Shown: piece after piece, positions 1-64,000 of the stretch | How positions within the stretch are numbered: the first letter of the stretch is position 1 | How the letters are laid out: the number at the start of each line of letters is the position of its first letter | Assembly: GCA_022828145.1 (NCBI GenBank) | Contig: JAJEJA010000009.1 | Coordinates: 31,254-95,253, forward strand | Length of the DNA: 64,000 nt | Direction: 5' to 3' | Source: Candidatus Poribacteria bacterium | Lineage (GTDB): Bacteria; Poribacteria; WGA-4E; WGA-3G | The notes under the pieces: model-generated | Databases searched by the model: none | Told to the model about the DNA's origin: nothing | The model's input: only the letters and a program-made list of their open reading frames with translations | Program-made: the position numbers and the translations under genes

Positions 1-1061
1 TTGATTGCAGCATTGACATCTCTATCTATTGAGATACCACAACAGCCACATTGATATGTTCTTTCGGATAGGTCTAAGTCTTGCTTTTGGTGTCCACAAC
101 TACTGCAGGTTTTTGACGACGCAAAAAATTGGTCTACTTCTTTGGGGATTATACCGTGGGCTTCTGCTTTAGTTTTTAACATAGAAAGAAATCCGCCTAA
201 GGCACTATCGGACAATGCCTTCGCTAACTTCCTATTTTTCAGCATATTGGATACTTTCAAAGTTTCAATACCTATGCCAGATGCACGGCTAACTATATCG
301 GTTGTCGCTTTATGATGTGCATCGTTTCTGATACAGGCAATCTTATAGTGTAGCCTGGCAATCTTAGCATTTTGCTTATACCAGTTTTTAGACCCTTTGA
401 CGCGTTTGCTTAACCGGCGTTGACACCTTGCTAACTTCTTTTCGTATCGTTTCAAAGGTCTTGGATTCTCGTATTTACTACCATCTGAACAAGTTGCCAA
501 TGTATTTATACCCACATCAATGCCGATAACAGGGTGCGTTGAATGCTTATCAACTGCTATAGTGTTCTCTGTCTCAACAGTAATAGATACAAACCAGCGG
601 TGGGCAGTCCTTGATATAGTAATACTGCTAATCTTGCCTTCAAAACGAAGTTCTTGAAACATTTTTACCCAACCAATCTTTGGCAGCCTGAGCTGCTTGC
701 CTTTTATTTCTGCCGATTGATTAGTAGATGAAAAGGAATCTCTGATGCCTTTCTTCTTAAATCTTGGAAACCTTGCTAACTTCTTAACCCAGTTCGTTAT
801 CGCTGCACCTAAATGCTTATAGATACTTTGCTGTGAAACAACCTGATCCATATCAGCAGTCCAAGCATATTCTTTTTTGTAGACATTGAACCTTGCGTCT
901 AACTCGCCAGCAGATAGATATTCACCTGTTTCGGCACAGTGTTTTTTGAAATCTGCTAACGCTTGATTATACGCAAACCTGGCATATCCACACTGCTGTG
1001 CAAACCATTTGCGCTGTTTATTGTTAGGATTTAATGCGATTTTATGGGTACTTTTAGGCAT
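1..1061 (-). CDS. tnpB: IS200/IS605-family TnpB (OrfB, IS1341-like) transposon-associated RNA-guided endonuclease-like protein. The C-terminus runs off the window start
   Basis: Minus-strand translation starts MPKSTHKIALNPNNKQRKWFAQQCGYARFAYNQAL at revcomp 1059-1061. Near position 1 it reads ...CSSCGHQKQDLDLSERTYQCGCCGISIDRDVNAAIN, the typical TnpB C-terminal zinc-finger motif. No tnpA is adjacent. Confidence 0.8.
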   Translation of the reverse strand, partial: MPKSTHKIALNPNNKQRKWFAQQCGYARFAYNQALADFKKHCAETGEYLSAGELDARFNVYKKEYAWTADMDQVVSQQSIYKHLGAAITNWVKKLARFPRFKKKGIRDSFSSTNQSAEIKGKQLRLPKIGWVKMFQELRFEGKISSITISRTAHRWFVSITVETENTIAVDKHSTHPVIGIDVGINTLATCSDGSKYENPRPLKRYEKKLARCQRRLSKRVKGSKNWYKQNAKIARLHYKIACIRNDAHHKATTDIVSRASGIGIETLKVSNMLKNRKLAKALSDSALGGFLSMLKTKAEAHGIIPKEVDQFFASSKTCSSCGHQKQDLDLSERTYQCGCCGISIDRDVNAAI

Positions 1062-1182
1062 ATATGACTCTGTAAAGTTGCTGACTTCCATTAGTGTGGT
1101 GTGGCAGTTGCACTAACAACCACCACTAAGTCAATCCTATTAATATACCACACTGCATTCCTTATATCAAGCTGTTTGGTCT

Positions 1183-1226
1183 CCGTGTCTACATCACCGA
1201 GCTAAAGCTTCGGTGTCTTGACACGG
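1183..1226. mobile_element. Imperfect 44-nt nested hairpin immediately upstream of tnpB, a candidate IS left-end subterminal palindrome
   Basis: ccgtgtc (1183-1189) pairs with gacacgg (1220-1226), and caccga (1195-1200) pairs with tcggtg (1210-1215). There is no U-run, so it does not look like a terminator for the IMPase gene. It lies between the tnpB start and the IMPase stop. Confidence 0.4.
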
Positions 1227-1243
1227 GGGAGTGATAATACCAT

Positions 1244-2014
1244 TCAATTTCCATCAAAATATCTCATTACAGTATCATGCAGGACTCCATTCGTTGCTAC
1301 CAATGAGGCAGTGTCTATCGAAATGGCTTGTCCTTGTATATCAGTAACGCACCCGCCTGCCTCCCGCACAATAACAGTAATCGCAGCGATGTCCCATATA
1401 CTAATTGCTGCTTCAATTACAACATCTGCTCTGCCAGAAGCCACGAGGTGATAACTGTAGAAATCACCAAACCCTCTTGAACGCGCAACATCATTGATAA
1501 GATTGTAGACACCGCGGAACGTTCCCTTTTCAACAAACCATTTCAGTCCGCCATGACATATCATCGCATCTGATGATTGAGAAACATCTGATACTTTAAT
1601 CTGATTGCCATTCAGGAATGCTCCTTTACCTACTTGTGCATATAGTAGTTCATCTAATAATGGGGCATTGGAAACGCCAAGTATAAGCTCTTCACCTTTC
1701 ATCAGTGCGATCTGTGTTCCAAAAATAGGTATTTTTCGTATATAATTTTTTGTTGCATCAATTGGGTCAATAATCCATACGTAAGGGGAATCACCCTTCT
1801 CAATGCCATATTCTTCTCCCAAAAACCCGTGGTCTGGAAAGCTCTGTTTGATGGTCTCCCGTATCGCTTTTTCTGCTTCTGTGTCTGCACGTGTAACCGG
1901 GGTTTCATCCGGTTTTAACGTCACGTCTAATGTATCTGCGTTGTAATATGAAAGCAGTATCTCTTCGGCTCTTTTTGCTGCATCTAATGCAACTATTAGA
2001 AATTGACTATCCAT
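1244..2014 (-). CDS. Inositol monophosphatase family protein (IMPase/SuhB-like)
   Basis: 256 aa with the WIIDPIDATKNY motif and overall IMPase/FBPase-family architecture. Confidence 0.8.
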   Translation of the reverse strand: MDSQFLIVALDAAKRAEEILLSYYNADTLDVTLKPDETPVTRADTEAEKAIRETIKQSFPDHGFLGEEYGIEKGDSPYVWIIDPIDATKNYIRKIPIFGTQIALMKGEELILGVSNAPLLDELLYAQVGKGAFLNGNQIKVSDVSQSSDAMICHGGLKWFVEKGTFRGVYNLINDVARSRGFGDFYSYHLVASGRADVVIEAAISIWDIAAITVIVREAGGCVTDIQGQAISIDTASLVATNGVLHDTVMRYFDGN

Positions 2015-2112
2015 TAATTATTTCAATCCTATATAGTAAATTTGGAATTATCTAAACACATATCGGTTAGCACAGATACATTTCCTGACAATTCATTGCC
2101 CGTATTATCCCT

Positions 2113-2505
2113 TCAATGTGTTCTGAAAAACCGTCTTGTTATACGTGAGAAAAAACTACGATTCTCTGCTACAAGCCGATAAACTATCTCTGTTATTTTT
2201 GCAAATCCGGGTAGTTTCTCGTAAAACCAGATAAGCATACCATTGTCTAAGGCACGAAATATCGCTTCTGCACCGGAATAGACCTGTCCATCATCTAAAA
2301 TGAACTGTACCGAAGTCTGAAAATCAGAAATCGGAATATCTGAGAATTGATGAGAAACCGCTTGGTAGGGGGCATAGACAATACGATCTTTAGTCAGATG
2401 TTTCCACCGATTTATACAGAAACTGCAAAAATCACACGCACCATCATAGACAAGAGTATGTTTTGTGTCTTTTGATTTCATCGGATACACATTGGCATCT
2501 GCCAT
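2113..2505 (-). CDS. DCC1-like thiol-disulfide oxidoreductase family protein (DUF393)
   Basis: Has the VYDGACDFC motif near the N-terminus. The ORF track extends to a TTG at 2517, but ATG at revcomp 2503-2505 is the likelier start. It sits immediately downstream of the DegT gene. Confidence 0.55.
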   Translation of the reverse strand: MADANVYPMKSKDTKHTLVYDGACDFCSFCINRWKHLTKDRIVYAPYQAVSHQFSDIPISDFQTSVQFILDDGQVYSGAEAIFRALDNGMLIWFYEKLPGFAKITEIVYRLVAENRSFFSRITRRFFRTH

Positions 2506-2517
2506 GCTTAGAAACAA

Positions 2518-3747
2518 TTAATGCCACGCTTCTTTAATTTTTAAAATCGCTTCAACTATCTGATCCATGTCTGACGTTGTTCCAAGTAGCATGTTCTGAA
2601 ACAGCCACACACTCTGACGACATACAGATTCAGCATTAGGACACGGTAACGTTTGTATCCGATTAGGATACTTCTCTGCAACATGAGCAATGCCAGGTTC
2701 TTCGGACAAGGGTGAACGGTAACCCGTTGAGCATGGAATTCCTTCTGCGGATAATGCGTTGACAAATTCCTGTCGAGATTTATTACCAAAGTCTTCTGGT
2801 TCGTATTTCATACAATAGAGATGGTATCCATGTTTTGTTACCCAATTAGCATGTTTCGGTGGCGTGATCCCGTCAATCTGTTCCAAGGCATTGCTAAGAT
2901 ATAGCGCGTTTCTATTTCGTAAATTGGTCTGTTCTTCAAGGAGTTCCAATCTCACCAACAGTATCGCAGCAAGATATTCAGAGGGGCGGTAGTTCCAGCC
3001 GAGTCTTGGATATTCCCATCTTGCCCCACCAGGCGCGCGTCCAACATTCATGAAAGCACAAACGCGATCATGTATGTCCTTATCATCTGTTGTCACCATA
3101 CCCCCTTCACCAGATGTAAGATTCTTTGATGATTGAAAACTAAATGCACCCACATCTCCTACACTTCCCACTTTTTTGGATTGATATTCCGCACCGTGTG
3201 CCTGGGCACAATCTTCTACTATCTTCAACTCGTGTTTGTCTGCTATCTCTTGTAGTGTTCCCATATCAGCTGGATGTCCGCCTAAATGTACGGGTAGGAT
3301 TGCATGTGTATTGGGGGTAATTGCTGCGTCAACTGCCTCGGGATCAATCGTGAATGAATCTGGACACACATCAACAAAACAGACTTTGCAGTTACGTTCT
3401 AACACCGCGCTTGCTGTAGCAACAAAAGTGTAATTCGGTACAATCACCTCGCCACCATCGCTGAACCCATCAAGATCTAATGCCCCAGCTAATGCTGCAC
3501 TGATGGAATCAGTTCCATGTGGCATAAAAATAGCGTAATTAGTTCCTGAATATTGTGCATATTTATCAGAAAAACGTGGGATCATCGTTCCGCCAGAACC
3601 CTCATGACCACTAAAATAAACTTCACGAAGTAACGGTTCAATCTTATCATCCCACTCATCAATAGAATGATAGGGCCACGTCTTCCACGGTTGTTTTTTC
3701 GTATCCCTGACTGGAGTACCGCCAGAAATTGCTAACTGATTGGACAT
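2518..3747 (-). CDS. DegT/DnrJ/EryC1/StrS-family PLP-dependent aminotransferase
   Basis: 409 aa with the FSFQSSKNLTSGEGGMVTTDD motif (the PLP lysine region of the DegT family). Confidence 0.8.
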   Translation of the reverse strand: MSNQLAISGGTPVRDTKKQPWKTWPYHSIDEWDDKIEPLLREVYFSGHEGSGGTMIPRFSDKYAQYSGTNYAIFMPHGTDSISAALAGALDLDGFSDGGEVIVPNYTFVATASAVLERNCKVCFVDVCPDSFTIDPEAVDAAITPNTHAILPVHLGGHPADMGTLQEIADKHELKIVEDCAQAHGAEYQSKKVGSVGDVGAFSFQSSKNLTSGEGGMVTTDDKDIHDRVCAFMNVGRAPGGARWEYPRLGWNYRPSEYLAAILLVRLELLEEQTNLRNRNALYLSNALEQIDGITPPKHANWVTKHGYHLYCMKYEPEDFGNKSRQEFVNALSAEGIPCSTGYRSPLSEEPGIAHVAEKYPNRIQTLPCPNAESVCRQSVWLFQNMLLGTTSDMDQIVEAILKIKEAWH

Positions 3748-3987
3748 TCAAAACACCATAAATTTATCATGAGTTTGTCAAATACATTAAACATAATAGG
3801 CAGAACTTATGTCTAAATCAATCAATAAGTAACGTTTGGTTTAATTTTCTCGTAATATGCAATTGTATAACACATAGCGTATCTTATTTTAGAGGCAATT
3901 GCAAGTGAAATTCACCAGGATAGTTATGTGTCTTAAAGTTATTCTATTTTACTTGATTATGTTTTGAATAAAAAAGGAGTACTTAAA

Positions 3988-4905
3988 TTGAGGAAACAGT
4001 GTACATTACTGCTTATACTAAGTTTGGCAGTTATCGGTTTTACCGGTTGTGAAAACCTTAAAGGTGTTATTGGAGAGAGTTACCAACCGAGTATGAACCA
4101 ACCAGAAGAATTTACGCTTGCATTCGTGCAAGAGGCAATTGATTTATACAAGACTGACGGAATAGAAGCGACAGTAGCACATTATGGCAACCCAGAAAAC
4201 ATAGAAGGACAGTGGTATGTATTTATCACGGATGTAAATAACATTTATGTTGCTCACGCTTTAGCACCAGTATTTGTTGGTAGGAACATAGCTGGAATTG
4301 AAGGTGTTGATCGCTTGACTATTGGTGCAGAAATCGCAGCAGCAACTGAGGAAGGACATTGGACAGAATATATTTGGCCAAATCCTGAGACAGATAAATT
4401 AGAACAGAAACGGACTTGGTCTATACGATATGATGGATACCTTTTCGCTTCTGGCTATTATGAACCCTGGGCACCAGACCCCGCATCTCTTCTAATCGCA
4501 TCAAAGGACAACCCTGTAAGATATGCACGTTCACTTGTTCTGTCTGCAATCGCATATTATGAAAGTGAAGGCATCGCGGCAACAGCTGCATACTATAACG
4601 ATCCCGCAAGGGTAGATGGACAATGGTACGTATTCATTACAGATGAAAACGATCTCTTTGTCGCACATCCAGTCCGACAAGATTTCGCAGAAAACAGAAC
4701 TGATCTAAAAACCATCGTAGGTTCTGATGGATATGAACTCGGCATCGAAATTGCAAAAGCAACAGGAATAGGCCGTTGGGTAGATTATCTATGGCCAAAT
4801 CCTGAAAGTGGCAAGGAAGAACAGAAGCGGACATGGGCAATTCGCCATGACGGTTATCTGTTTGGAACAGGATATTACCAACCAATTTCAACTGATTCAC
4901 AGTAG
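3988..4905 (+). CDS. Lipoprotein with two tandem sCache_2-like (single Cache) domains
   Basis: Signal peptide with lipobox LAVIGFTGC. There are two internal repeats carrying GQWYVFITD...VAHP...WPNPE...KRTW..DGYLF..GYY, which is the Cache_2 pattern. The probable TTG start at 3988 is preceded by AAGGAG; the ORF track starts at TTG 3964. Confidence 0.5.
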   Translation: MRKQCTLLLILSLAVIGFTGCENLKGVIGESYQPSMNQPEEFTLAFVQEAIDLYKTDGIEATVAHYGNPENIEGQWYVFITDVNNIYVAHALAPVFVGRNIAGIEGVDRLTIGAEIAAATEEGHWTEYIWPNPETDKLEQKRTWSIRYDGYLFASGYYEPWAPDPASLLIASKDNPVRYARSLVLSAIAYYESEGIAATAAYYNDPARVDGQWYVFITDENDLFVAHPVRQDFAENRTDLKTIVGSDGYELGIEIAKATGIGRWVDYLWPNPESGKEEQKRTWAIRHDGYLFGTGYYQPISTDSQ

Positions 4906-4930
4906 TTACTTTAGATTAAATTATCCCTAA

Positions 4931-4972
4931 AAAGAACAGTGGCGAGGTATATTTACCTCGCCACTGTTCTTT
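4931..4972. terminator. Bidirectional intrinsic terminator between convergent genes
   Basis: Perfect 17-bp stem aaagaacagtggcgagg / cctcgccactgttcttt with an 8-nt loop, flanked by A-runs and T-runs on either side. Confidence 0.6.
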
Positions 4973-4992
4973 AAACAAAATCAACTAAGATT

Positions 4993-6111
4993 TTACTTCT
5001 GATTTTCTGAAGGTTGAGGATCATCCGCTTCAAGTTTCTCAATCAATTCATCAATCCTATCCTCTAATTGATTAACCCGCTCTTTTAACTCACTAATTTC
5101 ATTAGAATCACCCGTTGTTTTCTTGAATGTATCAGGATTAATTTCAAGAACTTTCGCTCCATCTTTTTCTATAATAATGGTAGCATCAGGATGTTTCTGC
5201 TCAAATAGTTTTCTAATCGCATCAACTAACGCATCAGAATCTGTGTCTTTGATGAGTTTTTCTATATGTAACTTAATATCTTCAATATCCTTTAAATTCT
5301 TCTCAAGGTTTTTAAAATTATTCTCAACGATTGCAGAACCGGAGGGATTAACTTTTATGACCTTGACACCACCCACACTAAAAGTTCCATTAGCATCCAT
5401 CTGATAGTTCTTAAGAAGCTCCTTTATCTGCTTAGACAGCTCATCAGAATCAGCAGAGAGTTCTTTCGTAAGTTTCACGATCTTTTCTGTGAGTTTATCA
5501 ACTTCAGCTGAATCCAAAAACTTCATAGATAAACTGTTTATATCTTTTTTCAGAACTTTAATATTATCAGAATCAACTATGGTGGTCAAATCGCTGTCAA
5601 TTTTATCCTTCAGTGCTGTAATGATTTCTGACAACTCCCCAACATCTAAATCCTTACCCTTGACAATCTTTGACTTACCATCAGGAGTTATTGTATAAAC
5701 AACCCAACCATCTTCTCCATCTAACTTGACAGAATCAACGAATTCAACTTCAACATCCTTGATGTTATCAAGCCCTTTAAACAATTCCTCTATTTTTTTT
5801 GTTAACTTTTCAAAATCAGAAGTCTTCCTATCAAACTCATCATCGGAAAGTTCCTTAGCGGATTCTGTGATTACCTTAACCTTCTCATGAATCTCATCAA
5901 CCTTATTCTCAACTTCAACAACATCCGTTTGATTATTTGTGTCTTCATCAGACTCGGTACTATCTTCATTAATCTCAGTTTCATGCGGTGTCTCAGATTC
6001 TTCAGTCGTGTTTGCATCTTCAGGTGTTCCAACATCTGAATTAACCATGAATGCAGTCACTCCCAGAAGTAACACAAGCATGAACATAGCGACTAAACTT
6101 CTTATTTTCAT
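4993..6111 (-). CDS. Secreted acidic low-complexity protein (E/D/K-rich, coiled-coil-like), function unknown
   Basis: N-terminal signal peptide MKIRSLVAMFMLVLLLGVTAFMVNS. No recognisable domain. Confidence 0.5.
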   Translation of the reverse strand: MKIRSLVAMFMLVLLLGVTAFMVNSDVGTPEDANTTEESETPHETEINEDSTESDEDTNNQTDVVEVENKVDEIHEKVKVITESAKELSDDEFDRKTSDFEKLTKKIEELFKGLDNIKDVEVEFVDSVKLDGEDGWVVYTITPDGKSKIVKGKDLDVGELSEIITALKDKIDSDLTTIVDSDNIKVLKKDINSLSMKFLDSAEVDKLTEKIVKLTKELSADSDELSKQIKELLKNYQMDANGTFSVGGVKVIKVNPSGSAIVENNFKNLEKNLKDIEDIKLHIEKLIKDTDSDALVDAIRKLFEQKHPDATIIIEKDGAKVLEINPDTFKKTTGDSNEISELKERVNQLEDRIDELIEKLEADDPQPSENQK

Positions 6112-6154
6112 TTTATGCTCCTTTTATGTTGACTATAAAAAATCTAAACAAACT

Positions 6155-6183
6155 CGGTAGGTTCGGTTTCCTAACCGAACCGG
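6155..6183. repeat. Palindromic intergenic repeat family A (CGGTAGGTTCGGTTTCCTAACCGAACCGG)
   Basis: The same 29-30 nt hairpin element recurs at 18073, 18235 and four times at 42377-42594. Confidence 0.8.
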
Positions 6184-6218
6184 ACTATAAAGAAAATTAG
6201 CGATTGGATCAGTGGAAT

Positions 6219-6260
6219 CTTCCAGCCTTCCAGCCTTACTCCCTTCCAGCCTTCAACCTT
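6219..6260. repeat. Short tandem CTTCCAGCCTT-type repeats x3
   Basis: cttccagccttccagccttactcccttccagccttcaacctt. It shares the CTTCCA core with the octamer array at 11541. Confidence 0.6.
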
Positions 6261-6291
6261 TAAGTTTTATACACTAATTATTGAAAATAGT

Positions 6292-7365
6292 TCAATTTTT
6301 TTCGGAGCGTCTCATCAATTCAAGAATTGCAGTTATCGCCTTATCTGCATCTTGGAGTCTGTTTATGGAAGTATCTGAGTCAAATGAATGCGTAATTGCA
6401 TCTTGCAGCTCTTTCATCTTTATAAGCGTGAGAATACCGTTCTCTTCCATATAGTGATAGGTGTTATATCTTTTTGGCAGACGGTGTGTTTTATGCGTAA
6501 ACTCCAAAACGAATACGTTTCTGCCACTACTGGCAGCTTCACAGACCATCGAAAAACTGTCTGCACTCACGATTAGGATATCGCTCAATGCGAGAATCGC
6601 CTGATACGGATCGTCTATTGTAGATACTGTATCGGGTGTGACAAAAATTGGACACCACTCCTCTTTTTCAAAGTTCGACATCAGAAATTGTGTTACTTCA
6701 GGAGGTGTGCGGCGAGAAGTTGTCAGCAGAATTTGTAAGCGGTGAGTAGTTGCGAGGCTCTTACACACATTATATAATTCTTTTGCATCCGACAATGAAA
6801 TAGTCTCGTGTTTATCTGTTCCACCAATCAGCAGACCGATACGTCTTTGGTGCTTTAGTTTCAGTACATTCTGAAGAATACCTCGTTCAGAATTTAATAC
6901 TTCCACCGAAATAGGATTTGGGATACCGATAGTTTGGCAGATGGTCGGTCTGTTTTTCTGTTTTTTCCAATACACCATTGGGAGTATGGCGAGGTTAAAA
7001 TGACGAACGCCTAAAGGAGAAGGGCGTAGGCAAGTAACTGTTTTAGCATTTAGCAACCTTCCCAGAAGCAAATTGACTGAGGCGACTGATGAACCTGTAG
7101 AGAGAATTAAGTCTGCTTCTTGAAGGAGGTATAATGAATTGTAAGAATCGGAATCAAGACACCGTCGCAAGAGACTATGAACGAGGGATGCTGGTAACGC
7201 TATTCCCCCAAACACACACATGAATATCCGCAGTAAGTTATCACGCCATTTACTTTTAAATACAATATCAATCCATTCTGAATCACAATCAGGAATATTT
7301 TGGATGATGCCCAGGGATTGTTTATAATGTCCTGGTTTCTTATCACTTAAGACGACTATTTTCAT
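6292..7365 (-). CDS. ELM1/DUF1022-like putative glycosyltransferase-fold protein
   Basis: N-terminus KIVVLSDKKPGHYKQSLGI and an internal TSRRTP motif resemble the ELM1/DUF1022 family. The assignment is tentative. Confidence 0.4.
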   Translation of the reverse strand: MKIVVLSDKKPGHYKQSLGIIQNIPDCDSEWIDIVFKSKWRDNLLRIFMCVFGGIALPASLVHSLLRRCLDSDSYNSLYLLQEADLILSTGSSVASVNLLLGRLLNAKTVTCLRPSPLGVRHFNLAILPMVYWKKQKNRPTICQTIGIPNPISVEVLNSERGILQNVLKLKHQRRIGLLIGGTDKHETISLSDAKELYNVCKSLATTHRLQILLTTSRRTPPEVTQFLMSNFEKEEWCPIFVTPDTVSTIDDPYQAILALSDILIVSADSFSMVCEAASSGRNVFVLEFTHKTHRLPKRYNTYHYMEENGILTLIKMKELQDAITHSFDSDTSINRLQDADKAITAILELMRRSEKN

Positions 7366-7983
7366 AAATGATGGTAGCGATAAAAATGGTCAGTAACTTC
7401 ATGAAAGGCGGAATGGCACAGAGATAAGGACTCTGTGCCACCCCTGAACTCTGACAAGTTCAGGTTGCCATAGTTTGTGATAAATGTATCAGTTACGTGG
7501 GTTCATGTCAAGTATATCACGACATAAACATTGAAGTTAACAATACGTTATCACAGGGACCCATAATAATAGTGTTGATTTTAACGTATAAGATAAAAGC
7601 AACGTATAATTTATTATGAGAGTTTAGTAGTGGGAGATAGAGCCTTCTACCTCCCTGGCAACCTTTGTATAAGTTATAATAACATATCTATTTTTGTATG
7701 TCAAGTTTAAATTTATACTGACTTAGCCAGTTTTTGGAAGTATGTTTTATCCTGAATGAAACAATGAAGTTGCCGGTTGCCATTAGTCGTTGTTTGCCTG
7801 CTGTAAAACAATAGTAGTGTATGATTGACTTTCTCACGCTAGCTATATGAAAACACTGATAAACAAAGGTATTCAGAAAAACTGGGGCAAGTCAGTAAAA
7901 ACTGGCATCAAAGACACGGAATATCTCTGTTGAGACCGTTATTTTGTTGGTTTTATAGAAGGAGCCAGAAACAGGTATATATC

Positions 7984-9348
7984 TTATGCAAATCCAATAT
8001 ATCTTGCGATGAAGAATACTGCGAAATAGTGAACAAGCGGATTTACTTCATTATGACGTCCAGTGACTATCTTCAAAAACGAGATAGAAATAAAACCGAT
8101 TGCGATTCCATCCGTTATACTGAAGGTAAGCGGCATCATAAACACGGTCAACGCAGCGGGGATTGCCTCAGTAAAATCATCCCAATTGATGTTCACGAGG
8201 TCTTTTAACATCAAACAACCAACAACAATTAGGGCAGGACCAATAATTGGATGGAGTTGCATAGTTTTTGTTATAGGATTATTATTGATGATTACAGTGT
8301 GATCATATAGAACTTCTCCACCAACAATATTAATTAAAGGTGAGAAAAATACAGCAAGTAACATCAAAAGACCAACAACAATTGCAGTGAGACCGGTACG
8401 TCCTCCCTCAGCAATACCGGAAGCACTCTCAATATAACACGTAACCGTTGAAGTTCCGAGACATGCCCCACCAACTGAACCGATCGCGTCTGTCAAGAGG
8501 GCTTGTCGACCTTTAGAAAGTTTGCCATCATCAAGAAGACCCGCCTCATGACCTGTGGCAGTAAGCGTGCCGATACTATCAAACATATCCACAGAAAAGA
8601 AAACAAAAATAATAGGAATTAACTCAACCTTGCTAAAGATGTCTGGAAAACGTAGTTTAAAAAACGTTGGCTCTATGGGTGGAGGGGCAGAAACGACACC
8701 ATTGAATTTGACAAGTCCAAAGAGTAAAGATAGGATAGTTGTGGCGAGAATTCCCATTAGAATAGCTCCCTTTACTCGATGAGCCATAAGTGTCAATGTA
8801 ATTAGTATACCAAAGATTGATATCAGCACAGGTTTTGAATGGATTTCACCGAGCGAAACAAACGTAGCACCGTGTAACGTAACGATACCACTCATTTGCA
8901 AACCAATGAGCGCAATGAACACCCCTATTCCGACCGCAATAGCATTGCGTAGTGAAGAAGGGAGGGCATTCATTACGGCAGCACGCAAACCGACAAATGA
9001 AAGTATCGCGAACAGCATGCCCGATATAAAAACGATGCCTAATGCATCTTGCCAAGCCAAGTTCAAGTCTCTCCCTAAGCAGACCTCAAAGACAAAATAG
9101 GCATTTATACTCATACCGGGTGCAAGGGCAATAGGATAATTCGTTAGAAATGCCATCAAGAATGTCGCACCTGCACTTGATAGACAAGTTGCCATCATTA
9201 CAGCGTCTGCATCCATACCTGCTTTCGCTAAAAGCGCAGGTTGGTAGAATATGATGTATGAGAGAGACATGAATGTTGTAAACCCAGCGACTATCTCTCG
9301 TCGAACAGAAGTATGGTTTTCTTTTATTTTAAATAACTTTTCTAACAT
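7984..9348 (-). CDS. NCS2-family purine permease (AzgA/PbuG-like adenine/guanine/hypoxanthine permease)
   Basis: 454-aa polytopic membrane protein with the typical AzgA N-terminus ...REIVAGFTTFMSLSYIIFYQPALL. Confidence 0.8.
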   Translation of the reverse strand: MLEKLFKIKENHTSVRREIVAGFTTFMSLSYIIFYQPALLAKAGMDADAVMMATCLSSAGATFLMAFLTNYPIALAPGMSINAYFVFEVCLGRDLNLAWQDALGIVFISGMLFAILSFVGLRAAVMNALPSSLRNAIAVGIGVFIALIGLQMSGIVTLHGATFVSLGEIHSKPVLISIFGILITLTLMAHRVKGAILMGILATTILSLLFGLVKFNGVVSAPPPIEPTFFKLRFPDIFSKVELIPIIFVFFSVDMFDSIGTLTATGHEAGLLDDGKLSKGRQALLTDAIGSVGGACLGTSTVTCYIESASGIAEGGRTGLTAIVVGLLMLLAVFFSPLINIVGGEVLYDHTVIINNNPITKTMQLHPIIGPALIVVGCLMLKDLVNINWDDFTEAIPAALTVFMMPLTFSITDGIAIGFISISFLKIVTGRHNEVNPLVHYFAVFFIARYIGFA

Positions 9349-9507
9349 AGCCTCTCCCCCTATTGTTAGTGAAATGCAATACAGTTAGTCTCTAATGAAA
9401 ACCAAAGAAGATTACTGGAGCTGCGAAATTGCGATCTGTACCGTAGATCTCTATCTGATGTGAATTCTCTACGGCACAGAACACAGTGGACAGTTCAAGT
9501 CAAACTT

Positions 9508-9610
9508 GTAGGTCGGGTAGAGCGAAGCGCCAATAAAATATTAACTGGCGACATGATAGACACAATCAATACGTGTCGGGTTTCGTTCCTCTACCCGACC
9601 TACATTTTTT
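9508..9610. repeat. Inverted-repeat element family C (GTAGGTCGGGTAGAGGAACGAAACCCGACA) followed by a T-run
   Basis: Left arm gtaggtcgggtagag at 9508-9522; right arm tgtcgggtttcgttcctctacccgacctac at 9574-9603, then tttttt. The same family forms a perfect 35-bp inverted repeat at 59482-59575. Confidence 0.7.
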
Positions 9611-9642
9611 AGTCTGGACTATCCAATAGTCTATTGACAGTT

Positions 9643-11427
9643 CTACTTTAAACGCGCTTCTAAGGCATCTAATTCGTCTGACAAAGCCTTTGGCAGTCTC
9701 TCCTCAAACCGGGCATAGTGTTCACGGATTGATGCAATCTCATTTAGCCACTCTTCTTTGTCTACATGCAGTAGTTCATCCATCTGTTCTTCAGTAACGT
9801 CGATGCCAGAGGTGTCAATTGCATTTTTCGCTGGCACATAACCTATCGGTGTTTCAGTAGCTTCCGCTTCACCGTTGATCCGATCAACGATCCACTTCAG
9901 CACACGACTGTTTTCTCCGAAACCTGGCCACAACCACCCCCCATCTTCATCTTTACGGAACCAATTAACATAGAAGATACGCGGGAGTTTATCCGCATCT
10001 GTTTTCTCACCCATCTCTAACCAATGTGCAAAGTAATCCCCCATATTGTATCCACAGAATGGGAGCATTGCCATAGGATCCCGTCGCAGTTCGCCAACTG
10101 TACCAGCAGCAGCAGCAGTTCGTTCTGACGAGGCAATTGAACCGATAAACGTTCCATGTTGCCAATTGAACGCCTCAAACACAAGAGGAACAGTGGACGC
10201 CCGTCTACCACCAAACAGAATTGCAGAAATTGGTACACCATTCGGATCTTCCCAACTCGGATCTATGATAGGACATTGTGATGCAGGCGTCGTATAACGT
10301 GAATTAGGATGGGCAGCAGTTTTTTCATCACCAGGATGCCATTCTTCACCAAGCCAACTTGTTAATGTATCCGGCACATCGTCACTCATCTCTTCCCACC
10401 AAACATCATTGTCTTCTGTCAGTGCGGAATTCGTAAATATAGAGTTTGATGCAAGCGTGTGCATTGCATTCGGGTTTGTATCCATAGATGTCCCTGGAGC
10501 AACACCGAAGAATCCTGCTTCTGGATTGATCGCATAAAGCCGACCATCTTCACCAAATTTCATCCATGCGATATCATCTCCGATTGTTTCTGCTTTCCAA
10601 CCGGGTATCGTCGGTGTTAGCATGGCAAGGTTCGTTTTTCCACAAGCACTCGGAAATGCTGCCGCAATGTATGTCTTTTTACCTTCAGGACTTGTTAATC
10701 CTAAGATAAGCATGTGTTCTGCCATCCAACCATCATTTTTTGCCATAATTGAGGCGATCCGGAGCGCATAGCATTTTTTACCGAGTAATGCGTTACCACC
10801 ATATCCACTACCAAAAGACCAGATTGAACGTTCTTCAGGAAAGTGCACAATGTACTTATTGTCAGGATTGCAGGGCCAAGAAACATCTTTCTGTCCGGGT
10901 TCAAGTGGTGCACCAACAGAGTGTAAACACGGCACAAAATCACCATCTTCACCTAAGATATCCAACACCTCTTTACCCATACGAGTCATAATACGCATAT
11001 TCACCACAACATAGGGTGAATCACTTATTTCAACACCGATATGTGAAATTGGTGATCCCAGCGGACCCATACTGAAAGGAACAACATACATAGTTCTGCC
11101 TTTCATGCACCCCTTAAATAAGCCATTTAATGTTGCCTTCATTTCTACTGGATCGTGCCAATTGTTTGTTGGTCCTGCTTCAGCTGGGGTTTTGGCGCAG
11201 ATGTATGTCCTTCCTTCAACGCGAGCAACGTCTTCAGGATCAGAGCGTGCAAGGTAGCTGCCGGGTCTTTTATCCGGATTTAGACGAATAAAAGTCCCAT
11301 TTTGCACCAATTGTTCACAGAGTCGGTCATTCTCCTCTTGTGAACCATCGCACCAATAAATATCATCGGGTTGGCACAGCTCCGCTGTCTCCTTAACCCA
11401 ACTGAGCAGTTTACTATTGTTTGTCAT
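9643..11427 (-). CDS. pckG: Phosphoenolpyruvate carboxykinase (GTP)
   Basis: 594 aa with the [18 protein letters not shown] signature of GTP-dependent PEPCK. Confidence 0.9.
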
Positions 11428-11540
11428 TCAATTCCTCCATATTTTATTTCTCAAGATATACTAACACAAATTTACGATTGTTGCAATCAATTTCATGACA
11501 ATACCTTCATCAACATTCAACATTTTGTTAGATTGTGTCC

Positions 11541-11612
11541 CTTCCAATCTTCCATTCTTCCAATCTTCCAATCTTCCAATCTTCCATTCTTCCAATCTTC
11601 TATTCTTCCAAC
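11541..11612. repeat. Octamer microsatellite (CTTCCAAT/CTTCCATT) x9, flanked by an 18-bp direct repeat
   Basis: Nine consecutive 8-bp units. gttagattgtgtcccttc occurs at 11527-11544 and again at 11633-11650. The array sits in the pckG upstream region. Confidence 0.85.
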
Positions 11613-11657
11613 CTTTCTTTGTATCACCTTCAGTTAGATTGTGTCCCTTCATATCGG

Positions 11658-13547
11658 TTAAAAAGCAGCACCTAACTTCACATGCACTTTCCCACGCAGT
11701 GCAGAATCACCAGCAGCCAGACCATAATCCAATTGGATAATACCCCCTTTAGATTCAAGTCTCGCACCGATACCGTACCCGACTCGGAGTTTGTCAAACT
11801 CTGACGGTTTATCCACGAAAGTAACCGAACCCATATCCAAAAAAGCAAATATCTGAGAATTCCTTCCCATCAGGAATCGGTATTCGAACGTAGCATTAGC
11901 ACGGCGAGGACCAGAAAACCAATCCTCATCATAACCTCTTAAAGAATTAACACCACCCAAATAAAAGAGTTCTGTTGGAGGGATGTTTATTCCCCATGCC
12001 GATGCACCGTGTATCTCTATAGCGATTATTTGGTCTTCCCAAGTCTGAAAATACTGCTGAATATCAAGCCACAGTTTTCTGAGTCTAAAGTCGCTATGTG
12101 AAATTTCAACTGCGATGCTGTCTCTTCTACCCTGTGTTGGATTTAGATAGTAGTCCCGCGAATCTCTCGTGAAACGAACGGAGACACTATATTTAGATCC
12201 ATCATGTTTATGTACGGTGTCAGTTTCAGACATAGTACCCTGCATGTTATCAATAGGATTCATGTTATTAATAGGATTAAGGGGGGTTGGTATTGTACCT
12301 TGTGAAATTAAACTGTCATAACGAATCTGTTTATATCCAAAAATAATTTCGCTTTTATAGAATTTTCCAAACCTTGTATTACCACTAATGCTACCCGACC
12401 TTTCCTCTGATTCTGCATCATTGAATTGATTCCGTTGTTTGAGTTTACTATATGAGAAACCTAAAGAGATAGGTCTACCGAATATCCACGGTTCAGTATA
12501 TCCGACACTAAGGGCTCTCAACAAACCCGATTTCCAATAAAAATTAAAATTGCGTCCAGTACCAAAGAGATTAGTCTCACTGAGTTCAACCACCCCCGTA
12601 AGTTGAGGAACATCATCAGAACCTTCAACGGGGGGTGCATATCCCAGTATCCCAATTAACCTACCCGTCCGCGCTTCAGTAACCTTTGCATTAAAGATTA
12701 TAGAGTCATCTGTCGGACCTTCCTCTAACATATTAGGTTGAATATGGTAGAAAAAACCTAAATTTCGCAAACGGTGGTAGCTCTGGTCAATCTTCCTCTG
12801 ATGATACGTTTCGTTCACCTGCAATGGTATTTCTCTGAGCACAATATGGGGTTTCGTCTTATGTAATCCGCTTACCTTAATCTCACTCAACCTAACAAGT
12901 GCTCCTTCGTTGATTTTCAATGTAAAATAGATTCTACCATCTGCGGGTGAGAGATGCGTAATAGTCGGTTCAATTTCAACCTTTGGATACCCATGTTCGC
13001 TATATAGAAGTTGTATTCTTTCTATACCTTGCTCAAGAGATGTTTTCGTAAAATAGTTCCCGTTGTGCAGACGCATTTCCTGCAAAATATCAGAATTAGA
13101 CAGCAGTTTATTACCTGAAAGTGAAAATTCACCATAGCGGAGTCTCTTACCTTCACGAATTCTTGTAACTATAGTCAAACGAGAATTATCGCCTGTATGC
13201 GGGGTAGGAACAGGCAAAACCTGTGCAAAAACATAACCATCATGTCGATAGGATGACACTATCCTATTGAATCCATCACTAATTTCATTTCGGGAATAAA
13301 TCTTTTTGGACTTCCAACCGAAAAGATCACGTAACTTTCTCTGACTGAAATGTTTGTTACCATTAAAACTTATTTTTGTAATATTGTATAGAGGTATGGA
13401 GTCAATATCAGCAGCGACTTCTTCTGTTGAATCACTTTCCGTTGTAGATAAGTCTTCAATCCCATAACTGTCTTTAGTTTGGGAAGTAAGACAGAAAATG
13501 AGAAAGCAGAGTACAATCGGTAGAAAAATGGATTGAAAAAATCGCAT
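11658..13547 (-). CDS. Omp85-family outer-membrane protein (POTRA plus beta-barrel; BamA/TamA-like paralog)
   Basis: 629 aa with a signal peptide and a POTRA-like N-terminal region. The C-terminal barrel ends ...GAAF. A separate canonical bamA is at 51156. Confidence 0.65.
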   Translation of the reverse strand: MRFFQSIFLPIVLCFLIFCLTSQTKDSYGIEDLSTTESDSTEEVAADIDSIPLYNITKISFNGNKHFSQRKLRDLFGWKSKKIYSRNEISDGFNRIVSSYRHDGYVFAQVLPVPTPHTGDNSRLTIVTRIREGKRLRYGEFSLSGNKLLSNSDILQEMRLHNGNYFTKTSLEQGIERIQLLYSEHGYPKVEIEPTITHLSPADGRIYFTLKINEGALVRLSEIKVSGLHKTKPHIVLREIPLQVNETYHQRKIDQSYHRLRNLGFFYHIQPNMLEEGPTDDSIIFNAKVTEARTGRLIGILGYAPPVEGSDDVPQLTGVVELSETNLFGTGRNFNFYWKSGLLRALSVGYTEPWIFGRPISLGFSYSKLKQRNQFNDAESEERSGSISGNTRFGKFYKSEIIFGYKQIRYDSLISQGTIPTPLNPINNMNPIDNMQGTMSETDTVHKHDGSKYSVSVRFTRDSRDYYLNPTQGRRDSIAVEISHSDFRLRKLWLDIQQYFQTWEDQIIAIEIHGASAWGINIPPTELFYLGGVNSLRGYDEDWFSGPRRANATFEYRFLMGRNSQIFAFLDMGSVTFVDKPSEFDKLRVGYGIGARLESKGGIIQLDYGLAAGDSALRGKVHVKLGAAF

Positions 13548-13649
13548 GGAATGGATACCTATTAGAATGTTGGTAAATCTATTTTAACATGAACATAAGG
13601 GATATGCAAATTTCAGTTTTCCAGAGGGTACAATTTCCAGGGGTATAAA

Positions 13650-13678
13650 TTGACAAACCGAACTTTTTGTGATATTAT
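13650..13678 (+). promoter_or_regulatory. Sigma70-type promoter for tyrS
   Basis: TTGACA (13650-13655), 17-nt spacer, TATTAT (13673-13678). Confidence 0.6.
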
Positions 13679-13708
13679 ATTTAAAATAAGTAGAAAGGAT
13701 TATACCTC

Positions 13709-14944
13709 ATGTCAAATGTCTTTGAGATCCTGCAACAACGAGGTTTCGTTCAACAGTGTACTAACGAAGAAATCGTATCACGTCTACTCACTGAAACGCA
13801 GATAGCATATTATGTCGGTTTTGACCCAACAGCAGATAGTCTGCACGCCGGTAGTCTTGTCCCGATTATGGCAATGGCACATCTACAGCAGGCTGGTCAT
13901 AAACCCATTGCGATAATAGGCGGCGGCACCACCATGATCGGTGACCCGACAGATAAAACCGAAATGCGACCTATGATCTCTGCTGAACAGATCGAAAAAA
14001 ACGGCGCACGTATACTCAAACAACTACAACGCTACATCCAATTAGATAACGCAGTAGGACTATTCCTAAACAACGCTGAATGGCTGCTTTCACTAAACTA
14101 TGTAGAATTTCTACGCGAAATTGGTAGACATTTTCGCGTCAACGAAATGATGCGCGCCGAAGGATATAGACAAAGACTTGAAAGGGAAATGGGACTCTCT
14201 TTTCTCGAATTTAATTACCAACTCTTACAAGCTTATGACTATCTACGACTATTTCAGGAACATAATTGTGTGCTACAATTGGGTGGGGATGATCAATGGG
14301 GAAATATACTTGCAGGCGTTGACCTCGTAAGGAGAGTTGAAGGTGAACGCGTACACGGATTAACATTTCCACTACTAACTACCGCTGGCGGCGCAAAAAT
14401 GGGTAAAACTGTAGGTGGTGCTATATGGTTAGATCCAGATAAAACAACGCCTTATGAGTTCTATCAATACTGGATCAACACCGACGACCGAGACGTTGAA
14501 CGATTCTTAGCATTTTTCACTTTCTTGCCAATGGAAGAGGTAAAAAGACTGGGAAAATTGGAACATGATGAGATAAGAGAAGCAAAAAATATACTGGCTT
14601 ACGAAGCAACAAAACTTGCACACGGTAAAGAACAAGCCGACAGATCACAGGAAACTTCACAGGCTGCTTTTGGAGGAGAAGGTATAGACCTTGACGCAAT
14701 GCCAACTACCACAATATCCAAAGACTACCTGGAAGACGGTATACCTATCATCCAACTTTTTCATGAAGCCGGTTTAGCAAACTCACGTAGTGAAGCACGT
14801 AGACTCATAGAACAAGGTGGTGCTTATGTTAATGAAGAACAACAGAAAGATATAAAAATCGTAATTGATACAAATTCTTTAAAAGACGAGGCTTTGCTCC
14901 TACGCGCCGGTAAAAAACGATACCACCGTATTCTTCTAAATTAA
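13709..14944 (+). CDS. tyrS: Tyrosine--tRNA ligase
   Basis: 411 aa. The class I motifs are a DPTADSLHAGSL variant of HIGH and the KMGKT form of KMSKS. A C-terminal S4-like domain is present. Confidence 0.9.
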   Translation: MSNVFEILQQRGFVQQCTNEEIVSRLLTETQIAYYVGFDPTADSLHAGSLVPIMAMAHLQQAGHKPIAIIGGGTTMIGDPTDKTEMRPMISAEQIEKNGARILKQLQRYIQLDNAVGLFLNNAEWLLSLNYVEFLREIGRHFRVNEMMRAEGYRQRLEREMGLSFLEFNYQLLQAYDYLRLFQEHNCVLQLGGDDQWGNILAGVDLVRRVEGERVHGLTFPLLTTAGGAKMGKTVGGAIWLDPDKTTPYEFYQYWINTDDRDVERFLAFFTFLPMEEVKRLGKLEHDEIREAKNILAYEATKLAHGKEQADRSQETSQAAFGGEGIDLDAMPTTTISKDYLEDGIPIIQLFHEAGLANSRSEARRLIEQGGAYVNEEQQKDIKIVIDTNSLKDEALLLRAGKKRYHRILLN

Positions 14945-15079
14945 ATTATTTGACATAACCCCAAATTATATGATATAATACTTTGATGATGTAGTTTAAT
15001 TAAACTTTTTCTCTTGTATCACGTTTTATCTAATAATTACAGTTTATACTACCAACTAAGGTATTCAGGATTTCATAGA

Positions 15080-15226
15080 TGAAAAAACTTGAACACATTG
15101 CCTACATTTCAGCGCACAAGAATAGGTCCCAGTCCATCCGGACAAGTTCACGGGATCACGCTTTATACTTTTGGGCATATTTTACGACCTTATTATACCC
15201 GTTTACGCACTGCGGGGGTAGGTAGT
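15080..15226 (+). other. Small ORF (48 aa) with an aromatic-rich C-terminal half. Candidate leader peptide or small protein upstream of DAHP synthase
   Basis: MKKLEHIAYISAHKNRSQSIRTSSRDHALYFWAYFTTLLYPFTHCGGR. AGGA lies 10-13 nt upstream of the ATG. The ORF is followed by the intrinsic terminator at 15286. Confidence 0.2.
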
Positions 15227-15285
15227 GATAGCCTAAAAGAAGGCTAAAAGCAAGACAGTATAAGTTACAATGGATTTCACGCTTC

Positions 15286-15327
15286 ACCCCCAACGTCGAA
15301 AAACTTCGGTGTTGGGTTGTTTTATTT
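15286..15327 (+). terminator. Intrinsic terminator-like hairpin with a U-run, 50 nt upstream of DAHP synthase
   Basis: Stem cccaacgtcgaa / ttcggtgttggg (two G-U pairs) followed by ttgttttattt. Confidence 0.5.
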
Positions 15328-15377
15328 AATAATAAGCGTGTTGACGAATTCAGTCTTTTCGGAGGATATTAAAAATT

Positions 15378-16394
15378 ATGGTTATTGTCACCAAACCGGA
15401 TGCAACGCCAGATCAAATTGATAAGATAGTCAAAAGGGTTGAAGGCGTGGGTTTGAAAGCACAGATTTCGACGGGTGAACAACGTACCGTCATCGGTGTC
15501 ATAGGAGATAAAACATTGCTTGGAGATATGCCAATCGGATCAATGTCGGGTGTCGAAAAAACGATGCCTATCACGGCACCCTATAAATTAGCGAGCCGAC
15601 AGTTTCGGGAAGAACCCACCATCATTGCTGTCAACGGAACGAAGATCGGGGGACGAAAACTTGCGGTTATGGCAGGACCCTGTGCAGTTGAAAGCACTGA
15701 ACAGATCGTTACAATAGCAAAATACGTCAAGAATGCTGGCGCAACTTTCATACGAGGCGGCGCATTTAAACCCAGAACCGGTCCATATAGTTTCCAAGGC
15801 TTCGGGCTCGAAGCACTCAAAATGCTCGCTACCGCAAAACAGGAAACAGGATTAGGAATCGTAACTGAGGTAATGACACCAAGCGAAGTCGAAATTGTAG
15901 GTGAACATACTGACATCTTTCAACTCGGCACACGCAATATGACTAACTTCTATCTATTGCGCGAAGTAGGACGAACAAAAAAACCCGTCATATTAAAAAG
16001 AGGTCTTGCTTCAACAATCGAAGAATGGCTACTCGCCGCAGAATACATACTATCAGAAGGGAATCCTGATGTCATCCTGTGTGAACGCGGAATTAGAACA
16101 TTTGAAACACATACACGAAACACACTTGATCTCAATGCTGTACCTGCTGTACACGAATTAAGCCATCTGCCAATCGTCGTTGACCCAAGCCACGGAACAG
16201 GTATCAGAAGTCTCGTAAGTGATATGACAAAGGCATCCGTAGCATCCGGCGCAGATGGATTATTGCTGGAAGTACATCACGATCCTGACCATTCAATGAC
16301 AGGAGATGGGGCACAATCACTCTTTCCTGAACAATTTGAAAAACTTATGCAAGATATAAAACCAATTGCAATCGCTGTCGGACGAGAAATATAG
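15378..16394 (+). CDS. aroF: 3-deoxy-D-arabino-heptulosonate 7-phosphate synthase, type I-beta, with an N-terminal ferredoxin-like regulatory domain (Thermotoga type)
   Basis: 338 aa. N-terminal MVIVTKPDATPDQIDKIVKRVEGVGLKAQISTGEQRTVIGVIGD, then the catalytic barrel AGPCAVES...GGAFKPRTGPYSFQG...KKPVILKRG...ILCERGIRTFE, closely matching the T. maritima DAHPS architecture. Confidence 0.85.
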   Translation: MVIVTKPDATPDQIDKIVKRVEGVGLKAQISTGEQRTVIGVIGDKTLLGDMPIGSMSGVEKTMPITAPYKLASRQFREEPTIIAVNGTKIGGRKLAVMAGPCAVESTEQIVTIAKYVKNAGATFIRGGAFKPRTGPYSFQGFGLEALKMLATAKQETGLGIVTEVMTPSEVEIVGEHTDIFQLGTRNMTNFYLLREVGRTKKPVILKRGLASTIEEWLLAAEYILSEGNPDVILCERGIRTFETHTRNTLDLNAVPAVHELSHLPIVVDPSHGTGIRSLVSDMTKASVASGADGLLLEVHHDPDHSMTGDGAQSLFPEQFEKLMQDIKPIAIAVGREI

Positions 16395-16480
16395 TTCAAG
16401 AATACATATCTACTTATACTTGAAATGAATACACAAAACTACATTTCAAGTTACACCTAACCATATCGGAGGATAGAACG

Positions 16481-18034
16481 GTGGATGACTTTGAATCAAA
16501 ACAGGAAAAGGTCTATATTTTTGATACAACACTCCGAGACGCTGAACAGACCCCTGGTGCTGCACTCGGTATTGAAGAAAAATTAGAGATCGCAAAACAC
16601 CTCGCAAAACTAAACGTTGATGTCATCGAAGCTGGTTTCCCAATTTCTTCTCCAGGTGATTTTGATGCTGTTGAAAGAATATCACACGAAATAGAAGGTC
16701 CCGAAATCTGTGCACTTTCACGCGTTGTGGAAAAAGACATTACGGCTGCATGGAAGGCTATTAAAGACGCACAACGGGCACGCATTCACACCTTTGTCGG
16801 CACATCAAATATCCACATGGAAAGGATTACAAGAACGACTCCTGAACGCACATTGGACATGGCTGTTGACGCAGTTGCTTACGCAAAGAGTTTATGTAAA
16901 GATCATCCAGACGCAACTGTAGAATTCTCACCAATGGATGCTGGACGTACCGAACTGTCATATCTATATAAAGTCGTAGAAGCAACTATTGACGCAGGTG
17001 CTACTGTTGTAAACATACCCGAAACAGTCGGGTGGACAGTACCCACAGAATTTAGCAATCTCATTGCGGGAATCATGGAGAATGTAGCAAATATTGATGA
17101 CGCGATCATAAGTGTACACTGCCACAACGATTTAGGGTTGGCAGTAGCGAACAGCATTGCCGCAATTGAACAGGGCGCACGACAAGTAGAATGTACAATT
17201 AATGGACTCGGAGAACGCGCAGGTAATACTTCACTTGAAGAAGTCGTAATGGTTATACGAACACGGCGCGATTACTTCAAAAGATACTATACTGATATAA
17301 ACACGAAAGAAATTGTTCCTATTAGTAAACGGGTTAGTCGCACGATGGGAATTCCGGTCCAACCCAATAAGGCTATTGTGGGAGAAAACGCATTTGCACA
17401 CAGTTCCGGAATACATCAAGACGGTATCATAAAATCACGCGTGACTTTTGAAATTATTGACCCAATAGAGATCGGTTGGAAAGAGAGCCAGATTATTCTC
17501 AGTCCACGTTCCGGACGAAACGCACTCAAACATAAACTAAACGAACTCGGCTACGAATTAGATAAGGAACAATTAGAGAAAGTCTATGAGAGATTCCTGC
17601 AAGTCGCTGATAAGAAAAAAGCAATCCATGATGCTGACCTGGAAGCGATTATGAGTGATGAAATACGTTATGTTCCAACAACTTTCGAACTCGATTATAT
17701 ACAAGTTGTCAGCGGAACAAAAATTGCATCTACTACTACCGTCGGTATTAAAACTGAAGAGGGGTTAATAGAAAACGCTTCTACAGGTGAAGGTCCTGTT
17801 GATGCTGCATTCAAGGCAATTAACCAGATCGTAAAAATTGACCTTAACCTCATTGACTATCAGATCCGTTCAGTAACAGAAGGCGAGGATGCGATTGGTG
17901 AGGTCATGCTAAAGGTACAGGACAACGGAAAGATCATCACTGGAAACGGGGCAAGTACTGATATCATCGAAGCGAGCGCAAAAGCTTATGTTCACGCTGT
18001 CAATAAATTAATACAACTCCGTTCTGAGGGTTGA
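16481..18034 (+). CDS. leuA: 2-isopropylmalate synthase (LeuA/CimA family, with a C-terminal regulatory domain)
   Basis: 517 aa with FDTTLRDAEQTPG, HCHNDLGLAVAN and a LeuA-dimer C-terminal domain. GTG start with a GGAGGA SD. It ends in TGA, so UGA is a stop in this genome. Confidence 0.85.
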   Translation: MDDFESKQEKVYIFDTTLRDAEQTPGAALGIEEKLEIAKHLAKLNVDVIEAGFPISSPGDFDAVERISHEIEGPEICALSRVVEKDITAAWKAIKDAQRARIHTFVGTSNIHMERITRTTPERTLDMAVDAVAYAKSLCKDHPDATVEFSPMDAGRTELSYLYKVVEATIDAGATVVNIPETVGWTVPTEFSNLIAGIMENVANIDDAIISVHCHNDLGLAVANSIAAIEQGARQVECTINGLGERAGNTSLEEVVMVIRTRRDYFKRYYTDINTKEIVPISKRVSRTMGIPVQPNKAIVGENAFAHSSGIHQDGIIKSRVTFEIIDPIEIGWKESQIILSPRSGRNALKHKLNELGYELDKEQLEKVYERFLQVADKKKAIHDADLEAIMSDEIRYVPTTFELDYIQVVSGTKIASTTTVGIKTEEGLIENASTGEGPVDAAFKAINQIVKIDLNLIDYQIRSVTEGEDAIGEVMLKVQDNGKIITGNGASTDIIEASAKAYVHAVNKLIQLRSEG

Positions 18035-18072
18035 CTATTGTTACAGTAAAATATAAAAATTTATGAACAACC

Positions 18073-18102
18073 CCGGTAGGTTCGGTTTCCTAACCGAACC
18101 GG
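18073..18102. repeat. Repeat family A copy
   Basis: ccggtaggttcggtttcctaaccgaaccgg, embedded in a longer hairpin atgaacaa...ttcat. Confidence 0.8.
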
Positions 18103-18234
18103 TTTTGTACCACTTACGTTCATAAAGATTTTCGCTATTGTTTAATCGATATCATGAATCTTGAGGACTAAAATATCTTGATAACATTTTAGGTGTATGC
18201 TATTATCTATCTATTACAAAATTCCAATCCATTG

Positions 18235-18264
18235 TCGGTAGGTTCGGTTTCCTAACCGAACCGA
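18235..18264. repeat. Repeat family A copy flanked by a 29-bp direct repeat
   Basis: tcggtaggttcggtttcctaaccgaaccga. The direct repeat tctatctattac(aa/gt)aaat(t)ccaatccattg lies at about 18207-18234 and 18298-18328. Confidence 0.75.
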
Positions 18265-18347
18265 TGGAGAGTGTCCAAGTAATTCTAAAATCTACTATAT
18301 CTATCTATTACGTAAATCCAATCCATTGAATACATGAGGAGACATAC

Positions 18348-18770
18348 ATGGCTGTTTTTCTACATACACGTGTCCGAGTCAGCAATCTTGACGATTCTAT
18401 CAATTGGTATTGTGATCATTTGGGGTTTAAAGTCAAGAGTCGTAGCGACAAATCACCAGCAGGTAATCAGATCGTCCACCTTGAACTCCCAGGTAACGCA
18501 CATACCTTGGAACTAACATACTCACCCGATTATGACCTTCAGGTTCAGGAAGACCTAATGCATTTTGCCATTGGCGTTCCTGACCTTGTGGAATTCTGTG
18601 ATGTTTTGGAAAAAGCAGGTTTGGAGATTTGGCCCGACGAATGGAAAAAACAATTCACTTCCGGTGGGATGAAAATGGCTTTCATCACAGATCCAGATGG
18701 TTATGAAGTTGAACTCTTAGAACGCAAAGACGCAGCAGGGGATCAACTCGACGTCCTCAAAGAATCCTAA
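18348..18770 (+). CDS. VOC-family (glyoxalase/bleomycin-resistance/dioxygenase fold) protein
   Basis: 140 aa with a glyoxalase-like fold pattern. GGAG SD upstream. Confidence 0.6.
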   Translation: MAVFLHTRVRVSNLDDSINWYCDHLGFKVKSRSDKSPAGNQIVHLELPGNAHTLELTYSPDYDLQVQEDLMHFAIGVPDLVEFCDVLEKAGLEIWPDEWKKQFTSGGMKMAFITDPDGYEVELLERKDAAGDQLDVLKES

Positions 18771-18794
18771 TCAAAACTGTGACCTCAATAGGCT

Positions 18795-19610
18795 TCAGAC
18801 AAAAGGCCAGAACCGATCCCAAGCAGTCATCCAATCCTTTGCGTGAATTTCAACAGTCAACGGACCGGTGATTTCAACACCTGTTCTTCCCTTAAAGTCT
18901 GAAAGTTTTTCAACATTGGAAACTTCAATCTTGATAGTTGTGGGTTGACTTGGCACATAAGGACGCACCTTGTCTAATTCTTTGAGTGCTTTTTCTGTAG
19001 CAGCTTCAATCATATCTCTTGCACGTGCTGGTGGAATTTGCCTTGCGCTGTATCTACTAAGGCCTTTTTTGACGGCTATAGTTGGGAGTGTGTCACCTAA
19101 AAGTTCTTTCGCTTCTCGGCAGACCGCGGAATCACCAGTAACCAACGCGATAGGCACACCGTAGTGACCATTAAGTGCTGCATTGACACCAGTCTCTCCA
19201 ACAAGATCATCGTTAAACCAAAGGTTTCTATATTGGACTGTAGAAATAGTGTGGCACAGCACACCGTCAGGGGTACCGTTGCGTGCATGCATGCCAATCA
19301 ACAAACATGCATCACAACCCGTTTGCCACATCTCATCATATCGCCCCCAACCATGATGTGCTACCCATTCACAATCGGGATGTATTTTCTCTGGGATAAG
19401 GGAATTAAATGTCCAACCTTTTCCTGCACCGTGGCAATCTACGACTACGATCTCATCTGCTCCAGCAGCCTTTGCACCCCGCACAGCAGCGTTGATCTCT
19501 TCTGTATACAAACTTCTGCACTCCTCAAACATCGCAGCACCACCTTCAACCTGATCCCAAACGACTATACCGCTAACACCTTCCATGTCAGACATGATCA
19601 ATACACGCAT
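18795..19610 (-). CDS. Peptidase M55 family D-aminopeptidase (DppA-like)
   Basis: 271 aa with the N-terminal MRVLIMSDMEGVSGIV motif typical of M55. Confidence 0.7.
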   Translation of the reverse strand: MRVLIMSDMEGVSGIVVWDQVEGGAAMFEECRSLYTEEINAAVRGAKAAGADEIVVVDCHGAGKGWTFNSLIPEKIHPDCEWVAHHGWGRYDEMWQTGCDACLLIGMHARNGTPDGVLCHTISTVQYRNLWFNDDLVGETGVNAALNGHYGVPIALVTGDSAVCREAKELLGDTLPTIAVKKGLSRYSARQIPPARARDMIEAATEKALKELDKVRPYVPSQPTTIKIEVSNVEKLSDFKGRTGVEITGPLTVEIHAKDWMTAWDRFWPFV

Positions 19611-19761
19611 AACATCAATTCCACCTTATTCTATACATTCTGTTTTGTGCTGAGTATAGACCAAACCGCGTTAATAAGCAAGGTTAAATTGAGCCGGTAT
19701 AGTCTTCTGTTAATGACGTTACACAATATACACATCTATAAAGGTTAGAAGAAAAACTGGT

Positions 19762-21126
19762 ATGAATAAAACTCGTGAGGATTTAACAGAGGGAAGCATA
19801 CTAAAACATCTGTTTAGACTTGCTATACCGATAACATTCGGATATATTCTTCAAGATGCATTTAACATTGTTGATATGATCTTTGTAGGTAGATTGGGAC
19901 CTGCTGCAATTTCCGCCGTGGGTGTGAGTGGAAACCTGTTGCGTTTGGTAGGTGTGTTCTCTCTCGGTATCTCAACAGGTGCTGGGATTATGGTGGCACA
20001 ATATCTTGGAGCAAGAAACTTTGCACAAGCTGGACATGTGGCAAATCAAGCGATCATATTAGCTTTCATCTTCGCAATTGGGATAGGAATTTTAGGATAT
20101 CCTTTAGCTGAATTTGGCATTCGGACATTGAGAATTGATGACCCTGACATAATACAGCTCGGAACCACTTACATGCATATTATTCTCGTCGGAATCAGCA
20201 CAATGTTCTTATCCATGACACTCGGTTCAATCTTTCGTGCTGGCGGCGATGCTGTCACACCGATGATAGTATTGGTCTTCTCAACCCCTATCAACATCGT
20301 GCTTGATCCGTTGTTGATATTCGGTTTATGGGGTTTTCCTGAACTTGGCGTAGCAGGTTCTGCGTATGCTACACTCATCGGTAGAGGTATCGGTGTTCTT
20401 ATACTCTTATTCCTATGCTGGCGTGGACGAGCACCCATCTCATTTCGACACGTGCAGTATAGACCAGACCTGGTTGAAATGCTTGACATTTTTAGGTTAG
20501 GCATATATAGTTCAATGCAAGGTTTCTGGCGTCATGTGTCACGATTAGGTTTCTTATGGGTAATAGGTCCGTATGGTAAGTTCGCTGTCGCAGCATATAC
20601 ACTCTGTATGCGTTTACGTATATTAGCAATGAATCCTGGATTCGGTGTAGCAAACGCTGTTGCACCAGTTGTTGCTCAGAATTTAGGTGCAAGGAACATA
20701 GAAAGAGCCGAAAAAACAACTCACATAGGTAACCTTTTAGGCACATCGCTTATGACGGGAATAGGTATAATATTTCTGCTATTCCCACAGACGTTTCTTA
20801 GCGTATTCACTGATGATGGGGAAGTGATTAAAATTGGAAAAGCTTTTCTACAATGTTTATCACTAACATTCGGATTTATCGCTTTCTCCTTAGTTCTGGG
20901 TAAAGCACTGAATGGGGCAGGTGATACATTATCACCCATGTTAATTACACTCGCCGCACAACTGGGAGTCGGTTTAGGACTTGTAATTCTATTGTCTAAT
21001 TTTCTCGGTATAATCGGAATCTGGATCGGAATTGCTCTCTCAAATGTTGTCCAAGGCGGCGTCATGTGGCTTTGGTATCGTACGGGTAAATGGAAAACTA
21101 TTAACGTGATTAAAAAAGGTAGATGA
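19762..21126 (+). CDS. MATE-family multidrug/sodium efflux transporter
   Basis: 454 aa and 12-TM, with a NorM-like N-terminus. Confidence 0.8.
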   Translation: MNKTREDLTEGSILKHLFRLAIPITFGYILQDAFNIVDMIFVGRLGPAAISAVGVSGNLLRLVGVFSLGISTGAGIMVAQYLGARNFAQAGHVANQAIILAFIFAIGIGILGYPLAEFGIRTLRIDDPDIIQLGTTYMHIILVGISTMFLSMTLGSIFRAGGDAVTPMIVLVFSTPINIVLDPLLIFGLWGFPELGVAGSAYATLIGRGIGVLILLFLCWRGRAPISFRHVQYRPDLVEMLDIFRLGIYSSMQGFWRHVSRLGFLWVIGPYGKFAVAAYTLCMRLRILAMNPGFGVANAVAPVVAQNLGARNIERAEKTTHIGNLLGTSLMTGIGIIFLLFPQTFLSVFTDDGEVIKIGKAFLQCLSLTFGFIAFSLVLGKALNGAGDTLSPMLITLAAQLGVGLGLVILLSNFLGIIGIWIGIALSNVVQGGVMWLWYRTGKWKTINVIKKGR

Positions 21127-21155
21127 ATTACTACCAGAAAGGAAATTGTATTAAT

Positions 21156-21986
21156 ATGGACAAGGGTTTTGAGAATCCCCAACTCGTTATCACAGTTGAC
21201 GAGTTGATGAACAATCTTGATGATAAAAATATCTGTATAGTTGATACACGTCCAACACATGAATATTTAAATGGACATATTCCAGGTGCATTACATTTGG
21301 ATTTATTCGGTTTAAGCCTTATCAATACAACCCAAGAGATGTTTGATGCATTTATGTGGATGATAGCATATCTGTTTCAACAACGCGGTATTGATCCTAC
21401 AAAGACAATCATCTGGTATGAGGATATATCGGGAACACGCGCATCCCGTGGACTCTGGTTCTGTGAGTATCTCGGAATTATGAAGACGCGTCTACTGGAT
21501 GGTGGTTACAAAGCCTGGTTAGCTGCGGACGGACCTGTAAGCACAGAGGGGGTTGTACCACCTGCAGTTGCACCGTTCACAGGAGAACCACAGAAACATT
21601 TGCATCTAAGTGCTGATTCAATTCATGAACAATTGAATCAGGACGACTTCATTCGATTGGATACACGCACCGCTGATGAACACTACGGCAGAGTCGCTCG
21701 GGCTGAACGCGCGGGTGCGATTCCCGGTTCTATACATATTGAATGGCTCAACAATCTTGACGAGAATGGTGCTTTTAAACCAGCACATGAACTCCGGGAA
21801 TTGTATGAACCGGTCGGTATCACACCGGAAAAGCAGATAATGTGTTACTGACAGGGAGGATACCGTTCTTCCCAAACCTACTTAGCGTTACGCTTATTAG
21901 GTTATCCGAATGTAAGTAATTACATCGGATCATGGAAAGAATGGGGAGACCGGCTGGATTTGCCGGTTGAAATACCAACGTCATAG
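21156..21986 (+). CDS. Two-domain rhodanese-like sulfurtransferase with an in-frame TGA (21849-21851) at the catalytic Cys position. Candidate selenoprotein, or otherwise a nonsense pseudogene
   Basis: Upstream ORF ends ...[11 protein letters not shown]. The same frame continues [44 protein letters not shown] to a TAG at 21984. The stop aligns with the Cys of the rhodanese active-site loop C-x-x-G-x-R (IMCY[U]QGGYRS versus IVVYCRSGRRS). An alternative start is ATG 21123. Confidence 0.6.
21854..21873 (+). promoter_or_regulatory. Hairpin 2 nt downstream of the in-frame UGA, a candidate bacterial SECIS-like element
   Basis: GGGAGG-AUACCGUU-CUUCCC: a 6-bp stem with one G-U pair and an 8-nt loop containing GU. 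The apical loop lies about +12 to +19 from the UGA. Confidence 0.3.
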
Positions 21987-21993
21987 ATTCTAA

Positions 21994-22031
21994 ACGTATA
22001 AGGTGCGGTCCGTCTTTCGCACTTTATACGT
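21994..22031. terminator. Bidirectional terminator-like hairpin between convergent genes
   Basis: acgtataaggtgcg / cgcactttatacgt, a 14-bp stem with one mismatch and a 10-nt loop. Confidence 0.45.
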
Positions 22032-22035
22032 CAAT

Positions 22036-22773
22036 CTACTGAAAACTGGAAACCGAAAACTTACATATCTTTGCCACTTCTATTGGGCGCTCGTGGGGTA
22101 AGTAATGTCCAGAACTAGGGATCCATCTTATATGTATACTCGGATTAGATGGAATCCGCAACAATTCCTCTGTTGATTCATGCCTGCCCAATTCACCGTA
22201 AACTTCATAAATAGGTATTTTTGCATTTTCAAGAAAAGTCCAACCATCGAATTCCCTGACAGAACCCCAGAAACTATCCCAAACTCTTTCTATAAAACGT
22301 TCCCTTGTCATACCTGCTTTCCACTGTATCTCTTTGATTTTCTCGTGAGATAATGAACCGTAAAATCGACCTGTATCAAATGCAGTTCTTGTAACGGATA
22401 GGCTTGTCCATCCTTCAAGCAAAACCAAGGCTGCAACACGCGCATCCCGTCTTGCTGCTTCCGTAGCAACCATCCCACCGAGACTGTGTCCCACCAGAAC
22501 TATCTCCTGCATCTCTAAAGCATAGATAAGGTTTAGCACATCATCCGCAAGACAGTCTATTGTGAAAGGTTCAATTGGCGCGGGACTCCGTCCATGTCCC
22601 CGGAAATCAAGTGTTATGTAACGTTGTTCCATCGGCAATTCCGATATGACAAGATCCCAATCGGCTGAATCACATCCTGTACCATGCAGAAATAGCAATG
22701 GAACACCTGATCCTTCCGAATCGTAAAAAAACATCTCACCCCAGAATCGTGTAAGTGTTGCCGATTTCGTCAT
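22036..22773 (-). CDS. Alpha/beta-fold hydrolase
   Basis: 245 aa with the HGTGCDSADW and GHSLGGMVA nucleophile-elbow motifs. Confidence 0.7.
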   Translation of the reverse strand: MTKSATLTRFWGEMFFYDSEGSGVPLLFLHGTGCDSADWDLVISELPMEQRYITLDFRGHGRSPAPIEPFTIDCLADDVLNLIYALEMQEIVLVGHSLGGMVATEAARRDARVAALVLLEGWTSLSVTRTAFDTGRFYGSLSHEKIKEIQWKAGMTRERFIERVWDSFWGSVREFDGWTFLENAKIPIYEVYGELGRHESTEELLRIPSNPSIHIRWIPSSGHYLPHERPIEVAKICKFSVSSFQ

Positions 22774-22784
22774 AACATTTCAAC

Positions 22785-23996
22785 TCAGTTAAGAAACTGC
22801 GCTTCTATCCTTTCTCCTGCACTTAACGTTACACCAGAAGGAATTGTGATGAGACCGTTTGCCAATACAAGGGAATGAAGTATTCCCGATCCTTGGGGAC
22901 CCGTCGTTTTCGCAACGTATTCACCATTCTCTTTGGAGATAATAGCACGCATATAATTCACACGTCCATCGCTGTTCGTAACATCAGTCGTGAGAACCGC
23001 TTCAAAGGTTGGACGTAAGAGTTCAGTGTGTCCAGCCATTTTCAGAAGTGCTGGACGAACAAACAACTCAAAAACAACAAGCGATGACACAGGGTTACCA
23101 GGTAAACCAAAAATGGGTTTGTCATCAATAAACCCGTAGACTTGCGGTTTACCAGGTTTCATTGCAACTCGCCAAAAGTGCATCTTTCCTAACTTGGTCA
23201 ACACATTTCTAACGACATCATGTTCACCGACAGAAACCCCACCACTTGTTATCAGGGCATCCGCCTGTGAAAGTGATTTCAAGAAGATCTGTTCTGTCTT
23301 ATCTGCATCGTCGGGTGCAATACCCATATCTATAGGTATCCCACCAGCATTCTGAACCTGTGCGTAGAGACCGTAACGATTGCTATCGCGTATCTTACCC
23401 GGTTTCAGTGTTTCGCCAATAGGCATGAGTTCATCACCCGTTGAGACGATTGCTACTTTAGGTTTACGATATACTTCTACCGACGCACAATTGAGCGACG
23501 CCATCATGGATATTTCAGGTGGATGCAGGATCTTTCCATTTGACATGACACAATCTTTCACCTTAACGCTTTCACCAGTGAAGCGTACGTTTTCAGATTT
23601 ATCAACACTTTCAAAGATCTGTACAGTATCGCCATCAAACTCAGTTACTTCCTGCATAACAACTGCGTTTGCCCCGTCTGGCATCATCGCTCCTGTCATT
23701 ATACGTGCCGCACTCCCGGATGATACCTTTTTTTTTGGTGCAAATCCAGCAGCGATAGTTTCCACGACCGATAAGACAATTGGATTCTCTTTAGATGCAG
23801 CCTTTACATCTGATGATATAACAGCAAACCCATCCATCGCTGAATTATCAAAAGGTGGGATATTATCAGAGGCATAAAGATCCTCTGCCAGAACATAACC
23901 TGAACATTCAAGTATCTCTCTCTGTTCTGTTTGTAAGACATCAATTGTGTCTAACATCTGTTGCCGTGCTGCTTCAACACTAAGCATAAAATTCAC
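22785..23996 (-). CDS. moeA: Molybdopterin molybdotransferase
   Basis: 403 aa with the MoeA/gephyrin-E domain organisation and the SGGVSVGEHD motif. Confidence 0.8.
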   Translation of the reverse strand: MNFMLSVEAARQQMLDTIDVLQTEQREILECSGYVLAEDLYASDNIPPFDNSAMDGFAVISSDVKAASKENPIVLSVVETIAAGFAPKKKVSSGSAARIMTGAMMPDGANAVVMQEVTEFDGDTVQIFESVDKSENVRFTGESVKVKDCVMSNGKILHPPEISMMASLNCASVEVYRKPKVAIVSTGDELMPIGETLKPGKIRDSNRYGLYAQVQNAGGIPIDMGIAPDDADKTEQIFLKSLSQADALITSGGVSVGEHDVVRNVLTKLGKMHFWRVAMKPGKPQVYGFIDDKPIFGLPGNPVSSLVVFELFVRPALLKMAGHTELLRPTFEAVLTTDVTNSDGRVNYMRAIISKENGEYVAKTTGPQGSGILHSLVLANGLITIPSGVTLSAGERIEAQFLN

Positions 23997-24027
23997 TCCA
24001 ATCAGTTTAAATCATCATATCCTCAAA

Positions 24028-24522
24028 CTACTTTGCATGACCCATGAGAAGCACCGCGGCAGGTAAGGACGTTTCTGAGCTCTCTTGAAATGCCCAATGA
24101 ATAGACGTTATATCTGTGTTAGATGCTAACATCTTGTAGGGTAGGGACCACGCTTTGAGTGTCGGTTCCAGGAAAGTTGCTACTGAGTCAACCCATTTTC
24201 CATTCTCATCTCTATTGTGATAACCACGATATCCGATAAACACAACAACCGGTATTTTCATGTTGTAAACAGTGCCGCGAAATGCATCACCCGATTCAAG
24301 GAAACCGGTATTTTGTATTATAATCACAGGTTTTTTGTCACCGACAAACAACCCCGCAGCCAACGCAAATGCTTCACCTTCCCGGCTTACAGTGATGACT
24401 TCAATATCCGGTTCTTTACGCAACCGTTCATATATCTGTGCACTACCGTTATCCGGAACACCAATTGCATGCGTAATATTCTGTTGTTTGAGTGCTTCAA
24501 CTATTTTTTGAGATGAAACCAC
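24028..24522 (-). CDS. Stand-alone TPP-enzyme N-terminal (pyrimidine-binding) domain protein, sulfopyruvate/phosphonopyruvate decarboxylase alpha-subunit-like
   Basis: 164 aa; IGVPDNG...REGEAFALAAGLFVGDKKPVIIIQNTGFLESGDA resembles ComD-type alpha subunits. No beta subunit is adjacent. Confidence 0.45.
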   Translation of the reverse strand: MVSSQKIVEALKQQNITHAIGVPDNGSAQIYERLRKEPDIEVITVSREGEAFALAAGLFVGDKKPVIIIQNTGFLESGDAFRGTVYNMKIPVVVFIGYRGYHNRDENGKWVDSVATFLEPTLKAWSLPYKMLASNTDITSIHWAFQESSETSLPAAVLLMGHAK

Positions 24523-24557
24523 AAAATGTCCCCATTGATTGATGTGCTGCTATGCCC

Positions 24558-26501
24558 TTACTTTCTACCTTCAACTAAGGCGTCAACAACGGATGGATCA
24601 GCAAGTGTAGACGTATCACCAAGATCCGATACGTCACCCTCTGCAATGTTACGTAATATTCGTCGCATGATTTTACCCGAACGCGTCTTCGGTAAAGCAG
24701 GCGTAAATTGGATTTTGTCCGGCGTTGCGATAGGTCCAATATGCTGTCTGACAGCCTGTTTTATACCTGTTTCTACATCCTCTGAAGCAGTTTCACCTGT
24801 CATAAGTGTTACGTAAGCATAGATACCTTGGCCTTTAATATCGTGTGTATAACCGACAACCGCAGCTTCGGCAACTGCGGCATGTTGTCCAATCGCGCCT
24901 TCAACTTCTGCGGTGCCTAATCTATGTCCTGAGACATTCAAGACATCATCCACGCGTCCTGTGATCCAGTAATAGCCATCTTCATCTCGCAAAACACCGT
25001 CTCCTGTCATGTAATAACCGGGAAACCTTTTGAAATAGACATCAATGAAACGTTCATGGTCACCATATACAGTGCGCATAATACCGGGCCACGCATATTT
25101 AATACAGAGATAACCGGTAGCCGGATTACCAGCCACTTCATTACCTTCCTCATCTAAGATCACCGGTTCAATGCCAAAAAACGGGAAGGTGGCTGAACCA
25201 GGTTTCAACGTGGTCGCTGCAGGGAGAGGCGTAATCAGAATACCACCGGTTTCAGTCTGCCACCAGGTATCAACAATCGGACAACGTTTCTCTCCAACAA
25301 CGTTATAGTACCACAACCATTCCGGTTCTTTTATCGGTTCACCGACAGTGCCTAATAGTCTGAGTGTAGACCTATCATATTTTTCTACCCATGTATCACC
25401 TTCTTTCATCAATGCACGTAATGCCGTAGGTGCAGTGTAGAATAGGTTGATTTTGTGTTTCTCTACCACCTGCCAGAAGCGGCCATAATCAGGATAGTTT
25501 GGGACACCTTCAAACATCACAGTGATTGCACGATTAGCAAGCGGTCCGTATATGATATATGAATGACCCGTAATCCACCCAATATCTGCCGTGCACCAGT
25601 AAACATCCCCCTGATGATAATCGAAAATCTGCTGATGCGTATACGATGTATAGACGAGATACCCGCCAGTCGTATGGAGAACACCCTTCGGTTTACCTGT
25701 AGAACCCGATGTATAGAGAATAAAGAGCGGATCCTCAGCATTCATTTTCTCAGGTTCACATTCTGTTCCAGCGTCAGCCATAGCTTCGTGCCACCATACA
25801 TCCCGTGAAGAATCAAGGTCTACTGTGTCCCCTGTCCGTTTTACAACGACAACGGACTCAATTGAAGGACAATCAACGACTGCCGCGTCAGCGTTTGCTT
25901 TCATTGGAATATCACTTCTTGCACCACGCATTGCAGTATCTTGTGTGATTAACATTTTACATTCGGAGTCATTGATTCTATCCCGAAGAGATTCAGCAGA
26001 GAATGCACCAAAAACGATAGAGTGAATCGCACCAATTCTTGCACAAGCCAACATCGCGACCGCTAATTCCGGGATCATCTGTAAATAGATACAGACACGA
26101 TCACCTTTTACGATACCGTTAGATTTCAGCACATTGGAAAACTTTTTTACCTCCACAAGAAGTTCGTTAAATGTATATTGCTGATCTTCCTGAGGGTCAT
26201 TTCCTTCCCAAATGATTGCCGTTTCCTCTCCATGTCCGTTTTCAACGTGCCTATCAACACAGTTATAGCAAGCGTTCAGTGTGCCCCCTTCAAACCATTT
26301 AATCTGTGCTTTGACAAAATCGTAGTCACTTACAGTATGCCACTTCTGATACCACGTCAACCGCTCAGCGATCTGTGCCCAAAATGTGTCTGGGTCTTTA
26401 ACCGATTCAGCATACAATTCTTGATATGCTTCTAAGCTGCTGACGTGTGCGTTCTCTATTGGATATGATGTCTCCGATGGTGGGAAAATGTTGTCTGCCA
26501 T
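24558..26501 (-). CDS. acs: Acetyl-coenzyme A synthetase (AMP-forming)
   Basis: 647 aa with Acs-typical motifs ([19 protein letters not shown] and a C-terminal [11 protein letters not shown]). Confidence 0.9.
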
Positions 26502-26619
26502 TTTTCTCTCCTATTATAAAACAATCCATAACTAAATTTAATCATATTCTTCTTACAAGCATTCTATCCTAATTATGCGATTTTGTCAACAATTGAATCA
26601 CATGAATCTGTCATTATTC

Positions 26620-26648
26620 TTGACAGTAATGTTGCAGTATGGTATACT
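26620..26648 (+). promoter_or_regulatory. Sigma70-type promoter for the membrane-protein gene at 26695
   Basis: TTGACA, 17-nt spacer, TATACT. Confidence 0.55.
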
Positions 26649-26694
26649 TTTAACTATCAATTAACTGGCAATCATCTGATGTCTTGGAGTTGAA

Positions 26695-27240
26695 ATGTTA
26701 TCAAAAAATCGTATACTATTAATTCCTTTCCAAATTGCTATAGGTGTTGTTGTTGTTCTGTCTGGACTTCTCGTATACCTGTTTGTTGTTAAGAAGTTTA
26801 TTTGGGAAGTACTTATCGCAGAAAGCATAACACACGGTTTTTGGGTAGCACTGTTGTTGATACTCTCAATGGGAATTACTTACGGATTTATGGTTGTTGG
26901 AACAACTGAGGGTATAAGATACATCGGACGAAAATTCAACCTTGAAGTTCCGTTCAAGCCAGTTTGTTCAGGTGCTTTCTTAGGCGCACCCGCTGTCGTC
27001 GGATTAGTAGCACTATTGAATGTACCCTGGGGGATCTTTGGCAATCAGAATATAATTGTCAATATGATTGTCCCTATCCTTGCTCTAATATCTTACATTC
27101 TGTCATTACCGATTCGCGGTTGGTTCCTGATCGGGTTACCTATTGAGATATTGTATCTCTTAGCAATTCCCGTCGGTGCCATCATTGGTTACATAATATC
27201 AAAGAAAGAAGTATCAGTGATTGAGCATTCTGAGGAATAA
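26695..27240 (+). CDS. Hypothetical integral membrane protein (4-5 TM)
   Basis: 181-aa hydrophobic ORF with its own consensus promoter. Confidence 0.5.
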   Translation: MLSKNRILLIPFQIAIGVVVVLSGLLVYLFVVKKFIWEVLIAESITHGFWVALLLILSMGITYGFMVVGTTEGIRYIGRKFNLEVPFKPVCSGAFLGAPAVVGLVALLNVPWGIFGNQNIIVNMIVPILALISYILSLPIRGWFLIGLPIEILYLLAIPVGAIIGYIISKKEVSVIEHSEE

Positions 27241-27374
27241 TCTGTCTCTTGTATATTTGTACTCAGTCTTTTCTGTAGGCATTCCCCTCCTACAGAATGC
27301 ATGTATAATTAATTGTATATTTTACCGTAATTAACTCTCACGAAACGCTTGTAGGTTGGAGGTTTGACCAACGC

Positions 27375-28781
27375 ATGCAGTTTGATAAACCTAAAGATGA
27401 ATGCGGAGTTTTCGGTGTATTTGGACACCCAAGAGCTGTTGAATTAACTTATCTGGGTTTACGTGCACTACAACATAGAGGTCAGGAAAGTAGTGGTATC
27501 GTTGTCTCTGATGGTGAAAGACTATCATCTCATCACGGCATGGGTCTCGTGGATGCTGTATTTAATTCTGAAGTCTTAGGTAAATTATCTGGAGACATCG
27601 CCATCGGACATAACAGATACTCAACAGCAGGAGCAAGCACCCTTGAGAATGCACAACCTTTGTTACGAAACTATAAGCATGGTGAGCTTGCACTCGGACA
27701 TAATGGCAACTTGGTCAACGCACCAGAGATTAGAAAACACCTTGAAAATGGCGGTTCAATTTTCAGTACCAGTTTAGATACTGAGGTCGTTTTTCATCTT
27801 ATCGCCAGGTCTAAACAGCATAGTTTGGAAGACAGGATATTCGATGCATTTCGTGCAGTGGATGGTGCATTTTCTATCGTCGTAATGGACAAAACGACGC
27901 TTATGGGAGCACGGGACCCACACGGTTTTCGTCCTTTGTGGATTGGAAAACTCGGGGATGCTTATGTACTCGCTTCTGAAACTTGTGCACTTGATGTTAT
28001 TGAGGCAACGCCAATACGAGAAGTAGAACCAGGGGAATTAGTTATCTTTCGTTCCAAATTCCTGGGATTAGAATCTTTCCATTTCTCATCACCAAACGAT
28101 AAATTATCACAATGTATCTTTGAATTCATATATCTGGCACGACCAGATGGCATGATGTTTGGACAAGGTGTTAATAGCACTCGCAGAGAATTCGGAAAGC
28201 AACTTGCACGAGAACACCCCGTCAAAGCCGATGTCGTTATTCCTGTACCAGATTCTGCAACAATTGCCGCACTCGGATACGCAGAGGAATCTGGCATACC
28301 TTTTGACCTCGGTCTATCAAGAAATACTTATGTTGGACGATCATTCATGAACCCAACGCAAGATATACGCGAACTGATGGTTAAAGTCAAACAGAACCCT
28401 ATACGAGAAGTACTTCAAGGTAAAAGGGTTATCATGGTTGATGATTCTATCATGCGAGGCACGAATAGCAGAAAACTTGTAAAAATTGTCCGACAGGGTG
28501 GCGCAACTGCAGTCCATGTCCGGATAGCATCTCCACCAAACAAATATCCCTGTTTCTACGGTGTGGATACACCGACAAGAGCAGAATTAATTGCAAGTAA
28601 ACACACTACTGAAGAAATACGAAAATATATAAGGGCAGATAGTTTAGGATATGTCAGTATAGACGGCATGTTAAAAGCAGTGAAAGCACCAGACAATTTC
28701 TGCACATCATGTTTTGATGGAAGTTATCCAATTACTCTAAATGAACGTATCCCGCGTCAATTGCCATTAATTGTAAACTAA
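27375..28781 (+). CDS. purF: Amidophosphoribosyltransferase
   Basis: 468 aa. The N-terminal M..CGVFGVFG motif marks a Ntn glutamine amidotransferase, followed by a C-terminal PRTase domain. Confidence 0.9.
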   Translation: MQFDKPKDECGVFGVFGHPRAVELTYLGLRALQHRGQESSGIVVSDGERLSSHHGMGLVDAVFNSEVLGKLSGDIAIGHNRYSTAGASTLENAQPLLRNYKHGELALGHNGNLVNAPEIRKHLENGGSIFSTSLDTEVVFHLIARSKQHSLEDRIFDAFRAVDGAFSIVVMDKTTLMGARDPHGFRPLWIGKLGDAYVLASETCALDVIEATPIREVEPGELVIFRSKFLGLESFHFSSPNDKLSQCIFEFIYLARPDGMMFGQGVNSTRREFGKQLAREHPVKADVVIPVPDSATIAALGYAEESGIPFDLGLSRNTYVGRSFMNPTQDIRELMVKVKQNPIREVLQGKRVIMVDDSIMRGTNSRKLVKIVRQGGATAVHVRIASPPNKYPCFYGVDTPTRAELIASKHTTEEIRKYIRADSLGYVSIDGMLKAVKAPDNFCTSCFDGSYPITLNERIPRQLPLIVN

Positions 28782-28784
28782 CTT

Positions 28785-28846
28785 AATAGTAGTAGGCATA
28801 CTCCGTGTGCTGTTCTCTTAATAGTAGTAGGCATACTCCGTGTGCT
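28785..28846. repeat. Repeat family B (AATAGTAGTAGGCAtACTCCGTGTGCt hairpin) x2 immediately after the purF stop
   Basis: Two direct copies at 28785-28811 and 28820-28846. The same family recurs at 49441 and three times at 54265-54365. Confidence 0.8.
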
Positions 28847-28856
28847 ATCCTCAACT

Positions 28857-29189
28857 ATGTCAAATCGTCGATTATCACCAGAATCAAGAAAAGAAAACCG
28901 TAATACTATCAAGAAGTCTCTTAGCACTGTCCAAGGGGCTTCTACACTAAAGATAGTGCTAATATATTCGGTCCTCGGTCTAATCCTAAATTGGGTACTG
29001 CCTACACTGATTCTTGGTGTAAGACCACAAATTCCTAAAGATCAGGCTGAGGTTTGGGGAACTACGATTGCTATGGCTATAACAGGTATATTATTGGTTG
29101 TTACTTTAGTGAAGGATATAATAATGCGTAAGCCTTCTCGACCACATGATAAAAATTCCACCACCCATGATAGAAAGGAAAAAGGTTAG
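28857..29189 (+). CDS. Small hypothetical membrane protein
   Basis: ORF MSNRRLSPESRK... with 2 TM helices. Its start was placed after the B repeats; the track ORF starts inside the repeat at 28842. Confidence 0.4.
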   Translation: MSNRRLSPESRKENRNTIKKSLSTVQGASTLKIVLIYSVLGLILNWVLPTLILGVRPQIPKDQAEVWGTTIAMAITGILLVVTLVKDIIMRKPSRPHDKNSTTHDRKEKG

Positions 29190-29197
29190 AGCATCTT

Positions 29198-30235
29198 ATG
29201 TCAAATCAGAAGTCATTGACTTATGCTGATGCAGGGGTATCTTTTGATGCCGAAGCAGAGGCTATGCAAAGAATAAAAACCCTTGTCAGAAAGACCTATA
29301 GACCGGAAGTTTTGAGTGATTTAGGTACATTTGGTGGGTTGTTTGCACTAAGTGAATACCGGCAACCCGTTCTTGTCTCAAGCACAGATAGTGTCGGCAC
29401 AAAGTTGATGGTTGCATTTAAAGCCAACAAACATGATACAGTTGGTTACGATATAGTTGCACATTGCGGAAATGACATAGTTGTTCAAGGGGCAGAACCG
29501 CTCTTCTTCCTGGATTACATCGGCACTGGAAAAATGAATCCTATCGTAATTGAACAGATTGTCTTAGGTCTTGCCAATGGCTGCATAGATATTGGTTGCG
29601 CGCTTATCAGTGGAGAAACTGCTGAACTCTCAGGACTATATACTCCTGATGAATATGATCTCGTCGGCACTATCGTTGGTGTCGTAGAAAGAGATCAGGT
29701 AATCACAGGAGAAAAAATAACGCATGGCGATAAGATAATCGGATTGATGTCAAACGGTCTACATACAAATGGATATACATTGGCACGCCACATTTTATTT
29801 GACCATTGTAAATATGAAATAGATACCTACCTTCCCGATATATCAACAACCGTTGGTGAAGAGTTACTCAAACCACACCAGAGTTATGTAAAACTGATCT
29901 TACAACTCATGCAAATGTGTGAAGTAAAGGGAATTGCACACATCACCGGTGGAGGATTACCAGCCAACATTTCACGAGTTCTCCCCGATGGATGCCAAGT
30001 AAAAATAGATAAGAATAGTTGGGAAAGACAATCTATCTTCTCATTACTACAACAAGCAGGAAATGTAGAAGAAAATGAGATGTATCGTGTGTTTAATATG
30101 GGAATAGGTATGGTAGTAGTTTTAGCACCAGAAAACGTTGATGTTGCGATAAATATATGCGAACAATATGATGCTGCTGCGATACAGATTGGTCAAATTG
30201 TACCTGGTAAAAAAGGAGTTGAACTGTGTCCATGA
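29198..30235 (+). CDS. purM: Phosphoribosylformylglycinamidine cyclo-ligase (AIR synthetase)
   Basis: 345 aa with the PurM N-terminus LTYADAGVSFDAEAEAM. Confidence 0.9.
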   Translation: MSNQKSLTYADAGVSFDAEAEAMQRIKTLVRKTYRPEVLSDLGTFGGLFALSEYRQPVLVSSTDSVGTKLMVAFKANKHDTVGYDIVAHCGNDIVVQGAEPLFFLDYIGTGKMNPIVIEQIVLGLANGCIDIGCALISGETAELSGLYTPDEYDLVGTIVGVVERDQVITGEKITHGDKIIGLMSNGLHTNGYTLARHILFDHCKYEIDTYLPDISTTVGEELLKPHQSYVKLILQLMQMCEVKGIAHITGGGLPANISRVLPDGCQVKIDKNSWERQSIFSLLQQAGNVEENEMYRVFNMGIGMVVVLAPENVDVAINICEQYDAAAIQIGQIVPGKKGVELCP

Positions 30236-31029
30236 CATTCTTAAATAACGCTGCAATACAGGAATTAACAAATCTATTAGATAGAACACCGTTACCCGTT
30301 GTTATGAAAGCGTTTAAGGAGGTAAACGATGATGAAATCGCTGTTTTTCTATTATTAATGGATGTGGCTTCAACAGGATCCGACTCAACTGATCGCGAGG
30401 AAATCCGAAGGAAACTTGTACTTATTGGAGAGGATGAATCTGAAGAGGACAGTGAAGATGCCCTGACAACTTACGCACAAAAAATATTTGCACAATTTCC
30501 CTTCAAGAGACAAGTTCAGATTGCTGAAGCTATTTCTACAACTGAGATGGTTGAAACTGAAGAGGCTGAACGGATATGGAACGAGATTAAAGGTAAGTTG
30601 AATGCAATTTTGGACAGTACGCTCTTTTTTGGGAATGCATCAAAAAACCTTGCCAAACTTTTAGGCAAGGTTAATATTGAACAACAGAATCAACTGATGG
30701 ATGTCCTGCAGGAGAATCAACCTGGATTGATAGAAAAAGTCGCAGATCATCTTTATACATTTGACGATCTCAGCGAAATGCCAGATGAGTCCATCAAAAC
30801 GCTAATTGAGGTGTTAGAAACAAATACACTCGCTCTTGCGTTATACGATTCCCCTACAGACATTCAAGACAGATTTTATGAGAACATGTCCAATGAACAA
30901 GCATCAGTTGTAGAAACTGAGATTGAATTACTTACCCATGAACAGACACAACTCAGCGTAACCGCACGTCAATCCATCGTAAATCTAATTCGCAATTTCG
31001 CTGGAAAAGGACTAATAAAAATGCGTTAA
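30226..31029 (+). CDS. FliG C-terminal / MgtE-N-like domain protein (non-flagellar context)
   Basis: C-terminal half YTFDDLSEMPDESIKTLIEVLETNTLALALYDSPTDIQDRFYENMSNEQASVVETE...ARQSIVNLIRNFAGKGLI follows the FliG_C pattern (F.DL..lDd.sIq.lL.....e.LalALk......k.f.NMS.Ra......e.......v..aq..Iv..iR.l...G.I). The start overlaps the purM stop by 10 nt. Confidence 0.45.
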   Translation: MSMTFLNNAAIQELTNLLDRTPLPVVMKAFKEVNDDEIAVFLLLMDVASTGSDSTDREEIRRKLVLIGEDESEEDSEDALTTYAQKIFAQFPFKRQVQIAEAISTTEMVETEEAERIWNEIKGKLNAILDSTLFFGNASKNLAKLLGKVNIEQQNQLMDVLQENQPGLIEKVADHLYTFDDLSEMPDESIKTLIEVLETNTLALALYDSPTDIQDRFYENMSNEQASVVETEIELLTHEQTQLSVTARQSIVNLIRNFAGKGLIKMR

Positions 31030-31078
31030 GTTGTAGCGCATTCTTCCAAAGTGTGCAGTATAATTTCGTGAACATCTG

Positions 31079-32086
31079 CTATTTTTTAAACTCGAACACT
31101 ATAGGAAGGATAACAGTCATCTCAGCGTCCTTACCTTTTTTCTTACCAGGGATAAATCTCCATTTTTTCAATGCACTTATAGCTGCATTCTCAAAACCAA
31201 ATCCAAGATTTGTGAGTGCTACAATGTTTTTCGGGATGCCGTCTGTCCCGATTGTCGCTTGCAGTTTAACAGTACCTTCCTTCTCCGCCCGTTTTGCGTT
31301 CTGCGGATATATCGGCTCTACCTTTTTTTTCACTTTTGGTGGTGAGCTCTCAAGATCGGACGTATCTATTCCTGGCACCTCAAAAACTGGATTACTCGCT
31401 TCATTTGCCAAATTTGAGAGATCCGGTGAAACTGTCGGAACTTGTGTAGGACGATCAATTTTTGGGGGCCCAACTGTCGTAGTAGGTTGAACTGGATTTC
31501 TCATCCCCCTCGTAAGATTTATCCTGGGACCTTCTCTTAATCCAGGGGTTTCAGTGTTGAGTTCGGTGCCGTGCGTTGAAGGTAAAGTGAAACCGCTATC
31601 TCTCGGATTTAGTAGACTTGTATCCGTGAGCACTGTTGTTTCGATCGGTGCTTTTATCTCTTGTTGCTCTGCCTCAAAAGTCGGACGTTTTCGAACTGGC
31701 AACGAAGTGCGTTTTCTCAAGTCGAAATCTGGGGCAACCAATGCCGCATCAATCCTATCATCTTCAGATGAAATGCGATCTTTTATATATATGAAACCTA
31801 ATAACAAAGCAAGACTTACATGAAGTCCAATAGAAAAAAATAGTGACAGAGAATTTCTACCACCGGTCTTCTGAAGCGTCATAGGGGGTGGTTTATTCTC
31901 AGCCGCAGTAACTATGCCATCCAATTGCCCCTCATCAAGACTAACCTTCATTAACTTAGAATTAACTTTCGGTTTTTTTCTTTCTGCTCTACGTCTCTGT
32001 AATTGTGATACTATGTCGGAACTTCTACTCATCTCTTTTCCTCCTGCGGGTTTACTCGTGATGTCGATAGCGCGCTTACAACACAC
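31079..32086 (-). CDS. tonB: Energy transducer TonB
   Basis: 335 aa with an N-terminal anchor, a Pro-rich linker, and a C-terminal TonB domain (...EPIYPQNAKRAEKEGTVKLQATIGTDG...EMTVILPIVFEF). Confidence 0.8.
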   Translation of the reverse strand: MCCKRAIDITSKPAGGKEMSRSSDIVSQLQRRRAERKKPKVNSKLMKVSLDEGQLDGIVTAAENKPPPMTLQKTGGRNSLSLFFSIGLHVSLALLLGFIYIKDRISSEDDRIDAALVAPDFDLRKRTSLPVRKRPTFEAEQQEIKAPIETTVLTDTSLLNPRDSGFTLPSTHGTELNTETPGLREGPRINLTRGMRNPVQPTTTVGPPKIDRPTQVPTVSPDLSNLANEASNPVFEVPGIDTSDLESSPPKVKKKVEPIYPQNAKRAEKEGTVKLQATIGTDGIPKNIVALTNLGFGFENAAISALKKWRFIPGKKKGKDAEMTVILPIVFEFKK

Positions 32087-32224
32087 TTACCGGAGTTTAT
32101 GAGATTGACTATAATTAAACGAGATATGATAACATATTCCCGTTACTCACTTCAGATTAACTGTAGTTCCCTTAAGAAAAACTACATTATACTAATACGT
32201 CCATTTTATACTAACCTACTACAA

Positions 32225-32253
32225 ATTATACCGTATTAACAACAAATTGTCAA
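32225..32253 (-). promoter_or_regulatory. Sigma70 consensus promoter for tonB (minus strand)
   Basis: On the minus strand: TTGACA, 17-nt spacer, TATAAT. Confidence 0.6.
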
Positions 32254-32311
32254 CATTTTTAAAATATCATAACACATAATGTGCCATCTAAGCAACTAAA
32301 TTTGTCATAAT

Positions 32312-34585
32312 TTACGGATTCCACCAAAACGTCACTTTAGCAACTACCGTGGAATCCTGTAGTATACGTTTCGTTGTCTTATCCGTATCGTAGGTCTGAT
32401 TATAAACAAAATAGAAATCGCTTCCTGGACGATAAATGTAATTAATGAGAAAATTGGTCAAAATCTGCCTCTTCTCTGTATTCCATTGCGTATATAACTT
32501 TGCGAATAACTTCGTAGAGAAAGAGTAATTCAATCTACCTGAGAACAGATTGACCTCAAAACTATCATCTGGAAGCGACACACGATTGAATTCATAGTCC
32601 AAGTTAACACTCATCCTTGTAGTCGGTTTCAGTGAAGTATCAATATAGTATTTTCGTAGATTGCCATTATAGTATTCACCGGTCTCAAATCCTGTAGTTA
32701 TACTGAGAGTACGACTGTCACTTGTAGAGAATCTTCCTCCGAAAACACCAAATTCGTAATCACCTATCGGTATAAAAATATCCTCACGTACTTCGAAAAC
32801 TTCGTCAAGTCGTTCAAATTCTCGTCTTAAAAAGACCATAATTGAGTCGTCTGTAGCAAACGATGTCCAATGTGAATAGGAGATATTCCATCTTTCAATT
32901 TCGTTTTCTTGGTTAAAGACATAGTTCACCTCTGGTCCTGACCATAGTTCACGTATACCGTATCTGTTAGGTCTTGGTGCAATACGCGCATCTCCACGGA
33001 TCTGTCGTATACCTTCATCCCGCACGTAGCCGACTTCTGGTTCGAAGTCTTCATCTATATCTGTGTAAGAAGTGCTAACTCTTAGGAGATCATTTCTCCA
33101 TCTTGTGCCGATATACCATGCGTTGTTCCTTCCGTTCATATCAGGTGAAAAGGTTCTTGCAAACATACCCCTAATATCCAATCTATCGTTTGGACGCAAT
33201 TCAAAGTCAAAGCCACCTGCCCTGTTGTAGTCGCGAGATTCAGCTTTGTTCACTGCGATCATTCCAAAACGGGAACCTACTGGACCGTCTCTTGTGAATC
33301 GGATTACAGAATAATTCGTGTGCGGAATATCAATTGGGTCATCATCTTCAGGTTCATCATAGAATTCGTCTGTTCTGACATGGATCAATCCTACGCCGTA
33401 TCCCCCTATTTTACCGGTGGCTTTAGTCCCGAAGATAATTGGCACTGCGTTGCCTTCATATAGTCCTATCTGTCTGCTATAGAACAACAACATAGGGGGT
33501 GGTCTACGAAAACTCTGCCGAGGGATACCAAAATCGAAAAGACCGGCACCTTCTAAAAAAAATGGTCTTTTCTCCGGAAAAAACAGATTAAAACGTGTTA
33601 GGTTCACCTGCTCCTGATCAGCTTCAACTTGAGCGAAATCCGTATTATAGGTTAAGTCTGCTATTAAGTTTGACGTAACACCGTATTTGGCATCGAAACC
33701 GAGTTTGAATCTTTGCGTTGTTTCAACGGTTGCTTGTTCGTCATATTCTTGTGTCACACCAGGTAGAATATAGGGAAGAATTTCAATACTTCTTGACGGC
33801 ACGATTCCTTCTAAACCGACAAGCTCGGCAAGGTTAGTCGTTCTATACTTTGCCAACCCCCCGTACGATGCGGGTACTGGTGCCCATATTGATTCTTCCC
33901 GATTTCGGATGAGTTCCCTACCAACATTTATACCCCATTTCATCGGATCACTTTCCTCAAAACGTAACTGGTTAAACGGTATACTAAGCTCTGCTGTCCA
34001 GGATGTGTCATGTATCTTTGATTGACACGCTACGACTGCATCCCAATCGTCATTCAATGTATCTCCATTATTGGTTATGACTCTATCTTGTATAGCACCT
34101 AAGGCGTTCGTCCGGAAAAAGAAGCCACTCCTTTTGTCATTGTATGTATCCAATAGTAGAAATACGTTATCATTTTCGTGGATATCCCGAGCATCTCTAC
34201 GTCTTTCATTCGCAACGAGTTGAGAAATGTCTGAATCATAACATCTGAACCCAAAATAGATATTATTATTATCGTAGAGTATCCGAACTTCCATCGGTTC
34301 AGAACTGACTTCACCTTCATTCGGTTCAATTTGTACAAACCTATTGATTACATCTGCTTCTTGCCAGTCTGACTCGCTTAAATCTCCATCTATTTCAATA
34401 CTTTCATAGGTTCGATATGCTCTAATCTGCAGATTGTGTGAAGCAGAATAGACTCCTGTAACTATAATAAACACGAATGTAATGAGACAAAGGCATATAG
34501 CCAATTTATAGAAAAACTTAGAATTAGTATAGATTTGATAAGTAAATATTTTTACATTCAAAAGCGTTACCTCCTTTGAATACAA
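32312..34585 (-). CDS. DUF5916 / CBM9-like domain outer-membrane protein
   Basis: 757 aa. The N-terminal region with ...IEIDGDLSESDWQEADVINRFVQIEPNEGE...IYFGFRCYDSD resembles the carbohydrate-binding-family-9-like domain of DUF5916 proteins. The C-terminal region is beta-rich. Confidence 0.55.
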   Translation of the reverse strand: MYSKEVTLLNVKIFTYQIYTNSKFFYKLAICLCLITFVFIIVTGVYSASHNLQIRAYRTYESIEIDGDLSESDWQEADVINRFVQIEPNEGEVSSEPMEVRILYDNNNIYFGFRCYDSDISQLVANERRRDARDIHENDNVFLLLDTYNDKRSGFFFRTNALGAIQDRVITNNGDTLNDDWDAVVACQSKIHDTSWTAELSIPFNQLRFEESDPMKWGINVGRELIRNREESIWAPVPASYGGLAKYRTTNLAELVGLEGIVPSRSIEILPYILPGVTQEYDEQATVETTQRFKLGFDAKYGVTSNLIADLTYNTDFAQVEADQEQVNLTRFNLFFPEKRPFFLEGAGLFDFGIPRQSFRRPPPMLLFYSRQIGLYEGNAVPIIFGTKATGKIGGYGVGLIHVRTDEFYDEPEDDDPIDIPHTNYSVIRFTRDGPVGSRFGMIAVNKAESRDYNRAGGFDFELRPNDRLDIRGMFARTFSPDMNGRNNAWYIGTRWRNDLLRVSTSYTDIDEDFEPEVGYVRDEGIRQIRGDARIAPRPNRYGIRELWSGPEVNYVFNQENEIERWNISYSHWTSFATDDSIMVFLRREFERLDEVFEVREDIFIPIGDYEFGVFGGRFSTSDSRTLSITTGFETGEYYNGNLRKYYIDTSLKPTTRMSVNLDYEFNRVSLPDDSFEVNLFSGRLNYSFSTKLFAKLYTQWNTEKRQILTNFLINYIYRPGSDFYFVYNQTYDTDKTTKRILQDSTVVAKVTFWWNP

Positions 34586-34655
34586 AAACTCAGGATTTTA
34601 AAAATGGTGTGTGCAGCTTGGGAAGATTATACAAGATTCTGCTAAATTAGACAAT

Positions 34656-36788
34656 TCAAAACTCAAAAACAAACGTCGCTGCAAGGAAAGGGGTAATCGG
34701 TAATTGTGCAATGGGAACTTCTTTGGTAAATTCTGAATTATAACGTACTTGTAATAGATTCACTCGGTTATAGACATTCCACATTTCAACAGTAAATCCA
34801 CCATTAAACTTATCAATATCTAAGAACAACCAATCGATTGTGATGTCATTGAAGAATGACCAATGAAATCTTAAATCTAAACGGTGATAGGGAACAGTGC
34901 GCTTCAGATCATCGTATATGGGTATCCATACCTGTTTGTTTGTAAAAGGATTAGTATATTTTTCTCTACCAACTAACGGGGCATATAGGATACCGCTCTT
35001 GTATTGCCAGTTAGCACCAAATTCAATAGTAGAATAGAAGTAATTTAGATTGATAGTCAATACATGTGGGGTGCTATACATATAATCTCGTTCCTTGTCA
35101 TAAGGAGAATCTTGGCGTTTAGAGTCTGTATATGCATAAGCAAACCAACCCCTAAACATTTTTCCAATTTTATGTTCCAATGAGAATTCTATGCCTCTAA
35201 CTGAACCAGTTTTCTGATTCTGATACTGTCTTTCCGGTAGGTTATAGACGATCATATCTCTTAAGTACTTTAAATATCCGGCGACTTCAAATCTTGTATC
35301 TGATGTGATTTTTTTCTCAATGCCAACAACATAGTGTGTGGCTGAACTCGGAGATAATTCTGGGTTCTCATTACCGAGTACAATTTGGTAAAATTTAGGG
35401 TTCTGTACATAATTGCCATACATAAAGCGCACATCTATAGGGAAAAGAGTAACACCGACGTCGTCAGGCTGTTCCGTTCCTAATGTGGCACCAATTAAAC
35501 CCCGCGGTTGAATCGCAAAAGAATCAATAATGTTAAAGTAACTCCCTCTTAATCCAAGAGTTCCATAAAAATCAATGTATCTTGATGACAACAGTGCTTG
35601 TGTTGCTTGGAGATAACCTTCAAATTTCTGCATATCTTGCGTAATATGCGTGTGGACCTTCTCTCCATCTACTTTTATTCTTACATCGTAATCCCAATCC
35701 CCCTCTTCAAGTGGTCGCGAACCAATACTTGTCAAACTTGACGGAAGATTAGTTAATTCAAAACCAGATTCAAGTAAAAATTTCGGAAATTTTATCCAAT
35801 ACTTCAAATCCCCGCGAAGTGAGTATATGCTTTCTAAATCCCTATAATAATATCCTTCTCCATAAATCAGCTCATTACGTGAAAAAGAACGTGTCAATGA
35901 TAAAACAGACTTGAACCTTTCTTCTATCTCAGAGTAAAAATGTATCCCTTGGGAATCAAATGGATTCTCAGATATGAAAGGTCCCCGATAGTCACTTTCA
36001 GACACTTCATCTACACCGATTAGAAATTCACCACCATCGTCTGCACCGATAGTATTAAATTCTAATCTGTGTATTTTTGATAACTGATAGACGAATTTGC
36101 TTTGATAACTCCAGAAACTTGGCACTTGTGTAACCAAGTCATCTTCAATTTCCAAAAGATGGGGTAAAAGTTCAAAAAGTGGTCCCATGTAACTACGGCG
36201 ACCAAAGAGATACCAATACCCGCGTGTGCCGATGTTCCCTTCAGAGAACATTTGGGAATAAACAAGATTCAGATTGAGTTTGCCGCTAAGTTGAGATGCC
36301 GCTAACCGACGGGAAGAAATGTCAATGACAGCCTGCGAGTCAGAACCGAATTCCGCACCGTAACCACCCGGGTACACTTCAACATTCTGAATCACATCCG
36401 CATTCACAGTTGAAACAATGCCGTAAAGATGATATGGATACCCTAATGGAAGTCGATCAAAATAGTAAACATTGTCTTCAGGGCCGCCACCACGTACAGA
36501 TAGTATGCCTACGAAATCGTTTAGAACACCAACACTCGGTAGCATATTCAATACACGTAGCGGATCCCCAGCACTACCAGTCGCATATTTAAAGACATCT
36601 GTATTCAGTGTATGTCTCGGTTTCATTTCAATACGTTGGGTTGTAACTTCAATCGGTGGAAGGACAACAATATCCCCTACTTCTTCATCGTCTATAGTTT
36701 CCGCATTCTGACAAAAAGCATTTGAGGCAGTTATTAAAAGCAATAATATCAGTAGATGTTTCAATGACCTGAAAATAGAAAATGTCAT
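34656..36788 (-). CDS. TonB-dependent receptor (plug plus beta-barrel)
   Basis: 710 aa with a signal peptide. The plug motif is ...GDPLRVLNMLPSVGV...ILSVRGGGPEDNVYYFDRLPLGYPYH...GGYGAEFG. The C-terminus ends ...TFVFEF. Confidence 0.8.
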   Translation of the reverse strand: MTFSIFRSLKHLLILLLLITASNAFCQNAETIDDEEVGDIVVLPPIEVTTQRIEMKPRHTLNTDVFKYATGSAGDPLRVLNMLPSVGVLNDFVGILSVRGGGPEDNVYYFDRLPLGYPYHLYGIVSTVNADVIQNVEVYPGGYGAEFGSDSQAVIDISSRRLAASQLSGKLNLNLVYSQMFSEGNIGTRGYWYLFGRRSYMGPLFELLPHLLEIEDDLVTQVPSFWSYQSKFVYQLSKIHRLEFNTIGADDGGEFLIGVDEVSESDYRGPFISENPFDSQGIHFYSEIEERFKSVLSLTRSFSRNELIYGEGYYYRDLESIYSLRGDLKYWIKFPKFLLESGFELTNLPSSLTSIGSRPLEEGDWDYDVRIKVDGEKVHTHITQDMQKFEGYLQATQALLSSRYIDFYGTLGLRGSYFNIIDSFAIQPRGLIGATLGTEQPDDVGVTLFPIDVRFMYGNYVQNPKFYQIVLGNENPELSPSSATHYVVGIEKKITSDTRFEVAGYLKYLRDMIVYNLPERQYQNQKTGSVRGIEFSLEHKIGKMFRGWFAYAYTDSKRQDSPYDKERDYMYSTPHVLTINLNYFYSTIEFGANWQYKSGILYAPLVGREKYTNPFTNKQVWIPIYDDLKRTVPYHRLDLRFHWSFFNDITIDWLFLDIDKFNGGFTVEMWNVYNRVNLLQVRYNSEFTKEVPIAQLPITPFLAATFVFEF

Positions 36789-39077
36789 CTAAAACTCCGC
36801 TGTTATGCCTAAGTAAGGAATGAGAGGAAACTGATTAATAGGATCTTTATCCGAGTAGTCTGTATTGTAGCTATAGTTAAGGAGATTTTTTTGATTATAT
36901 GCGTTCAGTATTTCAAGAAAAACACCTAAATTCCAACTCTTAAAATTGAAAGTTTTGCTCAAGCGGATGTCCAACCTATGATAGGATGGGAGACGTTCAG
37001 AATTAGTCTCACCATAGATAGGAATATATACTGTATTCTCAACGATATCTATTGCACTAATTTCCTCGATACTCTCTACATTCTCAAGGAAGCGTGGGTC
37101 AATTCTGCGTTCCGAACCATTCACCGGTGTATACGGATTCCCAGTCCTATACTGCCATTTCGCACCTATCTCCCAAGTTGGTGTAAGTTTATAACTTGCT
37201 GCTAAAGTGGTGACGTGTGTCTGATCAAATGAGTAGTACCGGTAAGGTTCATCTAAACGGTCTTTTCGTTTTGAGAGTGCATAAGCATAAGAAGCCCATC
37301 CAAAAAACCTATCACTACTTCGGTGTCTTAAGAATATCTCAGTACCTTGAGCATAGCCAATACCCTGATTTAAAAATATAGATGCATCATCAGCTGTCAC
37401 AAGGTTCACAAGGTCTTTGTAATACGCAGCCATCTTAATCTCAGTATTTTGTGACAGTTCTCGTTTAAGCTCAAGAATGTAATGACTCGCTTGACTGGAT
37501 TTCAATTCTGGGTTACCCACACTGGATGACAGTTGCGCCGGAATTGGCGTTTGGTTGTATATACCGTAGGCGAATTGGAGTTCAGAAGTATTGGGTAGTT
37601 CCACACGAATACTACCGCGCGGTTGTATTGATATTTCATCTATGCGGTTAAAATAGTCAAGGCGTAATCCATACACCACTGATAGAAAAGGCAGAATATT
37701 AAATCTATCTTGTAAGTATGCTTCAATACGTTGTCCTCTCACAGATTCATCTATAACCTCTTTTTCAACAAAGCGAATGTCATAGTCCACTTCACCCTCG
37801 TCTGGAATTCGAGAGAACACACCTTTTACCTCTCCCGGTTCCATACCAAGGATAAGACCAGACTCTAAACGATGCCTTTCGTTTAGTTGATAAGTCAGAT
37901 CTTCTCGCAACGTGTATGTTGGCGCATCAATATTAAGCGACAATGTAGGTCCAAAATTCACATCAAAAAGAAAATCTGATCTTGTTAATGACAGATATGA
38001 GGTTAACCTGTCTGTAAGTGAAGAGCGTAGGTGTATGCCTGCACCTTCAAATCCACTCTCAAAGCTCGTATCGCCTCTAAAGTCAGCGTCAACCTCTTCA
38101 CCATCTAATGTCAGTGCAAAGTTATCACCTGAGGCAAACATATTGAAGAATAACTGATGTTTATCACTAAAGTCATACCCTACCTTCACTTGATAATCCC
38201 AGAATTTTGGAAAAGCAGTGATTGCCCCAGCGTCAAACGTCAATGAACCTACAAACAGATCAATGTAACTTCTACGTCCTGCAGCATACCAATATCCATT
38301 CTGTCCAATCTTTCCTTGTAAAAGTCCTTCTGAAAATAGTAAGTTGAGATTAAACTTACCACGAAGGTTTTCTGGACTGTTATCCTTAGAGTAAATATCA
38401 ATTACTGCCTGTGAATCAACACCGAATTCAGCACCATAGCCGCCAGCATAAACATCGATTCTATCTATGATATCAGAATTCAGTGAAGAGACCAATCCGC
38501 CAAAGTGGAACGGATATCCCACAGGAACACGGTCGAAATAATATAGATTATCTTCATCAGAACCGCCACGGATATAGAGTGCACCACTGAAATCATTAGC
38601 CACACCTATACCAGGGATCACAGGGAGGGCTCGTAGTACATCACCAGCAGTACCGGGTATTCGCGTAATCTCTTGAGATTCTATACTTTTTATTAAAACT
38701 GTTTTAGGAACACGTTCAGTCTTAACCTCTATAGCCTCTAACTGAAAGTCTACCCTTGTAACAAAAATGTTCGGCGTAAGCGATTTACCTTCCTCAACAA
38801 CAATACTCACTATCTCATCAGTTTCAGATTTTGGAAGCGATACCTGTAATGTATACTTTCCAGCTTTGATTTCATCAAAAGAAAATTTTCCTTCATCGTC
38901 TGTAGCAGTTCGCAGATCAAGTTCAATGATACGTATCTCTACGTCTTCAATAGGTTCGTCAGTAATTCTGTCTATGACGACACCCTCAATTGACCCTGTC
39001 TGTGCAAAGACTGAGACCGGCAATGCTAAGATTAAAAGCATACAGATTAGTCGACTCATTGTTAACATCTTCCTCAA
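36789..39077 (-). CDS. TonB-dependent receptor with an N-terminal carboxypeptidase-regulatory-like domain
   Basis: 762 aa with a signal peptide, CarbopepD_reg-like GSIEGVVID...GKYTLQV, a plug, and a barrel with terminal ...ITAEF. Its start abuts the stop of the downstream paralog. Confidence 0.8.
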   Translation of the reverse strand: MRKMLTMSRLICMLLILALPVSVFAQTGSIEGVVIDRITDEPIEDVEIRIIELDLRTATDDEGKFSFDEIKAGKYTLQVSLPKSETDEIVSIVVEEGKSLTPNIFVTRVDFQLEAIEVKTERVPKTVLIKSIESQEITRIPGTAGDVLRALPVIPGIGVANDFSGALYIRGGSDEDNLYYFDRVPVGYPFHFGGLVSSLNSDIIDRIDVYAGGYGAEFGVDSQAVIDIYSKDNSPENLRGKFNLNLLFSEGLLQGKIGQNGYWYAAGRRSYIDLFVGSLTFDAGAITAFPKFWDYQVKVGYDFSDKHQLFFNMFASGDNFALTLDGEEVDADFRGDTSFESGFEGAGIHLRSSLTDRLTSYLSLTRSDFLFDVNFGPTLSLNIDAPTYTLREDLTYQLNERHRLESGLILGMEPGEVKGVFSRIPDEGEVDYDIRFVEKEVIDESVRGQRIEAYLQDRFNILPFLSVVYGLRLDYFNRIDEISIQPRGSIRVELPNTSELQFAYGIYNQTPIPAQLSSSVGNPELKSSQASHYILELKRELSQNTEIKMAAYYKDLVNLVTADDASIFLNQGIGYAQGTEIFLRHRSSDRFFGWASYAYALSKRKDRLDEPYRYYSFDQTHVTTLAASYKLTPTWEIGAKWQYRTGNPYTPVNGSERRIDPRFLENVESIEEISAIDIVENTVYIPIYGETNSERLPSYHRLDIRLSKTFNFKSWNLGVFLEILNAYNQKNLLNYSYNTDYSDKDPINQFPLIPYLGITAEF

Positions 39078-39182
39078 CTTTCTTTATTTTTCAGAATTTT
39101 ATGTATTGTAATCACCCATAATTATACCCCATAATTATACACTGTCTCTATGCAGAAGTGCCAGAAAAACGGACGATCTTGT

Positions 39183-41684
39183 TTAAAATTCCAACGTAAG
39201 TCCAACATAAAAAATTCGGGGTAACTGCTGAATTTCTTCTGATTCCCATTCGTCTATCACGATCTCTTCATCTTGAACAATTATCGTAGCTTCTCTGAAA
39301 CTAAATTTTATCTTGTTTTTTCGGTTGTAGAGGTTGATTATATCAATAAACCCACCGATTTTAGTGCCTCTTACCTTCCACTTATGACTTATCCTGAAAT
39401 CTAACTTATGGTAAGGTTTCAGTTCAGCTTGTAACTCTTCATCAACACTTGCCAACAAAGGATTCAATCCACGTGTTACAGGATCCTGGATGAGTATCAG
39501 CGAACTGATAGGAACTTCAGATGTCCCACTTAGATACTGCCATTTTAGTCCCATTTCAGTGTTCTCTGAAAAACTATAGTTGGAAACAATACTCACTATA
39601 TGTGTATTATCAAATAGGTATGGACTGTATAACGCGTTAGTTTTCTCACGTTGTTCAGCATGTGTATAAGAATATGAAACCCATCCGAAGAATTTATCAG
39701 GAATTCTATGACGTAAGAAGGCTTCAACACCACCTACATAAGCAGAACCTTGATTTTGAAAATTGGAGATGGTATCAGCGGTCGCAATGCTTCCCCCTTC
39801 TGATTCTGCAAGTGCTTCTCCGGGTTGAACTGGTATTCTGTCATTGATGACCATATTCTGGGTATCTTTGTAATATGTTGCAAACTTAAAATCTGTCTGC
39901 TGCGTGAATTCATTTTCTATTTCAAAGATATAATGTCGTGCAATACTTGATTTTAATGATGGGTTGCCGTTGTCAGACAAGAGTTGGTAGGGACTTGGAC
40001 TCTGTTCATACTGTCCGTAAGCAAAACGGAGGTTGAAATCATTCTGGAGTTTGACATTCACACTGGCTCTCGGTTGAACAGAGAGTTCTTCAGTTAGATC
40101 AAGATAATCCAACCGAGCACCAAGTGCTAATGAAAGCGTAGGTATTGGATCGTATCTCGCCTGCAAATAGCCTTCTGACCGATAGAAATCGTGTCCGAAT
40201 TCGAAATGCGTTAGTTCTAAATTTGTTATCTCATATCTGTCAGGTGTAAAGTATCCAAATGTATTGTCGTTATTTACATAAGTAACTTCACCTATTCTAC
40301 TGTCTTCAATGCGTTCATATTCATATATTCTTCCCTCTTCAAAGCTATTTGCTGGACTAAAAGACAGAAGAAAACCCGATTCAAGTTGAATCAAAGGATT
40401 CAACTTATATATGATGTCTTCTCGTAAAGTGTAAACCGGGACATCTATCTTTACCTCATAAGAATTGTTTACGATTTCTTCCGCAACTAATTTTCCATCT
40501 TCAAATACTGCATCTTTAAATTCTGCCTGATCATCTACGACCTTATAAGAGAGAACGATCGGTTCTTTTAGATCAATATCAAGTATATTTAAAGTTCGAG
40601 TTAAAGATAGATTTGATGTCAAATTATCCCATAATTCTGATCGGAGATGAATGCCTTGTCCTGAAAAACCGTTCTTGAAATATATGCCTGTTCTACCAAC
40701 ATCTGGTTGAATACTGTCCGGATCTTCTTCTTCTTTAAAGTCAAAATGGTCTGTAGCAGCAAATGCGTTAACTGTTAGGGTATGTCTGTCATTCAGTTCG
40801 TAATTAAGTTTGATCTGATAATCAGAAAAATAAGGAAACTGTTGTTCAGTTCCTGTCTGTGCTTCAACAATTGGTCCTGCGATTAAATCGAAATAACTTC
40901 TACGTCCTGAGACTGAAATGTACCCTTTATCACCTAATTTGCCTTCAAGTAATCCCTCAGAATAGAGTATATTCAGGTTGAATTTTCCATCTAACCTCCC
41001 TTTAATACTATCACGTGTATGGATATCGAGAACAGATTGTGAATCTAAACCAAACTCAGCCCCATATCCACCAGCATAGATATCAATTTTCTCAATAGTT
41101 TCTGAACTGATAGTTGAAAGAAACCCTCCCCAATGGAATGGATAGCCGAGTTGTGTCCGATCAAGATAGTATAGGTTTGATCCTGGTTCACTACCGCGTA
41201 TATAGAGTATACCAAAAAAATCATTTGGAATCCCGATACTTGGAAGTGTCGTTAAACCCTTAAGCGCATCTGTACCAACCCCAGCAATACGCAAGAGTTC
41301 GTTTCCCCGTATATCTTTTCTACTAATCGTTAGGGGTATACGTTCACCTTCAACAACGACTGTTTCTAATTCAAATACCTCCCCAAGGGATACTCTCGTC
41401 TGTGTTGTATGTCCTGCTGTAACTTCTACAGTGACATTTATCGGTGTTGGAAACGAATTATGAGAAATAGAAAGAGAGTATGTGCCTGGCGGGATTCCCG
41501 TAAACCATACTTTACCTTCAGCATTACTTTTTTCACGTTGATCTGTCTCTATGAGATGTACTTCTGCATTTTCAAGTGGTCTTTCTGTATTTTGATTATA
41601 GACGGTGATTTCGATTGTACCTGTTTGTGCAACAGCAGTTGCAGCAAAAACGAAGAATAACATTAAACTGACAAATTGCTTCAA
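39183..41684 (-). CDS. TonB-dependent receptor with an N-terminal carboxypeptidase-regulatory-like domain
   Basis: 833 aa with a signal peptide, GTIEITVYN...GTYSLSISH, a plug, and a barrel ending ...LTLEF. TTG start with an AAGGAG SD. Confidence 0.8.
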   Translation of the reverse strand: MKQFVSLMLFFVFAATAVAQTGTIEITVYNQNTERPLENAEVHLIETDQREKSNAEGKVWFTGIPPGTYSLSISHNSFPTPINVTVEVTAGHTTQTRVSLGEVFELETVVVEGERIPLTISRKDIRGNELLRIAGVGTDALKGLTTLPSIGIPNDFFGILYIRGSEPGSNLYYLDRTQLGYPFHWGGFLSTISSETIEKIDIYAGGYGAEFGLDSQSVLDIHTRDSIKGRLDGKFNLNILYSEGLLEGKLGDKGYISVSGRRSYFDLIAGPIVEAQTGTEQQFPYFSDYQIKLNYELNDRHTLTVNAFAATDHFDFKEEEDPDSIQPDVGRTGIYFKNGFSGQGIHLRSELWDNLTSNLSLTRTLNILDIDLKEPIVLSYKVVDDQAEFKDAVFEDGKLVAEEIVNNSYEVKIDVPVYTLREDIIYKLNPLIQLESGFLLSFSPANSFEEGRIYEYERIEDSRIGEVTYVNNDNTFGYFTPDRYEITNLELTHFEFGHDFYRSEGYLQARYDPIPTLSLALGARLDYLDLTEELSVQPRASVNVKLQNDFNLRFAYGQYEQSPSPYQLLSDNGNPSLKSSIARHYIFEIENEFTQQTDFKFATYYKDTQNMVINDRIPVQPGEALAESEGGSIATADTISNFQNQGSAYVGGVEAFLRHRIPDKFFGWVSYSYTHAEQREKTNALYSPYLFDNTHIVSIVSNYSFSENTEMGLKWQYLSGTSEVPISSLILIQDPVTRGLNPLLASVDEELQAELKPYHKLDFRISHKWKVRGTKIGGFIDIINLYNRKNKIKFSFREATIIVQDEEIVIDEWESEEIQQLPRIFYVGLTLEF

Positions 41685-41923
41685 ATTACCTTCTCCTTAG
41701 GGGATTATATACAAGAATGAAACGATACGAAGCTATTCTTCGTTGACTCAAAATTGATTTTTAATTGTTTTTTTTGAATCTGGTCATAAAATGGGTAATG
41801 TGCAGCACCGTCAATGTTATTTGGGGTTAGACGCATAATCACACAGGTGAAAACGATGATGCTGTTTTCACTATCTGGTTGGAGAACTACCGTGACGAAT
41901 TCAGGACCGCTTACTGCATCGGT

Positions 41924-42184
41924 TCAAACTTCCGACTCATACAATGCTTGTAATAATGCATCAACATCGGTGGTGTTGCTTGCTTTGTTAAACAGATCTA
42001 CCAAACGATCATGGTCCTGAATAGATTCAAGTGTCTGCTTTACAAGTTGTATATCGCTTGACGGAATACTCCCAATAAGCACTCTCAAAATATGTGTGAT
42101 AAGATATTTACGTTCTCTTTCTCTTCTTAAATGTTCTTCAAAGGAAAAATGTTCAATATAGGTAAAGGGAGATTCTTGCATCAT
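41924..42184 (-). CDS. Small hypothetical protein (86 aa)
   Basis: GGAGG SD upstream. It is preceded by a consensus minus-strand promoter that is part of the inverted E module. Confidence 0.4.
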   Translation of the reverse strand: MMQESPFTYIEHFSFEEHLRRERERKYLITHILRVLIGSIPSSDIQLVKQTLESIQDHDRLVDLFNKASNTTDVDALLQALYESEV

Positions 42185-42288
42185 TTCCTCCGATATTAGT
42201 TTCGGCGTACCTATCCATCAGAAACTTCACGATTTCATCAAATTGTGCCATGTTATGTGTTCCGCCTTTCGGACAAGTACTTTTATTG

Positions 42289-42318
42289 ATTATACTTGAT
42301 GGGACGGTGGATTGTCAA
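42289..42318 (-). promoter_or_regulatory. Sigma70 consensus promoter (minus strand) driving the small ORF at 42184
   Basis: On the minus strand: TTGACA (42318..42313), 18-nt spacer, TATAAT (42294..42289). Confidence 0.5.
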
Positions 42319-42357
42319 GGGAAGTTTTTGCCACTCTATTTGTCTGAATCGCGGAGG
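42319..42357 (-). repeat. Inverted copy of the upstream module E (tccgcgattc(a/t)gacaaatagagtg(g)caaaaactt)
   Basis: Revcomp of 42320-42355 = tccgcgattcagacaaatagagtggcaaaaacttcc; this matches the 42839-42872 part of E1 at 34 of 35 aligned positions (one indel). Together they form roughly 40-bp inverted flanks around the repeat island. Confidence 0.75.
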
Positions 42358-42363
42358 ACGTGG

Positions 42364-42545
42364 TAATACCCCCAGGCCGGTAGGTTTGGTTTCCTAACCG
42401 AACCGGATTCTACGCGAAAACCTTAATACCCCAGGCCGGTAGGTTTGGTTTCCTAACCGAACCGGATTCTACGCGAAAACCTTAATACCCCAGGCCGGTA
42501 GGTTTGGTTTCCTAACCGAACCGGATTCTACGCGAGAACCTTTAT
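42364..42545. repeat. 59-bp tandem direct repeat x3, each unit containing a family-A-like hairpin (ccggtaggtttggtttcctaaccgaaccgg)
   Basis: Unit: taataccccaggccggtaggtttggtttcctaaccgaaccggattctacgcgaaaacct. The hairpin cores start at 42377, 42436 and 42495, giving a 59-bp period. The units are near-identical, so these are not CRISPR spacers. Confidence 0.85.
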
Positions 42546-42564
42546 AAACGCAAATGAAGCAAAG

Positions 42565-42594
42565 CCGGTTCGGTTGGGAAACCGAACCTACCGG
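42565..42594. repeat. Inverted family-A-like copy terminating the tandem array
   Basis: ccggttcggttgggaaaccgaacctaccgg is the revcomp of ccggtaggttcggtttcccaaccgaaccgg. Confidence 0.8.
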
Positions 42595-42634
42595 CCTGGG
42601 GAAATCTGATTTTTCAAACTCACGTTAAATATAG

Positions 42635-42780
42635 AAGCACAATCTAACAGAATGTGCTACGGCAGTGTGAAGATGGATGGTGTGGGGGGAAGGATAATGA
42701 TGGATGAAAGGGGTTGGAGGAAGAAGCACAATCTAACAGAATGTGCTACAAAGAAAGGCACAATCTAACAGAATGTGCTA
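42635..42780. repeat. Repeat family D: three copies of the hairpin AGCACAATCTAACAGAATGTGCTAC
   Basis: Copies at 42635-42660, 42725-42748 and 42757-42780. The stem is AGCACA/TGTGCT with an 11-nt loop. Copies 1 and 3 are followed by ggcagtgt(g/c)aag. Confidence 0.8.
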
Positions 42781-42837
42781 CGGCAGTGTCAAGTAGGTTA
42801 GGAACATGAGCCTCTTAAAATCCGCGAAATCTGTGAA

Positions 42838-42925
42838 ATCCGCGATTCTGACAAATAGAGTGCAAAAACTTTACACACCCCACCCGTATTATATTATTGA
42901 CACTCACAAATAGGTGTGGTAATAT
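42838..42925 (+). promoter_or_regulatory. Upstream module E1 plus sigma70 promoter for lnt-prfB
   Basis: atccgcgattctgacaaatagagtgcaaaaactttacacaccc (42838-42880), then TTGACA (42897-42902), 17-nt spacer, TAATAT (42920-42925). A near-identical module precedes the GGGPS gene at 57731. Confidence 0.6.
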
Positions 42926-42947
42926 TTCCATAAGTTTATTTGATCTT

Positions 42948-44528
42948 ATGGTAAGAACTTTGAGTTTTGTAAAACGTTATCGTTATCTACTTGCAGGCAG
43001 TTCAGGGATTCTCTTGTTTTGTAGTTTTCCTAATGTCAACTTCTTTCCACTGGCGTGGGTCGCATTAATTCCTTTATTAATCGCACTTGAGACGGGAGTG
43101 AGTCGGAAATCCTCATTTTTGATGGGGTACATAACAGGATTGGTTTTTTTCGCGGGTCTATTGTTAGCAATTGTTCTGCTATATCCTTATGCACACATCC
43201 TAACAACCTTACTCGGTTATACACTCTTAGTAGGTTATACTGCACTCTATTTTGCAGTCTTTGCAGTATTAGTCCATATTTTGCCATGGCGGACAGGCAT
43301 ATTATACCCTACTGCTGTCGCTTCAATCTGGGTTGGTTTAGAATGGATCAAAGGTTGGCTCTTAACCGGATTTCCGTGGGGGAATATCGGATATTCACAG
43401 TGGAACTTTGTTCAAGGAATTCAGATTGCATCTATCACCGGTGTTTACGGAATCAGCTTTATAGTTGTTTTCTTTAATGCAGGAATTGCGAAGTTAATCG
43501 TTAATATAGACAGATGGCGCGATGAACTGATAACTGTCATAGTGCCGTGTTTGTTAACGATAGTGTGTATTACCTACGGTTTTGTGGTCATAAATAGGCA
43601 TGATAATACAGAAAGCAGTCTACAGGTTGCGCTTGTACCTGGTAATATCTCACAACTTGAGAAATGGCAAAGATCGAATTTTCCAAGAATATTCGCAAAG
43701 TACCTCAACTTGTCAAAAAAAGCTGCGTTAAAAAAACCGGATATAATTGTCTGGCCTGAGACCGCTGTAAGCGGAGATGTGTTATCAGGCAAATTACCAA
43801 ACTACAACAAACGCTTTAAGGAATTCCAAGTGCAGATCGGGAACATACCTATGCTTATCGGAGCGACTGATCTTGATGCATACAACGATCTTTACAACCG
43901 TGTCATATCGGTATCTTCTGACAGTGAGATCGTTGGCAAATATGCGAAAATGCACCTCGTGCCGTTTGGAGAGTATGTACCATTAGCTGACTTTTTACCA
44001 AACTTTATCCAATTTCAACCTTATGAACACGGCAAGACGTTAGATACGTTACCAATTGTAAATGTTCAGCAACCAAAAGATGGCAATTTAAAGGTTGGAA
44101 CATCAATATGCTTCGAATCGGCGTTTCCAAATCATTTTCGCAAGTTCGTGAAAAAGGGGGCAGATGTAATGGGGATTCTGACCAACGATGCTTGGTTTAT
44201 CGGAACTGCATTCCCTGAACTTCACTTAGCAATGGCACCGATGCGGGCAGTAGAGAACAGAATCGCTGTTTTCAGATGTGCAAATGGAGGATATACATGT
44301 GTCGTTGACAAGTATGGAAGAATAAAAAGACCGATGGTAACACCCCAACAAACAGAAGACCAATTCATAAACGCGGAAATAGATCTTAAAGAAGGAAACC
44401 AGACACTTTACACACGCTATGGCGATTGGTTACCTATTCTCTGTGTCGTGTTTTCTATCGTCAGTTTAACAGCAGTACGAATACTCGGTTTAATCTCATC
44501 AATAACGCAATCAACGAAATCAAAATAA
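42948..44528 (+). CDS. lnt: Apolipoprotein N-acyltransferase
   Basis: Polytopic N-terminal region plus a C-terminal CN-hydrolase domain (...IIVWPETAV..., ...CFESAFP...). Start ATG 42948 was chosen because the track start at 42897 lies inside the promoter. Confidence 0.8.
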   Translation: MVRTLSFVKRYRYLLAGSSGILLFCSFPNVNFFPLAWVALIPLLIALETGVSRKSSFLMGYITGLVFFAGLLLAIVLLYPYAHILTTLLGYTLLVGYTALYFAVFAVLVHILPWRTGILYPTAVASIWVGLEWIKGWLLTGFPWGNIGYSQWNFVQGIQIASITGVYGISFIVVFFNAGIAKLIVNIDRWRDELITVIVPCLLTIVCITYGFVVINRHDNTESSLQVALVPGNISQLEKWQRSNFPRIFAKYLNLSKKAALKKPDIIVWPETAVSGDVLSGKLPNYNKRFKEFQVQIGNIPMLIGATDLDAYNDLYNRVISVSSDSEIVGKYAKMHLVPFGEYVPLADFLPNFIQFQPYEHGKTLDTLPIVNVQQPKDGNLKVGTSICFESAFPNHFRKFVKKGADVMGILTNDAWFIGTAFPELHLAMAPMRAVENRIAVFRCANGGYTCVVDKYGRIKRPMVTPQQTEDQFINAEIDLKEGNQTLYTRYGDWLPILCVVFSIVSLTAVRILGLISSITQSTKSK

Positions 44529-44540
44529 CGGATGGAGAAT

Positions 44541-45636
44541 ATGCTATCAGACTATAAATCAGAAATAGATAGGATTACGATTCAACTACAAGAACTCAGG
44601 GGGTTTCTTTGACCTGCCAACAAAACAGCAAGAGTTGGTTGAACTTGAGAAAGAAGCATTGAAACCAGATTTCTGGGCAAACTCCCAACAGGTGCAAAAA
44701 GTAAATCAACGGATATCTTTTCTCAAAGATGAAATTGGTGAATATGAAAAAGTAGCAGGTTTAGTTGAAGATTTACAAACCTTATTGGAGCTTGCCATTG
44801 AAGAAAACGACAACAGTTTTGAACCTGAAATTGAAAGCGGATTAAAGGAAGTTACCGCACAGTTAGAGAAAATCGAATTGCGATTGATGCTGAACGGTGA
44901 GTTTGACCATAACAACGCAATACTGAACATCCATCCAGGCGCAGGCGGCGTTGATGCACAGGATTGGGCAGGGATGCTGATGCGAATGTATCTGCGTTGG
45001 TGCGACCAACATAGCTACACTTCCGAAATAGCAGATATCACTCCTGGGGACGAAGCAGGAATTAAAGGTGCAACTATTTTTGTCAGCGGTCCATCAGCTT
45101 ATGGATACCTTCAAGCTGAATCTGGGGTTCACCGACTGGTTCGGTTATCCCCTTTCGACTTCAACAAACGACGACACACCTCTTTTGCAGCAGTCCATGT
45201 TACCCCCGAAATTGATGACAGTGTTGAAGTAGAAATCAGTACTGAAGACCTACGTATTGATACGTTTCGTGCAAGCGGTGCAGGTGGGCAACATGTGAAT
45301 GTAACAGACTCTGCTGTCCGTATTACGCACAAACCAACGGGCATAATGGTGCAGTGTCAGAATGAACGTTCTCAACACAAGAATAGAGAAATTGCCATGA
45401 AGGAAATGCGTTCTCGATTGTATCTGTTCTATCGCGCACAACGTGATGAGGAAATTGCCAAACTACAACCTGAACGTAGAAATATCGACTTTGGAAGCCA
45501 AATCCGATCTTATGTCTTGCATCCGTATCAACGTGTGAAAGATACGAGAACTAACATTGAAACAGGAAACGTTGATGCTGTCTTGAACGGGGATTTAGAT
45601 GCCTTTATAGAGGGTTATTTGAAAACAAAACCATAA
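44541..45636 (+). CDS. prfB: Peptide chain release factor 2, expressed via a programmed +1 ribosomal frameshift at CUU UGA C (44607-44613)
   Basis: Frame 0 reads MLSDYKSEIDRITIQLQELRGFL, then TGA (44610-44612). The +1 frame continues DLPTKQQELVELEKEALKPDFW... through the RF2 body (SPFD, GGQHVNVTDSAVRITHKPTG). An AGGGGG SD-like element lies 3 nt upstream of CUU, as in E. coli prfB. Confidence 0.9.
44598..44613 (+). promoter_or_regulatory. RF2 autoregulatory frameshift site (AGGGGG UUU CUU UGA C)
   Basis: Seen directly in the sequence. The +1 frame is confirmed by continuity with the 44635..45636 ORF (offset 24 nt). Confidence 0.9.
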
Positions 45637-45766
45637 TAGTCTTATGTCAGTTTTCCTGAAGAAACCTAATGGATAATGCATCAGATAAGTCAACATAGTT
45701 GTGTAAAGGTAAACGGAATTTTTAAATGGGCAGAAATCAAGCGTAGATAATTTTCAAGTATTCAAG

Positions 45767-45795
45767 TTGCACTGAAGGAAAAATGAGAGTATAAT
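45767..45795 (+). promoter_or_regulatory. Sigma70 promoter for lysS
   Basis: TTGCAC, 17-nt spacer, TATAAT. Confidence 0.55.
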
Positions 45796-45830
45796 TATAT
45801 ATACCATAGAATAGGAAGGCGGAAGAAAGT

Positions 45831-47303
45831 ATGGACGAAACCAATGAGCTCATGCGGCAACGCAAAGAAAAACTAAATGAAATCCGGAATGCCGGTATTG
45901 ACCCATATCCACATCAATATGAACCAACACACACGACCCAAGGTATACACGAAAAATACAAAGATGTCAATGAAATACCCGATGAGAAAAACTGTGTGAC
46001 GATTGCTGGTCGGATAATGACAAAGCGCGACCATGGGAAAAGTAGTTTCGCACATCTGCAGGATAGCACTGGACGTATCCAGGTATATGTGCGGCGAGAC
46101 AGCGTTGGACCTGACTCTTACCTTATCTATCGTCGCTTTGATGTCGGAGACATAATCGGTGTAAGCGGTGTCATATTTCGGACTCGAACAGGCGAGCTAA
46201 CAATAAACGTTGATAAAGTTGAACTACTCTCTAAATCCATCCGACCCCTGCCTGAAAAATGGCACGGACTGACAGATAAACAGACGCGGTATAGACAACG
46301 TTACGCTGACCTTATTATGAATCCTGAAGTGAAAGAGGTATTCCTAAAAAGAACGCATATTGTTCAGGCAATAAGAGATATGCTCAACGATCAAGACTTT
46401 ATTGAAGTTGAAACACCTATACTGCAACCGATCTATGGTGGCGCAAGTGCCCGACCTTTCACAACGTATCATAATACTTTAGATCAACCCTTATATCTTA
46501 GAATCGCAAATGAACTATACTTAAAAAGACTAATTGTCGGTGGGATTGATAAGGTATACGAATTTTCACGGGATTTTCGGAATGAGGGTATGGATAGAGA
46601 CCATAATCCAGAATTCACAATGCTTGAACTCTATCAAGCTTATGCAGATTATATTCAAGTCATGGAGTTAACTGAGAATCTAATTGCTAAAACAGCAGAA
46701 AAAATACACGGCTCAACAAAAATTACATATCAGGGGCAAGAGATAGACTTTTCACCACCCTGGCGAAGAATGACGATGATAGAGTCTATCAAAGAGCATA
46801 GCAGCTTTAATCCTGAAGCACTATCTGAAGATGAACTCTACTCAAAAGTTGTCCATGCAGGAATTGAATTGGATGGAAACGAATCTAAAGGAAAAATGAT
46901 TGCTCAAATTTTTGATACTTATGTAGAGGACAAGCTGATTCAACCCACTTTCATCTATGACTATCCGATAGAAGTATCGCCATTCGCGAAAAAGAAACCG
47001 GAGAATCCGGAATTCGTAGAAAGATTCGAGTTTTTTGTCGCTGGTATGGAATTAGGTAATGCCTTCAGTGAACTGAATGATCCAATTGATCAGAGACAAC
47101 GTTTTCTTGAGCAAGCAGCAAATTTAGAAAAAGGTGATGATGAAGCATTTATGGTTGATGAAGATTATCTGCGTGCTTTAGAATATGGCATGCCACCAAC
47201 GGGAGGCTTGGGGATTGGAATAGATAGATTGACTATGTTGTTAACTGATCAATACTCAATACGGGATGTTATCCTATTTCCACAGATGCGACCAGAGAAT
47301 TAA
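45831..47303 (+). CDS. lysS: Lysine--tRNA ligase (class II)
   Basis: 490 aa with an N-terminal OB anticodon-binding domain and class II motifs (...[20 protein letters not shown]..., ...[10 protein letters not shown]...). Confidence 0.9.
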
Positions 47304-47321
47304 TATGCCGGGGAATTAAGA

Positions 47322-47888
47322 ATGAATATGAAAGACACACCTACTTTACATACAAAAAGGTTGATATTACGCGCTTTTACGATTGAGGACGCACACGATG
47401 TTCAAAGACTAGCAGGAGAACGCGATGTCGCAGCAACAACCAGTAACCTTCCTCATCCTTATGAAGATGGTATGGCAGAAGCATGGATAAGTACACATCC
47501 AGATAGATTAAAAAAAGGAAAAGGTGTTGTTTGGGCAATCACACGCATAGAGGATGATTCCTATACAGACACAAGTCTAATTGGGGCAATTGGCATAAAT
47601 ATTGATAAATCTGAAAAAATCGGTGAACTTGGATACTGGATAGGAAAACCTTATTGGAATTGTGGTTACTGTTCGGAAGCCGCGAAGGCAGTGCTAAACT
47701 ATGGGTTGGATGTACTCAAATTAAAAAGTATCCATGCATTCTATCTCGCTAAGAATCCTGCATCTGGACGCGTCATGCAGAAAATCGGTATGGAATTTGA
47801 GCAACGCTTCCCAAAGGCAGTGGAGAAATGGGGCGTACTTGAAGATATAATTAAATACAACATACAAAACAAAACAGCGGATGTCTAA
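47322..47888 (+). CDS. GNAT-family N-acetyltransferase (RimJ/RimL-like)
   Basis: 188 aa with a GNAT fold pattern. Confidence 0.65.
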   Translation: MNMKDTPTLHTKRLILRAFTIEDAHDVQRLAGERDVAATTSNLPHPYEDGMAEAWISTHPDRLKKGKGVVWAITRIEDDSYTDTSLIGAIGINIDKSEKIGELGYWIGKPYWNCGYCSEAAKAVLNYGLDVLKLKSIHAFYLAKNPASGRVMQKIGMEFEQRFPKAVEKWGVLEDIIKYNIQNKTADV

Positions 47889-47961
47889 TTCAAAAGCATT
47901 ATGAATGAAGTAGGCTACAGATGCATTGTTTTGTTTGTTACAATACGACAACCTGGACTAT

Positions 47962-49422
47962 ATGAAATTTGACTGGTTCGTAGCCTCACGTTACCTACTA
48001 TCACGCAGAAAACAATCGTTTATATCAATTATAAGTATTATCTCTATTATAGGAGTCAGTCTGGGTGTTGCAACTGTTATTTTAGTTATCGCTGTTTTGG
48101 ACGGCGTTGAACATGGTCTGAGAGATAGGTTTCTTGCGAATGAAGCGCATATCGTCTTGAGAGATTTCGGGAGTGCATACTTTTCTGATTACGATAGAAA
48201 GATTGAGGAAATAAAAAAAGTTAACGGTGTCGTCGCAGCATCACCTGTGGTCTATTCTCAGTCAGCAATTTTCCGACAAGATAATAACAATATAGATGCT
48301 GTAATCCTCGTTAAAGGCATTGACCCGGAGCTTGAGGAAAATGTAACCGGTTTTTCTCAGTTTGTTAAGGGGTCTACCGGTTTTAAGGATACCAGGATCA
48401 TAGAAGAAGCCAGCTTTATAAACGATGTAAAAATTACGGGAGGAATTGTACTCGGATCGCGATTAGCATTCAGAATCGGTGTCAATGAAGGTGATGTTTT
48501 AAGACTCGTCGTTAGAATGGTTGAGGATGCATTGAACCCAGATTCACTGTATCCAATAATAAAGCACTTTGTTGTCATCGGTCTTTATGAATCTGAATTG
48601 ACAGTTTACGATAACCAGATTGCATTTATTCATATAGAAACCGCACAAGAGATATATGAAAAACCGGGGCAAGCCAACGTTATCTTAGTGCGTCTTGAGG
48701 ATGCTGAACGTGCTCCTGAAATCGCGCAAAAGATGACGGAACCACCAGCATTTGACAAGATACAAATGCCAATGACAACTACATGGTTGGAAACACATGC
48801 TCCGTTATTCGCTGCATTGGAGTTGGAAAAAATCGCAACTGTCATTATAGAGGCGTTAATCATTTTAGTCGCAGCCTTCAACATCGCAAGCACACTCATA
48901 ATGACAGTAATGGAAAAGACGCGAGATATTGGTACTTTGCGTACTCTCGGATCATCCCGCGGGAACATTATGCGGATATTTATGATCCAGGGAAGTGTGA
49001 TTGGCATGTTAGGCACATTCATCGGTACTGCTTTGGGACTCGGGCTATGCTGGTTGCTCAGTACGAATATTGTTAGACCTACACCATGGTTGGCATTAGG
49101 ACTTGTAGTATTCCTCATTCTGATACAGATAGTGATTGCGATCCGACATCTATTACCTTATGCGAAAATAAGGGGAATTGGATTTACCATATTATGGGTC
49201 ATCGCTATTGCTTTCGGTCTATACTGTTTGGTAGAACCCATCTCCTTGCAAGAATTAGGTTTGAGCCAAATTTACCAGATGAATCAACTCCCCATAAGAG
49301 TCAATTGGTTCTTTGTGGGTTTTATCAATGTTCTGTCATTCGTAATCTGTTGGTTAGCGACAATTTATCCAGCTTGGCAAGCTGCAAACCTGAATCCGAT
49401 TGAAGCGTTACAGTATGAGTAA
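47962..49422 (+). CDS. FtsX/LolC-LolE-family ABC transporter permease (lipoprotein-release type) with an enlarged periplasmic domain
   Basis: The N-terminus MKFDWFVASRYLLSRRKQSF and the C-terminal end ...AWQAANLNPIEALQYE are characteristic of LolC/E. It is longer than typical LolE, possibly because of an insertion in the periplasmic domain. Confidence 0.7.
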   Translation: MKFDWFVASRYLLSRRKQSFISIISIISIIGVSLGVATVILVIAVLDGVEHGLRDRFLANEAHIVLRDFGSAYFSDYDRKIEEIKKVNGVVAASPVVYSQSAIFRQDNNNIDAVILVKGIDPELEENVTGFSQFVKGSTGFKDTRIIEEASFINDVKITGGIVLGSRLAFRIGVNEGDVLRLVVRMVEDALNPDSLYPIIKHFVVIGLYESELTVYDNQIAFIHIETAQEIYEKPGQANVILVRLEDAERAPEIAQKMTEPPAFDKIQMPMTTTWLETHAPLFAALELEKIATVIIEALIILVAAFNIASTLIMTVMEKTRDIGTLRTLGSSRGNIMRIFMIQGSVIGMLGTFIGTALGLGLCWLLSTNIVRPTPWLALGLVVFLILIQIVIAIRHLLPYAKIRGIGFTILWVIAIAFGLYCLVEPISLQELGLSQIYQMNQLPIRVNWFFVGFINVLSFVICWLATIYPAWQAANLNPIEALQYE

Positions 49423-49440
49423 TATGTCAAAAAACTATTA

Positions 49441-49470
49441 TATAGTAGTAGGCACTCTCCGTGTGCCGTC
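49441..49470. repeat. Repeat family B copy after the lolE-like stop
   Basis: tatagtagtaggcactctccgtgtgccgtc. Confidence 0.75.
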
Positions 49471-49481
49471 AACGTTGAAGT

Positions 49482-50186
49482 ATGGACACATTAATTACAA
49501 TTGACAATTTACACAAATCCTTTTATGATGGTGACTCAGAATTAAAAGTACTGAAAGGAGTCAATCTTGACATCTACACGTCTGAAATCCTTTCAATCAT
49601 GGGGGCATCGGGAGTAGGAAAGAGCACGCTATTACATATTTTAGGCACACTTGACCGTCCAACTTCGGGTAGTATATTATATGAAGATGAAGACATTACG
49701 ACATTCTCAGAACGGCAGTTGGCATCATTTCGGAATAACGCCATCGGTTTTGTCTTTCAATTTCATCAGCTACTCCCTGAGTTTACCGCATTAGAAAACG
49801 TTGCAATGGGGAGACTCATTAAGATATCCAAGCGAAATAAATCCAGAGATACTGATTTAAATAACAACAGTACCTATCAAGACGCGCAACGACTCCTTGA
49901 AGATGTTGGGCTTGCAGAACGATTAGACCATTATCCAAGCCAACTCTCTGGTGGAGAAAGACAACGTGTCGCTATAGCAAGAGCATTAATAAATCAACCA
50001 AAAGTCGTTCTTGCTGACGAACCAACCGGGAATATAGACGACAAAACCAGTCAAGCAGTCCTAAATGTCTTACAAAAAATAAATGAACGATTGCAACAGA
50101 CTTTTATTATAGTAACACATGATTCACGTTTGGCTGAACGAGCTGACAGAACGGTAGAACTTGTAGATGGAAAAATTGCAGACTAA
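49482..50186 (+). CDS. lolD: ABC transporter ATP-binding protein (LolD-like)
   Basis: 234 aa with Walker A GASGVGKST, signature LSGGERQRVAIARAL and Walker B VLADEPTG. Confidence 0.8.
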   Translation: MDTLITIDNLHKSFYDGDSELKVLKGVNLDIYTSEILSIMGASGVGKSTLLHILGTLDRPTSGSILYEDEDITTFSERQLASFRNNAIGFVFQFHQLLPEFTALENVAMGRLIKISKRNKSRDTDLNNNSTYQDAQRLLEDVGLAERLDHYPSQLSGGERQRVAIARALINQPKVVLADEPTGNIDDKTSQAVLNVLQKINERLQQTFIIVTHDSRLAERADRTVELVDGKIAD

Positions 50187-50220
50187 GTACAATTGAATAA
50201 GTGTAGAGGAAGGAATAGTA

Positions 50221-51108
50221 ATGTTGGTTTATATTGATGGAGCATATTTATCACCAGAGGATGCTAAAATTTCTGTATTTGACCACGGATTACTCTATGG
50301 AGACGGTGTATTTGAAGGTATTCGTTGCTATAACGGTAATGTTTTTATGCTGGATGAACACTTAGAAAGACTTTATGATTCAGCCAAATCAATCATGTTG
50401 GAAATACCAATAGCAATAGATGCTATGAAGCATAATGTCCTTGAAACGCTCCGCAGAAATCAACTCCGTGAAGGTTATATCAGATTAATTGTCACACGAG
50501 GAATAGGCGATTTAGGACTTGACCCAGAGAAATGTCCTAACCCATCAGTCGTTATCATTGCCGACAGAATTCAATTGTATCCAGAAAAATACTATGAAGA
50601 CGGTTTGGAAATAGTCACGGTCTCTGTAAGAAGGAATTACCCTGAAGCAATCAATCCACGTGTTAAATCTCTCAATTATCTAAATAACATTCTTGCAAAG
50701 ATTGAAGCAAAACAGTCTGGTGCAGTAGAGGCATTGATGCTCAATAATGACGGGTATGTTGTTGAATGTAGTGGTGATAACATCTTTCTGGTTAAAGACG
50801 AGATCATAATCACACCACCGTCGCATATCGGGATATTGGAAGGTGTTACCCGTAATACCGTAATTTCGCTCGCTCATGAAGCAGGATTTCAGGTAGAAGA
50901 ACGCGTCTTCACGCGACATGATATATACATTGCAGATGAATGTTTCCTGACTGGTACTGCAGCTGAAGTCATTCCAGTCGTAAAACTCGATAGAAGAGTT
51001 ATCGGAGAAGGAAAACCAGGGATCGTTACACAAAAGTTAATTGCAGCATTTAGACATCTCGCGAACAACTTCGGAACACCTATATTTGCTTGTGAAGAAA
51101 AGGAATAA
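50221..51108 (+). CDS. Class IV (fold-type IV) aminotransferase (branched-chain amino acid / D-amino acid aminotransferase family)
   Basis: 295 aa; ...DHGLLYGDGVFEGIRCYNG... and the overall IlvE/Dat pattern. Confidence 0.7.
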   Translation: MLVYIDGAYLSPEDAKISVFDHGLLYGDGVFEGIRCYNGNVFMLDEHLERLYDSAKSIMLEIPIAIDAMKHNVLETLRRNQLREGYIRLIVTRGIGDLGLDPEKCPNPSVVIIADRIQLYPEKYYEDGLEIVTVSVRRNYPEAINPRVKSLNYLNNILAKIEAKQSGAVEALMLNNDGYVVECSGDNIFLVKDEIIITPPSHIGILEGVTRNTVISLAHEAGFQVEERVFTRHDIYIADECFLTGTAAEVIPVVKLDRRVIGEGKPGIVTQKLIAAFRHLANNFGTPIFACEEKE

Positions 51109-51155
51109 TAAAAACTTAGCACCTCTTGCACACTAACAGTATAAGGAGCAAAAAA

Positions 51156-53594
51156 ATGAAACATAAGAAAAATTCAACAATAGCAAGTTTCATAAGTATA
51201 GTCTGCATAACAGCAGCATTATTGTTTATTCAGAGTCTTGTTAGTTTCGGTCAATCATCTCAAACACCATTTGGACCGCAACCTGAAAAAGAAGAGACAC
51301 AGGCTGATCAAGCAGTTGTTAAACAGAAAGAATCCATACCTATAGACAATACGCTTATTGTAACAAAGATTGACTTCAACGGTGTGCAATCGCTTCGTAA
51401 AGAGATGCTCCAGACGCTCATTCAAACAAAAATTGGACAAGAAATAGCTGAAGATTTACTCACGAAAGATATTGAAAGCCTATATAAGGATACAGGATTC
51501 TTCTACGATTTGAAAGTTGATGTATCAAAAAACGAAGAAGACGGCGGTATCGCGGTAACCTATATCCTATACGAGAGTCCGAAAATAGAGGGCATCAGTA
51601 TTATTGGAAACGATGAAATTGGCATCGGCAAAATCATGGATAGAATTACTTTGCGCCGTTCAGAGATATATAATGATCACCTACGATGGCAAAGTGAAAG
51701 AGCAATTCGGAAACTATACCATGAAAAAGGATACTATCTTGTCAGTATACAGGTTCACAACGACGTCAATGAAGAAGACAATACCAGTCAAGTTACTTTT
51801 GAGATCAACGAAGGTCCACGTGTGAGGATTACAGAGATCAACTTCATAGGGAATGACCAACTTTCCGCAAAAAAACTACGAAAAAAAATGAAGACGCGGG
51901 TTGGCAAACATTATGATGAATTGCTTTTTGAAGAAGAAGATATGAACTTAAGCCTACGCAACTATTATCAGGACCAAGGTTTTTCACAAGTGAAGATACT
52001 CGGACATGAAAAACGCTTTACGGAAGACAAAACAGGTCTAATACTTGATATAACTGTTGATGAAGGGTCGCAGTTTGTATTAGGTAATTACAGTATTGAA
52101 CTCCAAACGGGTGACAAAGTCATCTTTTCTGAAGAAAAAATCAAGAATATGTTAGACCCAGCAGAAGGGGAAGTTTTCAATCGCGCTATCTTTGAGGAGT
52201 CTATAGCAAAATTACAGCAGGCATATCTGGATAAGGGTTACTTACTTGCCGAAGTGGATCCAATTCCGCTCTTCGACGAGGAAAACGCACTCGTAGACAT
52301 CACCTTGAATATTAACCAGGGTGATGTTATAATTATAGACAATGTACCCATCACGGGTTTGGAAAAGACAAAAGAGAGAATCATAAGACGGGAGCTGGAT
52401 TGGCTCAACATCAAATCAGATGAACTACTTGATGTTAAAGTGCTGCGAAAAGCACGACAACGCCTTTTCCAGATGGGGCCTTTTATACGCGCTGTTGATT
52501 TCGTACCAAGCGACACAGAAAATGACAGCAGGAAGAGTTTAGTCGTCAATATCGCAGAATCACCTACGACAGGAACCCTCAGTGTCGGTGGTGGATACGG
52601 AAGTGAAGGTGGTATCTTCGGGACAGCTGAAATAGGACAACACAATTTTCTTGGACGCGCATACCGTATGCATTTGAAAGGAGAACTTGGAACAAGAGAC
52701 CACCATACAGCTGAATTTAGTTTCGGGTCGCCATGGATCTTCGGGACACCCACGAGACTTAATGCACGCATTTACAATAATCGCAGATTCAGACGATATT
52801 ACAGCAACGTTGGTGCCGCATTAAATCCGGATTATACAACAGACAGATATGTGTGGGATACACGAGGTGGATCCATTTCTCTGGGACGTCCAATCGCGTA
52901 TGATATCGACCTTTCTGTAAGGTTCAGGAATGAAAACATTAGGGCACACACGCCAGACAGAGAAGTGTTAAATCGTTCTACAAGAAGCATCCTATTCGCA
53001 GTAGGACGGGACACCCGAGATTACCGCACATCGCTTTACGACCCCATGGGCGGAAGTTCTAACAGTATATCTTATGAATACTCTGGAGGAATCTTGGGGG
53101 CTGATAACGAATTCCAAAAATACACTGCTGACACAAGTTGGTTCTTCAATCCGTGGTGGAATCATGTACTTGCGATTCATGCACGGGCAGGTTATATGGT
53201 CAGTAAGAGCACAGATAGTAGAAACCTATTTTACGAAAGATTTTACTTAGGGGGCGTAGATACAATACGCGGATACGAAGATTGGGAAATATATCCTGAT
53301 TCCGATAGTCCATTCAGGGAATTTGGGGGAAACAAAGTGTTTTTCTCTAACTGGGAATACAGAGTTCAAGTTTCTCCACAGTTGACAACAGCAGTTTTCT
53401 TTGATATCGGTCAAGTGTGGGATGAATCTACCCCAAACATTTTCAATAACATCAATCTGAAACGTGGTGCCGGTGTTGAAGCACGTTTACAGATGTTAGG
53501 GATGTTAGCACGCTTTGGATGGGGATATGGGTTTGACCGACAGAATCGGGCACCTCAAGGCAAATTCTATTTTACAATCGGCCCCGGCTTTTAG
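51156..53594 (+). CDS. bamA: Outer membrane protein assembly factor BamA
   Basis: About 810 aa with a signal peptide, multiple POTRA repeats and a C-terminal Omp85 barrel. It sits in the conserved bamA-skp-lpxD order. Start chosen at the ATG with an AAGGAG SD. Confidence 0.85.
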   Translation: MKHKKNSTIASFISIVCITAALLFIQSLVSFGQSSQTPFGPQPEKEETQADQAVVKQKESIPIDNTLIVTKIDFNGVQSLRKEMLQTLIQTKIGQEIAEDLLTKDIESLYKDTGFFYDLKVDVSKNEEDGGIAVTYILYESPKIEGISIIGNDEIGIGKIMDRITLRRSEIYNDHLRWQSERAIRKLYHEKGYYLVSIQVHNDVNEEDNTSQVTFEINEGPRVRITEINFIGNDQLSAKKLRKKMKTRVGKHYDELLFEEEDMNLSLRNYYQDQGFSQVKILGHEKRFTEDKTGLILDITVDEGSQFVLGNYSIELQTGDKVIFSEEKIKNMLDPAEGEVFNRAIFEESIAKLQQAYLDKGYLLAEVDPIPLFDEENALVDITLNINQGDVIIIDNVPITGLEKTKERIIRRELDWLNIKSDELLDVKVLRKARQRLFQMGPFIRAVDFVPSDTENDSRKSLVVNIAESPTTGTLSVGGGYGSEGGIFGTAEIGQHNFLGRAYRMHLKGELGTRDHHTAEFSFGSPWIFGTPTRLNARIYNNRRFRRYYSNVGAALNPDYTTDRYVWDTRGGSISLGRPIAYDIDLSVRFRNENIRAHTPDREVLNRSTRSILFAVGRDTRDYRTSLYDPMGGSSNSISYEYSGGILGADNEFQKYTADTSWFFNPWWNHVLAIHARAGYMVSKSTDSRNLFYERFYLGGVDTIRGYEDWEIYPDSDSPFREFGGNKVFFSNWEYRVQVSPQLTTAVFFDIGQVWDESTPNIFNNINLKRGAGVEARLQMLGMLARFGWGYGFDRQNRAPQGKFYFTIGPGF

Positions 53595-53693
53595 TCCATA
53601 TCATTTTATCAGAAAACTACAGATAATCTACTGACAGTGAGTTGGTAGAAATTACATAACGAACATTTATGTGTTGTTCAAAAAGGAATAATT

Positions 53694-54257
53694 ATGAAAA
53701 AGTTTGTACTAACAGTATTTTCTTTAGTGTTGTTCGGGATTTTGACCGGCAGCATCGGTCAAGAGTCATTTAAACTCGGTGTCGTTGATTCCAATCGTGT
53801 TCTGCAAAACTATAAGAAGGCTATGGACGCAGACAAATTCATAAAGAATGCGGACGCACGTTTGAAGAAGAATCTTGATGACATGGCAGAAGACATTAGG
53901 ACATTGATCGAAAAGAAAGAGAAGACTGAGCTATTTGTTGAAGAGGCACAAACAGCAGAATTAGTAAAACAGATTCAAGACAAACAGTTGGAATTTCAGA
54001 GAGAACGTGAGCAGGGAACTCAAGCACTATATGAGAAAAACAGAGAATTGATGCAGCCGATTTTCAAGGAACTTGAGCAACTCATTATTAAAACCGGAAA
54101 AGATGAAAACTACGATCTGATAATTGACAAACAAGCTGCACTCTATTTTAATGAAAAGTATGATATTACTGACAAACTTATTATTCTGATAAATGCAGAA
54201 AACGAAAAAGCCGAACAGAATAATCAGGATGTTGAAGCACCGCAAAAAAATGAATAG
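53694..54257 (+). CDS. skp: Periplasmic chaperone Skp/OmpH
   Basis: 187 aa with a signal peptide and K/E-rich coiled-coil. Its position between bamA and lpxD fits the conserved order. Confidence 0.8.
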   Translation: MKKFVLTVFSLVLFGILTGSIGQESFKLGVVDSNRVLQNYKKAMDADKFIKNADARLKKNLDDMAEDIRTLIEKKEKTELFVEEAQTAELVKQIQDKQLEFQREREQGTQALYEKNRELMQPIFKELEQLIIKTGKDENYDLIIDKQAALYFNEKYDITDKLIILINAENEKAEQNNQDVEAPQKNE

Positions 54258-54264
54258 GAATATT

Positions 54265-54365
54265 AATAGTAGTAGGCACACTCCGATGTGCCGTTTTTGC
54301 ATAGTAGTAGGCACACTCCGATGTGCCGTTCTGGCATAGTAGTAGGCACACGCCGTGTGCCGTCA
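54265..54365. repeat. Repeat family B x3 in tandem after skp
   Basis: Three copies of (a)atagtagtaggcacac(t/g)ccg(a)tgtgccg. The first is followed by a T-run, so it is terminator-like. Confidence 0.8.
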
Positions 54366-54417
54366 GATGATACCTTGATATTGTAAGATTTCACCTGTTT
54401 CAATGAGGAAACTATAT

Positions 54418-55473
54418 ATGAAACTAAAGCATATTTGTGAACATATTGGTGGCGAACTTCATGGGGATGGTGAGATTGAAATAACTGGTGTTTCTGGCAT
54501 TAAAGAAGCAGTTCCGAACCAAATTACCTTCGTAGCAAATACAAAATATCTGAGTGCAATCGCAACTACCCAAGCATCGGCAATAATCTTAGGACACGGT
54601 GTTTCTGGCAACGGGAAAGCCACAATCAGTGTTGACAACCCATATTGGGGATTTGTAAAGGTCTTGGAATTATTTGCACAGGGAACAGAGAGAAAACAAC
54701 AGGCCGGTATACACGAAACAGCGATTATTGGAGAGAATGTTAAAATCGGCAAAAATGTCTCTATACATGCACACTGTGTCTTAGAAGACAATGTGGAAAT
54801 TGGTGATAATACAGTAATTATGCCTTTAGTTTATATTGGAGAGGGAAGCAAAATTGGATGTGATGGTTTAATATACGCCAATGTAAGTATTCGGGATAAT
54901 ATCATTATTGGCGATCGTGTCATTATTCATTGCGGTGCTGTAATTGGTAGTGACGGATTCGGGTTTACGCCTGACCCCACAAACCATAGTCCATATAAAA
55001 TTCCACAAATAGGTTCTGTCGTTATTGAAGACGATGTTGAAATCGGGGCAAATACAACAATTGATAGAGCGACAATTTCTGAAACGCTGATAAAAAACGG
55101 AACAAAACTTGATAACCTCGTTCAGATTGCACACAATGTAGTTATTGGAAAAGATTGCTGTTTAGCAGCGCAAACAGGTATTGCAGGAAGTAGTCAATTA
55201 GGTGACCGTATAAACATGGCAGGTCAATCTGGTGTCATCGGACACCTAACGCTTGGCGAAAACACCGTCATCTACTCAAAAACGGCTGTCACAAAAGATA
55301 TCCCACCTGGAAGTCATCTTTCTGGTATTCCCGCCCGACCCCATAAACAGGAGTTACGTTTTCAAGCATCAATCAGAAAAATGCCAGAATTATTAAAAGA
55401 GTTTAATAAACTGCAAAAACGTGTCGTGGAGCTTGAAGAAAAACTACACGAACTCGGAAATGAGAATACTTAG
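54418..55473 (+). CDS. lpxD: UDP-3-O-(3-hydroxyacyl)glucosamine N-acyltransferase
   Basis: Left-handed beta-helix hexapeptide repeats throughout, LpxD N-terminal domain, and a position after skp. Confidence 0.85.
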   Translation: MKLKHICEHIGGELHGDGEIEITGVSGIKEAVPNQITFVANTKYLSAIATTQASAIILGHGVSGNGKATISVDNPYWGFVKVLELFAQGTERKQQAGIHETAIIGENVKIGKNVSIHAHCVLEDNVEIGDNTVIMPLVYIGEGSKIGCDGLIYANVSIRDNIIIGDRVIIHCGAVIGSDGFGFTPDPTNHSPYKIPQIGSVVIEDDVEIGANTTIDRATISETLIKNGTKLDNLVQIAHNVVIGKDCCLAAQTGIAGSSQLGDRINMAGQSGVIGHLTLGENTVIYSKTAVTKDIPPGSHLSGIPARPHKQELRFQASIRKMPELLKEFNKLQKRVVELEEKLHELGNENT

Positions 55474-55552
55474 AAAATTCCTATCTACATCACCTTGAAA
55501 CAAGAAAGAACTTAACACATTCCTGTTAACTCCAGATAGACACAATCAGAGG

Positions 55553-56407
55553 TTGACAATGCGGACGTTGTTAACGTATGTTGAACTTGCCAGGCCTTTG
55601 AACGGTGTGATCGCATTTATTTCTACTTGGTTAGGTGGCATATTCGCGATAGGCAGCACACTCAATTCATTTTTAGAAGTAAAGTTATTATATGTTTCTA
55701 TTGCCTCACTGTTACTACTCTCCGCAGGCAATGCAATAAATGATTATTGTGATTATAACATTGATTGCCATAACAGGCCTGATCGTCCACTCCCTTCAGG
55801 TAGAATCCGTAGAAGAAATGCACTAATATTCGCCATAACGCTTATCGGACTCGGTATTGCACTTGGTGTGTTAGTTAATCTATATGCGGTTTTTGTAGCA
55901 ATATTGGTGTCTATGCTTCTCGTGAGCTATGCTCTCATTCTAAAACGTACACCTATCTTAGGAAATTTGGTTGTCGGTATTCTTACAAGTCTGACGTTCA
56001 TTTCTGGTGGCATAGCAGTCGGTTCAGTACATAGCACCATCATACCTGCTATTTTTGCCTTTCTATTTACAACAGCAAGGGAGATTGTCAAAGACCTTGA
56101 GGATATTGAAGGAGATAAAAGAGAAAACATCAAGACACTTGCCAATCTCAATCCGCGTCTGGCAATCATCATGGCATTGAGTTTTATGTTCTCTGTGATC
56201 ATATTTAGTCCTATTCCCTATCTGCTTGGACTTTATCCGTGGCAATATTTGGTGACAATCTTACTTGGCGTTGATCTTGTCCTTATCTGCTTGGGAATTC
56301 AGCTCGTGAAGAACGTCTCAAAAGACGGTTATGCAAAAATACAACGGTGGATGAAATGGGACATATTCGTAGGTTTAGGTGCAATCTATTTTGGGATCAT
56401 ATATTGA
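55553..56407 (+). CDS. UbiA-family prenyltransferase, digeranylgeranylglyceryl phosphate synthase-like
   Basis: 284 aa, polytopic. NAINDYCDYNIDCHNRPDRPLPSGRI closely parallels the archaeal DGGGPS motif [21 protein letters not shown]. A second Asp-rich motif KDLEDIEGD is present. Confidence 0.65.
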   Translation: MTMRTLLTYVELARPLNGVIAFISTWLGGIFAIGSTLNSFLEVKLLYVSIASLLLLSAGNAINDYCDYNIDCHNRPDRPLPSGRIRRRNALIFAITLIGLGIALGVLVNLYAVFVAILVSMLLVSYALILKRTPILGNLVVGILTSLTFISGGIAVGSVHSTIIPAIFAFLFTTAREIVKDLEDIEGDKRENIKTLANLNPRLAIIMALSFMFSVIIFSPIPYLLGLYPWQYLVTILLGVDLVLICLGIQLVKNVSKDGYAKIQRWMKWDIFVGLGAIYFGIIY

Positions 56408-56446
56408 CAAAAGGGAACGACGATTCATTTCTCGTCGGAATAGATA

Positions 56447-57679
56447 GTGAAAGACTACACCAAAGTGATAGAGTTCTTAAACAGCACGACACCAAACATT
56501 GAGCATGCACTTCGCTTTATAAATACCTCTCAAACTTCATCCTTAACAGACGAATTGCTTAAAACCTGCAAGGTGTTCGCGTCAGGATGGAGACAGATTG
56601 ACGGTGTAATGTTGATGAGACAGATGGAAGGGCATGATTCTGATTATCGTATCCTTGTAAGTGCAACTACTGAAAGAAGTCTAAGGGAACTACTCCTCAC
56701 TTTTCCAAGAAGTTCAGTTGGAATGTTTTACCTGACAAACGATTGGATTGAAAGCAGAGTACTGGATCTGTTTGATGGTGAGAAGGTTAGTGTAGGATCA
56801 GAGGTATGTTTCGTTGGCACAAAAAAAGGCGGTACTACAGCAGCAGAACAGAAGACATTGAATAAAAAGAAAGATGCAATCAACAGTAATCTTGGTCATC
56901 TAACATCCATAAAGGGTAGATTCGAGAATTCTCAGTTTCTTATTGAAGGGGAAATGATGGTAGAACGCGCTTTCTCCGATGGATTACCTATTGAAAACGT
57001 GCTTTATACAAACGAATTTGTTGCGTCTGCTGCAGGTAGAGATTTTTTGATGAAAGTTTTTGCCGAAAATCTATCAATATATCTAACAAGAGATAGCCTG
57101 ATGGGTTCACTAACAACCACTCGTCCGATTCCCTCGATTATAGTATCCGTGCATCTAAATTATCCTACATTCTTAGATAAGGATGGATGTATGAATTTTC
57201 ATTTTAGTCAAGACTGTATACTGCTGATAATTGAAAACGTTCAGAATCCTGACAATCTTGGGATGACGTTACGCACGGCTGATGCTGCAGGTGTTTCCGC
57301 AGTACTGATAAGTGGAGAAGGGGCAAATCCGTTTCATAAAAACTGTATCCGTGCATCGCGTGGTGCTGTTGGTAGGATTCCCATTTTCTATGTTCCTTCA
57401 ACGAAACCAGCGATCGAGAAACTCAAAGCAAGCGGTTGGCATATCATCGGAGCAACAGCAAAGACAGAAAAGGAGCTTTACACATCGACTTATGAGAAAC
57501 CGATTGCAGTTGTTGTTGGTAATGAGCATAGTGGTTTAACAGAGGAGACGCGAAACCATTGTACAGAATTAGTCAGTATACCCATGGCAACGGGTCAATC
57601 CTCTCTGAATGTTGGCGTTGCTACCGGGATTCTACTATATGAATTAAACGCTAATCCTGTGAAAGTAAACCTGAGATGA
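56447..57679 (+). CDS. SPOUT (TrmH/SpoU-family) RNA 2'-O-methyltransferase with an N-terminal extension of roughly 160 aa of unknown function
   Basis: The C-terminal 250 aa carry the SpoU pattern (...LLIIENVQNPDNLGMTLRTADAAGV..., ...VVVGNEHSGL..., ...SLNVGVATGILLYEL). Confidence 0.65.
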   Translation: MKDYTKVIEFLNSTTPNIEHALRFINTSQTSSLTDELLKTCKVFASGWRQIDGVMLMRQMEGHDSDYRILVSATTERSLRELLLTFPRSSVGMFYLTNDWIESRVLDLFDGEKVSVGSEVCFVGTKKGGTTAAEQKTLNKKKDAINSNLGHLTSIKGRFENSQFLIEGEMMVERAFSDGLPIENVLYTNEFVASAAGRDFLMKVFAENLSIYLTRDSLMGSLTTTRPIPSIIVSVHLNYPTFLDKDGCMNFHFSQDCILLIIENVQNPDNLGMTLRTADAAGVSAVLISGEGANPFHKNCIRASRGAVGRIPIFYVPSTKPAIEKLKASGWHIIGATAKTEKELYTSTYEKPIAVVVGNEHSGLTEETRNHCTELVSIPMATGQSSLNVGVATGILLYELNANPVKVNLR

Positions 57680-57730
57680 GCCAGAACACCTTCCGCGTCT
57701 TCCGTGCCAGCTATGTTAACTGGCGCGTCA

Positions 57731-57818
57731 TCCGCGATTCTGACAAAAGGGTGCCGAATAACTTTACACACCCACTATATTATAAGAATTTGACAAATTC
57801 GTCCGATGGTGTTAAAAT
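57731..57818 (+). promoter_or_regulatory. Upstream module E2 plus sigma70 promoter for the GGGPS gene
   Basis: tccgcgattctgacaaaagggtgccgaataactttacacaccc (57731-57773), then TTGACA (57790-57795), 17-nt spacer, TAAAAT (57813-57818). Confidence 0.55.
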
Positions 57819-57891
57819 AATTTAGTTTTGATATATAATCGTGTAAGTAAATTCCCGCAAGGATCAATGACATTTTGACAGTAAGGACCGG

Positions 57892-58644
57892 TTGCAATTG
57901 AGATCAAATTGTATTCTAAGATATCTAAAAACAGTAATTAAAGAAAAGGACGCAGGATACTTCATCTTGATTGATCCGGAAATGTGTGATGTAGAAAAGA
58001 CTGCAAAACTCGCCACTACCATAGAGAACGCAGGTGCAGATGCAATTCTACTTGGGGGTAGTCTATTGACCCAAGAATTAGATCCAATTGCCGCCTCTAT
58101 CAAGGCAGAAACCGAGTTGCCAATTATTCTATTCCCTGGCGATTCCATGCATCTCACACCGCATGCAGACGCACTCCTGTTTATGAGTCTCATCAGTGGA
58201 CGAAACCCAAACTATCTTATCGGGGAACAGGTAAAAGCAGCACCATGGATCCAGAAATATGGATTAGAACCCATACCAACGGGGTACATGTTGATTGATG
58301 GTGGGAGCAGAACCTCAGTAGAATTCATGAGTGGCACCGTTCCTATTCCGAGAGACAAACCTGACATCGCTGCACCCCATGCCCTGGCAGCAGAATACCT
58401 CGGTATGCAGATGGTCTATCTGGAAGCAGGAAGTGGGGCAACACTCCCTGTGCCAAACGCGATGATTTCTGCTGTGAAAGAACAGATCACAACACCATTG
58501 ATTGTGGGGGGAGGCATAAGATCGCCTGAAACAGCAGCTGAAAAAGTAAGAGCAGGAGCAGATTTCATAGTCACGGGTAACATACTTGAAGAAACAGGTT
58601 CTATTGACCTTATCAAACAGTTTGCCATCGCAATTCATGGTTAA
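57892..58644 (+). CDS. Geranylgeranylglyceryl/heptaprenylglyceryl phosphate synthase family (GGGPS/PcrB)
   Basis: 250 aa; ILIDPE..., ...YLEAGSGA..., ...IVGGGIRSPETAAEKVRAGADFIVTGN... match PcrB/GGGPS (compare B. subtilis PcrB FKLDP, YLEYSG, FYGGGIKD). Confidence 0.75.
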   Translation: MQLRSNCILRYLKTVIKEKDAGYFILIDPEMCDVEKTAKLATTIENAGADAILLGGSLLTQELDPIAASIKAETELPIILFPGDSMHLTPHADALLFMSLISGRNPNYLIGEQVKAAPWIQKYGLEPIPTGYMLIDGGSRTSVEFMSGTVPIPRDKPDIAAPHALAAEYLGMQMVYLEAGSGATLPVPNAMISAVKEQITTPLIVGGGIRSPETAAEKVRAGADFIVTGNILEETGSIDLIKQFAIAIHG

Positions 58645-58712
58645 CTATTGCAAATGACTTACCCTAAGAATATAATTTGAAAACAATCATTTAGAACGTG
58701 AGGAATTACATT

Positions 58713-59441
58713 ATGTCAGAAAACAGAGAGGTAGTTATTGAAATTGGAACTGAAAACGATAAATCTGATTCTGAGACTTTTGCAACACCAGATGATTCTG
58801 ACAATACTACCGAGATAGAAAATAAGAATGACGAACCTACTGTAGAAACATTGCTTGCAGAAATTGAAGAACTCAAAGAATCTTTCAAAAAACAGATTGA
58901 GGAAGTTGCAGAATCAGAGAGAGCACAATATGAAACTGAACGGGAACGCTTGTTGCGCACCGCTGCAGAAGCTGAAAATACAAAAAGACGTGTTGAAAAC
59001 GATGCTAAGAAGCAGCTAAAATTTGCAAATAAGAATATCATAGAAGGAATTATTCCTGTATTGGATAGCCTTGAAGCAGCAATTAATAGCACTGATGAAA
59101 AGGTTGAAACTGAAGAACATAATCCAGATATGTCTAACTTCAGTGAGGGCGTAGAATTAGTACATAAGCAACTATTAGATGTTCTAAGATCACATGGACT
59201 TACGCCAATAGACTCTGCAAGTGGTTCATTTGATCCAAACCAGCATGAAGCTGTCTTTGCAACAGAATCAGATGAAGTACCAGAGGGGAATATAATTGAG
59301 GAATTCAGACGAGGATATCTGCTGCATGAACAAGTGATCCGTGCCGCACAAGTTGTCGTGTCAACGGGAAAGAAAAAGGAAGAACCCTCCGATGAAGTAA
59401 CCGAAGAAATCATAATCGAAATTTCAACTGAGGAAGAATAA
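58713..59441 (+). CDS. grpE: Nucleotide exchange factor GrpE
   Basis: 243 aa with an acidic N-terminus, coiled-coil and the C-terminal GrpE domain (...IDSASGSFDPNQHEAV...). Confidence 0.85.
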   Translation: MSENREVVIEIGTENDKSDSETFATPDDSDNTTEIENKNDEPTVETLLAEIEELKESFKKQIEEVAESERAQYETERERLLRTAAEAENTKRRVENDAKKQLKFANKNIIEGIIPVLDSLEAAINSTDEKVETEEHNPDMSNFSEGVELVHKQLLDVLRSHGLTPIDSASGSFDPNQHEAVFATESDEVPEGNIIEEFRRGYLLHEQVIRAAQVVVSTGKKKEEPSDEVTEEIIIEISTEEE

Positions 59442-59481
59442 ATGTAATACCAAATCTAATTGATTAATTAACATTATTGTC

Positions 59482-59575
59482 TTTTCGTAGGTCGGGTAGA
59501 GGAACGAAACCCGACATGGAAGTCTTTATCTAATCCTACGTGTCGGGTTTCGTTCCTCTACCCGACCTACGAAAA
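59482..59575. repeat. Perfect 35-bp inverted repeat (family C) with a 24-nt spacer, between grpE and dnaJ
   Basis: ttttcgtaggtcgggtagaggaacgaaacccgaca ...24 nt... tgtcgggtttcgttcctctacccgacctacgaaaa. Each arm also contains an internal gtcgggt/acccgac hairpin. Confidence 0.85.
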
Positions 59576-59624
59576 TAATACTATATAATCATTTAGAAAT
59601 GGTATAACTTAGGTAGGAAAACAC

Positions 59625-60734
59625 ATGGAACAAAAACGCGACTATTATGATGTTTTGAACGTCAGCAGAGATGCAGATGAGAACGAAATTAAAAAAGCAT
59701 ATAGAAAATTAGCAATAAAATATCATCCAGATAAAAATCAAGGTGATAAAGACGCCGAAGACAAATTCAAAGAAGCCGCCGAAGCTTATGACGTGTTGAG
59801 AACACCAGAAAAACGACAGCGATATGACCAATATGGACATGCTGGACTTGAAGGGACAACATCCGGATACGGGTATGGCGTAAACCTTGACGATATATTG
59901 AGTGAGGTGTTTGGAGACGTATTAGGGGGTTTTGGAAGAACAAGCAATAGACCCAAACCGGGACGGAGCATACCGTATAACCTTGAAATCACACTTGAGG
60001 AAGCATATTACGGTAAGGAGGAAACAATTGAAATACCCCGAATTGAATCTTGTCCTGATTGTAACGGCAGTGGCGCAGAAAGAGGATCAACTATTGATAC
60101 GTGTCCTCAGTGCTATGGACAGGGACAAGTAACACAATCACAAGGTTTCTTTACAATGTCCCGAACATGTCCACGATGCCATGGAGAAGGTAAAATTATC
60201 AAGAACCCATGCAGAAACTGTAACGGACAAGGTAGAATAAGAGTCAAAAAAGAACTCAAGATAAAAATAGATAAAGGTGTTGACAACGGTACTAAGTACA
60301 GCTTGCGTGGACAGGGTGAAGCAGGTACTTTAGGAGGACCCCCCGGAGACCTACTGGTTGTAATCCACATAAAGCCACACCAAACTTTCGTCAGAGAGGG
60401 AAACGATTTATATACTTATGCAAAAATTTCGTTCATCCAAGCAGCACTTGGAACTACTATTGAAGTTAAAAGTATTGATGGTGTGCAGGAATTAGATGTG
60501 CCAGCAGGAACACAATACGGAGACCAATTGCACATTAAAGGGAAGGGAATGCCAAGATACAGAAGTTCTTATTACGGCGACCTTGTTGTTCAGATAGAGA
60601 TAGAAACACCAAGAAAACTCACGGCACAACAGAGAACACTGTTAGAACATTTTGATGCCCCTGAGTATAAACCTGACGGATCTGAGAACAGTAGTTTCTG
60701 GGAAAAACTTTTTGGCAATCCAGATGATAAGTAG
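59625..60734 (+). CDS. dnaJ: Molecular chaperone DnaJ
   Basis: 369 aa with a J domain (HPD), G/F region, four CxxCxGxG zinc-finger repeats and the C-terminal domains. Confidence 0.9.
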   Translation: MEQKRDYYDVLNVSRDADENEIKKAYRKLAIKYHPDKNQGDKDAEDKFKEAAEAYDVLRTPEKRQRYDQYGHAGLEGTTSGYGYGVNLDDILSEVFGDVLGGFGRTSNRPKPGRSIPYNLEITLEEAYYGKEETIEIPRIESCPDCNGSGAERGSTIDTCPQCYGQGQVTQSQGFFTMSRTCPRCHGEGKIIKNPCRNCNGQGRIRVKKELKIKIDKGVDNGTKYSLRGQGEAGTLGGPPGDLLVVIHIKPHQTFVREGNDLYTYAKISFIQAALGTTIEVKSIDGVQELDVPAGTQYGDQLHIKGKGMPRYRSSYYGDLVVQIEIETPRKLTAQQRTLLEHFDAPEYKPDGSENSSFWEKLFGNPDDK

Positions 60735-60751
60735 TCAATTCTTACTGAAAA

Positions 60752-61636
60752 ATGAAATGGATACAGATTACAATAAAAACATCTCATGAAGCATCTGAAG
60801 CCGTGGCAAATCAATTATTTGAAATGCGGTCACTCGGTGTTGAGATAACTGAAGACAACAAAAATGGTACACTATTAACTGCATATTTCCCGCTGGATGA
60901 CAAAATCAATTCAAAAGTTAACACACTAAGAACCTTCCTGTCAAAACTACCGGCATGGGGAATCCAACCGAATCCAGCAAAAATTGAACTAAAAAGAATT
61001 GAGTCAGAAAAATGGACAGAAGCGTGGAAGGCAAATTTCACACCTCAAAAAGTAGGAGAAAAGATACACATCGTTCCAACATGGTATGAACAACCTATCA
61101 ATGAATCAGACATCGTAATAAGACTTGATCCTGGCATGGCGTTTGGCACAGGTTACCATCCAACAACACGATTATCTCTACAAATGTTGGAGAAAGCGAT
61201 CAGACCGAATCAGATTGTGGCAGATGTAGGAACTGGCTCTGGTATTTTAGCAATTGCTGCTATCAAACTGGGGGCGAAACATATTGACGCGATCGAACTT
61301 GACCCGACAGCAATACCAGTAGCAATGACCAATTTCGCTAATAACAGTGTCTCAAAAAAAATCACATTACATGAAGCAGATGGGCTCCGGACTGTTAAAC
61401 GAAAATACGATCTTATAGTCGCAAACATCCTAACAAAAGCGATCATACCATTGATTCCATACTGTCGTGATAGATTAAATTCTGATGGAAGCCTAATCTT
61501 ATCCGGTATTCTGGAATCAGAACAGGCCGACGTTCAAGAGACTTTAAAAGAAAACGGTTTAGAATGCGTTTCTGTTACACGGCAAGCAGAGGATAAACTA
61601 ATGTGGGTAGCAATGTTAGCGAGATTCCTTTGCTAA
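60752..61636 (+). CDS. prmA: Ribosomal protein L11 methyltransferase
   Basis: 294 aa with the PrmA N-terminal domain and the SAM-MTase motif VADVGTGSGILAIAA. The dnaJ-prmA adjacency is common. Confidence 0.8.
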   Translation: MKWIQITIKTSHEASEAVANQLFEMRSLGVEITEDNKNGTLLTAYFPLDDKINSKVNTLRTFLSKLPAWGIQPNPAKIELKRIESEKWTEAWKANFTPQKVGEKIHIVPTWYEQPINESDIVIRLDPGMAFGTGYHPTTRLSLQMLEKAIRPNQIVADVGTGSGILAIAAIKLGAKHIDAIELDPTAIPVAMTNFANNSVSKKITLHEADGLRTVKRKYDLIVANILTKAIIPLIPYCRDRLNSDGSLILSGILESEQADVQETLKENGLECVSVTRQAEDKLMWVAMLARFLC

Positions 61637-61873
61637 TCCATGACAAAGATTACATCTACCGAGATTGAGATGGGGCATGATAGGTGATTTCTCATCACCA
61701 TGTTTATGACAAGTCAGACACGCTGCATCTTCAGAAGATGCTCGATGTTCCTCAATATTGGATCTGGCAGGTGCTGCATTAAAAAAAAGAATTACCATTA
61801 CAATCGCGAATATTAAACCGATAACGCAGACAATATACATTACCACTTTCGGGTTAGCTTGATCGGTAGGCAT
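61616..61873 (-). CDS. Small membrane-anchored dihaem c-type cytochrome (two CxxCH motifs), NapC/NirT/NrfH-like N-terminal architecture
   Basis: 85 aa with an N-terminal TM helix, then CLTCH and CNLCH. It is convergent with prmA and overlaps its 3' end by 21 nt. Confidence 0.4.
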   Translation of the reverse strand: MPTDQANPKVVMYIVCVIGLIFAIVMVILFFNAAPARSNIEEHRASSEDAACLTCHKHGDEKSPIMPHLNLGRCNLCHGLAKESR

Positions 61874-61928
61874 GTGATATTTGAAATTCCTTACTATAGT
61901 TGTTTGTTAAATATGTGCCATTGACAGC

Positions 61929-62753
61929 CTATTCAAAGAATGGGAAAAGGATCGGTATGTTCTCGGCAGTGAGTCGGGAACCGTACTCACTGGTCTCAAA
62001 AACTTCAGCAAAGTTTGTATCAAGACCTACGCTGACACCGTATAGATTCGTCAACAGACTTCTATGGTCTTCGGCAATCACATTGAAGCGGTTACGCATG
62101 CGATCTGAAAGCCATTCGCGTCTGGCATCATCGCTCTCAGGCACTGAATCCAGTGTTCCGCTGTTGTATGGAAGCCATTCATAGAACTGAGAAGTATGAC
62201 AATGGAGCATATCAATTTTCTGTTCAATGACTGCATCAATGTTTATCGCTATATCTGGACAAAATGCATTCGGTTTCTTAAAACCATCACTAAGATACAT
62301 AATCACAGGATTCCGCTGCATGTGTGGTGTCAGGGCACATACATTTGGAACTGTAACCATATAGGCAGCATCTTGAACCAGAATTGACGTATAACGGTGG
62401 TCTGGATGATAATCATTCGGTCGGTGAGTCATGATTAGGTCAGGTACAAACTCACGAATCAGACGAATAATCTGAAAGCGATTCTCTAAAGTAGGAACAA
62501 GTTCTCCATCATGATTGTCAAGTAATTCATAATCGATACCGATAACAGCCGCTGCAGCTTGTGCTTCAGCATTTCGTCTTTGTGCTAAAGCACCACCACC
62601 CATCTGATGGTGTCCTGCATCGCCGTTGGTAACGGAAACGAATTTAACATGGTGTCCGTTCTGTTTATATAGAGCTGCAACACCGCCTGCTTTAATATCA
62701 CAATCGTCTGGATGTGCACCGATAACCATAACCCGTATCACTTCGCTGTTCAT
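61929..62753 (-). CDS. PIG-L/LmbE-family N-acetylglucosaminyl deacetylase
   Basis: 274 aa with the N-terminal VIGAHPDDCDIKAGG motif and downstream HPDH. Confidence 0.75.
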   Translation of the reverse strand: MNSEVIRVMVIGAHPDDCDIKAGGVAALYKQNGHHVKFVSVTNGDAGHHQMGGGALAQRRNAEAQAAAAVIGIDYELLDNHDGELVPTLENRFQIIRLIREFVPDLIMTHRPNDYHPDHRYTSILVQDAAYMVTVPNVCALTPHMQRNPVIMYLSDGFKKPNAFCPDIAINIDAVIEQKIDMLHCHTSQFYEWLPYNSGTLDSVPESDDARREWLSDRMRNRFNVIAEDHRSLLTNLYGVSVGLDTNFAEVFETSEYGSRLTAENIPILFPFFE

Positions 62754-62820
62754 ATATTAAACTCACATTAAAAGATGTTTGTGTAGAATTAAAATCATAC
62801 CGCTATCACAGGAAAAACTA

Positions 62821-63288
62821 ATGAATTCTTGGAAAGTTGAAGTTACATATAAATCAGAAATTACAGACTTTGTTGGCAAAGAGATTCTTGAAGATATTGC
62901 GGACCTTGGCATAGATGGTGTTGAAGCGGTCCGTACTGCATCAATATATTGGATTGAAGGAACACTTAACACCGAACACATACACAGAATTGGCAGCGAA
63001 CTCCTTGCTGATCCGATTACACAAGTGTTTAAGCTGACTGAAGAAAAAGAAGAAACAGCCGATTGGACAATAGAAGTCCAATACAAACCGGGTGTAACAG
63101 ATGCTGTTGGCGATAGTACTGTCAAGGGTATCAAAGATATCGGTATCTCCTCTGTCAACAATGTTCGGACAGGCAAAAAGTTCTGGTTAAGTGGAAACCT
63201 AAGTAATCAAATCATAGAAAATATTGCACAACGTCTTCTAATGAATGATGTAATCCAGACCTTTTCTTATGTAGAACCACATTTCTAA
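62821..63288 (+). CDS. purS: Tandem double-PurS-domain protein (FGAM synthase PurS-like x2)
   Basis: Two repeats, WKVEVTYKSEITDFVGKEILEDIADLGIDGVEAVRTASIYWIEG and WTIEVQYKPGVTDAVGDSTVKGIKDIGISSVNNVRTGKKFWLSG, each following the PurS pattern (V.V.LKPGVLDPQG.....L..LG...V.DVR.GK.F.L). Start chosen at the ATG with an AGGAAA SD. Confidence 0.6.
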   Translation: MNSWKVEVTYKSEITDFVGKEILEDIADLGIDGVEAVRTASIYWIEGTLNTEHIHRIGSELLADPITQVFKLTEEKEETADWTIEVQYKPGVTDAVGDSTVKGIKDIGISSVNNVRTGKKFWLSGNLSNQIIENIAQRLLMNDVIQTFSYVEPHF

Positions 63289-63309
63289 ATCCAGCGCGAT
63301 AAAAGCGTC

Positions 63310-64000
63310 CTAAAACAGAGGTAATCCTTGCGCTTCAGTATAGACCGAATATAGTGACTGACTACCTGTCATAAACAACCTGTTTCGTTTTGTTCCTCCG
63401 AAACATAAATTTGAACAGATTTCTGGTAAGTGAATTTTACCTATCAGTGTTCCATCTGGAGCGAATATATGTACACCGTCATATCCATCTCCCACCCAAC
63501 CGGCACTTGACCATAGATTGCCGTCTATATCACACCTGATACCATCTGCTATACCTGGGGACATATCACAAAATACCTGTTTGTTCTCTAAGTGTTCACC
63601 GTCTACAACATCAAAAACATATATATTTCTTGGACTTCCCTCTTTATGTATTGCACCCGTATCTACAACATACAGTTTTTCATAATCTGGTGAAAAGCAT
63701 ATTCCATTCGGTTTCTCAAGCTCCGTTGTAACAACAGTCGCTACTCTTGCTTCTGGATTCAGACGATATACTGCAGTGGGTAGTTCAAAATCTGCGACGT
63801 GTCCTTCGTAATTCAGCATAATACCGTATCCTGGATCGGTAAACCATATATGTCTATCTGCATGCACAGCAACATCATTTGGTGCATTGAGCCGTTTACC
63901 ATCATAGTGATCCATCAACACAGAAAGCGTTCCATCGTATTCAGTTCGAGTAACGCGTCGTGTGCCGTGTTCACAACTGATAAGTCTTCCTTGTCGGTCT
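63310..64000 (-). CDS. SMP-30/gluconolactonase/LRE-like beta-propeller protein. The N-terminus lies beyond the window end
   Basis: ...NAPNDVAVHADRHIWFTDPGYG... and a ...GNLWSSAGW... repeat pattern. The ORF is open to position 64000. Confidence 0.6.
   Translation of the reverse strand, partial: DRQGRLISCEHGTRRVTRTEYDGTLSVLMDHYDGKRLNAPNDVAVHADRHIWFTDPGYGIMLNYEGHVADFELPTAVYRLNPEARVATVVTTELEKPNGICFSPDYEKLYVVDTGAIHKEGSPRNIYVFDVVDGEHLENKQVFCDMSPGIADGIRCDIDGNLWSSAGWVGDGYDGVHIFAPDGTLIGKIHLPEICSNLCFGGTKRNRLFMTGSQSLYSVYTEAQGLPLF

Follow-up and report, generated by a model that had tools for sequence, protein, structure and literature searches.

In a genome segment from a sponge-associated Candidatus Poribacteria bacterium, a functional GGGPS of group II and a UbiA prenyltransferase of the DGGGPS type are probably encoded; together they would make archaeal-type diether lipids, a reading to which we assign a probability of roughly 0.6. 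The window, that is, the whole 64-kb stretch of DNA analyzed, came from a Candidatus Poribacteria MAG and was 99% identical to JAJDZB010000064.1. Its central genes were arranged in the order bamA-skp-lpxD-UbiA-SpoU-GGGPS-grpE-dnaJ-prmA. An earlier note on this DNA had read a DGGGPS-like UbiA prenyltransferase and a GGGPS/PcrB-family protein immediately after bamA-skp-lpxD; every feature it named was found at its coordinates, the profile matches confirmed the placement of the UbiA- and PcrB/GGGPS-family genes, and the core reading was supported by profiles, PDB matches, and the gene context of relatives. The FCB-group background that it drew upon applied only in part, as the host belongs to Candidatus Poribacteria, outside FCB.

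Identity of the two lipid enzymes

The GGGPS gene (57892–58644, plus strand) probably starts at its second TTG (57898), because this codon is conserved in relatives, and would then encode 248 aa. The protein scored above the cutoffs of TIGR01769 (232.4 versus 161.55), NF003198 (299.7 versus 247), and PF01884 (171 versus 23.9 bits); with the PcrB-side model NF003197, it reached 36 bits versus a cutoff of 260. Among solved structures in the PDB, the best match was the archaeal enzyme 4MM1 from M. thermautotrophicus (191 bits), followed by 4JEJ (178), 6NKE (166), the group I GGGPS 2F6U (40), and PcrB (34). When aligned to 4MM1, the protein retained the Tyr and Glu of YLEAGSG, the Tyr of GY, and the phosphate loops GGGIRS and VTGN, the catalytic Tyr/Tyr/Glu and the phosphate loops being defined as in PMC9385802. 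Y.EAGSG and GGGI were intact in 66 of the 67 poribacterial GGGPS loci. The Asn of the VTGN loop corresponds to Thr both in the M. thermautotrophicus enzyme and in the deep poribacterial clade, and a Phe occupies the aromatic anchor position W141, suggesting that the enzyme is hexameric. These comparisons identify the PcrB-family protein as a group II GGGPS, with predicted activity on GGPP and sn-glycerol-1-phosphate and predicted C20 specificity. A Bacillales heptaprenyl (PcrB) identity, which the earlier note had named as counting against its reading, was rejected at 34 bits versus 191 bits to the archaeal group II GGGPS.

The UbiA-family gene (55553–56407, plus strand; PF01040, 146 bits) carries NAINDYCDYNIDCHNRPDRPLPSG. 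Its start is probably ATG 55559, because the resulting 282-aa product equals the 100%-identical database protein P0121. All DGGGPS models scored below their equivalog cutoffs (NF009521, 218.5 versus 296; NF009523, 212.7 versus 269; NF009522, 169 versus 353). Among the NCBIfam models of other subfamilies, EboC was next best with 91 bits, followed by ChlG (76), UbiA (54), and MqnP (46). The PDB search returned M. jannaschii DGGGPS (6M31) at 135 bits over residues 3–281, then chlorophyll synthase at 41 bits, and no further matches. In M. jannaschii numbering, N62/D66/D70, Y125...K130, and D180/D183/D187 were all conserved (motifs 1–3 as defined in PMC9385802). Across 58 poribacterial loci, ND..D...D and D..D...D were present in every one and Y-x4-K in 57, and poribacterial homologs are named DGGGPS by both NCBI and JGI. 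The protein is hence described here as DGGGPS-like, with predicted geranylgeranyl transfer to GGGP. MenA, UbiA, CyoE, and ChlG types were rejected, as the DGGGPS models reached ~218 bits versus at most 91 for the others and 6M31 was the nearest characterized protein; membership of the MenA, UbiA, or chlorophyll-synthase clades, the other outcome that the earlier note had set against its reading, was therefore not what the scores indicated.

It is very unlikely that the UbiA protein prenylates a different, aromatic or quinone-type acceptor and co-occurs with GGGPS by coincidence. The missed equivalog cutoffs would allow it, UbiA-family specificity is hard to infer from sequence, and novel UbiA aromatic prenyltransferases exist in marine bacteria (PMC9235831). 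However, the DGGGPS models outscored those of every other UbiA subfamily, M. jannaschii DGGGPS was the sole strong PDB match and spanned the full length, DGGGPS adjoins Fd::GGR-GGGPS in an unclassified MAG (L067, described below), and UbiA and GGGPS are retained together even when unlinked.

Arrangement, promoter, and conservation of the locus

Upstream of the lipid genes, on the plus strand, lie bamA, encoding the outer membrane protein assembly factor (51126–53594; TIGR03303, 400 bits versus a cutoff of 297; five POTRA domains plus Omp85), the skp/OmpH periplasmic chaperone gene (53694–54257; PF03938, 85.5 bits), and lpxD, encoding UDP-3-O-acylglucosamine N-acyltransferase of the lipid A pathway (54403–55473; TIGR01853, 364.8 bits versus 242.5; PF04613). 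The UbiA gene begins ~80 nt past lpxD, and ~1.48 kb separates its stop from the GGGPS start on the same strand, in agreement with the ~1.4 kb reported before. Neither fabZ nor lpxA occurred among the window ORFs scanned. Downstream of GGGPS, grpE-dnaJ-prmA (58698–61636, plus strand; Pfam GrpE, DnaJ, PrmA) are its conserved 3′ partners. A terminator-like hairpin, GGCACACTCCGATGTGCC then GTTTTTGCAT, was located in the skp/lpxD gap (54275–54292, plus strand), which is weak evidence, and terminator-like sites in the region were not enriched over shuffled sequence. No terminator was predicted in the lpxD-UbiA gap.

Between the two lipid genes lies an RNA 2′-O-methyltransferase gene of the TrmH/RlmB type (SpoU; 56447–57679, plus strand; 410 aa; PF00588, 131.6 bits). 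The RlmB equivalog model gave 136.9, under its cutoff of 160.15, and PF22435, the L30e-like substrate-binding domain, fell narrowly short of its own (26.7 versus 27); we assign the product as a SPOUT-class TrmH/RlmB enzyme with predicted SpoU_methylase and L30e-like domains. Because complete TrmH-family enzymes (5KZK) align with residues ~134–402, the ~130 N-terminal residues are extra. The earlier note had described a SPOUT gene with an unexplained 160-aa N-terminal domain; the gene and the extra domain were confirmed, but the domain comprised ~130 aa with a GNAT fold (residues 1–~130), followed by a disordered linker (130–162).

The GGGPS gene is preceded by a sigma-70-type promoter (57790–57818, plus strand), TTGACA-17-TAAAAT with an extended −10 TG, which matched at 11 of 12 positions and was the best sigma-70-like site within the 9.6 kb of 50100–59700. 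ATTTGACAAA and TGnTAnAAT were unchanged even in relatives whose GGGPS is only 73% identical, and conservation of the predicted promoter core is phylum-wide. A repeat module, CCGCGATTCTGACAAA…AACTTTACACACCC, lies further upstream (57732–57773, plus strand) and shares an exact 16-mer and 14-mer with a second copy (42840–42880, plus strand) upstream of lnt (42897–44528); a partial inverted copy occurs at 42339–42354. Among 80 loci, the exact module box was found only in L001, which is 91–100% identical to the window across the block (99–100% for most genes), with a near-copy in L003. The module is confined to the closest relatives and resembles a lineage-specific repeat rather than a regulatory site held in common. 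Of the consensus promoter and conserved lnt-shared module proposed earlier, the promoter proved conserved across the phylum and the module was indeed shared with lnt, but the module itself was conserved only in the closest relatives.

Both lipid genes were as conserved as their housekeeping neighbors in at least 58–66 poribacterial genomes. Within the main clade, identity to the window had a median of 77% for ilvE, 74% for GGGPS, 72% for lpxD, 65% for UbiA and for bamA, and 62% for dnaJ, a pattern reflecting purifying selection. Synteny was kept in ~50 species-level poribacterial genomes, the deep clade included, and the lpxD-DGGGPS linkage held in every poribacterial locus where both genes were seen; by this comparison, the arrangement is ancestral to Poribacteria. 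In OY282386.1, lpxD-UbiA-SpoU is located at 4.17 Mb and GGGPS-grpE-dnaJ at 0.39 Mb, so that both lipid genes are retained 3.8 Mb apart, and GGGPS-grpE-dnaJ-prmA remains together even in the split block. The locus consists of two neighboring, separable units, lpxD-DGGGPS-SpoU, probably cotranscribed, and GGGPS with its own promoter followed by grpE-dnaJ-prmA. The earlier proposal that the lipid genes are physically joined to lipid A and OMP genes therefore applied to DGGGPS, which is tied to lpxD, but not to GGGPS, a separate unit that travels with grpE-dnaJ. Gene order kept within one phylum could reflect inheritance rather than functional coupling.

The chance is only slightly below even that the adjacency to bamA-skp-lpxD is mere historical gene order, without regulatory or functional significance, and that the lipid genes operate independently of outer-membrane biogenesis. 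GGGPS is served by a conserved promoter of its own and in some genomes lies apart from the lpxD block, unrelated genes have been inserted into the gaps in several lineages, an RNA methyltransferase sits within the block, and the GGGPS loci of Marinimicrobia, Zixibacteria, Ignavibacteria, KSB1, and Gemmatimonadota have no such neighbors. Nevertheless, DGGGPS follows lpxD in every poribacterial locus with both, the linkage extends to L067, where the genes from lpxD to GGGPS are separated by at most 10 nt or overlap, and the lpxD/UbiA gap shows no predicted terminator. A functional tie of the lipid genes to lipid A or the outer membrane would be consistent with the latter observations.

Pathway steps and the predicted lipid product

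In nine deep-clade poribacterial loci, ferredoxin and geranylgeranyl reductase (GGR) genes were located directly upstream of GGGPS. In L067, whose GGGPS is 58% identical, lpxD…DGGGPS-Fd::GGR-GGGPS formed one tight operon, with gaps of at most 10 nt between DGGGPS, Fd::GGR, and GGGPS. In both the deep clade and L067, the part of the operon that separates lpxD from DGGGPS encoded a deacetylase, a further UbiA, and a pyruvyl transferase, all of the envelope-polysaccharide type. No GGR was found in the 64-kb window, and the window's lineage appears from this comparison to have lost the ferredoxin-GGR pair from the locus. The presence of ferredoxin and GGR beside GGGPS in relatives strengthens the lipid reading.

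In the proposed pathway, the soluble TIM-barrel GGGPS would attach the geranylgeranyl group of GGPP at the C3 hydroxyl of glycerol phosphate, and the membrane-embedded UbiA enzyme would add the second geranylgeranyl to yield DGGGP. Ordinary bacterial CdsA and PgsA-type enzymes could then convert DGGGP into archaeal-type diether phospholipids, as with the Cloacimonetes enzymes in Escherichia coli, in which GGGPS and DGGGPS gave unsaturated archaeol-PG (PMC7852524). In early-branching relatives, the ferredoxin and GGR encoded beside GGGPS would saturate the chains. G1P dehydrogenase (EgsA/AraM), GGPP synthase, and CarS were all absent from the 64-kb window. A 2016 survey table lists no EgsA/AraM in Poribacteria (PMC5059525), G1P dehydrogenase is also missing from most FCB carriers (PMC6431249), and CarS is replaceable by bacterial CdsA (PMC7852524).

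Active enzymes could instead serve a minor or specialized prenyl-glycerol product rather than bulk phospholipid, such as an anchor or carrier for an envelope or outer-membrane glycoconjugate, or a dephosphorylated or acylated derivative like the heptaprenylglycerol of Bacillus subtilis. We consider this unlikely, albeit worth weighing: all the Poribacteria examined keep DGGGPS with lpxD, envelope-polysaccharide-type genes intervene between the two in the deep clade and L067, Bacillus PcrB serves a non-bilayer product (PMC9179154), and CarS was not in the window. However, GGR and ferredoxin beside GGGPS constitute an archaeal membrane-lipid arrangement, the GGGPS is of group II and not of the PcrB type, and bacterial CdsA can stand in for CarS.

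Salvage or catabolism of archaeal lipids from co-resident sponge Thaumarchaeota is scarcely credible. G1PDH is not known from Poribacteria, Thaumarchaeota are abundant in sponges (PMC9289680), and Coleman et al. (PMC6431249) raised the reverse reaction for G1PDH-less bacteria; yet prenyl transfer that releases pyrophosphate is in effect irreversible, a biosynthetic role is favored by conservation at the housekeeping level and by a strong promoter of the constitutive type, and the adjoining GGR and ferredoxin indicate biosynthesis.

A bolder extension of the diether-lipid reading is improbable as a whole. It holds that an envelope operon headed by lpxD and ending in DGGGPS-ferredoxin/GGR-GGGPS was inherited both by Poribacteria and by L067 as their sister lineage, which would place saturated archaeal-type isoprenoid diether lipids within Gram-negative envelope biogenesis of a non-FCB phylum, possibly for the outer membrane or a glycolipid, and that the deep-clade reductase would be an undescribed selenocysteine-containing GGR. 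In this reductase, the conserved Cys codon of PVRCAEG is replaced by an in-frame UGA.

Relation to known systems and significance

The closest parallel is that of Cloacimonetes and further FCB bacteria (Villanueva et al. 2021, PMC7852524; Coleman et al. 2019, PMC6431249), which likewise combine a GGGPS of group II with a DGGGPS-type UbiA beside normal bacterial lipid genes, in which G1PDH and CarS are likewise not evident, and where GGR occurs in relatives. The nearest nonporibacterial GGGPS homologs, at 54–57% identity, came mostly from FCB-type phyla. Unlike those systems, Poribacteria lie outside FCB, DGGGPS is fixed right after lpxD, and GGGPS has a constant place upstream of (hrcA-)grpE-dnaJ. 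By these comparisons, the GGGPS plus DGGGPS trait described for FCB extends to Poribacteria. A search of the text and supplements of PMC7852524 and PMC6431249 found Poribacteria in neither, and no report of poribacterial GGGPS/DGGGPS was found in the literature searched, while NCBI annotation already names both. A 2026 sponge ether-lipid study left the GGGPS/DGGGPS pathway out of consideration. Poribacteria are abundant in sponges, which are easily sampled.

With the archaeal pathway, the window enzymes share their best structure matches (4MM1 and 6M31) and the catalytic and substrate-binding motifs, but their genes sit in a bacterial context. B. subtilis PcrB, a heptaprenylglyceryl phosphate synthase, also belongs to PF01884 and provides a bacterial precedent for ether lipid enzymes of the archaeal type; it differs in being of group I, in using a C35 substrate, and in having no DGGGPS partner. 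The Flavobacterium johnsoniae GGGPS (4JEJ, group IIb) is likewise a bacterial group II enzyme, but the window GGGPS is slightly nearer the archaeal enzyme by score and has the aromatic anchor typical of hexamers, whereas bacterial group II GGGPS such as 4JEJ have been described as nonhexameric (PMC9385802). The ferredoxin paired or fused with GGR by GGGPS in deep Poribacteria and L067 resembles the GGR and ferredoxin of Methanosarcina acetivorans (Isobe et al. 2014, as cited in PMC7852524), except that the pair is missing from the window's lineage and the deep clade has the UGA codon.

As the leading candidates in nature for "mixed" archaeal/bacterial membranes, bacteria that carry GGGPS together with DGGGPS are central to the lipid-divide debate on LUCA and eukaryogenesis. 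Until now, the case has been built on FCB bacteria plus a small number of candidate phyla. The fixed place of the lipid genes near lpxD adds to this case, and the ferredoxin/GGR pair in older branches provides genomic evidence of genes working together. With both genes phylum-wide and conserved at a housekeeping level, Poribacteria would broaden the phenomenon.

Identity of the GGGPS and UbiA-family proteins

The PcrB-family ORF at 57892–58644 (+) scored 232 bits against TIGR01769 (cutoff, 161.55) and 300 bits against NF003198 (cutoff, 247), and only 36 bits against the heptaprenylglyceryl phosphate synthase model. Among solved structures, it matched the group II enzymes of M. thermautotrophicus (4MM1, 191 bits) and F. 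johnsoniae (4JEJ, 178 bits); the scores were 40 bits with the group I GGGPS of A. fulgidus and 34 bits with Bacillus/Staphylococcus PcrB. The Tyr of the GY motif, the Tyr and Glu of YLEAGSG, and the phosphate loops, which determine GGGPS catalysis and stereospecificity (reviewed in PMC9385802), were all kept in the alignment. We regard the assignment of this gene as GGGPS as secure. The aromatic anchor position W141 is occupied by Phe, and a hexameric assembly is thus predicted. Alignment of the upstream regions indicated that the second TTG (57898) is the start codon conserved in relatives.

The best families for the UbiA-family protein (55553–56407, +) were three DGGGPS/PRK1288x models (218, 213, and 169 bits), followed by the unrelated EboC subfamily at 91 bits and by ChlG, UbiA, CyoE, and MqnP at 76 bits or less. 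All scores on the DGGGPS models lay under the equivalog cutoffs, and by that criterion the protein falls outside strict DGGGPS membership. Its sole strong structure match was the M. jannaschii DGGGPS 6M31 (135 bits, residues 3–281), the next being chlorophyll synthase at 41 bits. Mutation of N62, D66, D70, Y125…K130, D180, D183, and D187 abolishes MjDGGGPS activity (PMC9385802), and all of these residues are conserved in the window protein. Furthermore, poribacterial homologs have already been named DGGGPS by NCBI and JGI, and the nearest 50%-identity clusters, which include one more from Poribacteria, are annotated likewise. Together, the matches make a strong case for DGGGPS. The earlier note, which had placed a DGGGPS-like and a GGGPS/PcrB gene directly after lpxD, was supported in its interpretation, and the ORFs and motifs that it reported were found in place.

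Gene order, conservation, and transcription units

Between 42.9 and 61.6 kb, the plus strand carries in order lnt, prfB, lysS, a GNAT gene, a lolC/E-like gene, lolD, ilvE, bamA, skp, lpxD, UbiA, SpoU, PcrB/GGGPS, grpE, dnaJ, and prmA, with bamA and lpxD scoring above their NCBIfam equivalog cutoffs. The gap between lpxD and the UbiA start is about 80 nt, and 1.48 kb lies between the UbiA stop and the GGGPS start. This interval holds the SpoU RNA methyltransferase gene (56447–57679, +), whose N-terminal 163 aa had no Pfam match at E≤10. In the other large ORFs of the window, Pfam detected no G1P dehydrogenase, GGPP synthase, CarS, fabZ, or lpxA; GGR and a second UbiA were likewise not found in the window, and tRNA and Rfam scans of it detected no tRNA gene or Rfam family. 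Two other features were observed in the window. A second Omp85-family protein (11658–13547, −; 629 aa) has three POTRA domains, lies 38 kb from bamA, and may be a TamA-like paralog. The prfB (RF2) ORF (44635–45636) encodes 333 aa from a TTG start with its PCRF domain beginning at residue 3, and its N terminus may be encoded farther upstream in a different reading frame, as in the usual programmed +1 frameshift.

Relatives were collected by scanning one genome per species for GGGPS, which yielded 66 loci under the label Candidatus Poribacteria. The closest, JAJDZB010000064.1 (L001), showed 91–100% protein identity over the whole block and 99–100% for most genes. In the main poribacterial clade, median identity to the window was 74% for GGGPS and 65% for UbiA, compared with 77% for ilvE, 72% for lpxD, 65% for bamA, 62% for dnaJ, 56% for prmA, and 51% for skp. 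In the deeper, earlier-branching clade, GGGPS (62%) and lpxD (61%) were again the best conserved. The Asp-rich motifs of UbiA were intact in all 58 loci and its Y-x4-K in 57 of 58, while the GGGPS motifs were intact in 66 of 67. Identities near those of the neighbours, together with intact motifs, show that both genes are under purifying selection of housekeeping strength; they diverge in step with the genes around them, as vertical inheritance within the phylum would predict.

The order lolD-ilvE-bamA-skp-lpxD-UbiA-SpoU-GGGPS-grpE-dnaJ-prmA was kept in about 50 species-level genomes. In six loci, no UbiA partner lay within 10 kb upstream of GGGPS; five of these had no upstream partner at all, and one (L006) kept a partial SpoU match. 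One of the six, OY282386.1 (L082/L050), is a complete 5.34-Mb chromosome carrying a UbiA match (P0170) elsewhere. Here the break in the block falls exactly at the SpoU-GGGPS junction, leaving lolD…lpxD-UbiA-SpoU at 4.17 Mb, 3.8 Mb away from GGGPS-grpE-dnaJ-prmA at 0.39 Mb; in this genome, SpoU is followed by a family-2 glycosyltransferase and a RecQ helicase. The split point fits the promoter evidence: the top sigma-70-like site in 9.6 kb lies before GGGPS at 57790–57818 (TTGACA-17-TAAAAT, with an extended −10 TG), and relatives with GGGPS identities as low as 73% all keep ATTTGACAAA and TGnTAnAAT unchanged, whereas the flanking intergenic sequence varies. No terminator or promoter was predicted in the lpxD-UbiA gap, and the UbiA-SpoU gap contained only a non-terminator hairpin. 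We therefore infer two units, lpxD-DGGGPS-SpoU and P-GGGPS(-grpE…). Control of GGGPS by HrcA was considered and dropped, because no CIRCE heat-shock operator occurred near GGGPS/grpE, the sole weak match lying at 42076.

The earlier note had also described a conserved upstream module shared with lnt. The sharing was confirmed, as GGGPS (57732–57773) and lnt (42840–42880) are each preceded by CCGCGATTCTGACAAA…AACTTTACACACCC, with a partial inverted copy at 42339. The conservation was not: among 80 loci, L001 alone carried the exact box and L003 a near-copy; what is conserved is the promoter core. A conserved regulatory site was therefore rejected, and the module is a lineage-restricted intergenic repeat. 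Other repeats were observed in the window. The long intergenic region upstream of lnt contains three exact copies of the 24-nt imperfect palindrome GCACAATCTAACAGAATGTGCTAC (42637–42781), of which no copies are expected by chance, and, as read by eye, an inverted-repeat-like sequence, ggtttcctaaccgaaccgg … ccggttcggttgggaaaccgaacc (42500–42600). Between grpE and dnaJ, a 24-nt spacer separates the arms of a perfect 35-nt inverted repeat (59482–59575); its 29-nt core recurs exactly for a third time at 9575–9603 (−), and the repeats look like members of a REP-like intergenic family.

Ferredoxin, GGR, and a second UbiA in relatives

In nine deep-clade poribacterial loci (L057–L064 and L079), the SpoU-GGGPS gap holds two genes, a 2×[4Fe-4S] ferredoxin and a GGR (PF22578), whose best NCBIfam match was the Thermoplasmatales digeranylgeranylglycerophospholipid reductase at 195 bits, under the cutoff. 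In these loci, hrcA precedes grpE, and a polysaccharide deacetylase gene and a divergent second UbiA lie between lpxD and DGGGPS (e.g., L059, 3726–5770). The deacetylase was found at this place only in the deep clade and in L067, an unclassified MAG. The second UbiA, with a best NCBIfam score of only 59 bits, also occurs in main-clade loci L020, L024, L028, L029, L035, L040, and L044 and as fragments in L019, L033, L036, and L054, and its absence from the window's lineage is therefore a secondary loss; it looks ancestral and has been lost repeatedly.

The most compact form of the cluster was found in L067 (GGGPS 58% identical), where ten genes lie on one strand (124–10741) in the order bamA, skp, lpxD, polysaccharide deacetylase, UbiA2, polysaccharide pyruvyl transferase, a 552-aa protein with no Pfam match, DGGGPS, a ferredoxin::GGR fusion, and GGGPS; from lpxD onward, gaps are at most 10 nt or the genes overlap. 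This arrangement and that of the deep clade show that the link to lpxD predates the poribacterial radiation. The physical link to lpxD is thus ancient and, for DGGGPS, probably transcriptional. None of these neighbours occurred within 10 kb of GGGPS in the loci of Marinimicrobia, Zixibacteria, Ignavibacteria, KSB1, and Gemmatimonadota. M. acetivorans needs a ferredoxin-GGR pair to saturate archaeol (Isobe et al. 2014, as cited in PMC7852524), and the ferredoxin and GGR beside the genes in relatives provide the strongest genomic argument that UbiA and PcrB would act in a lipid pathway.

The GGR of all nine deep-clade loci contains a single in-frame TGA (e.g., L059, 8747–9940, TGA at 8882–8884), at the position of the Cys of SPVRCAEG in the uninterrupted L067 homolog; the codons on either side show synonymous variation. 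Downstream of the TGA, at 16–33 nt, is a hairpin with a 7-bp stem and a 3-nt loop containing G, in which L057 has two compensatory pair changes. The deep-clade enzyme is thus a candidate selenocysteine-containing GGR, a link of which we found no report in the literature searched.

Poribacteria among bacteria carrying the gene pair

The Cloacimonetes GGGPS and DGGGPS make unsaturated archaeol-PG in E. coli, and the pair occurs across the FCB group, related candidate phyla, and one Parcubacteria genome (Villanueva et al., PMC7852524). Coleman et al. (PMC6431249) found it in 12 of 12 FCB phyla surveyed, only two of which had G1PDH. NCBI taxonomy places Poribacteria outside the FCB group as an independent candidate phylum; the nearest non-poribacterial GGGPS, 54–57% identical, come from Marinimicrobia, Zixibacteria, Ignavibacteria, KSB1, Gemmatimonadota, and one Terriglobales MAG. 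Poribacteria are not mentioned in these two papers and the supplements checked, and EgsA/AraM is not listed for them in a 2016 survey (PMC5059525). Literature searches combining Poribacteria with GGGP/DGGGPS, geranylgeranyl, archaeol, or ether lipid returned no report of these genes in the phylum. Two studies deal with other lipid genes: a 2026 preprint on sponge-symbiont ether-lipid potential covers elb, agps, ger, mss, and tes in Poribacteria and does not treat the GGGPS/DGGGPS pathway, and a Black Sea study found Tes homologs in 10 and Mss homologs in 14 of 29 poribacterial MAGs.

Poribacteria are therefore a further phylum with the known GGGPS/DGGGPS pair, which automated annotation already shows and which the literature has apparently left undiscussed. 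That the pair would produce archaeal-type diether lipids is a well-founded inference, and we put its probability at roughly 0.6.

Follow-up and report, generated by a model that had tools for sequence, protein, structure and literature searches.

The window is the whole 64,000-nt stretch of Candidatus Poribacteria DNA analyzed here, and the genes flanking the features described below include lnt (LNT_N plus CN_hydrolase), a PcrB-family GGGPS gene (57892-58644, + strand), a SpoU methylase gene and a UbiA prenyltransferase gene. Promoters in the window were called by consensus match alone, from -35 and -10 hexamers separated by a spacer of 16-18 nt. As described in the first-pass annotation of this DNA, a near-consensus sigma-70 promoter-like site follows each of three copies of a shared upstream module. 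These sites are TTGACA-17-TAATAT at lnt (42897-42925, + strand, 10/12 consensus positions, TG-extended; downstream of copy A), TTGACA-17-TAAAAT at GGGPS (57790-57818, + strand, 11/12, TG-extended; downstream of copy B) and TTGACA-18-TATAAT beside the inverted copy C (42318-42289, - strand, 12/12), the last directed toward small ORFs at 42251-41924. The mechanically called lnt ORF starts at a TTG at 42897 that is the -35 hexamer itself; homologues span only 93-95% of this ORF, and the true start is therefore probably the ATG at 42949.

The three module copies were confirmed by counting core matches in the window (n = 3, against 0.08 expected by chance). The core, ATCCGCGATTCTGACAAA, is exact at 42838-42855 and 57730-57747 (both + strand) and occurs with 2 mismatches at 42339-42356 (- strand). 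The second half of the module, AACTTTACACACCC, is confined to the two + strand copies (42867-42880 and 57760-57773) and is missing from copy C; a 2-mismatch match to it at 44404, within lnt, appears to be a chance occurrence. The module had been described as 43 nt in length and as lying about 15 nt from the -35 hexamer. The shared repeat is real and promoters do follow it; the repeat, however, reaches farther upstream, through tandem 9-mers, and in each + strand copy exactly 16 nt separate the terminal ACACCC from the -35 hexamer.

Copy B (57676-57773, + strand) is a one-ended fragment of the right end of an element, composed of TCCGYG 9-mers, the core and a terminal repeat, GTGCCGAATAACTTTACACACCC, at 57751-57773. 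Its local alignment with the right end of a 779-nt element found elsewhere in Poribacteria begins at ATGAGCCAGAA, and a left terminal repeat for copy B was sought in the window and none was present. The TGA stop codon of the upstream SpoU/TrmH gene (57677-57679) falls within the element-derived sequence. The 16-nt spacer between the element tip and the GGGPS -35 hexamer, ACTATATTATAAGAAT (57774-57789, + strand), is flanking DNA and is conserved in orthologues with and without the element (L195, L196 and L197, described below).

Copy A (42818-42880, + strand) consists of the 9-mers AATCCGCGA/AATCTGTGA/AATCCGCGA, the core and the terminal repeat GTGCAAAAACTTTACACACCC (42860-42880), and is followed by the 16-nt spacer CACCCGTATTATATTA (42881-42896, + strand), the first 5 nt of which, CACCC, are a tandem duplication of the tip. 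It forms the right end of a composite element (42319-42880) whose decayed left end is copy C (42319-42357, - strand), so that two outward-facing inverted ends lie 501 nt apart. What remains of copy C is the core, with its 2 mismatches, and the inner portion of its terminal repeat, GTGGCAAAAAC. At two other loci (L014 and L049), intact paralogous junctions read ACACCC-19 nt-TTGACAATCCACC; set against these, copy C has lost the tip TTTACACACCC and approximately 19 nt of flank by deletion, and it is because of this loss of about 25 nt that copy C adjoins its -35 hexamer directly. The interior of the composite element (42358-42817, no strand assigned) is filled with other Poribacteria repeat modules, namely a 59-nt unit that occurs three times in tandem and once in inverted orientation, and the sequence GCACAATCTAACAGAATGTGCTAC, which is present three times.

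Several further readings of these regions were tried and set aside. A tandem promoter using TTTACA in the terminal repeat as a -35 hexamer fits copy A only (TTTACA-16-TATTAT), does not fit copy B and does not hold generally. A CRP/FNR-type operator was considered by inspection of the sequence logo and rejected, since GTG...CAC spans 17-18 nt and its palindrome is poorly conserved. A replication origin near 42 kb had been suggested by a GC-skew minimum and a switch in gene strand; no cluster of DnaA boxes accompanies it, with 22 matches in the window against 21.5 expected and 0 in the spacer. Scanning of the whole window returned no Rfam family at gathering score and no tRNA genes.

An element family with inverted ends and target-site duplications

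In a scan of one genome per species, the exact 18-mer core was found in more than 111 stretches, nearly all of them from Poribacteria metagenome-assembled genomes (MAGs), and at least 16 Poribacteria-labelled assemblies were represented among the first 80 loci listed. The few matches in other taxa either had the same 9-mer context on short contigs or were chance-like. As the matches are nearly all in Candidatus Poribacteria, the module is a phylum-wide dispersed repeat, which was one of the two alternatives initially offered and proved to be the right one. Window positions 55940-63937 are in addition 97.8% identical to a contig of the Poribacteria MAG jk18x34bins.64 over approximately 8 kb. 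A total of 113 non-redundant ends was collected in about 1 Mb; the loci were mostly gathered via the 18-mer, and per-genome copy numbers are thus extrapolations. About 8 ends were present in 170 kb of DNA gathered independently of the repeat.

The sole part conserved in all ends is a terminal inverted repeat of approximately 22 nt with the consensus GTGACAAAAACTTTACACACCC. Alignment of the copies resolved the layout of this 22-mer as GTGACAAAAA(C)TTTACACACCC, and the ends occur as a pair, GGGTGTGTAAAnTTTTTGTCAC ... GTGACAAAAAnTTTACACACCC, bounding elements of 130-3942 nt, most of which measure 130-780 nt. The end signatures of the family can be written as GGGTGTGTAAA/TTTACACACCC. In many members a subterminal ATCCGCGATTCTGACAAA is present as well, after 2-4 tandem 9-mers of the form (A/T/C)TCCG(C/T)G(T/A)N, which are probably transposase-binding sites, and the identical terminal 22-mer also bounds elements with quite different interiors. 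In a logo of 105 ends, information was present only at positions -22 to -1, and the 16 nt beside the tip held no target-site consensus. Similarity between copies ends exactly at ACACCC. This is seen most clearly in a 779-nt element present in five copies in one genome, which are near-identical from |GGGTGTGTAAACTTTTTGTCAC to GTGACAAAATATTTACACACCC|, with boundaries |GGGTGTG and ACACCC|, and unrelated outside. Short forms are inverted pairs with their tips outward; across the collection, 32 inverted pairs faced outward and 6 inward, and the modal distance was 125-215 nt.

Thirteen elements of 216-3942 nt sit between direct repeats of 8-9 bp that match perfectly or differ at one position, and two further duplication-flanked elements were identified in L195 and L196, two loci orthologous to the GGGPS region of the window. 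Both are located in the intergenic spacer that separates the SGL gene from the cupin gene. This spacer is empty in a third orthologous locus, L197, where it reads CTATACTT (…atataCCTATACTTgaaaat…); in L195 it contains a 335-nt element with the duplication CTATACT[T], and in L196 the same orthologous site is occupied by a different, 130-nt element whose own duplication is ATCTCTATT. Empty sites were likewise found at the orthologous lnt and GGGPS junctions described in the next section. Duplications and empty sites are what point to mobility, and from these signs in the DNA alone the family appears to have moved by transposition.

The family is MITE-like in its inverted ends, its target-site duplications and empty sites, the small size of its elements and their many copies. 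In the 779-nt element, the longest ORFs encode 159 aa, with no Pfam match, and 97 aa, with two weak, chance-level matches below the curated cut-off. About 1 Mb of Poribacteria DNA was searched and yielded no autonomous parent, nor any transposase with the same ends. A search for pairs of terminal repeats 0.9-4 kb apart returned only a 3.9-kb element with a 9-bp duplication, cargo genes and a DDE_Tnp_4 fragment, and the multi-copy proteins encoded at the loci are ISAs1-like and IS701-like transposases that have other ends. We regard the identification of the module as a transposon end with high confidence. The transposon family, which is dispersed in the genomes of sponge-associated Poribacteria, is an undescribed one and is strikingly associated with promoters. 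It explains much of the repeat clutter between Poribacteria genes and also certain rearranged ends of genes, among them the C-terminus and stop codon of SpoU/TrmH upstream of copy B.

Orthologous lnt and GGGPS junctions

Junctions upstream of lnt and GGGPS were compared with those of orthologous genes, which are referred to by locus together with the identity of the encoded protein to that of the window. A metagenome scan with GGGPS returned mostly distant homologues, and of these only L112 was close enough for use. At lnt, the junction is empty in L192 (91%) and in L194 (76%), and in both the promoter is kept near base-for-base (TTGACACTCACAAAGAGGTGTGGTAATAT in L192), with the shared pattern TTGACA...GGTGTG.TAATAT. 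In L193 (78%) an element end is present and lies 11 nt (GTATAAATATA) from the -35 hexamer; the window junction equals that of L193 with the addition of the 5-nt CACCC tandem duplication, which brings the distance to 16 nt. At GGGPS, the junction is empty in L112, L198 and L199 (74-78%), where the SpoU stop codon lies 0-7 nt before TTGACAAATT…TAAAAT/TACAAT. The element is reduced to ACACCC in L197 (90%), other DNA adjoins the same junction in L196 (92%), and L195 (94%) has a decayed copy.

The module is therefore missing from 2 of the 3 lnt orthologues and from 4 of the 6 GGGPS orthologues; of the 2 remaining GGGPS orthologues, one has a decayed copy and one retains just ACACCC. The promoters behave differently: the hexamers and their spacing are kept at lnt in L192-L194 and at GGGPS in L112 and L195-L199, and TTGACAAATT-17-TAAAAT/TACAAT occurs in every GGGPS orthologue examined, four of which have no element. 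Since the promoters are kept in relatives without the element, the element arrived beside older promoters and does not carry them. At GGGPS it would have inserted 16 nt upstream of the -35 hexamer, and at lnt the insertion would have been placed 11 nt upstream, with the 5-nt duplication of the tip following later.

These junctions bear directly on the proposal that the module is a promoter-carrying repeat, that is, a cassette that spreads complete -35/-10 promoters through the genome. Strong consensus promoters do follow all three window copies, and the promoter of copy C, together with its leader and the 5' end of its gene (MAQ[F/Y]DE...), forms a paralogous unit that recurs twice more, with the element, in another Poribacteria genome (L014 and L049). 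Some members of the family moreover contain an internal outward-facing promoter-like site, TTGTCA-18-TATAAT, at about 95 nt from the tip. Against this, near-identical copies diverge immediately past ACACCC into unrelated flanks, the spacers and the non-consensus promoter positions are unrelated between copies, and the same lnt and GGGPS promoters stand at empty orthologous sites, which contradicts the proposal for copies A and B. As an account of the module we judge it very unlikely. Given the internal sites of some members and the paralogous unit at copy C, the term "promoter-carrying" is not wrong for every member.

The same comparison allowed the rate of change in the module to be set against that of its surroundings. 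When the window is set against L195, about 9 mismatches and a 12-nt gap are seen over the 98 nt of element, compared with 0 mismatches in 55 nt of the SpoU 3' end and about 5 in 127 nt of promoter and leader. The module thus diverges faster than its flanks and is without visible constraint.

The second alternative initially offered was that the module is a shared operator or UP element co-regulating lipoprotein N-acylation and ether-lipid synthesis, in which case a regulator would recognize GTGACAAAAACTTTACAC and control both lnt and GGGPS. The distance from the module to the -35 hexamer is equal at the two genes, both gene products act on envelope lipids, and a weak palindrome (GTGnAAA...TTTnCAC) lies in the inner portion of the terminal repeat, all of which agree with such a role. 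A regulatory site of this kind is nonetheless contradicted by the more than 100 sites at which the module precedes genes of unrelated function, by its absence from the orthologous lnt and GGGPS promoters of related species, by the target-site duplications that bound it, by its rapid and apparently unconstrained divergence, and by its location upstream of the UP-element position. We consider co-regulation of the two envelope-lipid genes through the module to be extremely unlikely. In annotation, the three "promoter cassettes" of the window are better entered as transposon ends than as an lnt-GGGPS regulon.

Spacing of element ends to external -35 hexamers

The position of promoters relative to element ends was measured across the collection. 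A promoter match of at least 10/12 was present within 80 nt of 31 of 106 ends (29%), compared with 38 of 676 random 80-nt windows upstream of genes (5.6%), and in 21 of these 31 ends the -35 hexamer starts at offset 15-17 after ACACCC; the controls were flat. In a motif-free count on 113 ends, TTGAC was located at offset 15-17 in 22 of its 41 occurrences (p = 3e-19), and TTG was found at this offset in 43 ends. A TAnnnT at a spacer of 16-18 nt accompanied 29 of these 43 in-register ends, compared with 21 of 89 TTG at other offsets. When related flanks were collapsed to 105 sites, TTGAC remained at offset 15-17 in 20 of 36 occurrences (p = 5e-18), and TTG in 41 sites against about 7 expected.

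The genes downstream of in-register ends belong to ten unrelated Pfam families: ABC permease, class IV aminotransferase, PhyH, HEPN/NTase, GspG, ArgC, GAPDH, FNR-type reductase, MR/MLE enzyme and Schlafen-AlbA_2 protein. As the in-register geometry is family-wide, it is not explained by shared regulation of lipid genes, and we infer a target preference.

Overall, approximately 39% of ends have an in-register promoter and approximately 60% do not. Only one end of an insertion can face a given promoter, and a value near 40% of ends therefore corresponds to most insertions. Among the 13 duplication-flanked elements, 9 have an in-register promoter at exactly one end, and none at both. The near-identical and presumably recent copies of the 779-nt element gave a lower proportion, with 1 of the 4 copies tested at both ends clearly in register and a fifth copy (L070) having no in-register promoter at its right end, the only end seen; any target preference, if real, is therefore not absolute.

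The refuting condition named at the outset was an occurrence of the module at dozens of loci irrespective of gene function and without adjacent promoters. The module would then be a generic intergenic repeat lying near promoters by coincidence. It does occur at dozens of loci whatever the function of the gene, the majority of ends lack an in-register promoter, and among 126 intergenic copies 35 point at the 3' end of a gene. The remaining 91 face a gene start, however, a fixed-distance promoter does stand beside roughly two in five ends, promoter matches exceed those of the control windows about as given above, and the concentration of TTGAC at offset 15-17 persists after related sites are collapsed. 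Coincidence is accordingly a reading to which we assign next to no probability. The link between module and promoter that was noted at the outset is a real association, and its cause differs from the one then proposed.

We consider it likely that the module is the end of a non-autonomous, MITE-like transposon family of Poribacteria that was inserted promoter-proximally, by target choice, beside older promoters. Target choice, which is read here from the arrangement of sequences, would account for the spacing for three reasons: elements with intact duplications are already in register; two different members struck the same orthologous site in sister species; and pure tolerance of insertions would yield a one-sided edge and a long tail, not a peak approximately 10-fold above background. 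The transposition machinery would then prefer a 9-bp target that spans about -51 to -43 with respect to the transcription start.

A serious rival is selection for a position-dependent effect of the terminal repeat. Under selective retention, or exaptation, insertion would be near-random, and ends that happened to lie 16 nt upstream of a -35 hexamer would be kept. The terminal repeat, at about -73 to -52, would occupy a class I activator position and could aid the promoter, for example by binding a regulator or a protein derived from a transposase, by forming a bent A-tract or by acting as an insulator. The sharp spacing peak is compatible with retention, as are one-ended remnants such as copy B, which keep exactly the promoter-proximal part, the CACCC duplication, which shifts the lnt gap from 11 nt in L193 to 16 nt in the window, and the single in-register copy among four presumably recent 779-nt copies. 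Retention does not readily accommodate the 9 of 13 elements that are in register at one end while their duplications are still intact, or the orthologous 9-mer struck independently by two different elements in L195 and L196. Nor does it sit well with a module that decays faster than its flanks and has been deleted (L197) or replaced (L196) while the promoter was kept, or with promoters that are conserved in species that never had the element. On balance, we regard retention as unlikely. If selection were nevertheless the cause, the terminal repeat would act on transcription in a position-dependent manner; any influence of the element on transcription is at present a prediction from its location.

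Returning to target choice, we tentatively suggest a more specific form, which we hold to be possible without favoring it, in which the family homes to sigma-70 promoters and its transposition complex reads either bound RNA polymerase or sigma factor or the -35/UP DNA. The 9-bp target would in that case end about 7 bp upstream of the -35 hexamer, placing the tip 16 bp away. Homing of this kind, if true, would be a prokaryotic counterpart of the promoter-tethered integration of Ty3 and Tf1, and would let Poribacteria rewire or insulate hundreds of promoters. Target choice in general would imply a promoter-reading mechanism and, in this uncultured phylum, would supply a natural marker for promoters that are active.

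Comparison with known systems

A review of prokaryotic MITEs gives their location in its section 3.3 as "normally intergenic", in 3'-UTRs or clustered (PMC10969869, 2024), and its section on insertion-site preference mentions no preference for a fixed distance to -35 hexamers (PMC10969869). Poribacteria are not mentioned in a large MITE survey (PMC11602168). Our literature search found no paper on MITEs of Poribacteria, nor any on elements inserted at a constant distance from -35 hexamers. It is unusual for the tip of a DNA element to lie a fixed 15-17 bp from an external -35 hexamer at approximately 40% of ends.

The Poribacteria family resembles described bacterial MITEs (the Correia/NEMIS elements of Neisseria, ERIC, RUP, MITEAba12 and cyanobacterial MITEs) in being short and without recognizable coding capacity, in having inverted repeats and duplications, in its many and mostly intergenic copies whose presence varies among related genomes, and in nesting or clustering with other repeats and adjoining promoters. 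It differs from them in its own end sequence, its subterminal 9-mer arrays and its fixed distance to an external -35 hexamer. Correia elements duplicate TA, compared with 8-9 bp in the Poribacteria family, and have promoter parts within the element itself, in contrast to the external promoters seen here.

Likeness to the BIME/REP repeats of enterobacteria and the BOX repeats of pneumococcus lies in a modular build with variable short sub-repeats, here the TCCGYG 9-mers, and in different interiors with common ends. REP/BIME repeats are not known to have target-site duplications, lie for the most part downstream of genes and are associated with RAYT tyrosine transposases. The Poribacteria family, in contrast, has duplications and is oriented toward gene starts; assignment to a REP/BIME-type repeat (a G+C-rich palindrome lying after genes with no duplication) was rejected on the presence of duplications and on the 91 gene starts against 35 gene ends downstream of intergenic copies. 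UP elements and class I activator sites are likewise positioned upstream of the -35 hexamer, in the region that the terminal repeat would span (about -73 to -52). The module differs from such sites in that it is not conserved at orthologous promoters, does not form an A/T tract at -60 to -40 and has target-site duplications at its borders.

Among the transposases encoded at the loci, the elements of one Poribacteria genome that we take to be ISAs1-like, a putative label based on the N-terminus of the protein, have 9-bp duplications and ends, AGGGTTATTTAGTTTTAT, that share GGGT...GTTTT with the MITE ends. This likeness to the MITE terminal repeats is weak, at about 11-12 of 21 positions; none of the ISAs1-like copies examined has MITE ends, and the geometry of their insertion sites differs.

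The placement of the family is most reminiscent of the eukaryotic retroelements Ty3, Ty1, Tf1 and the Dictyostelium element TRE5-A, which integrate at a short, defined distance upstream of transcription starts or promoters. Such integration spares genes and uses open or protein-marked DNA. These elements are retrotransposons whose integrase is tethered to transcription factors, while the Poribacteria family is a bacterial DNA element with inverted repeats, and the comparison is accordingly offered as a working analogy for how an element end might come to lie at a fixed distance from a promoter.

Junction with lnt and the neighbouring genes

At the tip of copy A, the element copy that lies before lnt, a 5-nt tandem duplication (CACCC CACCC, window 42881-42885) is seen on comparison with the related Poribacteria locus L193 (9937-9947). 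The tip lies 11 nt from the -35 hexamer of lnt in L193, and the duplication extends this gap to 16 nt in the window, the value typical of the family. The longest lnt ORF opens with a TTG at 42897, the same position as the -35 hexamer. Homologues of lnt begin approximately 17-37 codons downstream of this TTG, so the sequence comparison makes the ATG at 42949 the likely start codon.

On the other side of the composite element, beside its decayed end (copy C), an 86-aa ORF and, upstream of it, a 32-aa ORF occupy 41924-42251 on the minus strand; the 86-aa ORF has no match in Pfam. Together the two look like one gene, a member of a family of paralogues (in L014, MAQYDEMMQESPF...), that has been split in the window by an insertion of about 45 nt and a frameshift. 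In L014 and L049, its promoter, leader and 5' end are again found together with the element. Gene orientation switches from minus before 41684 to plus after 42897, and cumulative GC skew within the window reaches its minimum at about 42000. A replication origin at that position was considered and set aside because a DnaA-box cluster is absent.

Interior of the composite element and larger mobile elements

The interior of the composite element carries a 59-nt tandem unit (42364-42546; 3.1 units, 97% identical), adjoined by an inverted copy of the same unit (42562-42613). The core of the unit is a hairpin, CCGGTAGGTT(T/C)GGTTTCCTAACCGAACCGG, which recurs at three further intergenic sites of the window (6154-6182, 18073-18101 and 18235-18263), and in L005 a unit of this type is interrupted by insertion of a MITE, with the duplication TTTCCTAAC. 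Three copies of a second repeat, GCACAATCTAACAGAATGTGCTAC, occupy 42636-42793, and inverted copies lie at 11520-11545 and 11626-11650. This unit is also present inside elements of other Poribacteria genomes (L023, L034, L037, L052 and L058), where a promoter-like ...gtcaTATAATgatccagaaacccc sits directly downstream of it and reads tipward.

At L023 (3503-7445), a 3.9-kb element has the inverted ends of the MITE family and is bounded by a perfect 9-bp duplication (AAAGTTCGA); between its ends lie cargo genes, one of them for a 336-aa protein, together with a fragment of a DDE_Tnp_4 transposase, as if two MITE ends had mobilised the segment as a composite. The Poribacteria genome CBDAUH (L028, L032, L050, L085 and L087) contains multiple copies of an ISAs1-like insertion sequence, which has the ends AGGGTTATTTAGTTTTAT and makes 9-bp duplications, as well as two further multi-copy transposase families. 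Different terminal modules, for example ...CCAAAATCGACTTTTGAATGCCTCTG, follow the 18-mer subterminal core in this genome and, as judged by eye, are themselves followed by promoters at about 17-20 nt.

GGGPS neighbourhood and other repeat families

The order UbiA prenyltransferase, SpoU methylase, GGGPS (PcrB) at window 55553-58644 is kept in four of the five Poribacteria loci compared (L195-L199), with about 3.8 kb of extra DNA ahead of GGGPS in L196; the exception is L198, where SpoU is truncated (190 aa) and no upstream UbiA gene was called. All five have grpE and dnaJ directly downstream of GGGPS. The neighbourhood pairs UbiA with GGGPS, the two archaeal-type ether-lipid synthesis enzymes.

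Between grpE and dnaJ lies a perfect 35-nt inverted repeat, TTTTCGTAGGTCGGGTAGAGGAACGAAACCCGACA (59482-59516 / 59541-59575). A third arm of identical sequence is found at 9570-9603, at a distance of 50 kb; this is an additional repeat family. The dispersed hairpin family ATAGTAGTAGGCACACTCCGTGTGCC (28782-28851, 49438-49472 and 54262-54366) often forms tandem 35-nt units immediately 3' of genes. Tandem 8-nt repeats, CTTCCAAT / CTTCCAGC, are found at 11533-11620 and 6219-6262 (about 11 and 5 units, respectively). Akin arrays adjoin element ends in other genomes (L020 and L037). These repeats resemble cyanobacterial short tandem repeats.

Follow-up and report, generated by a model that had tools for sequence, protein, structure and literature searches.

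The grpE and dnaJ genes of this Candidatus Poribacteria genome are separated by a long palindrome, and the question raised by the locus is whether the palindrome serves the two chaperone genes or is one copy of a repeat that came to lie between them. We analyzed it within a stretch of 64,000 nucleotides, which we call the window (64 kb). The grpE gene (58713-59441, plus strand; stop codon 59439-59441) encodes 242 amino acids from ATG 58713 and matches Pfam GrpE with E = 2.9e-43; the open reading frame call started instead at GTG 58698, and the GrpE proteins of relatives are 239-245 amino acids long. The dnaJ gene (59625-60734, plus strand) matches Pfam DnaJ, DnaJ_CXXCXGXG and DnaJ_C and is directly followed by prmA (60752-61636, plus strand; Pfam PrmA).

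A preliminary description of this DNA, made from the letters alone, had stated that dnaK is missing from between grpE and dnaJ and that the palindrome occupies the place where dnaK is normally found. The first statement was confirmed by the Pfam matches and by a tblastn search with E. coli DnaK (1e-8), which detected no dnaK between the two genes or anywhere else in the 64-kb window. The second did not hold. In all eight Poribacteria DnaJ lineages examined, grpE is directly followed by dnaJ, and in 68 metagenomic loci carrying DnaJ relatives of 40-72% identity the gene upstream of dnaJ was GrpE in 34, GroEL in 21 and Hsp70 in only 6. The adjacency of grpE and dnaJ without dnaK is thus the normal Poribacteria layout, and it is common elsewhere.

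Our repeat search recovered the perfect inverted repeat as it had been described, with two arms of 35 nt (59482-59516 and 59541-59575) that are 100% complementary and 24 nt apart, and with an inner 7-bp hairpin in each arm (GTCGGGT at 59491-59497 with ACCCGAC at 59509-59515, and a second pair at 59542-59548 and 59560-59566). Two details had to be corrected. Between the grpE stop and the left arm there are 40 nt and not 41 nt, and the repeated unit is larger than the perfect arms, since imperfect outer arms, 76% complementary (pair I2 of the repeat search), extend the palindrome to 59445-59607. This 163-nt element (TAATACCAAATCTAATTG ... CATTTAGAAATGGTATAA; no strand) fills nearly the whole gap from the grpE stop to the ribosome-binding region of dnaJ, and it is what the window has in addition to the empty sites of relatives. 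What is left of the native spacer is 59608-59624 (CTTAGGTAGGAAAACAC, plus strand), the dnaJ ribosome-binding region, which is kept in relatives that lack the insert.

The element is built of nested parts. REP unit 1 (59487-59515, plus strand) consists of a GTAG tag (59487-59490), the stem GTCGGGT, an 11-nt loop (AGAGGAACGAA) and the stem ACCCGAC. REP unit 2 (59542-59570, minus strand) is the same sequence in the opposite orientation, so that its tag reads CTAC at 59567-59570. Between them lies a spacer of 26 nt (59516-59541, no strand; ATGGAAGTCTTTATCTAATCCTACGT), whose first and last bases bring the perfect repeat to 35 nt. Thus, the two units form a head-outward (HH) homodimer in the layout of a REPIN. 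The dimer is nested in outer arms of about 40 nt that end in a 14-nt terminal inverted repeat with the family consensus TWATACCATTTCTA. In the window the left terminal repeat (59445-59460, plus strand) reads TA followed by ATACCAAATCTAAT and the right one (59592-59607, plus strand) reads TTTAGAAATGGTATAA, so that the termini of the element are TAATACCAAATCTAAT... and ...TTTAGAAATGGTATAA; the right-end motif TAGAAATGGTAT(A/T)A recurs among family copies, and the terminal repeat was found again in about 40 elements at other loci. In being small, bounded by terminal inverted repeats and without coding capacity, the 163-nt element has the features of a TIR-type MITE.

The predicted fold of this sequence is very stable. 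As RNA, the 183-nt spacer gave -88.5 kcal/mol, compared with -35.3 +/- 4.8 kcal/mol for dinucleotide shuffles (z = -11.2; none of 200 shuffles was as good), and the 163-nt element as DNA gave -55 kcal/mol (z = -14.9). The long hairpin (-71.1 kcal/mol) is predicted to be far more stable than both small hairpins together (-22.0 kcal/mol), and REP unit 1 in isolation folds at -9.7 kcal/mol. The native remainder at 59608-59624 was unpaired in the predicted fold. Two candidate identities for such an RNA were rejected. With permissive thresholds, the best Rfam match of the spacer was the precursor of plant MIR2863 at 51 bits against a threshold of 94, and all matches were sub-threshold plant microRNA precursors or other long hairpins, that is, generic hairpin matches. 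A hammerhead-like motif, suggested by a CGAAAC string, was ruled out by the lack of a CUGANGA core in the element.

A perfect palindrome of this length could also be a product of assembly, for example a fold-back chimera. The k = 31 Logan contig of the window's strain ends inside the right arm, a break that would fit such an artefact but is expected of a repeat, and the orientation of the loop differs between two assemblies. However, the element recurs with identical arms and flanks in L082, a megahit k141 contig of an independent MAG (JAJDZB010000064.1) that is 97.8% identical to the window over 55940-63937, and long-read complete chromosomes (OZ242381.1 and others) hold related copies. We therefore regard an artefact as extremely improbable. 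A search with the exact GrpE sequence, using both possible start codons, returned no further assembly of the strain on record.

We compared the same spacer in a series of Poribacteria DnaJ orthologues of graded identity and in one metagenome locus, all of which keep the order grpE-dnaJ-prmA. The REP doublet element, in a spacer of 183 nt, was present in the window and in L082 (DnaJ 100% and 99% identical, respectively). The spacer was 23 nt in L201 and about 22 nt in L198-200 (both DnaJ 88%), 23 nt in L203/204 (80%), 32 nt in L205 (74%), 35 nt in L206 (73%) and 34 nt in L114 (72%). The empty site of L201 reads TAA-AAACAAC-TTAGGTAGGAAAACAG-ATG, and in the window the 163-nt element is placed between TAA-ATG and CTTAGGTAGGAAAACAC-ATG. 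Comparison of the filled with the empty sites shows that the element entered a native spacer of about 23 nt, directly 3' of the grpE stop, and that the insertion is recent and postdates the split from the relatives with 88% identical DnaJ.

Two other lineages carry inserts of their own at this point just after the grpE stop. In L195-197 (DnaJ 99%), the spacer is 120 nt and the insert (2884-2993) retains the outermost bases of the window's element (TAATACC ... AGAAATGGCATAA) around a different interior, a single GTAG-CGCAATCT...AGATTGTG hairpin. In L202 (DnaJ 81%), the spacer is 119 nt and holds an unrelated palindromic element (2885-2985), another GTAG hairpin of another repeat family, which has TA on both sides and is 93-98% identical to five further copies in that genome. 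Each of three lineages thus has its own palindromic element at the same point, and five lineages have none there, so that close relatives differ in whether the spacer is empty, filled or differently filled. It looks like an insertion hot spot or an insertion-tolerant site. Judged from these alignments, the site would be a tolerated and repeatedly used landing place and not the home of a conserved regulatory structure.

The preliminary description had offered a processing or stability element and a transcriptional attenuator as possible functions, and had named absence of the repeat from relatives with the same gene order, together with many copies elsewhere, as what would speak against a role particular to this locus. 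Both were found: the spacer is empty, at about 22-35 nt, in L201, L198-200, L203-206 and L114, and copies are numerous elsewhere. A selected RNA element that sets the GrpE:DnaJ ratio would account for a very stable stem placed exactly between the two cistrons, for the unpaired state of the dnaJ ribosome-binding region in the predicted fold, and for the presence of some palindromic element at the site in three lineages; moreover, the parts of the literature available to us (PMC3733652, PMC2649163) report that REPs and Correia elements affect mRNA stability, RNase III cleavage and promoter creation. Yet five related DnaJ lineages (72-88% identical) share the gene order but lack the repeat, its place is taken by a non-homologous interior in a strain whose DnaJ is 99% identical, and identical units lie at many unrelated junctions. 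Moreover, the stem has no U-tract for termination, and there is no CIRCE operator near grpE or in the spacer. As a conserved function, such an RNA element is already largely refuted, and we consider it improbable at this locus. The many copies and the short empty gap in relatives suggest an ordinary selfish repeat and not a control element specific to the chaperones; we infer that the element has no chaperone-specific function.

Scans for regulatory signals gave the following results. The arm is followed by GAAAATAATAC on the plus strand and by GAAAAGACAAT on the minus strand, and a terminator scan returned nothing at the element; because no U-run follows the stem, it is not a canonical intrinsic (Rho-independent) terminator. 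The right terminal repeat holds an outward TGgTATAAC (59600-59608), a weak look-alike of an extended -10 element located 17 nt upstream of the dnaJ ATG, which the promoter scan did not report because position 6 of the hexamer is not T. The only good promoter-like site in that scan was TTGCAA-17-TATAAT at 58648-58676, upstream of grpE. A search of the 64-kb window for the CIRCE/HrcA operator (TTAGCACTC-N9-GAGTGCTAA) found none near grpE or in the spacer; its sole match, at 42076-42102 with 3 mismatches, lies inside an open reading frame. Should the two genes share a transcript, the 35-bp stem would appear in it as a by-product structure. There it might stop 3'-5' exonucleases downstream of grpE or serve as a substrate of RNase III, and such effects might partly uncouple the two cistrons.

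The second half of the question is what kind of repeat this is. By blastn, the sequence of 59445-59607 was matched in 111 loci. A scan with a 25-nt core (GTCGGGTAGAGGAACGAAACCCGAC; exact match, one genome per species) found it in more than 110 stretches, from about 25 genomes among the matches listed; most are Candidatus Poribacteria and some are Desulfobacterota. Among the listed matches, 86 stretches came from Poribacteria MAGs and complete chromosomes. At least 20 stretches with the core are in genome CBDHDL and at least 14 in JAJDZB, MAG jk18x34bins.64, the window's own species. The 25-mer was not found in IMG/VR, and there is thus no sign of a phage vector. Three family units lie in the 64-kb window, where none is expected.

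The unit has the same anatomy in every copy, namely GTAG, a 7-bp stem, a loop of 11-13 nt and the complement of the stem; the GTAG tag precedes the stem in both units of the grpE-dnaJ element and in nearly all of the more than 110 copies. The stem was GTCGGGT/ACCCGAC in 163 of 193 units. Where the 5' half-stem was mutated, the opposite base had changed in compensation at 33 of 42 positions in a register-independent test, and at least five distinct paired variants were present (GTTGGGT/ACCCAAC, GATGGGT/ACCCATC, GTCGGAG/CTCCGAC, GTCGGAT/ATCCGAC and GTTGGAT/ATCCAAC). Of 65 pairs of neighboring units, 57 had GTAG outward, and the modal gap was 22-27 nt; the dimers comprised 17 homodimers of the grpE-dnaJ type and 37 heterodimers. 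The units are strongly extragenic: only 19 of 193 (10%) lay in open frames of at least 200 amino acids, against a background coverage of 77%. The family is therefore a dispersed, hairpin-constrained, extragenic repeat with insertion polymorphism.

A second copy in the window lies between the genes for pckG (9643-11427, minus strand) and a permease (7984-9348, minus strand), the junction at which the preliminary description had placed the same repeat family, and correctly so. This copy (9485-9629, no strand) is an HH heterodimer with its units at 9508-9603. Its right unit (9575-9603, minus strand) has exactly the sequence of the grpE-dnaJ units, its left unit (GTAG at 9508-9511) carries the variant hairpin module GCCAATAAAATATTAACTGGC, and its outer arms, GTGGACAGTTCAAGTCAAACTT and ATTTTTTAGTCTGGACTATCCAATAG, are of another class. 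Across the family, one REP core is found with at least three unrelated classes of outer arms, and with yet other flanks in Desulfobacterota. Conversely, the arm class of the grpE-dnaJ element, which ends in TWATACCATTTCTA, also encloses a different GTAG hairpin (GTAG-CACAAACT...AGTTTGTG), so that the interiors between these ends are either REP dimers of 140-190 nt or the single different GTAG hairpin of about 114 nt.

Taken together, these data make it likely that the grpE-dnaJ hairpin represents one copy of a REP-type mobile repeat, which is non-coding and dispersed. The MITE insertion that the preliminary description had listed among its options was right in substance, in that the hairpin belongs as one copy to a dispersed and probably mobile repeat family. 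A REP-associated tyrosine (HUH/Y1) transposase, with its gene elsewhere in the genome, would copy the unit by way of a single-stranded hairpin, as has been proposed for GTAG REPs. A tblastn search with E. coli RayT over about 0.9 Mb (REP-centered loci and the window) found no RAYT, so the mobilizing enzyme can only be inferred; the best match (E = 0.07) was rejected, as it falls in a class II tRNA synthetase gene. By Pfam, the 9 open reading frames bracketed by REP pairs encode unrelated proteins with no Y1 transposase among them, and the 112 open reading frames within 350 nt of a REP showed neither a Y1 transposase nor an enriched family among the top 25 families.

A different mode of movement must be weighed here, because the conserved unit reaches out to terminal inverted repeats beyond the REP dimer, which is more typical of a MITE with a DDE transposase than of a minimal REPIN. 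The element could be a conventional MITE that arose from an insertion sequence by deletion. A DDE transposase that recognizes the 14-nt termini would then move it as double-stranded DNA, and the REP hairpins would be only passenger or internal sequence. The comparison of filled and empty sites sets the boundaries of the insert at the terminal repeats and away from the REP units, the same termini enclose the different interiors described above, and TA flanks the L202 insert as it would for an element that duplicates TA. However, in the loci examined no pair of these termini encloses a transposase gene save for an unrelated insertion sequence in L053, and pairs of termini 0.6-3.5 kb apart yielded no convincing parent insertion sequence with TWATACCATTTCTA ends. 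By our reading, about 25 of 29 well-formed copies end in TT...TA or, in reverse complement, TA...AA, an asymmetric pattern unlike a symmetric TA duplication. The REP core also occurs with at least three arm classes that are unrelated to one another and with other flanks in Desulfobacterota; since the core stays constant across unrelated arms, the REP is the conserved entity. We therefore consider a conventional MITE unlikely, although the terminal inverted repeats and the insert boundaries that coincide with them keep it a live rival of a REP-type repeat.

Several relations between the family and other short elements were seen. In L049, a 34-nt module (GAATTCCATATGTGGATTCGGCGTTGATTTGGAC) is repeated head-to-tail at least three times beside a REP unit (about 3700-3925), and a related module (AAATGCCAAACGCGCATTTGGCGTTGATTTGGAC) occurs as single copies between the REP units of many dimers, giving a BIME-like mosaic. 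In L053 (5588-7211) an insertion sequence lies inside the second REP hairpin of a dimer; it carries a DDE_Tnp_1 open reading frame (5784-7139), has the ends ATAGGTGTCAACTTAAG and has GGGTTTCGTTCCTCTACCC on both sides. Similar junctions between a REP and an insertion sequence are present in L013, L081, L090, L092 and L105, and because the junction recurs, the insertion sequence appears to target the REP.

The family can be placed by its traits among the GTAG-tagged REPs of Di Nocera, De Gregorio and Rocco (2013, BMC Genomics 14:522, PMC3733652), of which only a part of the text was available for this comparison. Shared traits, according to that part, are the unpaired GTAG beside a stem of 6-13 bp (7 bp here), sub-families with complementary stem changes, the existence of large-loop families, a predominance of HH dimers 20-100 bp apart, and the occurrence of both homodimers and heterodimers. 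Likewise shared are copies that are mostly downstream of coding regions and between co-directional genes, a high number of dispersed, extragenic copies, several families per genome, and some dimers nested in longer palindromes (GTAG-15 of Anabaena variabilis). The Poribacteria repeats differ in that this phylum is outside the 8 phyla listed in the available text and in that long outer arms, of at least three classes, regularly enclose their dimers. The available text of PMC3733652 does not contain the string GTCGGG, and our placement is by traits and not by the 24 family consensuses.

With the REPINs and RAYTs of Bertels and Rainey (2011, PMC3116915; also PMC3337134), again as far as the accessible portions go, the element shares a pair of inverted REPs that, together with a short conserved spacer, form one long hairpin and recur as such; numerous near-identical copies in each genome; and presence or absence that differs between close strains. 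It differs in its conserved unit, which is longer than a REP doublet, and in the lack of a cognate RAYT in the approximately 0.9 Mb searched. In the Correia elements of Neisseria (PMC2649163, available in part), the likeness is one of form: they are intergenic palindromes of about 100-160 nt with terminal inverted repeats and give long hairpins when transcribed, but their sequence is unrelated, they have no GTAG-REP core and they make a TA duplication. Correia elements can create promoters at their ends and can be cut or protected by RNase III (same source), and they offer the closest parallel for possible side effects at grpE-dnaJ.

A fourth comparison is with the REP/BIME repeats of E. coli, whose stem and loop sequences differ from those of the Poribacteria family. 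The E. coli REPs, for example those beside rayT, also have a GTAG head and an imperfect palindrome, and there, too, REPs in alternating orientation and other short modules make up mosaics. Dimers in E. coli are heterodimers only, according to the available part of PMC3733652, whereas perfect homodimers are common here (17 of 54). Our comparison with E. coli, including the role of REPs as targets of insertion sequences, draws in part on PMC2817692, which was likewise available in part. As judged from these comparisons, the Poribacteria repeat is apparently a new and undescribed member of the GTAG-REP/REPIN class.

The 26-nt spacer between the REP units does not keep its orientation. At 59516-59541 of the window it is reversed relative to L082 (3579-3604), although arms and flanks are identical, and in L022 and L050 (both from the long-read chromosome OZ242381.1), L020 and L055 spacers of the same types point either way when the asymmetric outer arms are taken as reference. 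The presence of both orientations across the family suggests recurrent inversion between the inverted units, a parallel to the small hairpin-loop inversions known from plastid genomes.

The unit also crosses a phylum boundary. The same 29 nt, made up of GTAG and the 25-mer with its loop, are found unchanged in Desulfobacterota (L002, L010, L014-L016, L024, L031, L041, L059, L079 and others), whose carriers include a Desulfobacteraceae MAG (at least 19 stretches) and the isolate Hydrosulfovibrio ferrireducens. The GC content of the Desulfobacterota carriers is 48-56%, compared with 37-42% in Poribacteria, and the flanking arms are quite different; these copies are not contamination. The identical unit points to sharing of one REP sequence across phyla, whereas the available portions of the REPIN papers cited above describe REPIN-RAYT systems as mostly vertically inherited. 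Tentatively, one RAYT lineage might have traveled along, giving a horizontally spread cross-phylum REP/RAYT system that colonizes unrelated palindromic carriers and whose inter-REP spacer flips freely; we hold this for possible but rather doubtful. If true, it would contradict the prevailing picture of strictly vertical REPIN-RAYT inheritance, and the identical unit in two phyla is in any case a testable lead on horizontal REP spread.

For the chaperone locus itself, the finding is of minor importance, the hairpin being, on the comparison with relatives, a recent and dispensable addition. The grpE-dnaJ locus offers clean filled, empty and differently filled alleles, which are useful for studies of how such elements move. 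The repeats also bear on assembly quality and strain typing, because short-read assemblies break at them and near-identical strains differ in them. Several abundant GTAG-REP families, undescribed as far as we found, are present in Poribacteria, which are uncultured symbionts of sponges.

The window itself contains more than one such family: it holds 10 perfect sites of GTAG plus hairpin, compared with 1.07 in shuffles, and these belong to three families. A 1.2-kb intergenic region at 41685-42896 is packed with repeats. It includes three tandem 57-nt units (42365-42535), each with GTAG-GTTTGGTT-TCCT-AACCGAAC, an inverted unit at 42568-42591, and three GCACAATCTAACAGAATGTGCTAC hairpins at about 42637-42781. 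More units of the form GTAG-GTTCGGTT-TCCT-AACCGAAC are located at 6157, 18076 and 18238.

Two observations concern the genes around grpE and dnaJ. Just upstream of grpE (55553-58644) are genes for a UbiA-family prenyltransferase, a SpoU methylase and a PcrB-family protein (GGGP/HepGP synthase-like); in the relative L201 the UbiA and PcrB genes are directly adjacent, and the two could be a gene pair for ether-lipid-type prenyl-glycerol-phosphate in Poribacteria. Downstream, an 85-amino acid open reading frame (61616-61873, minus strand) overlaps the 3' end of prmA in antisense. It has no Pfam match, and an open reading frame of the same length is present at the same position in every Poribacteria relative compared.
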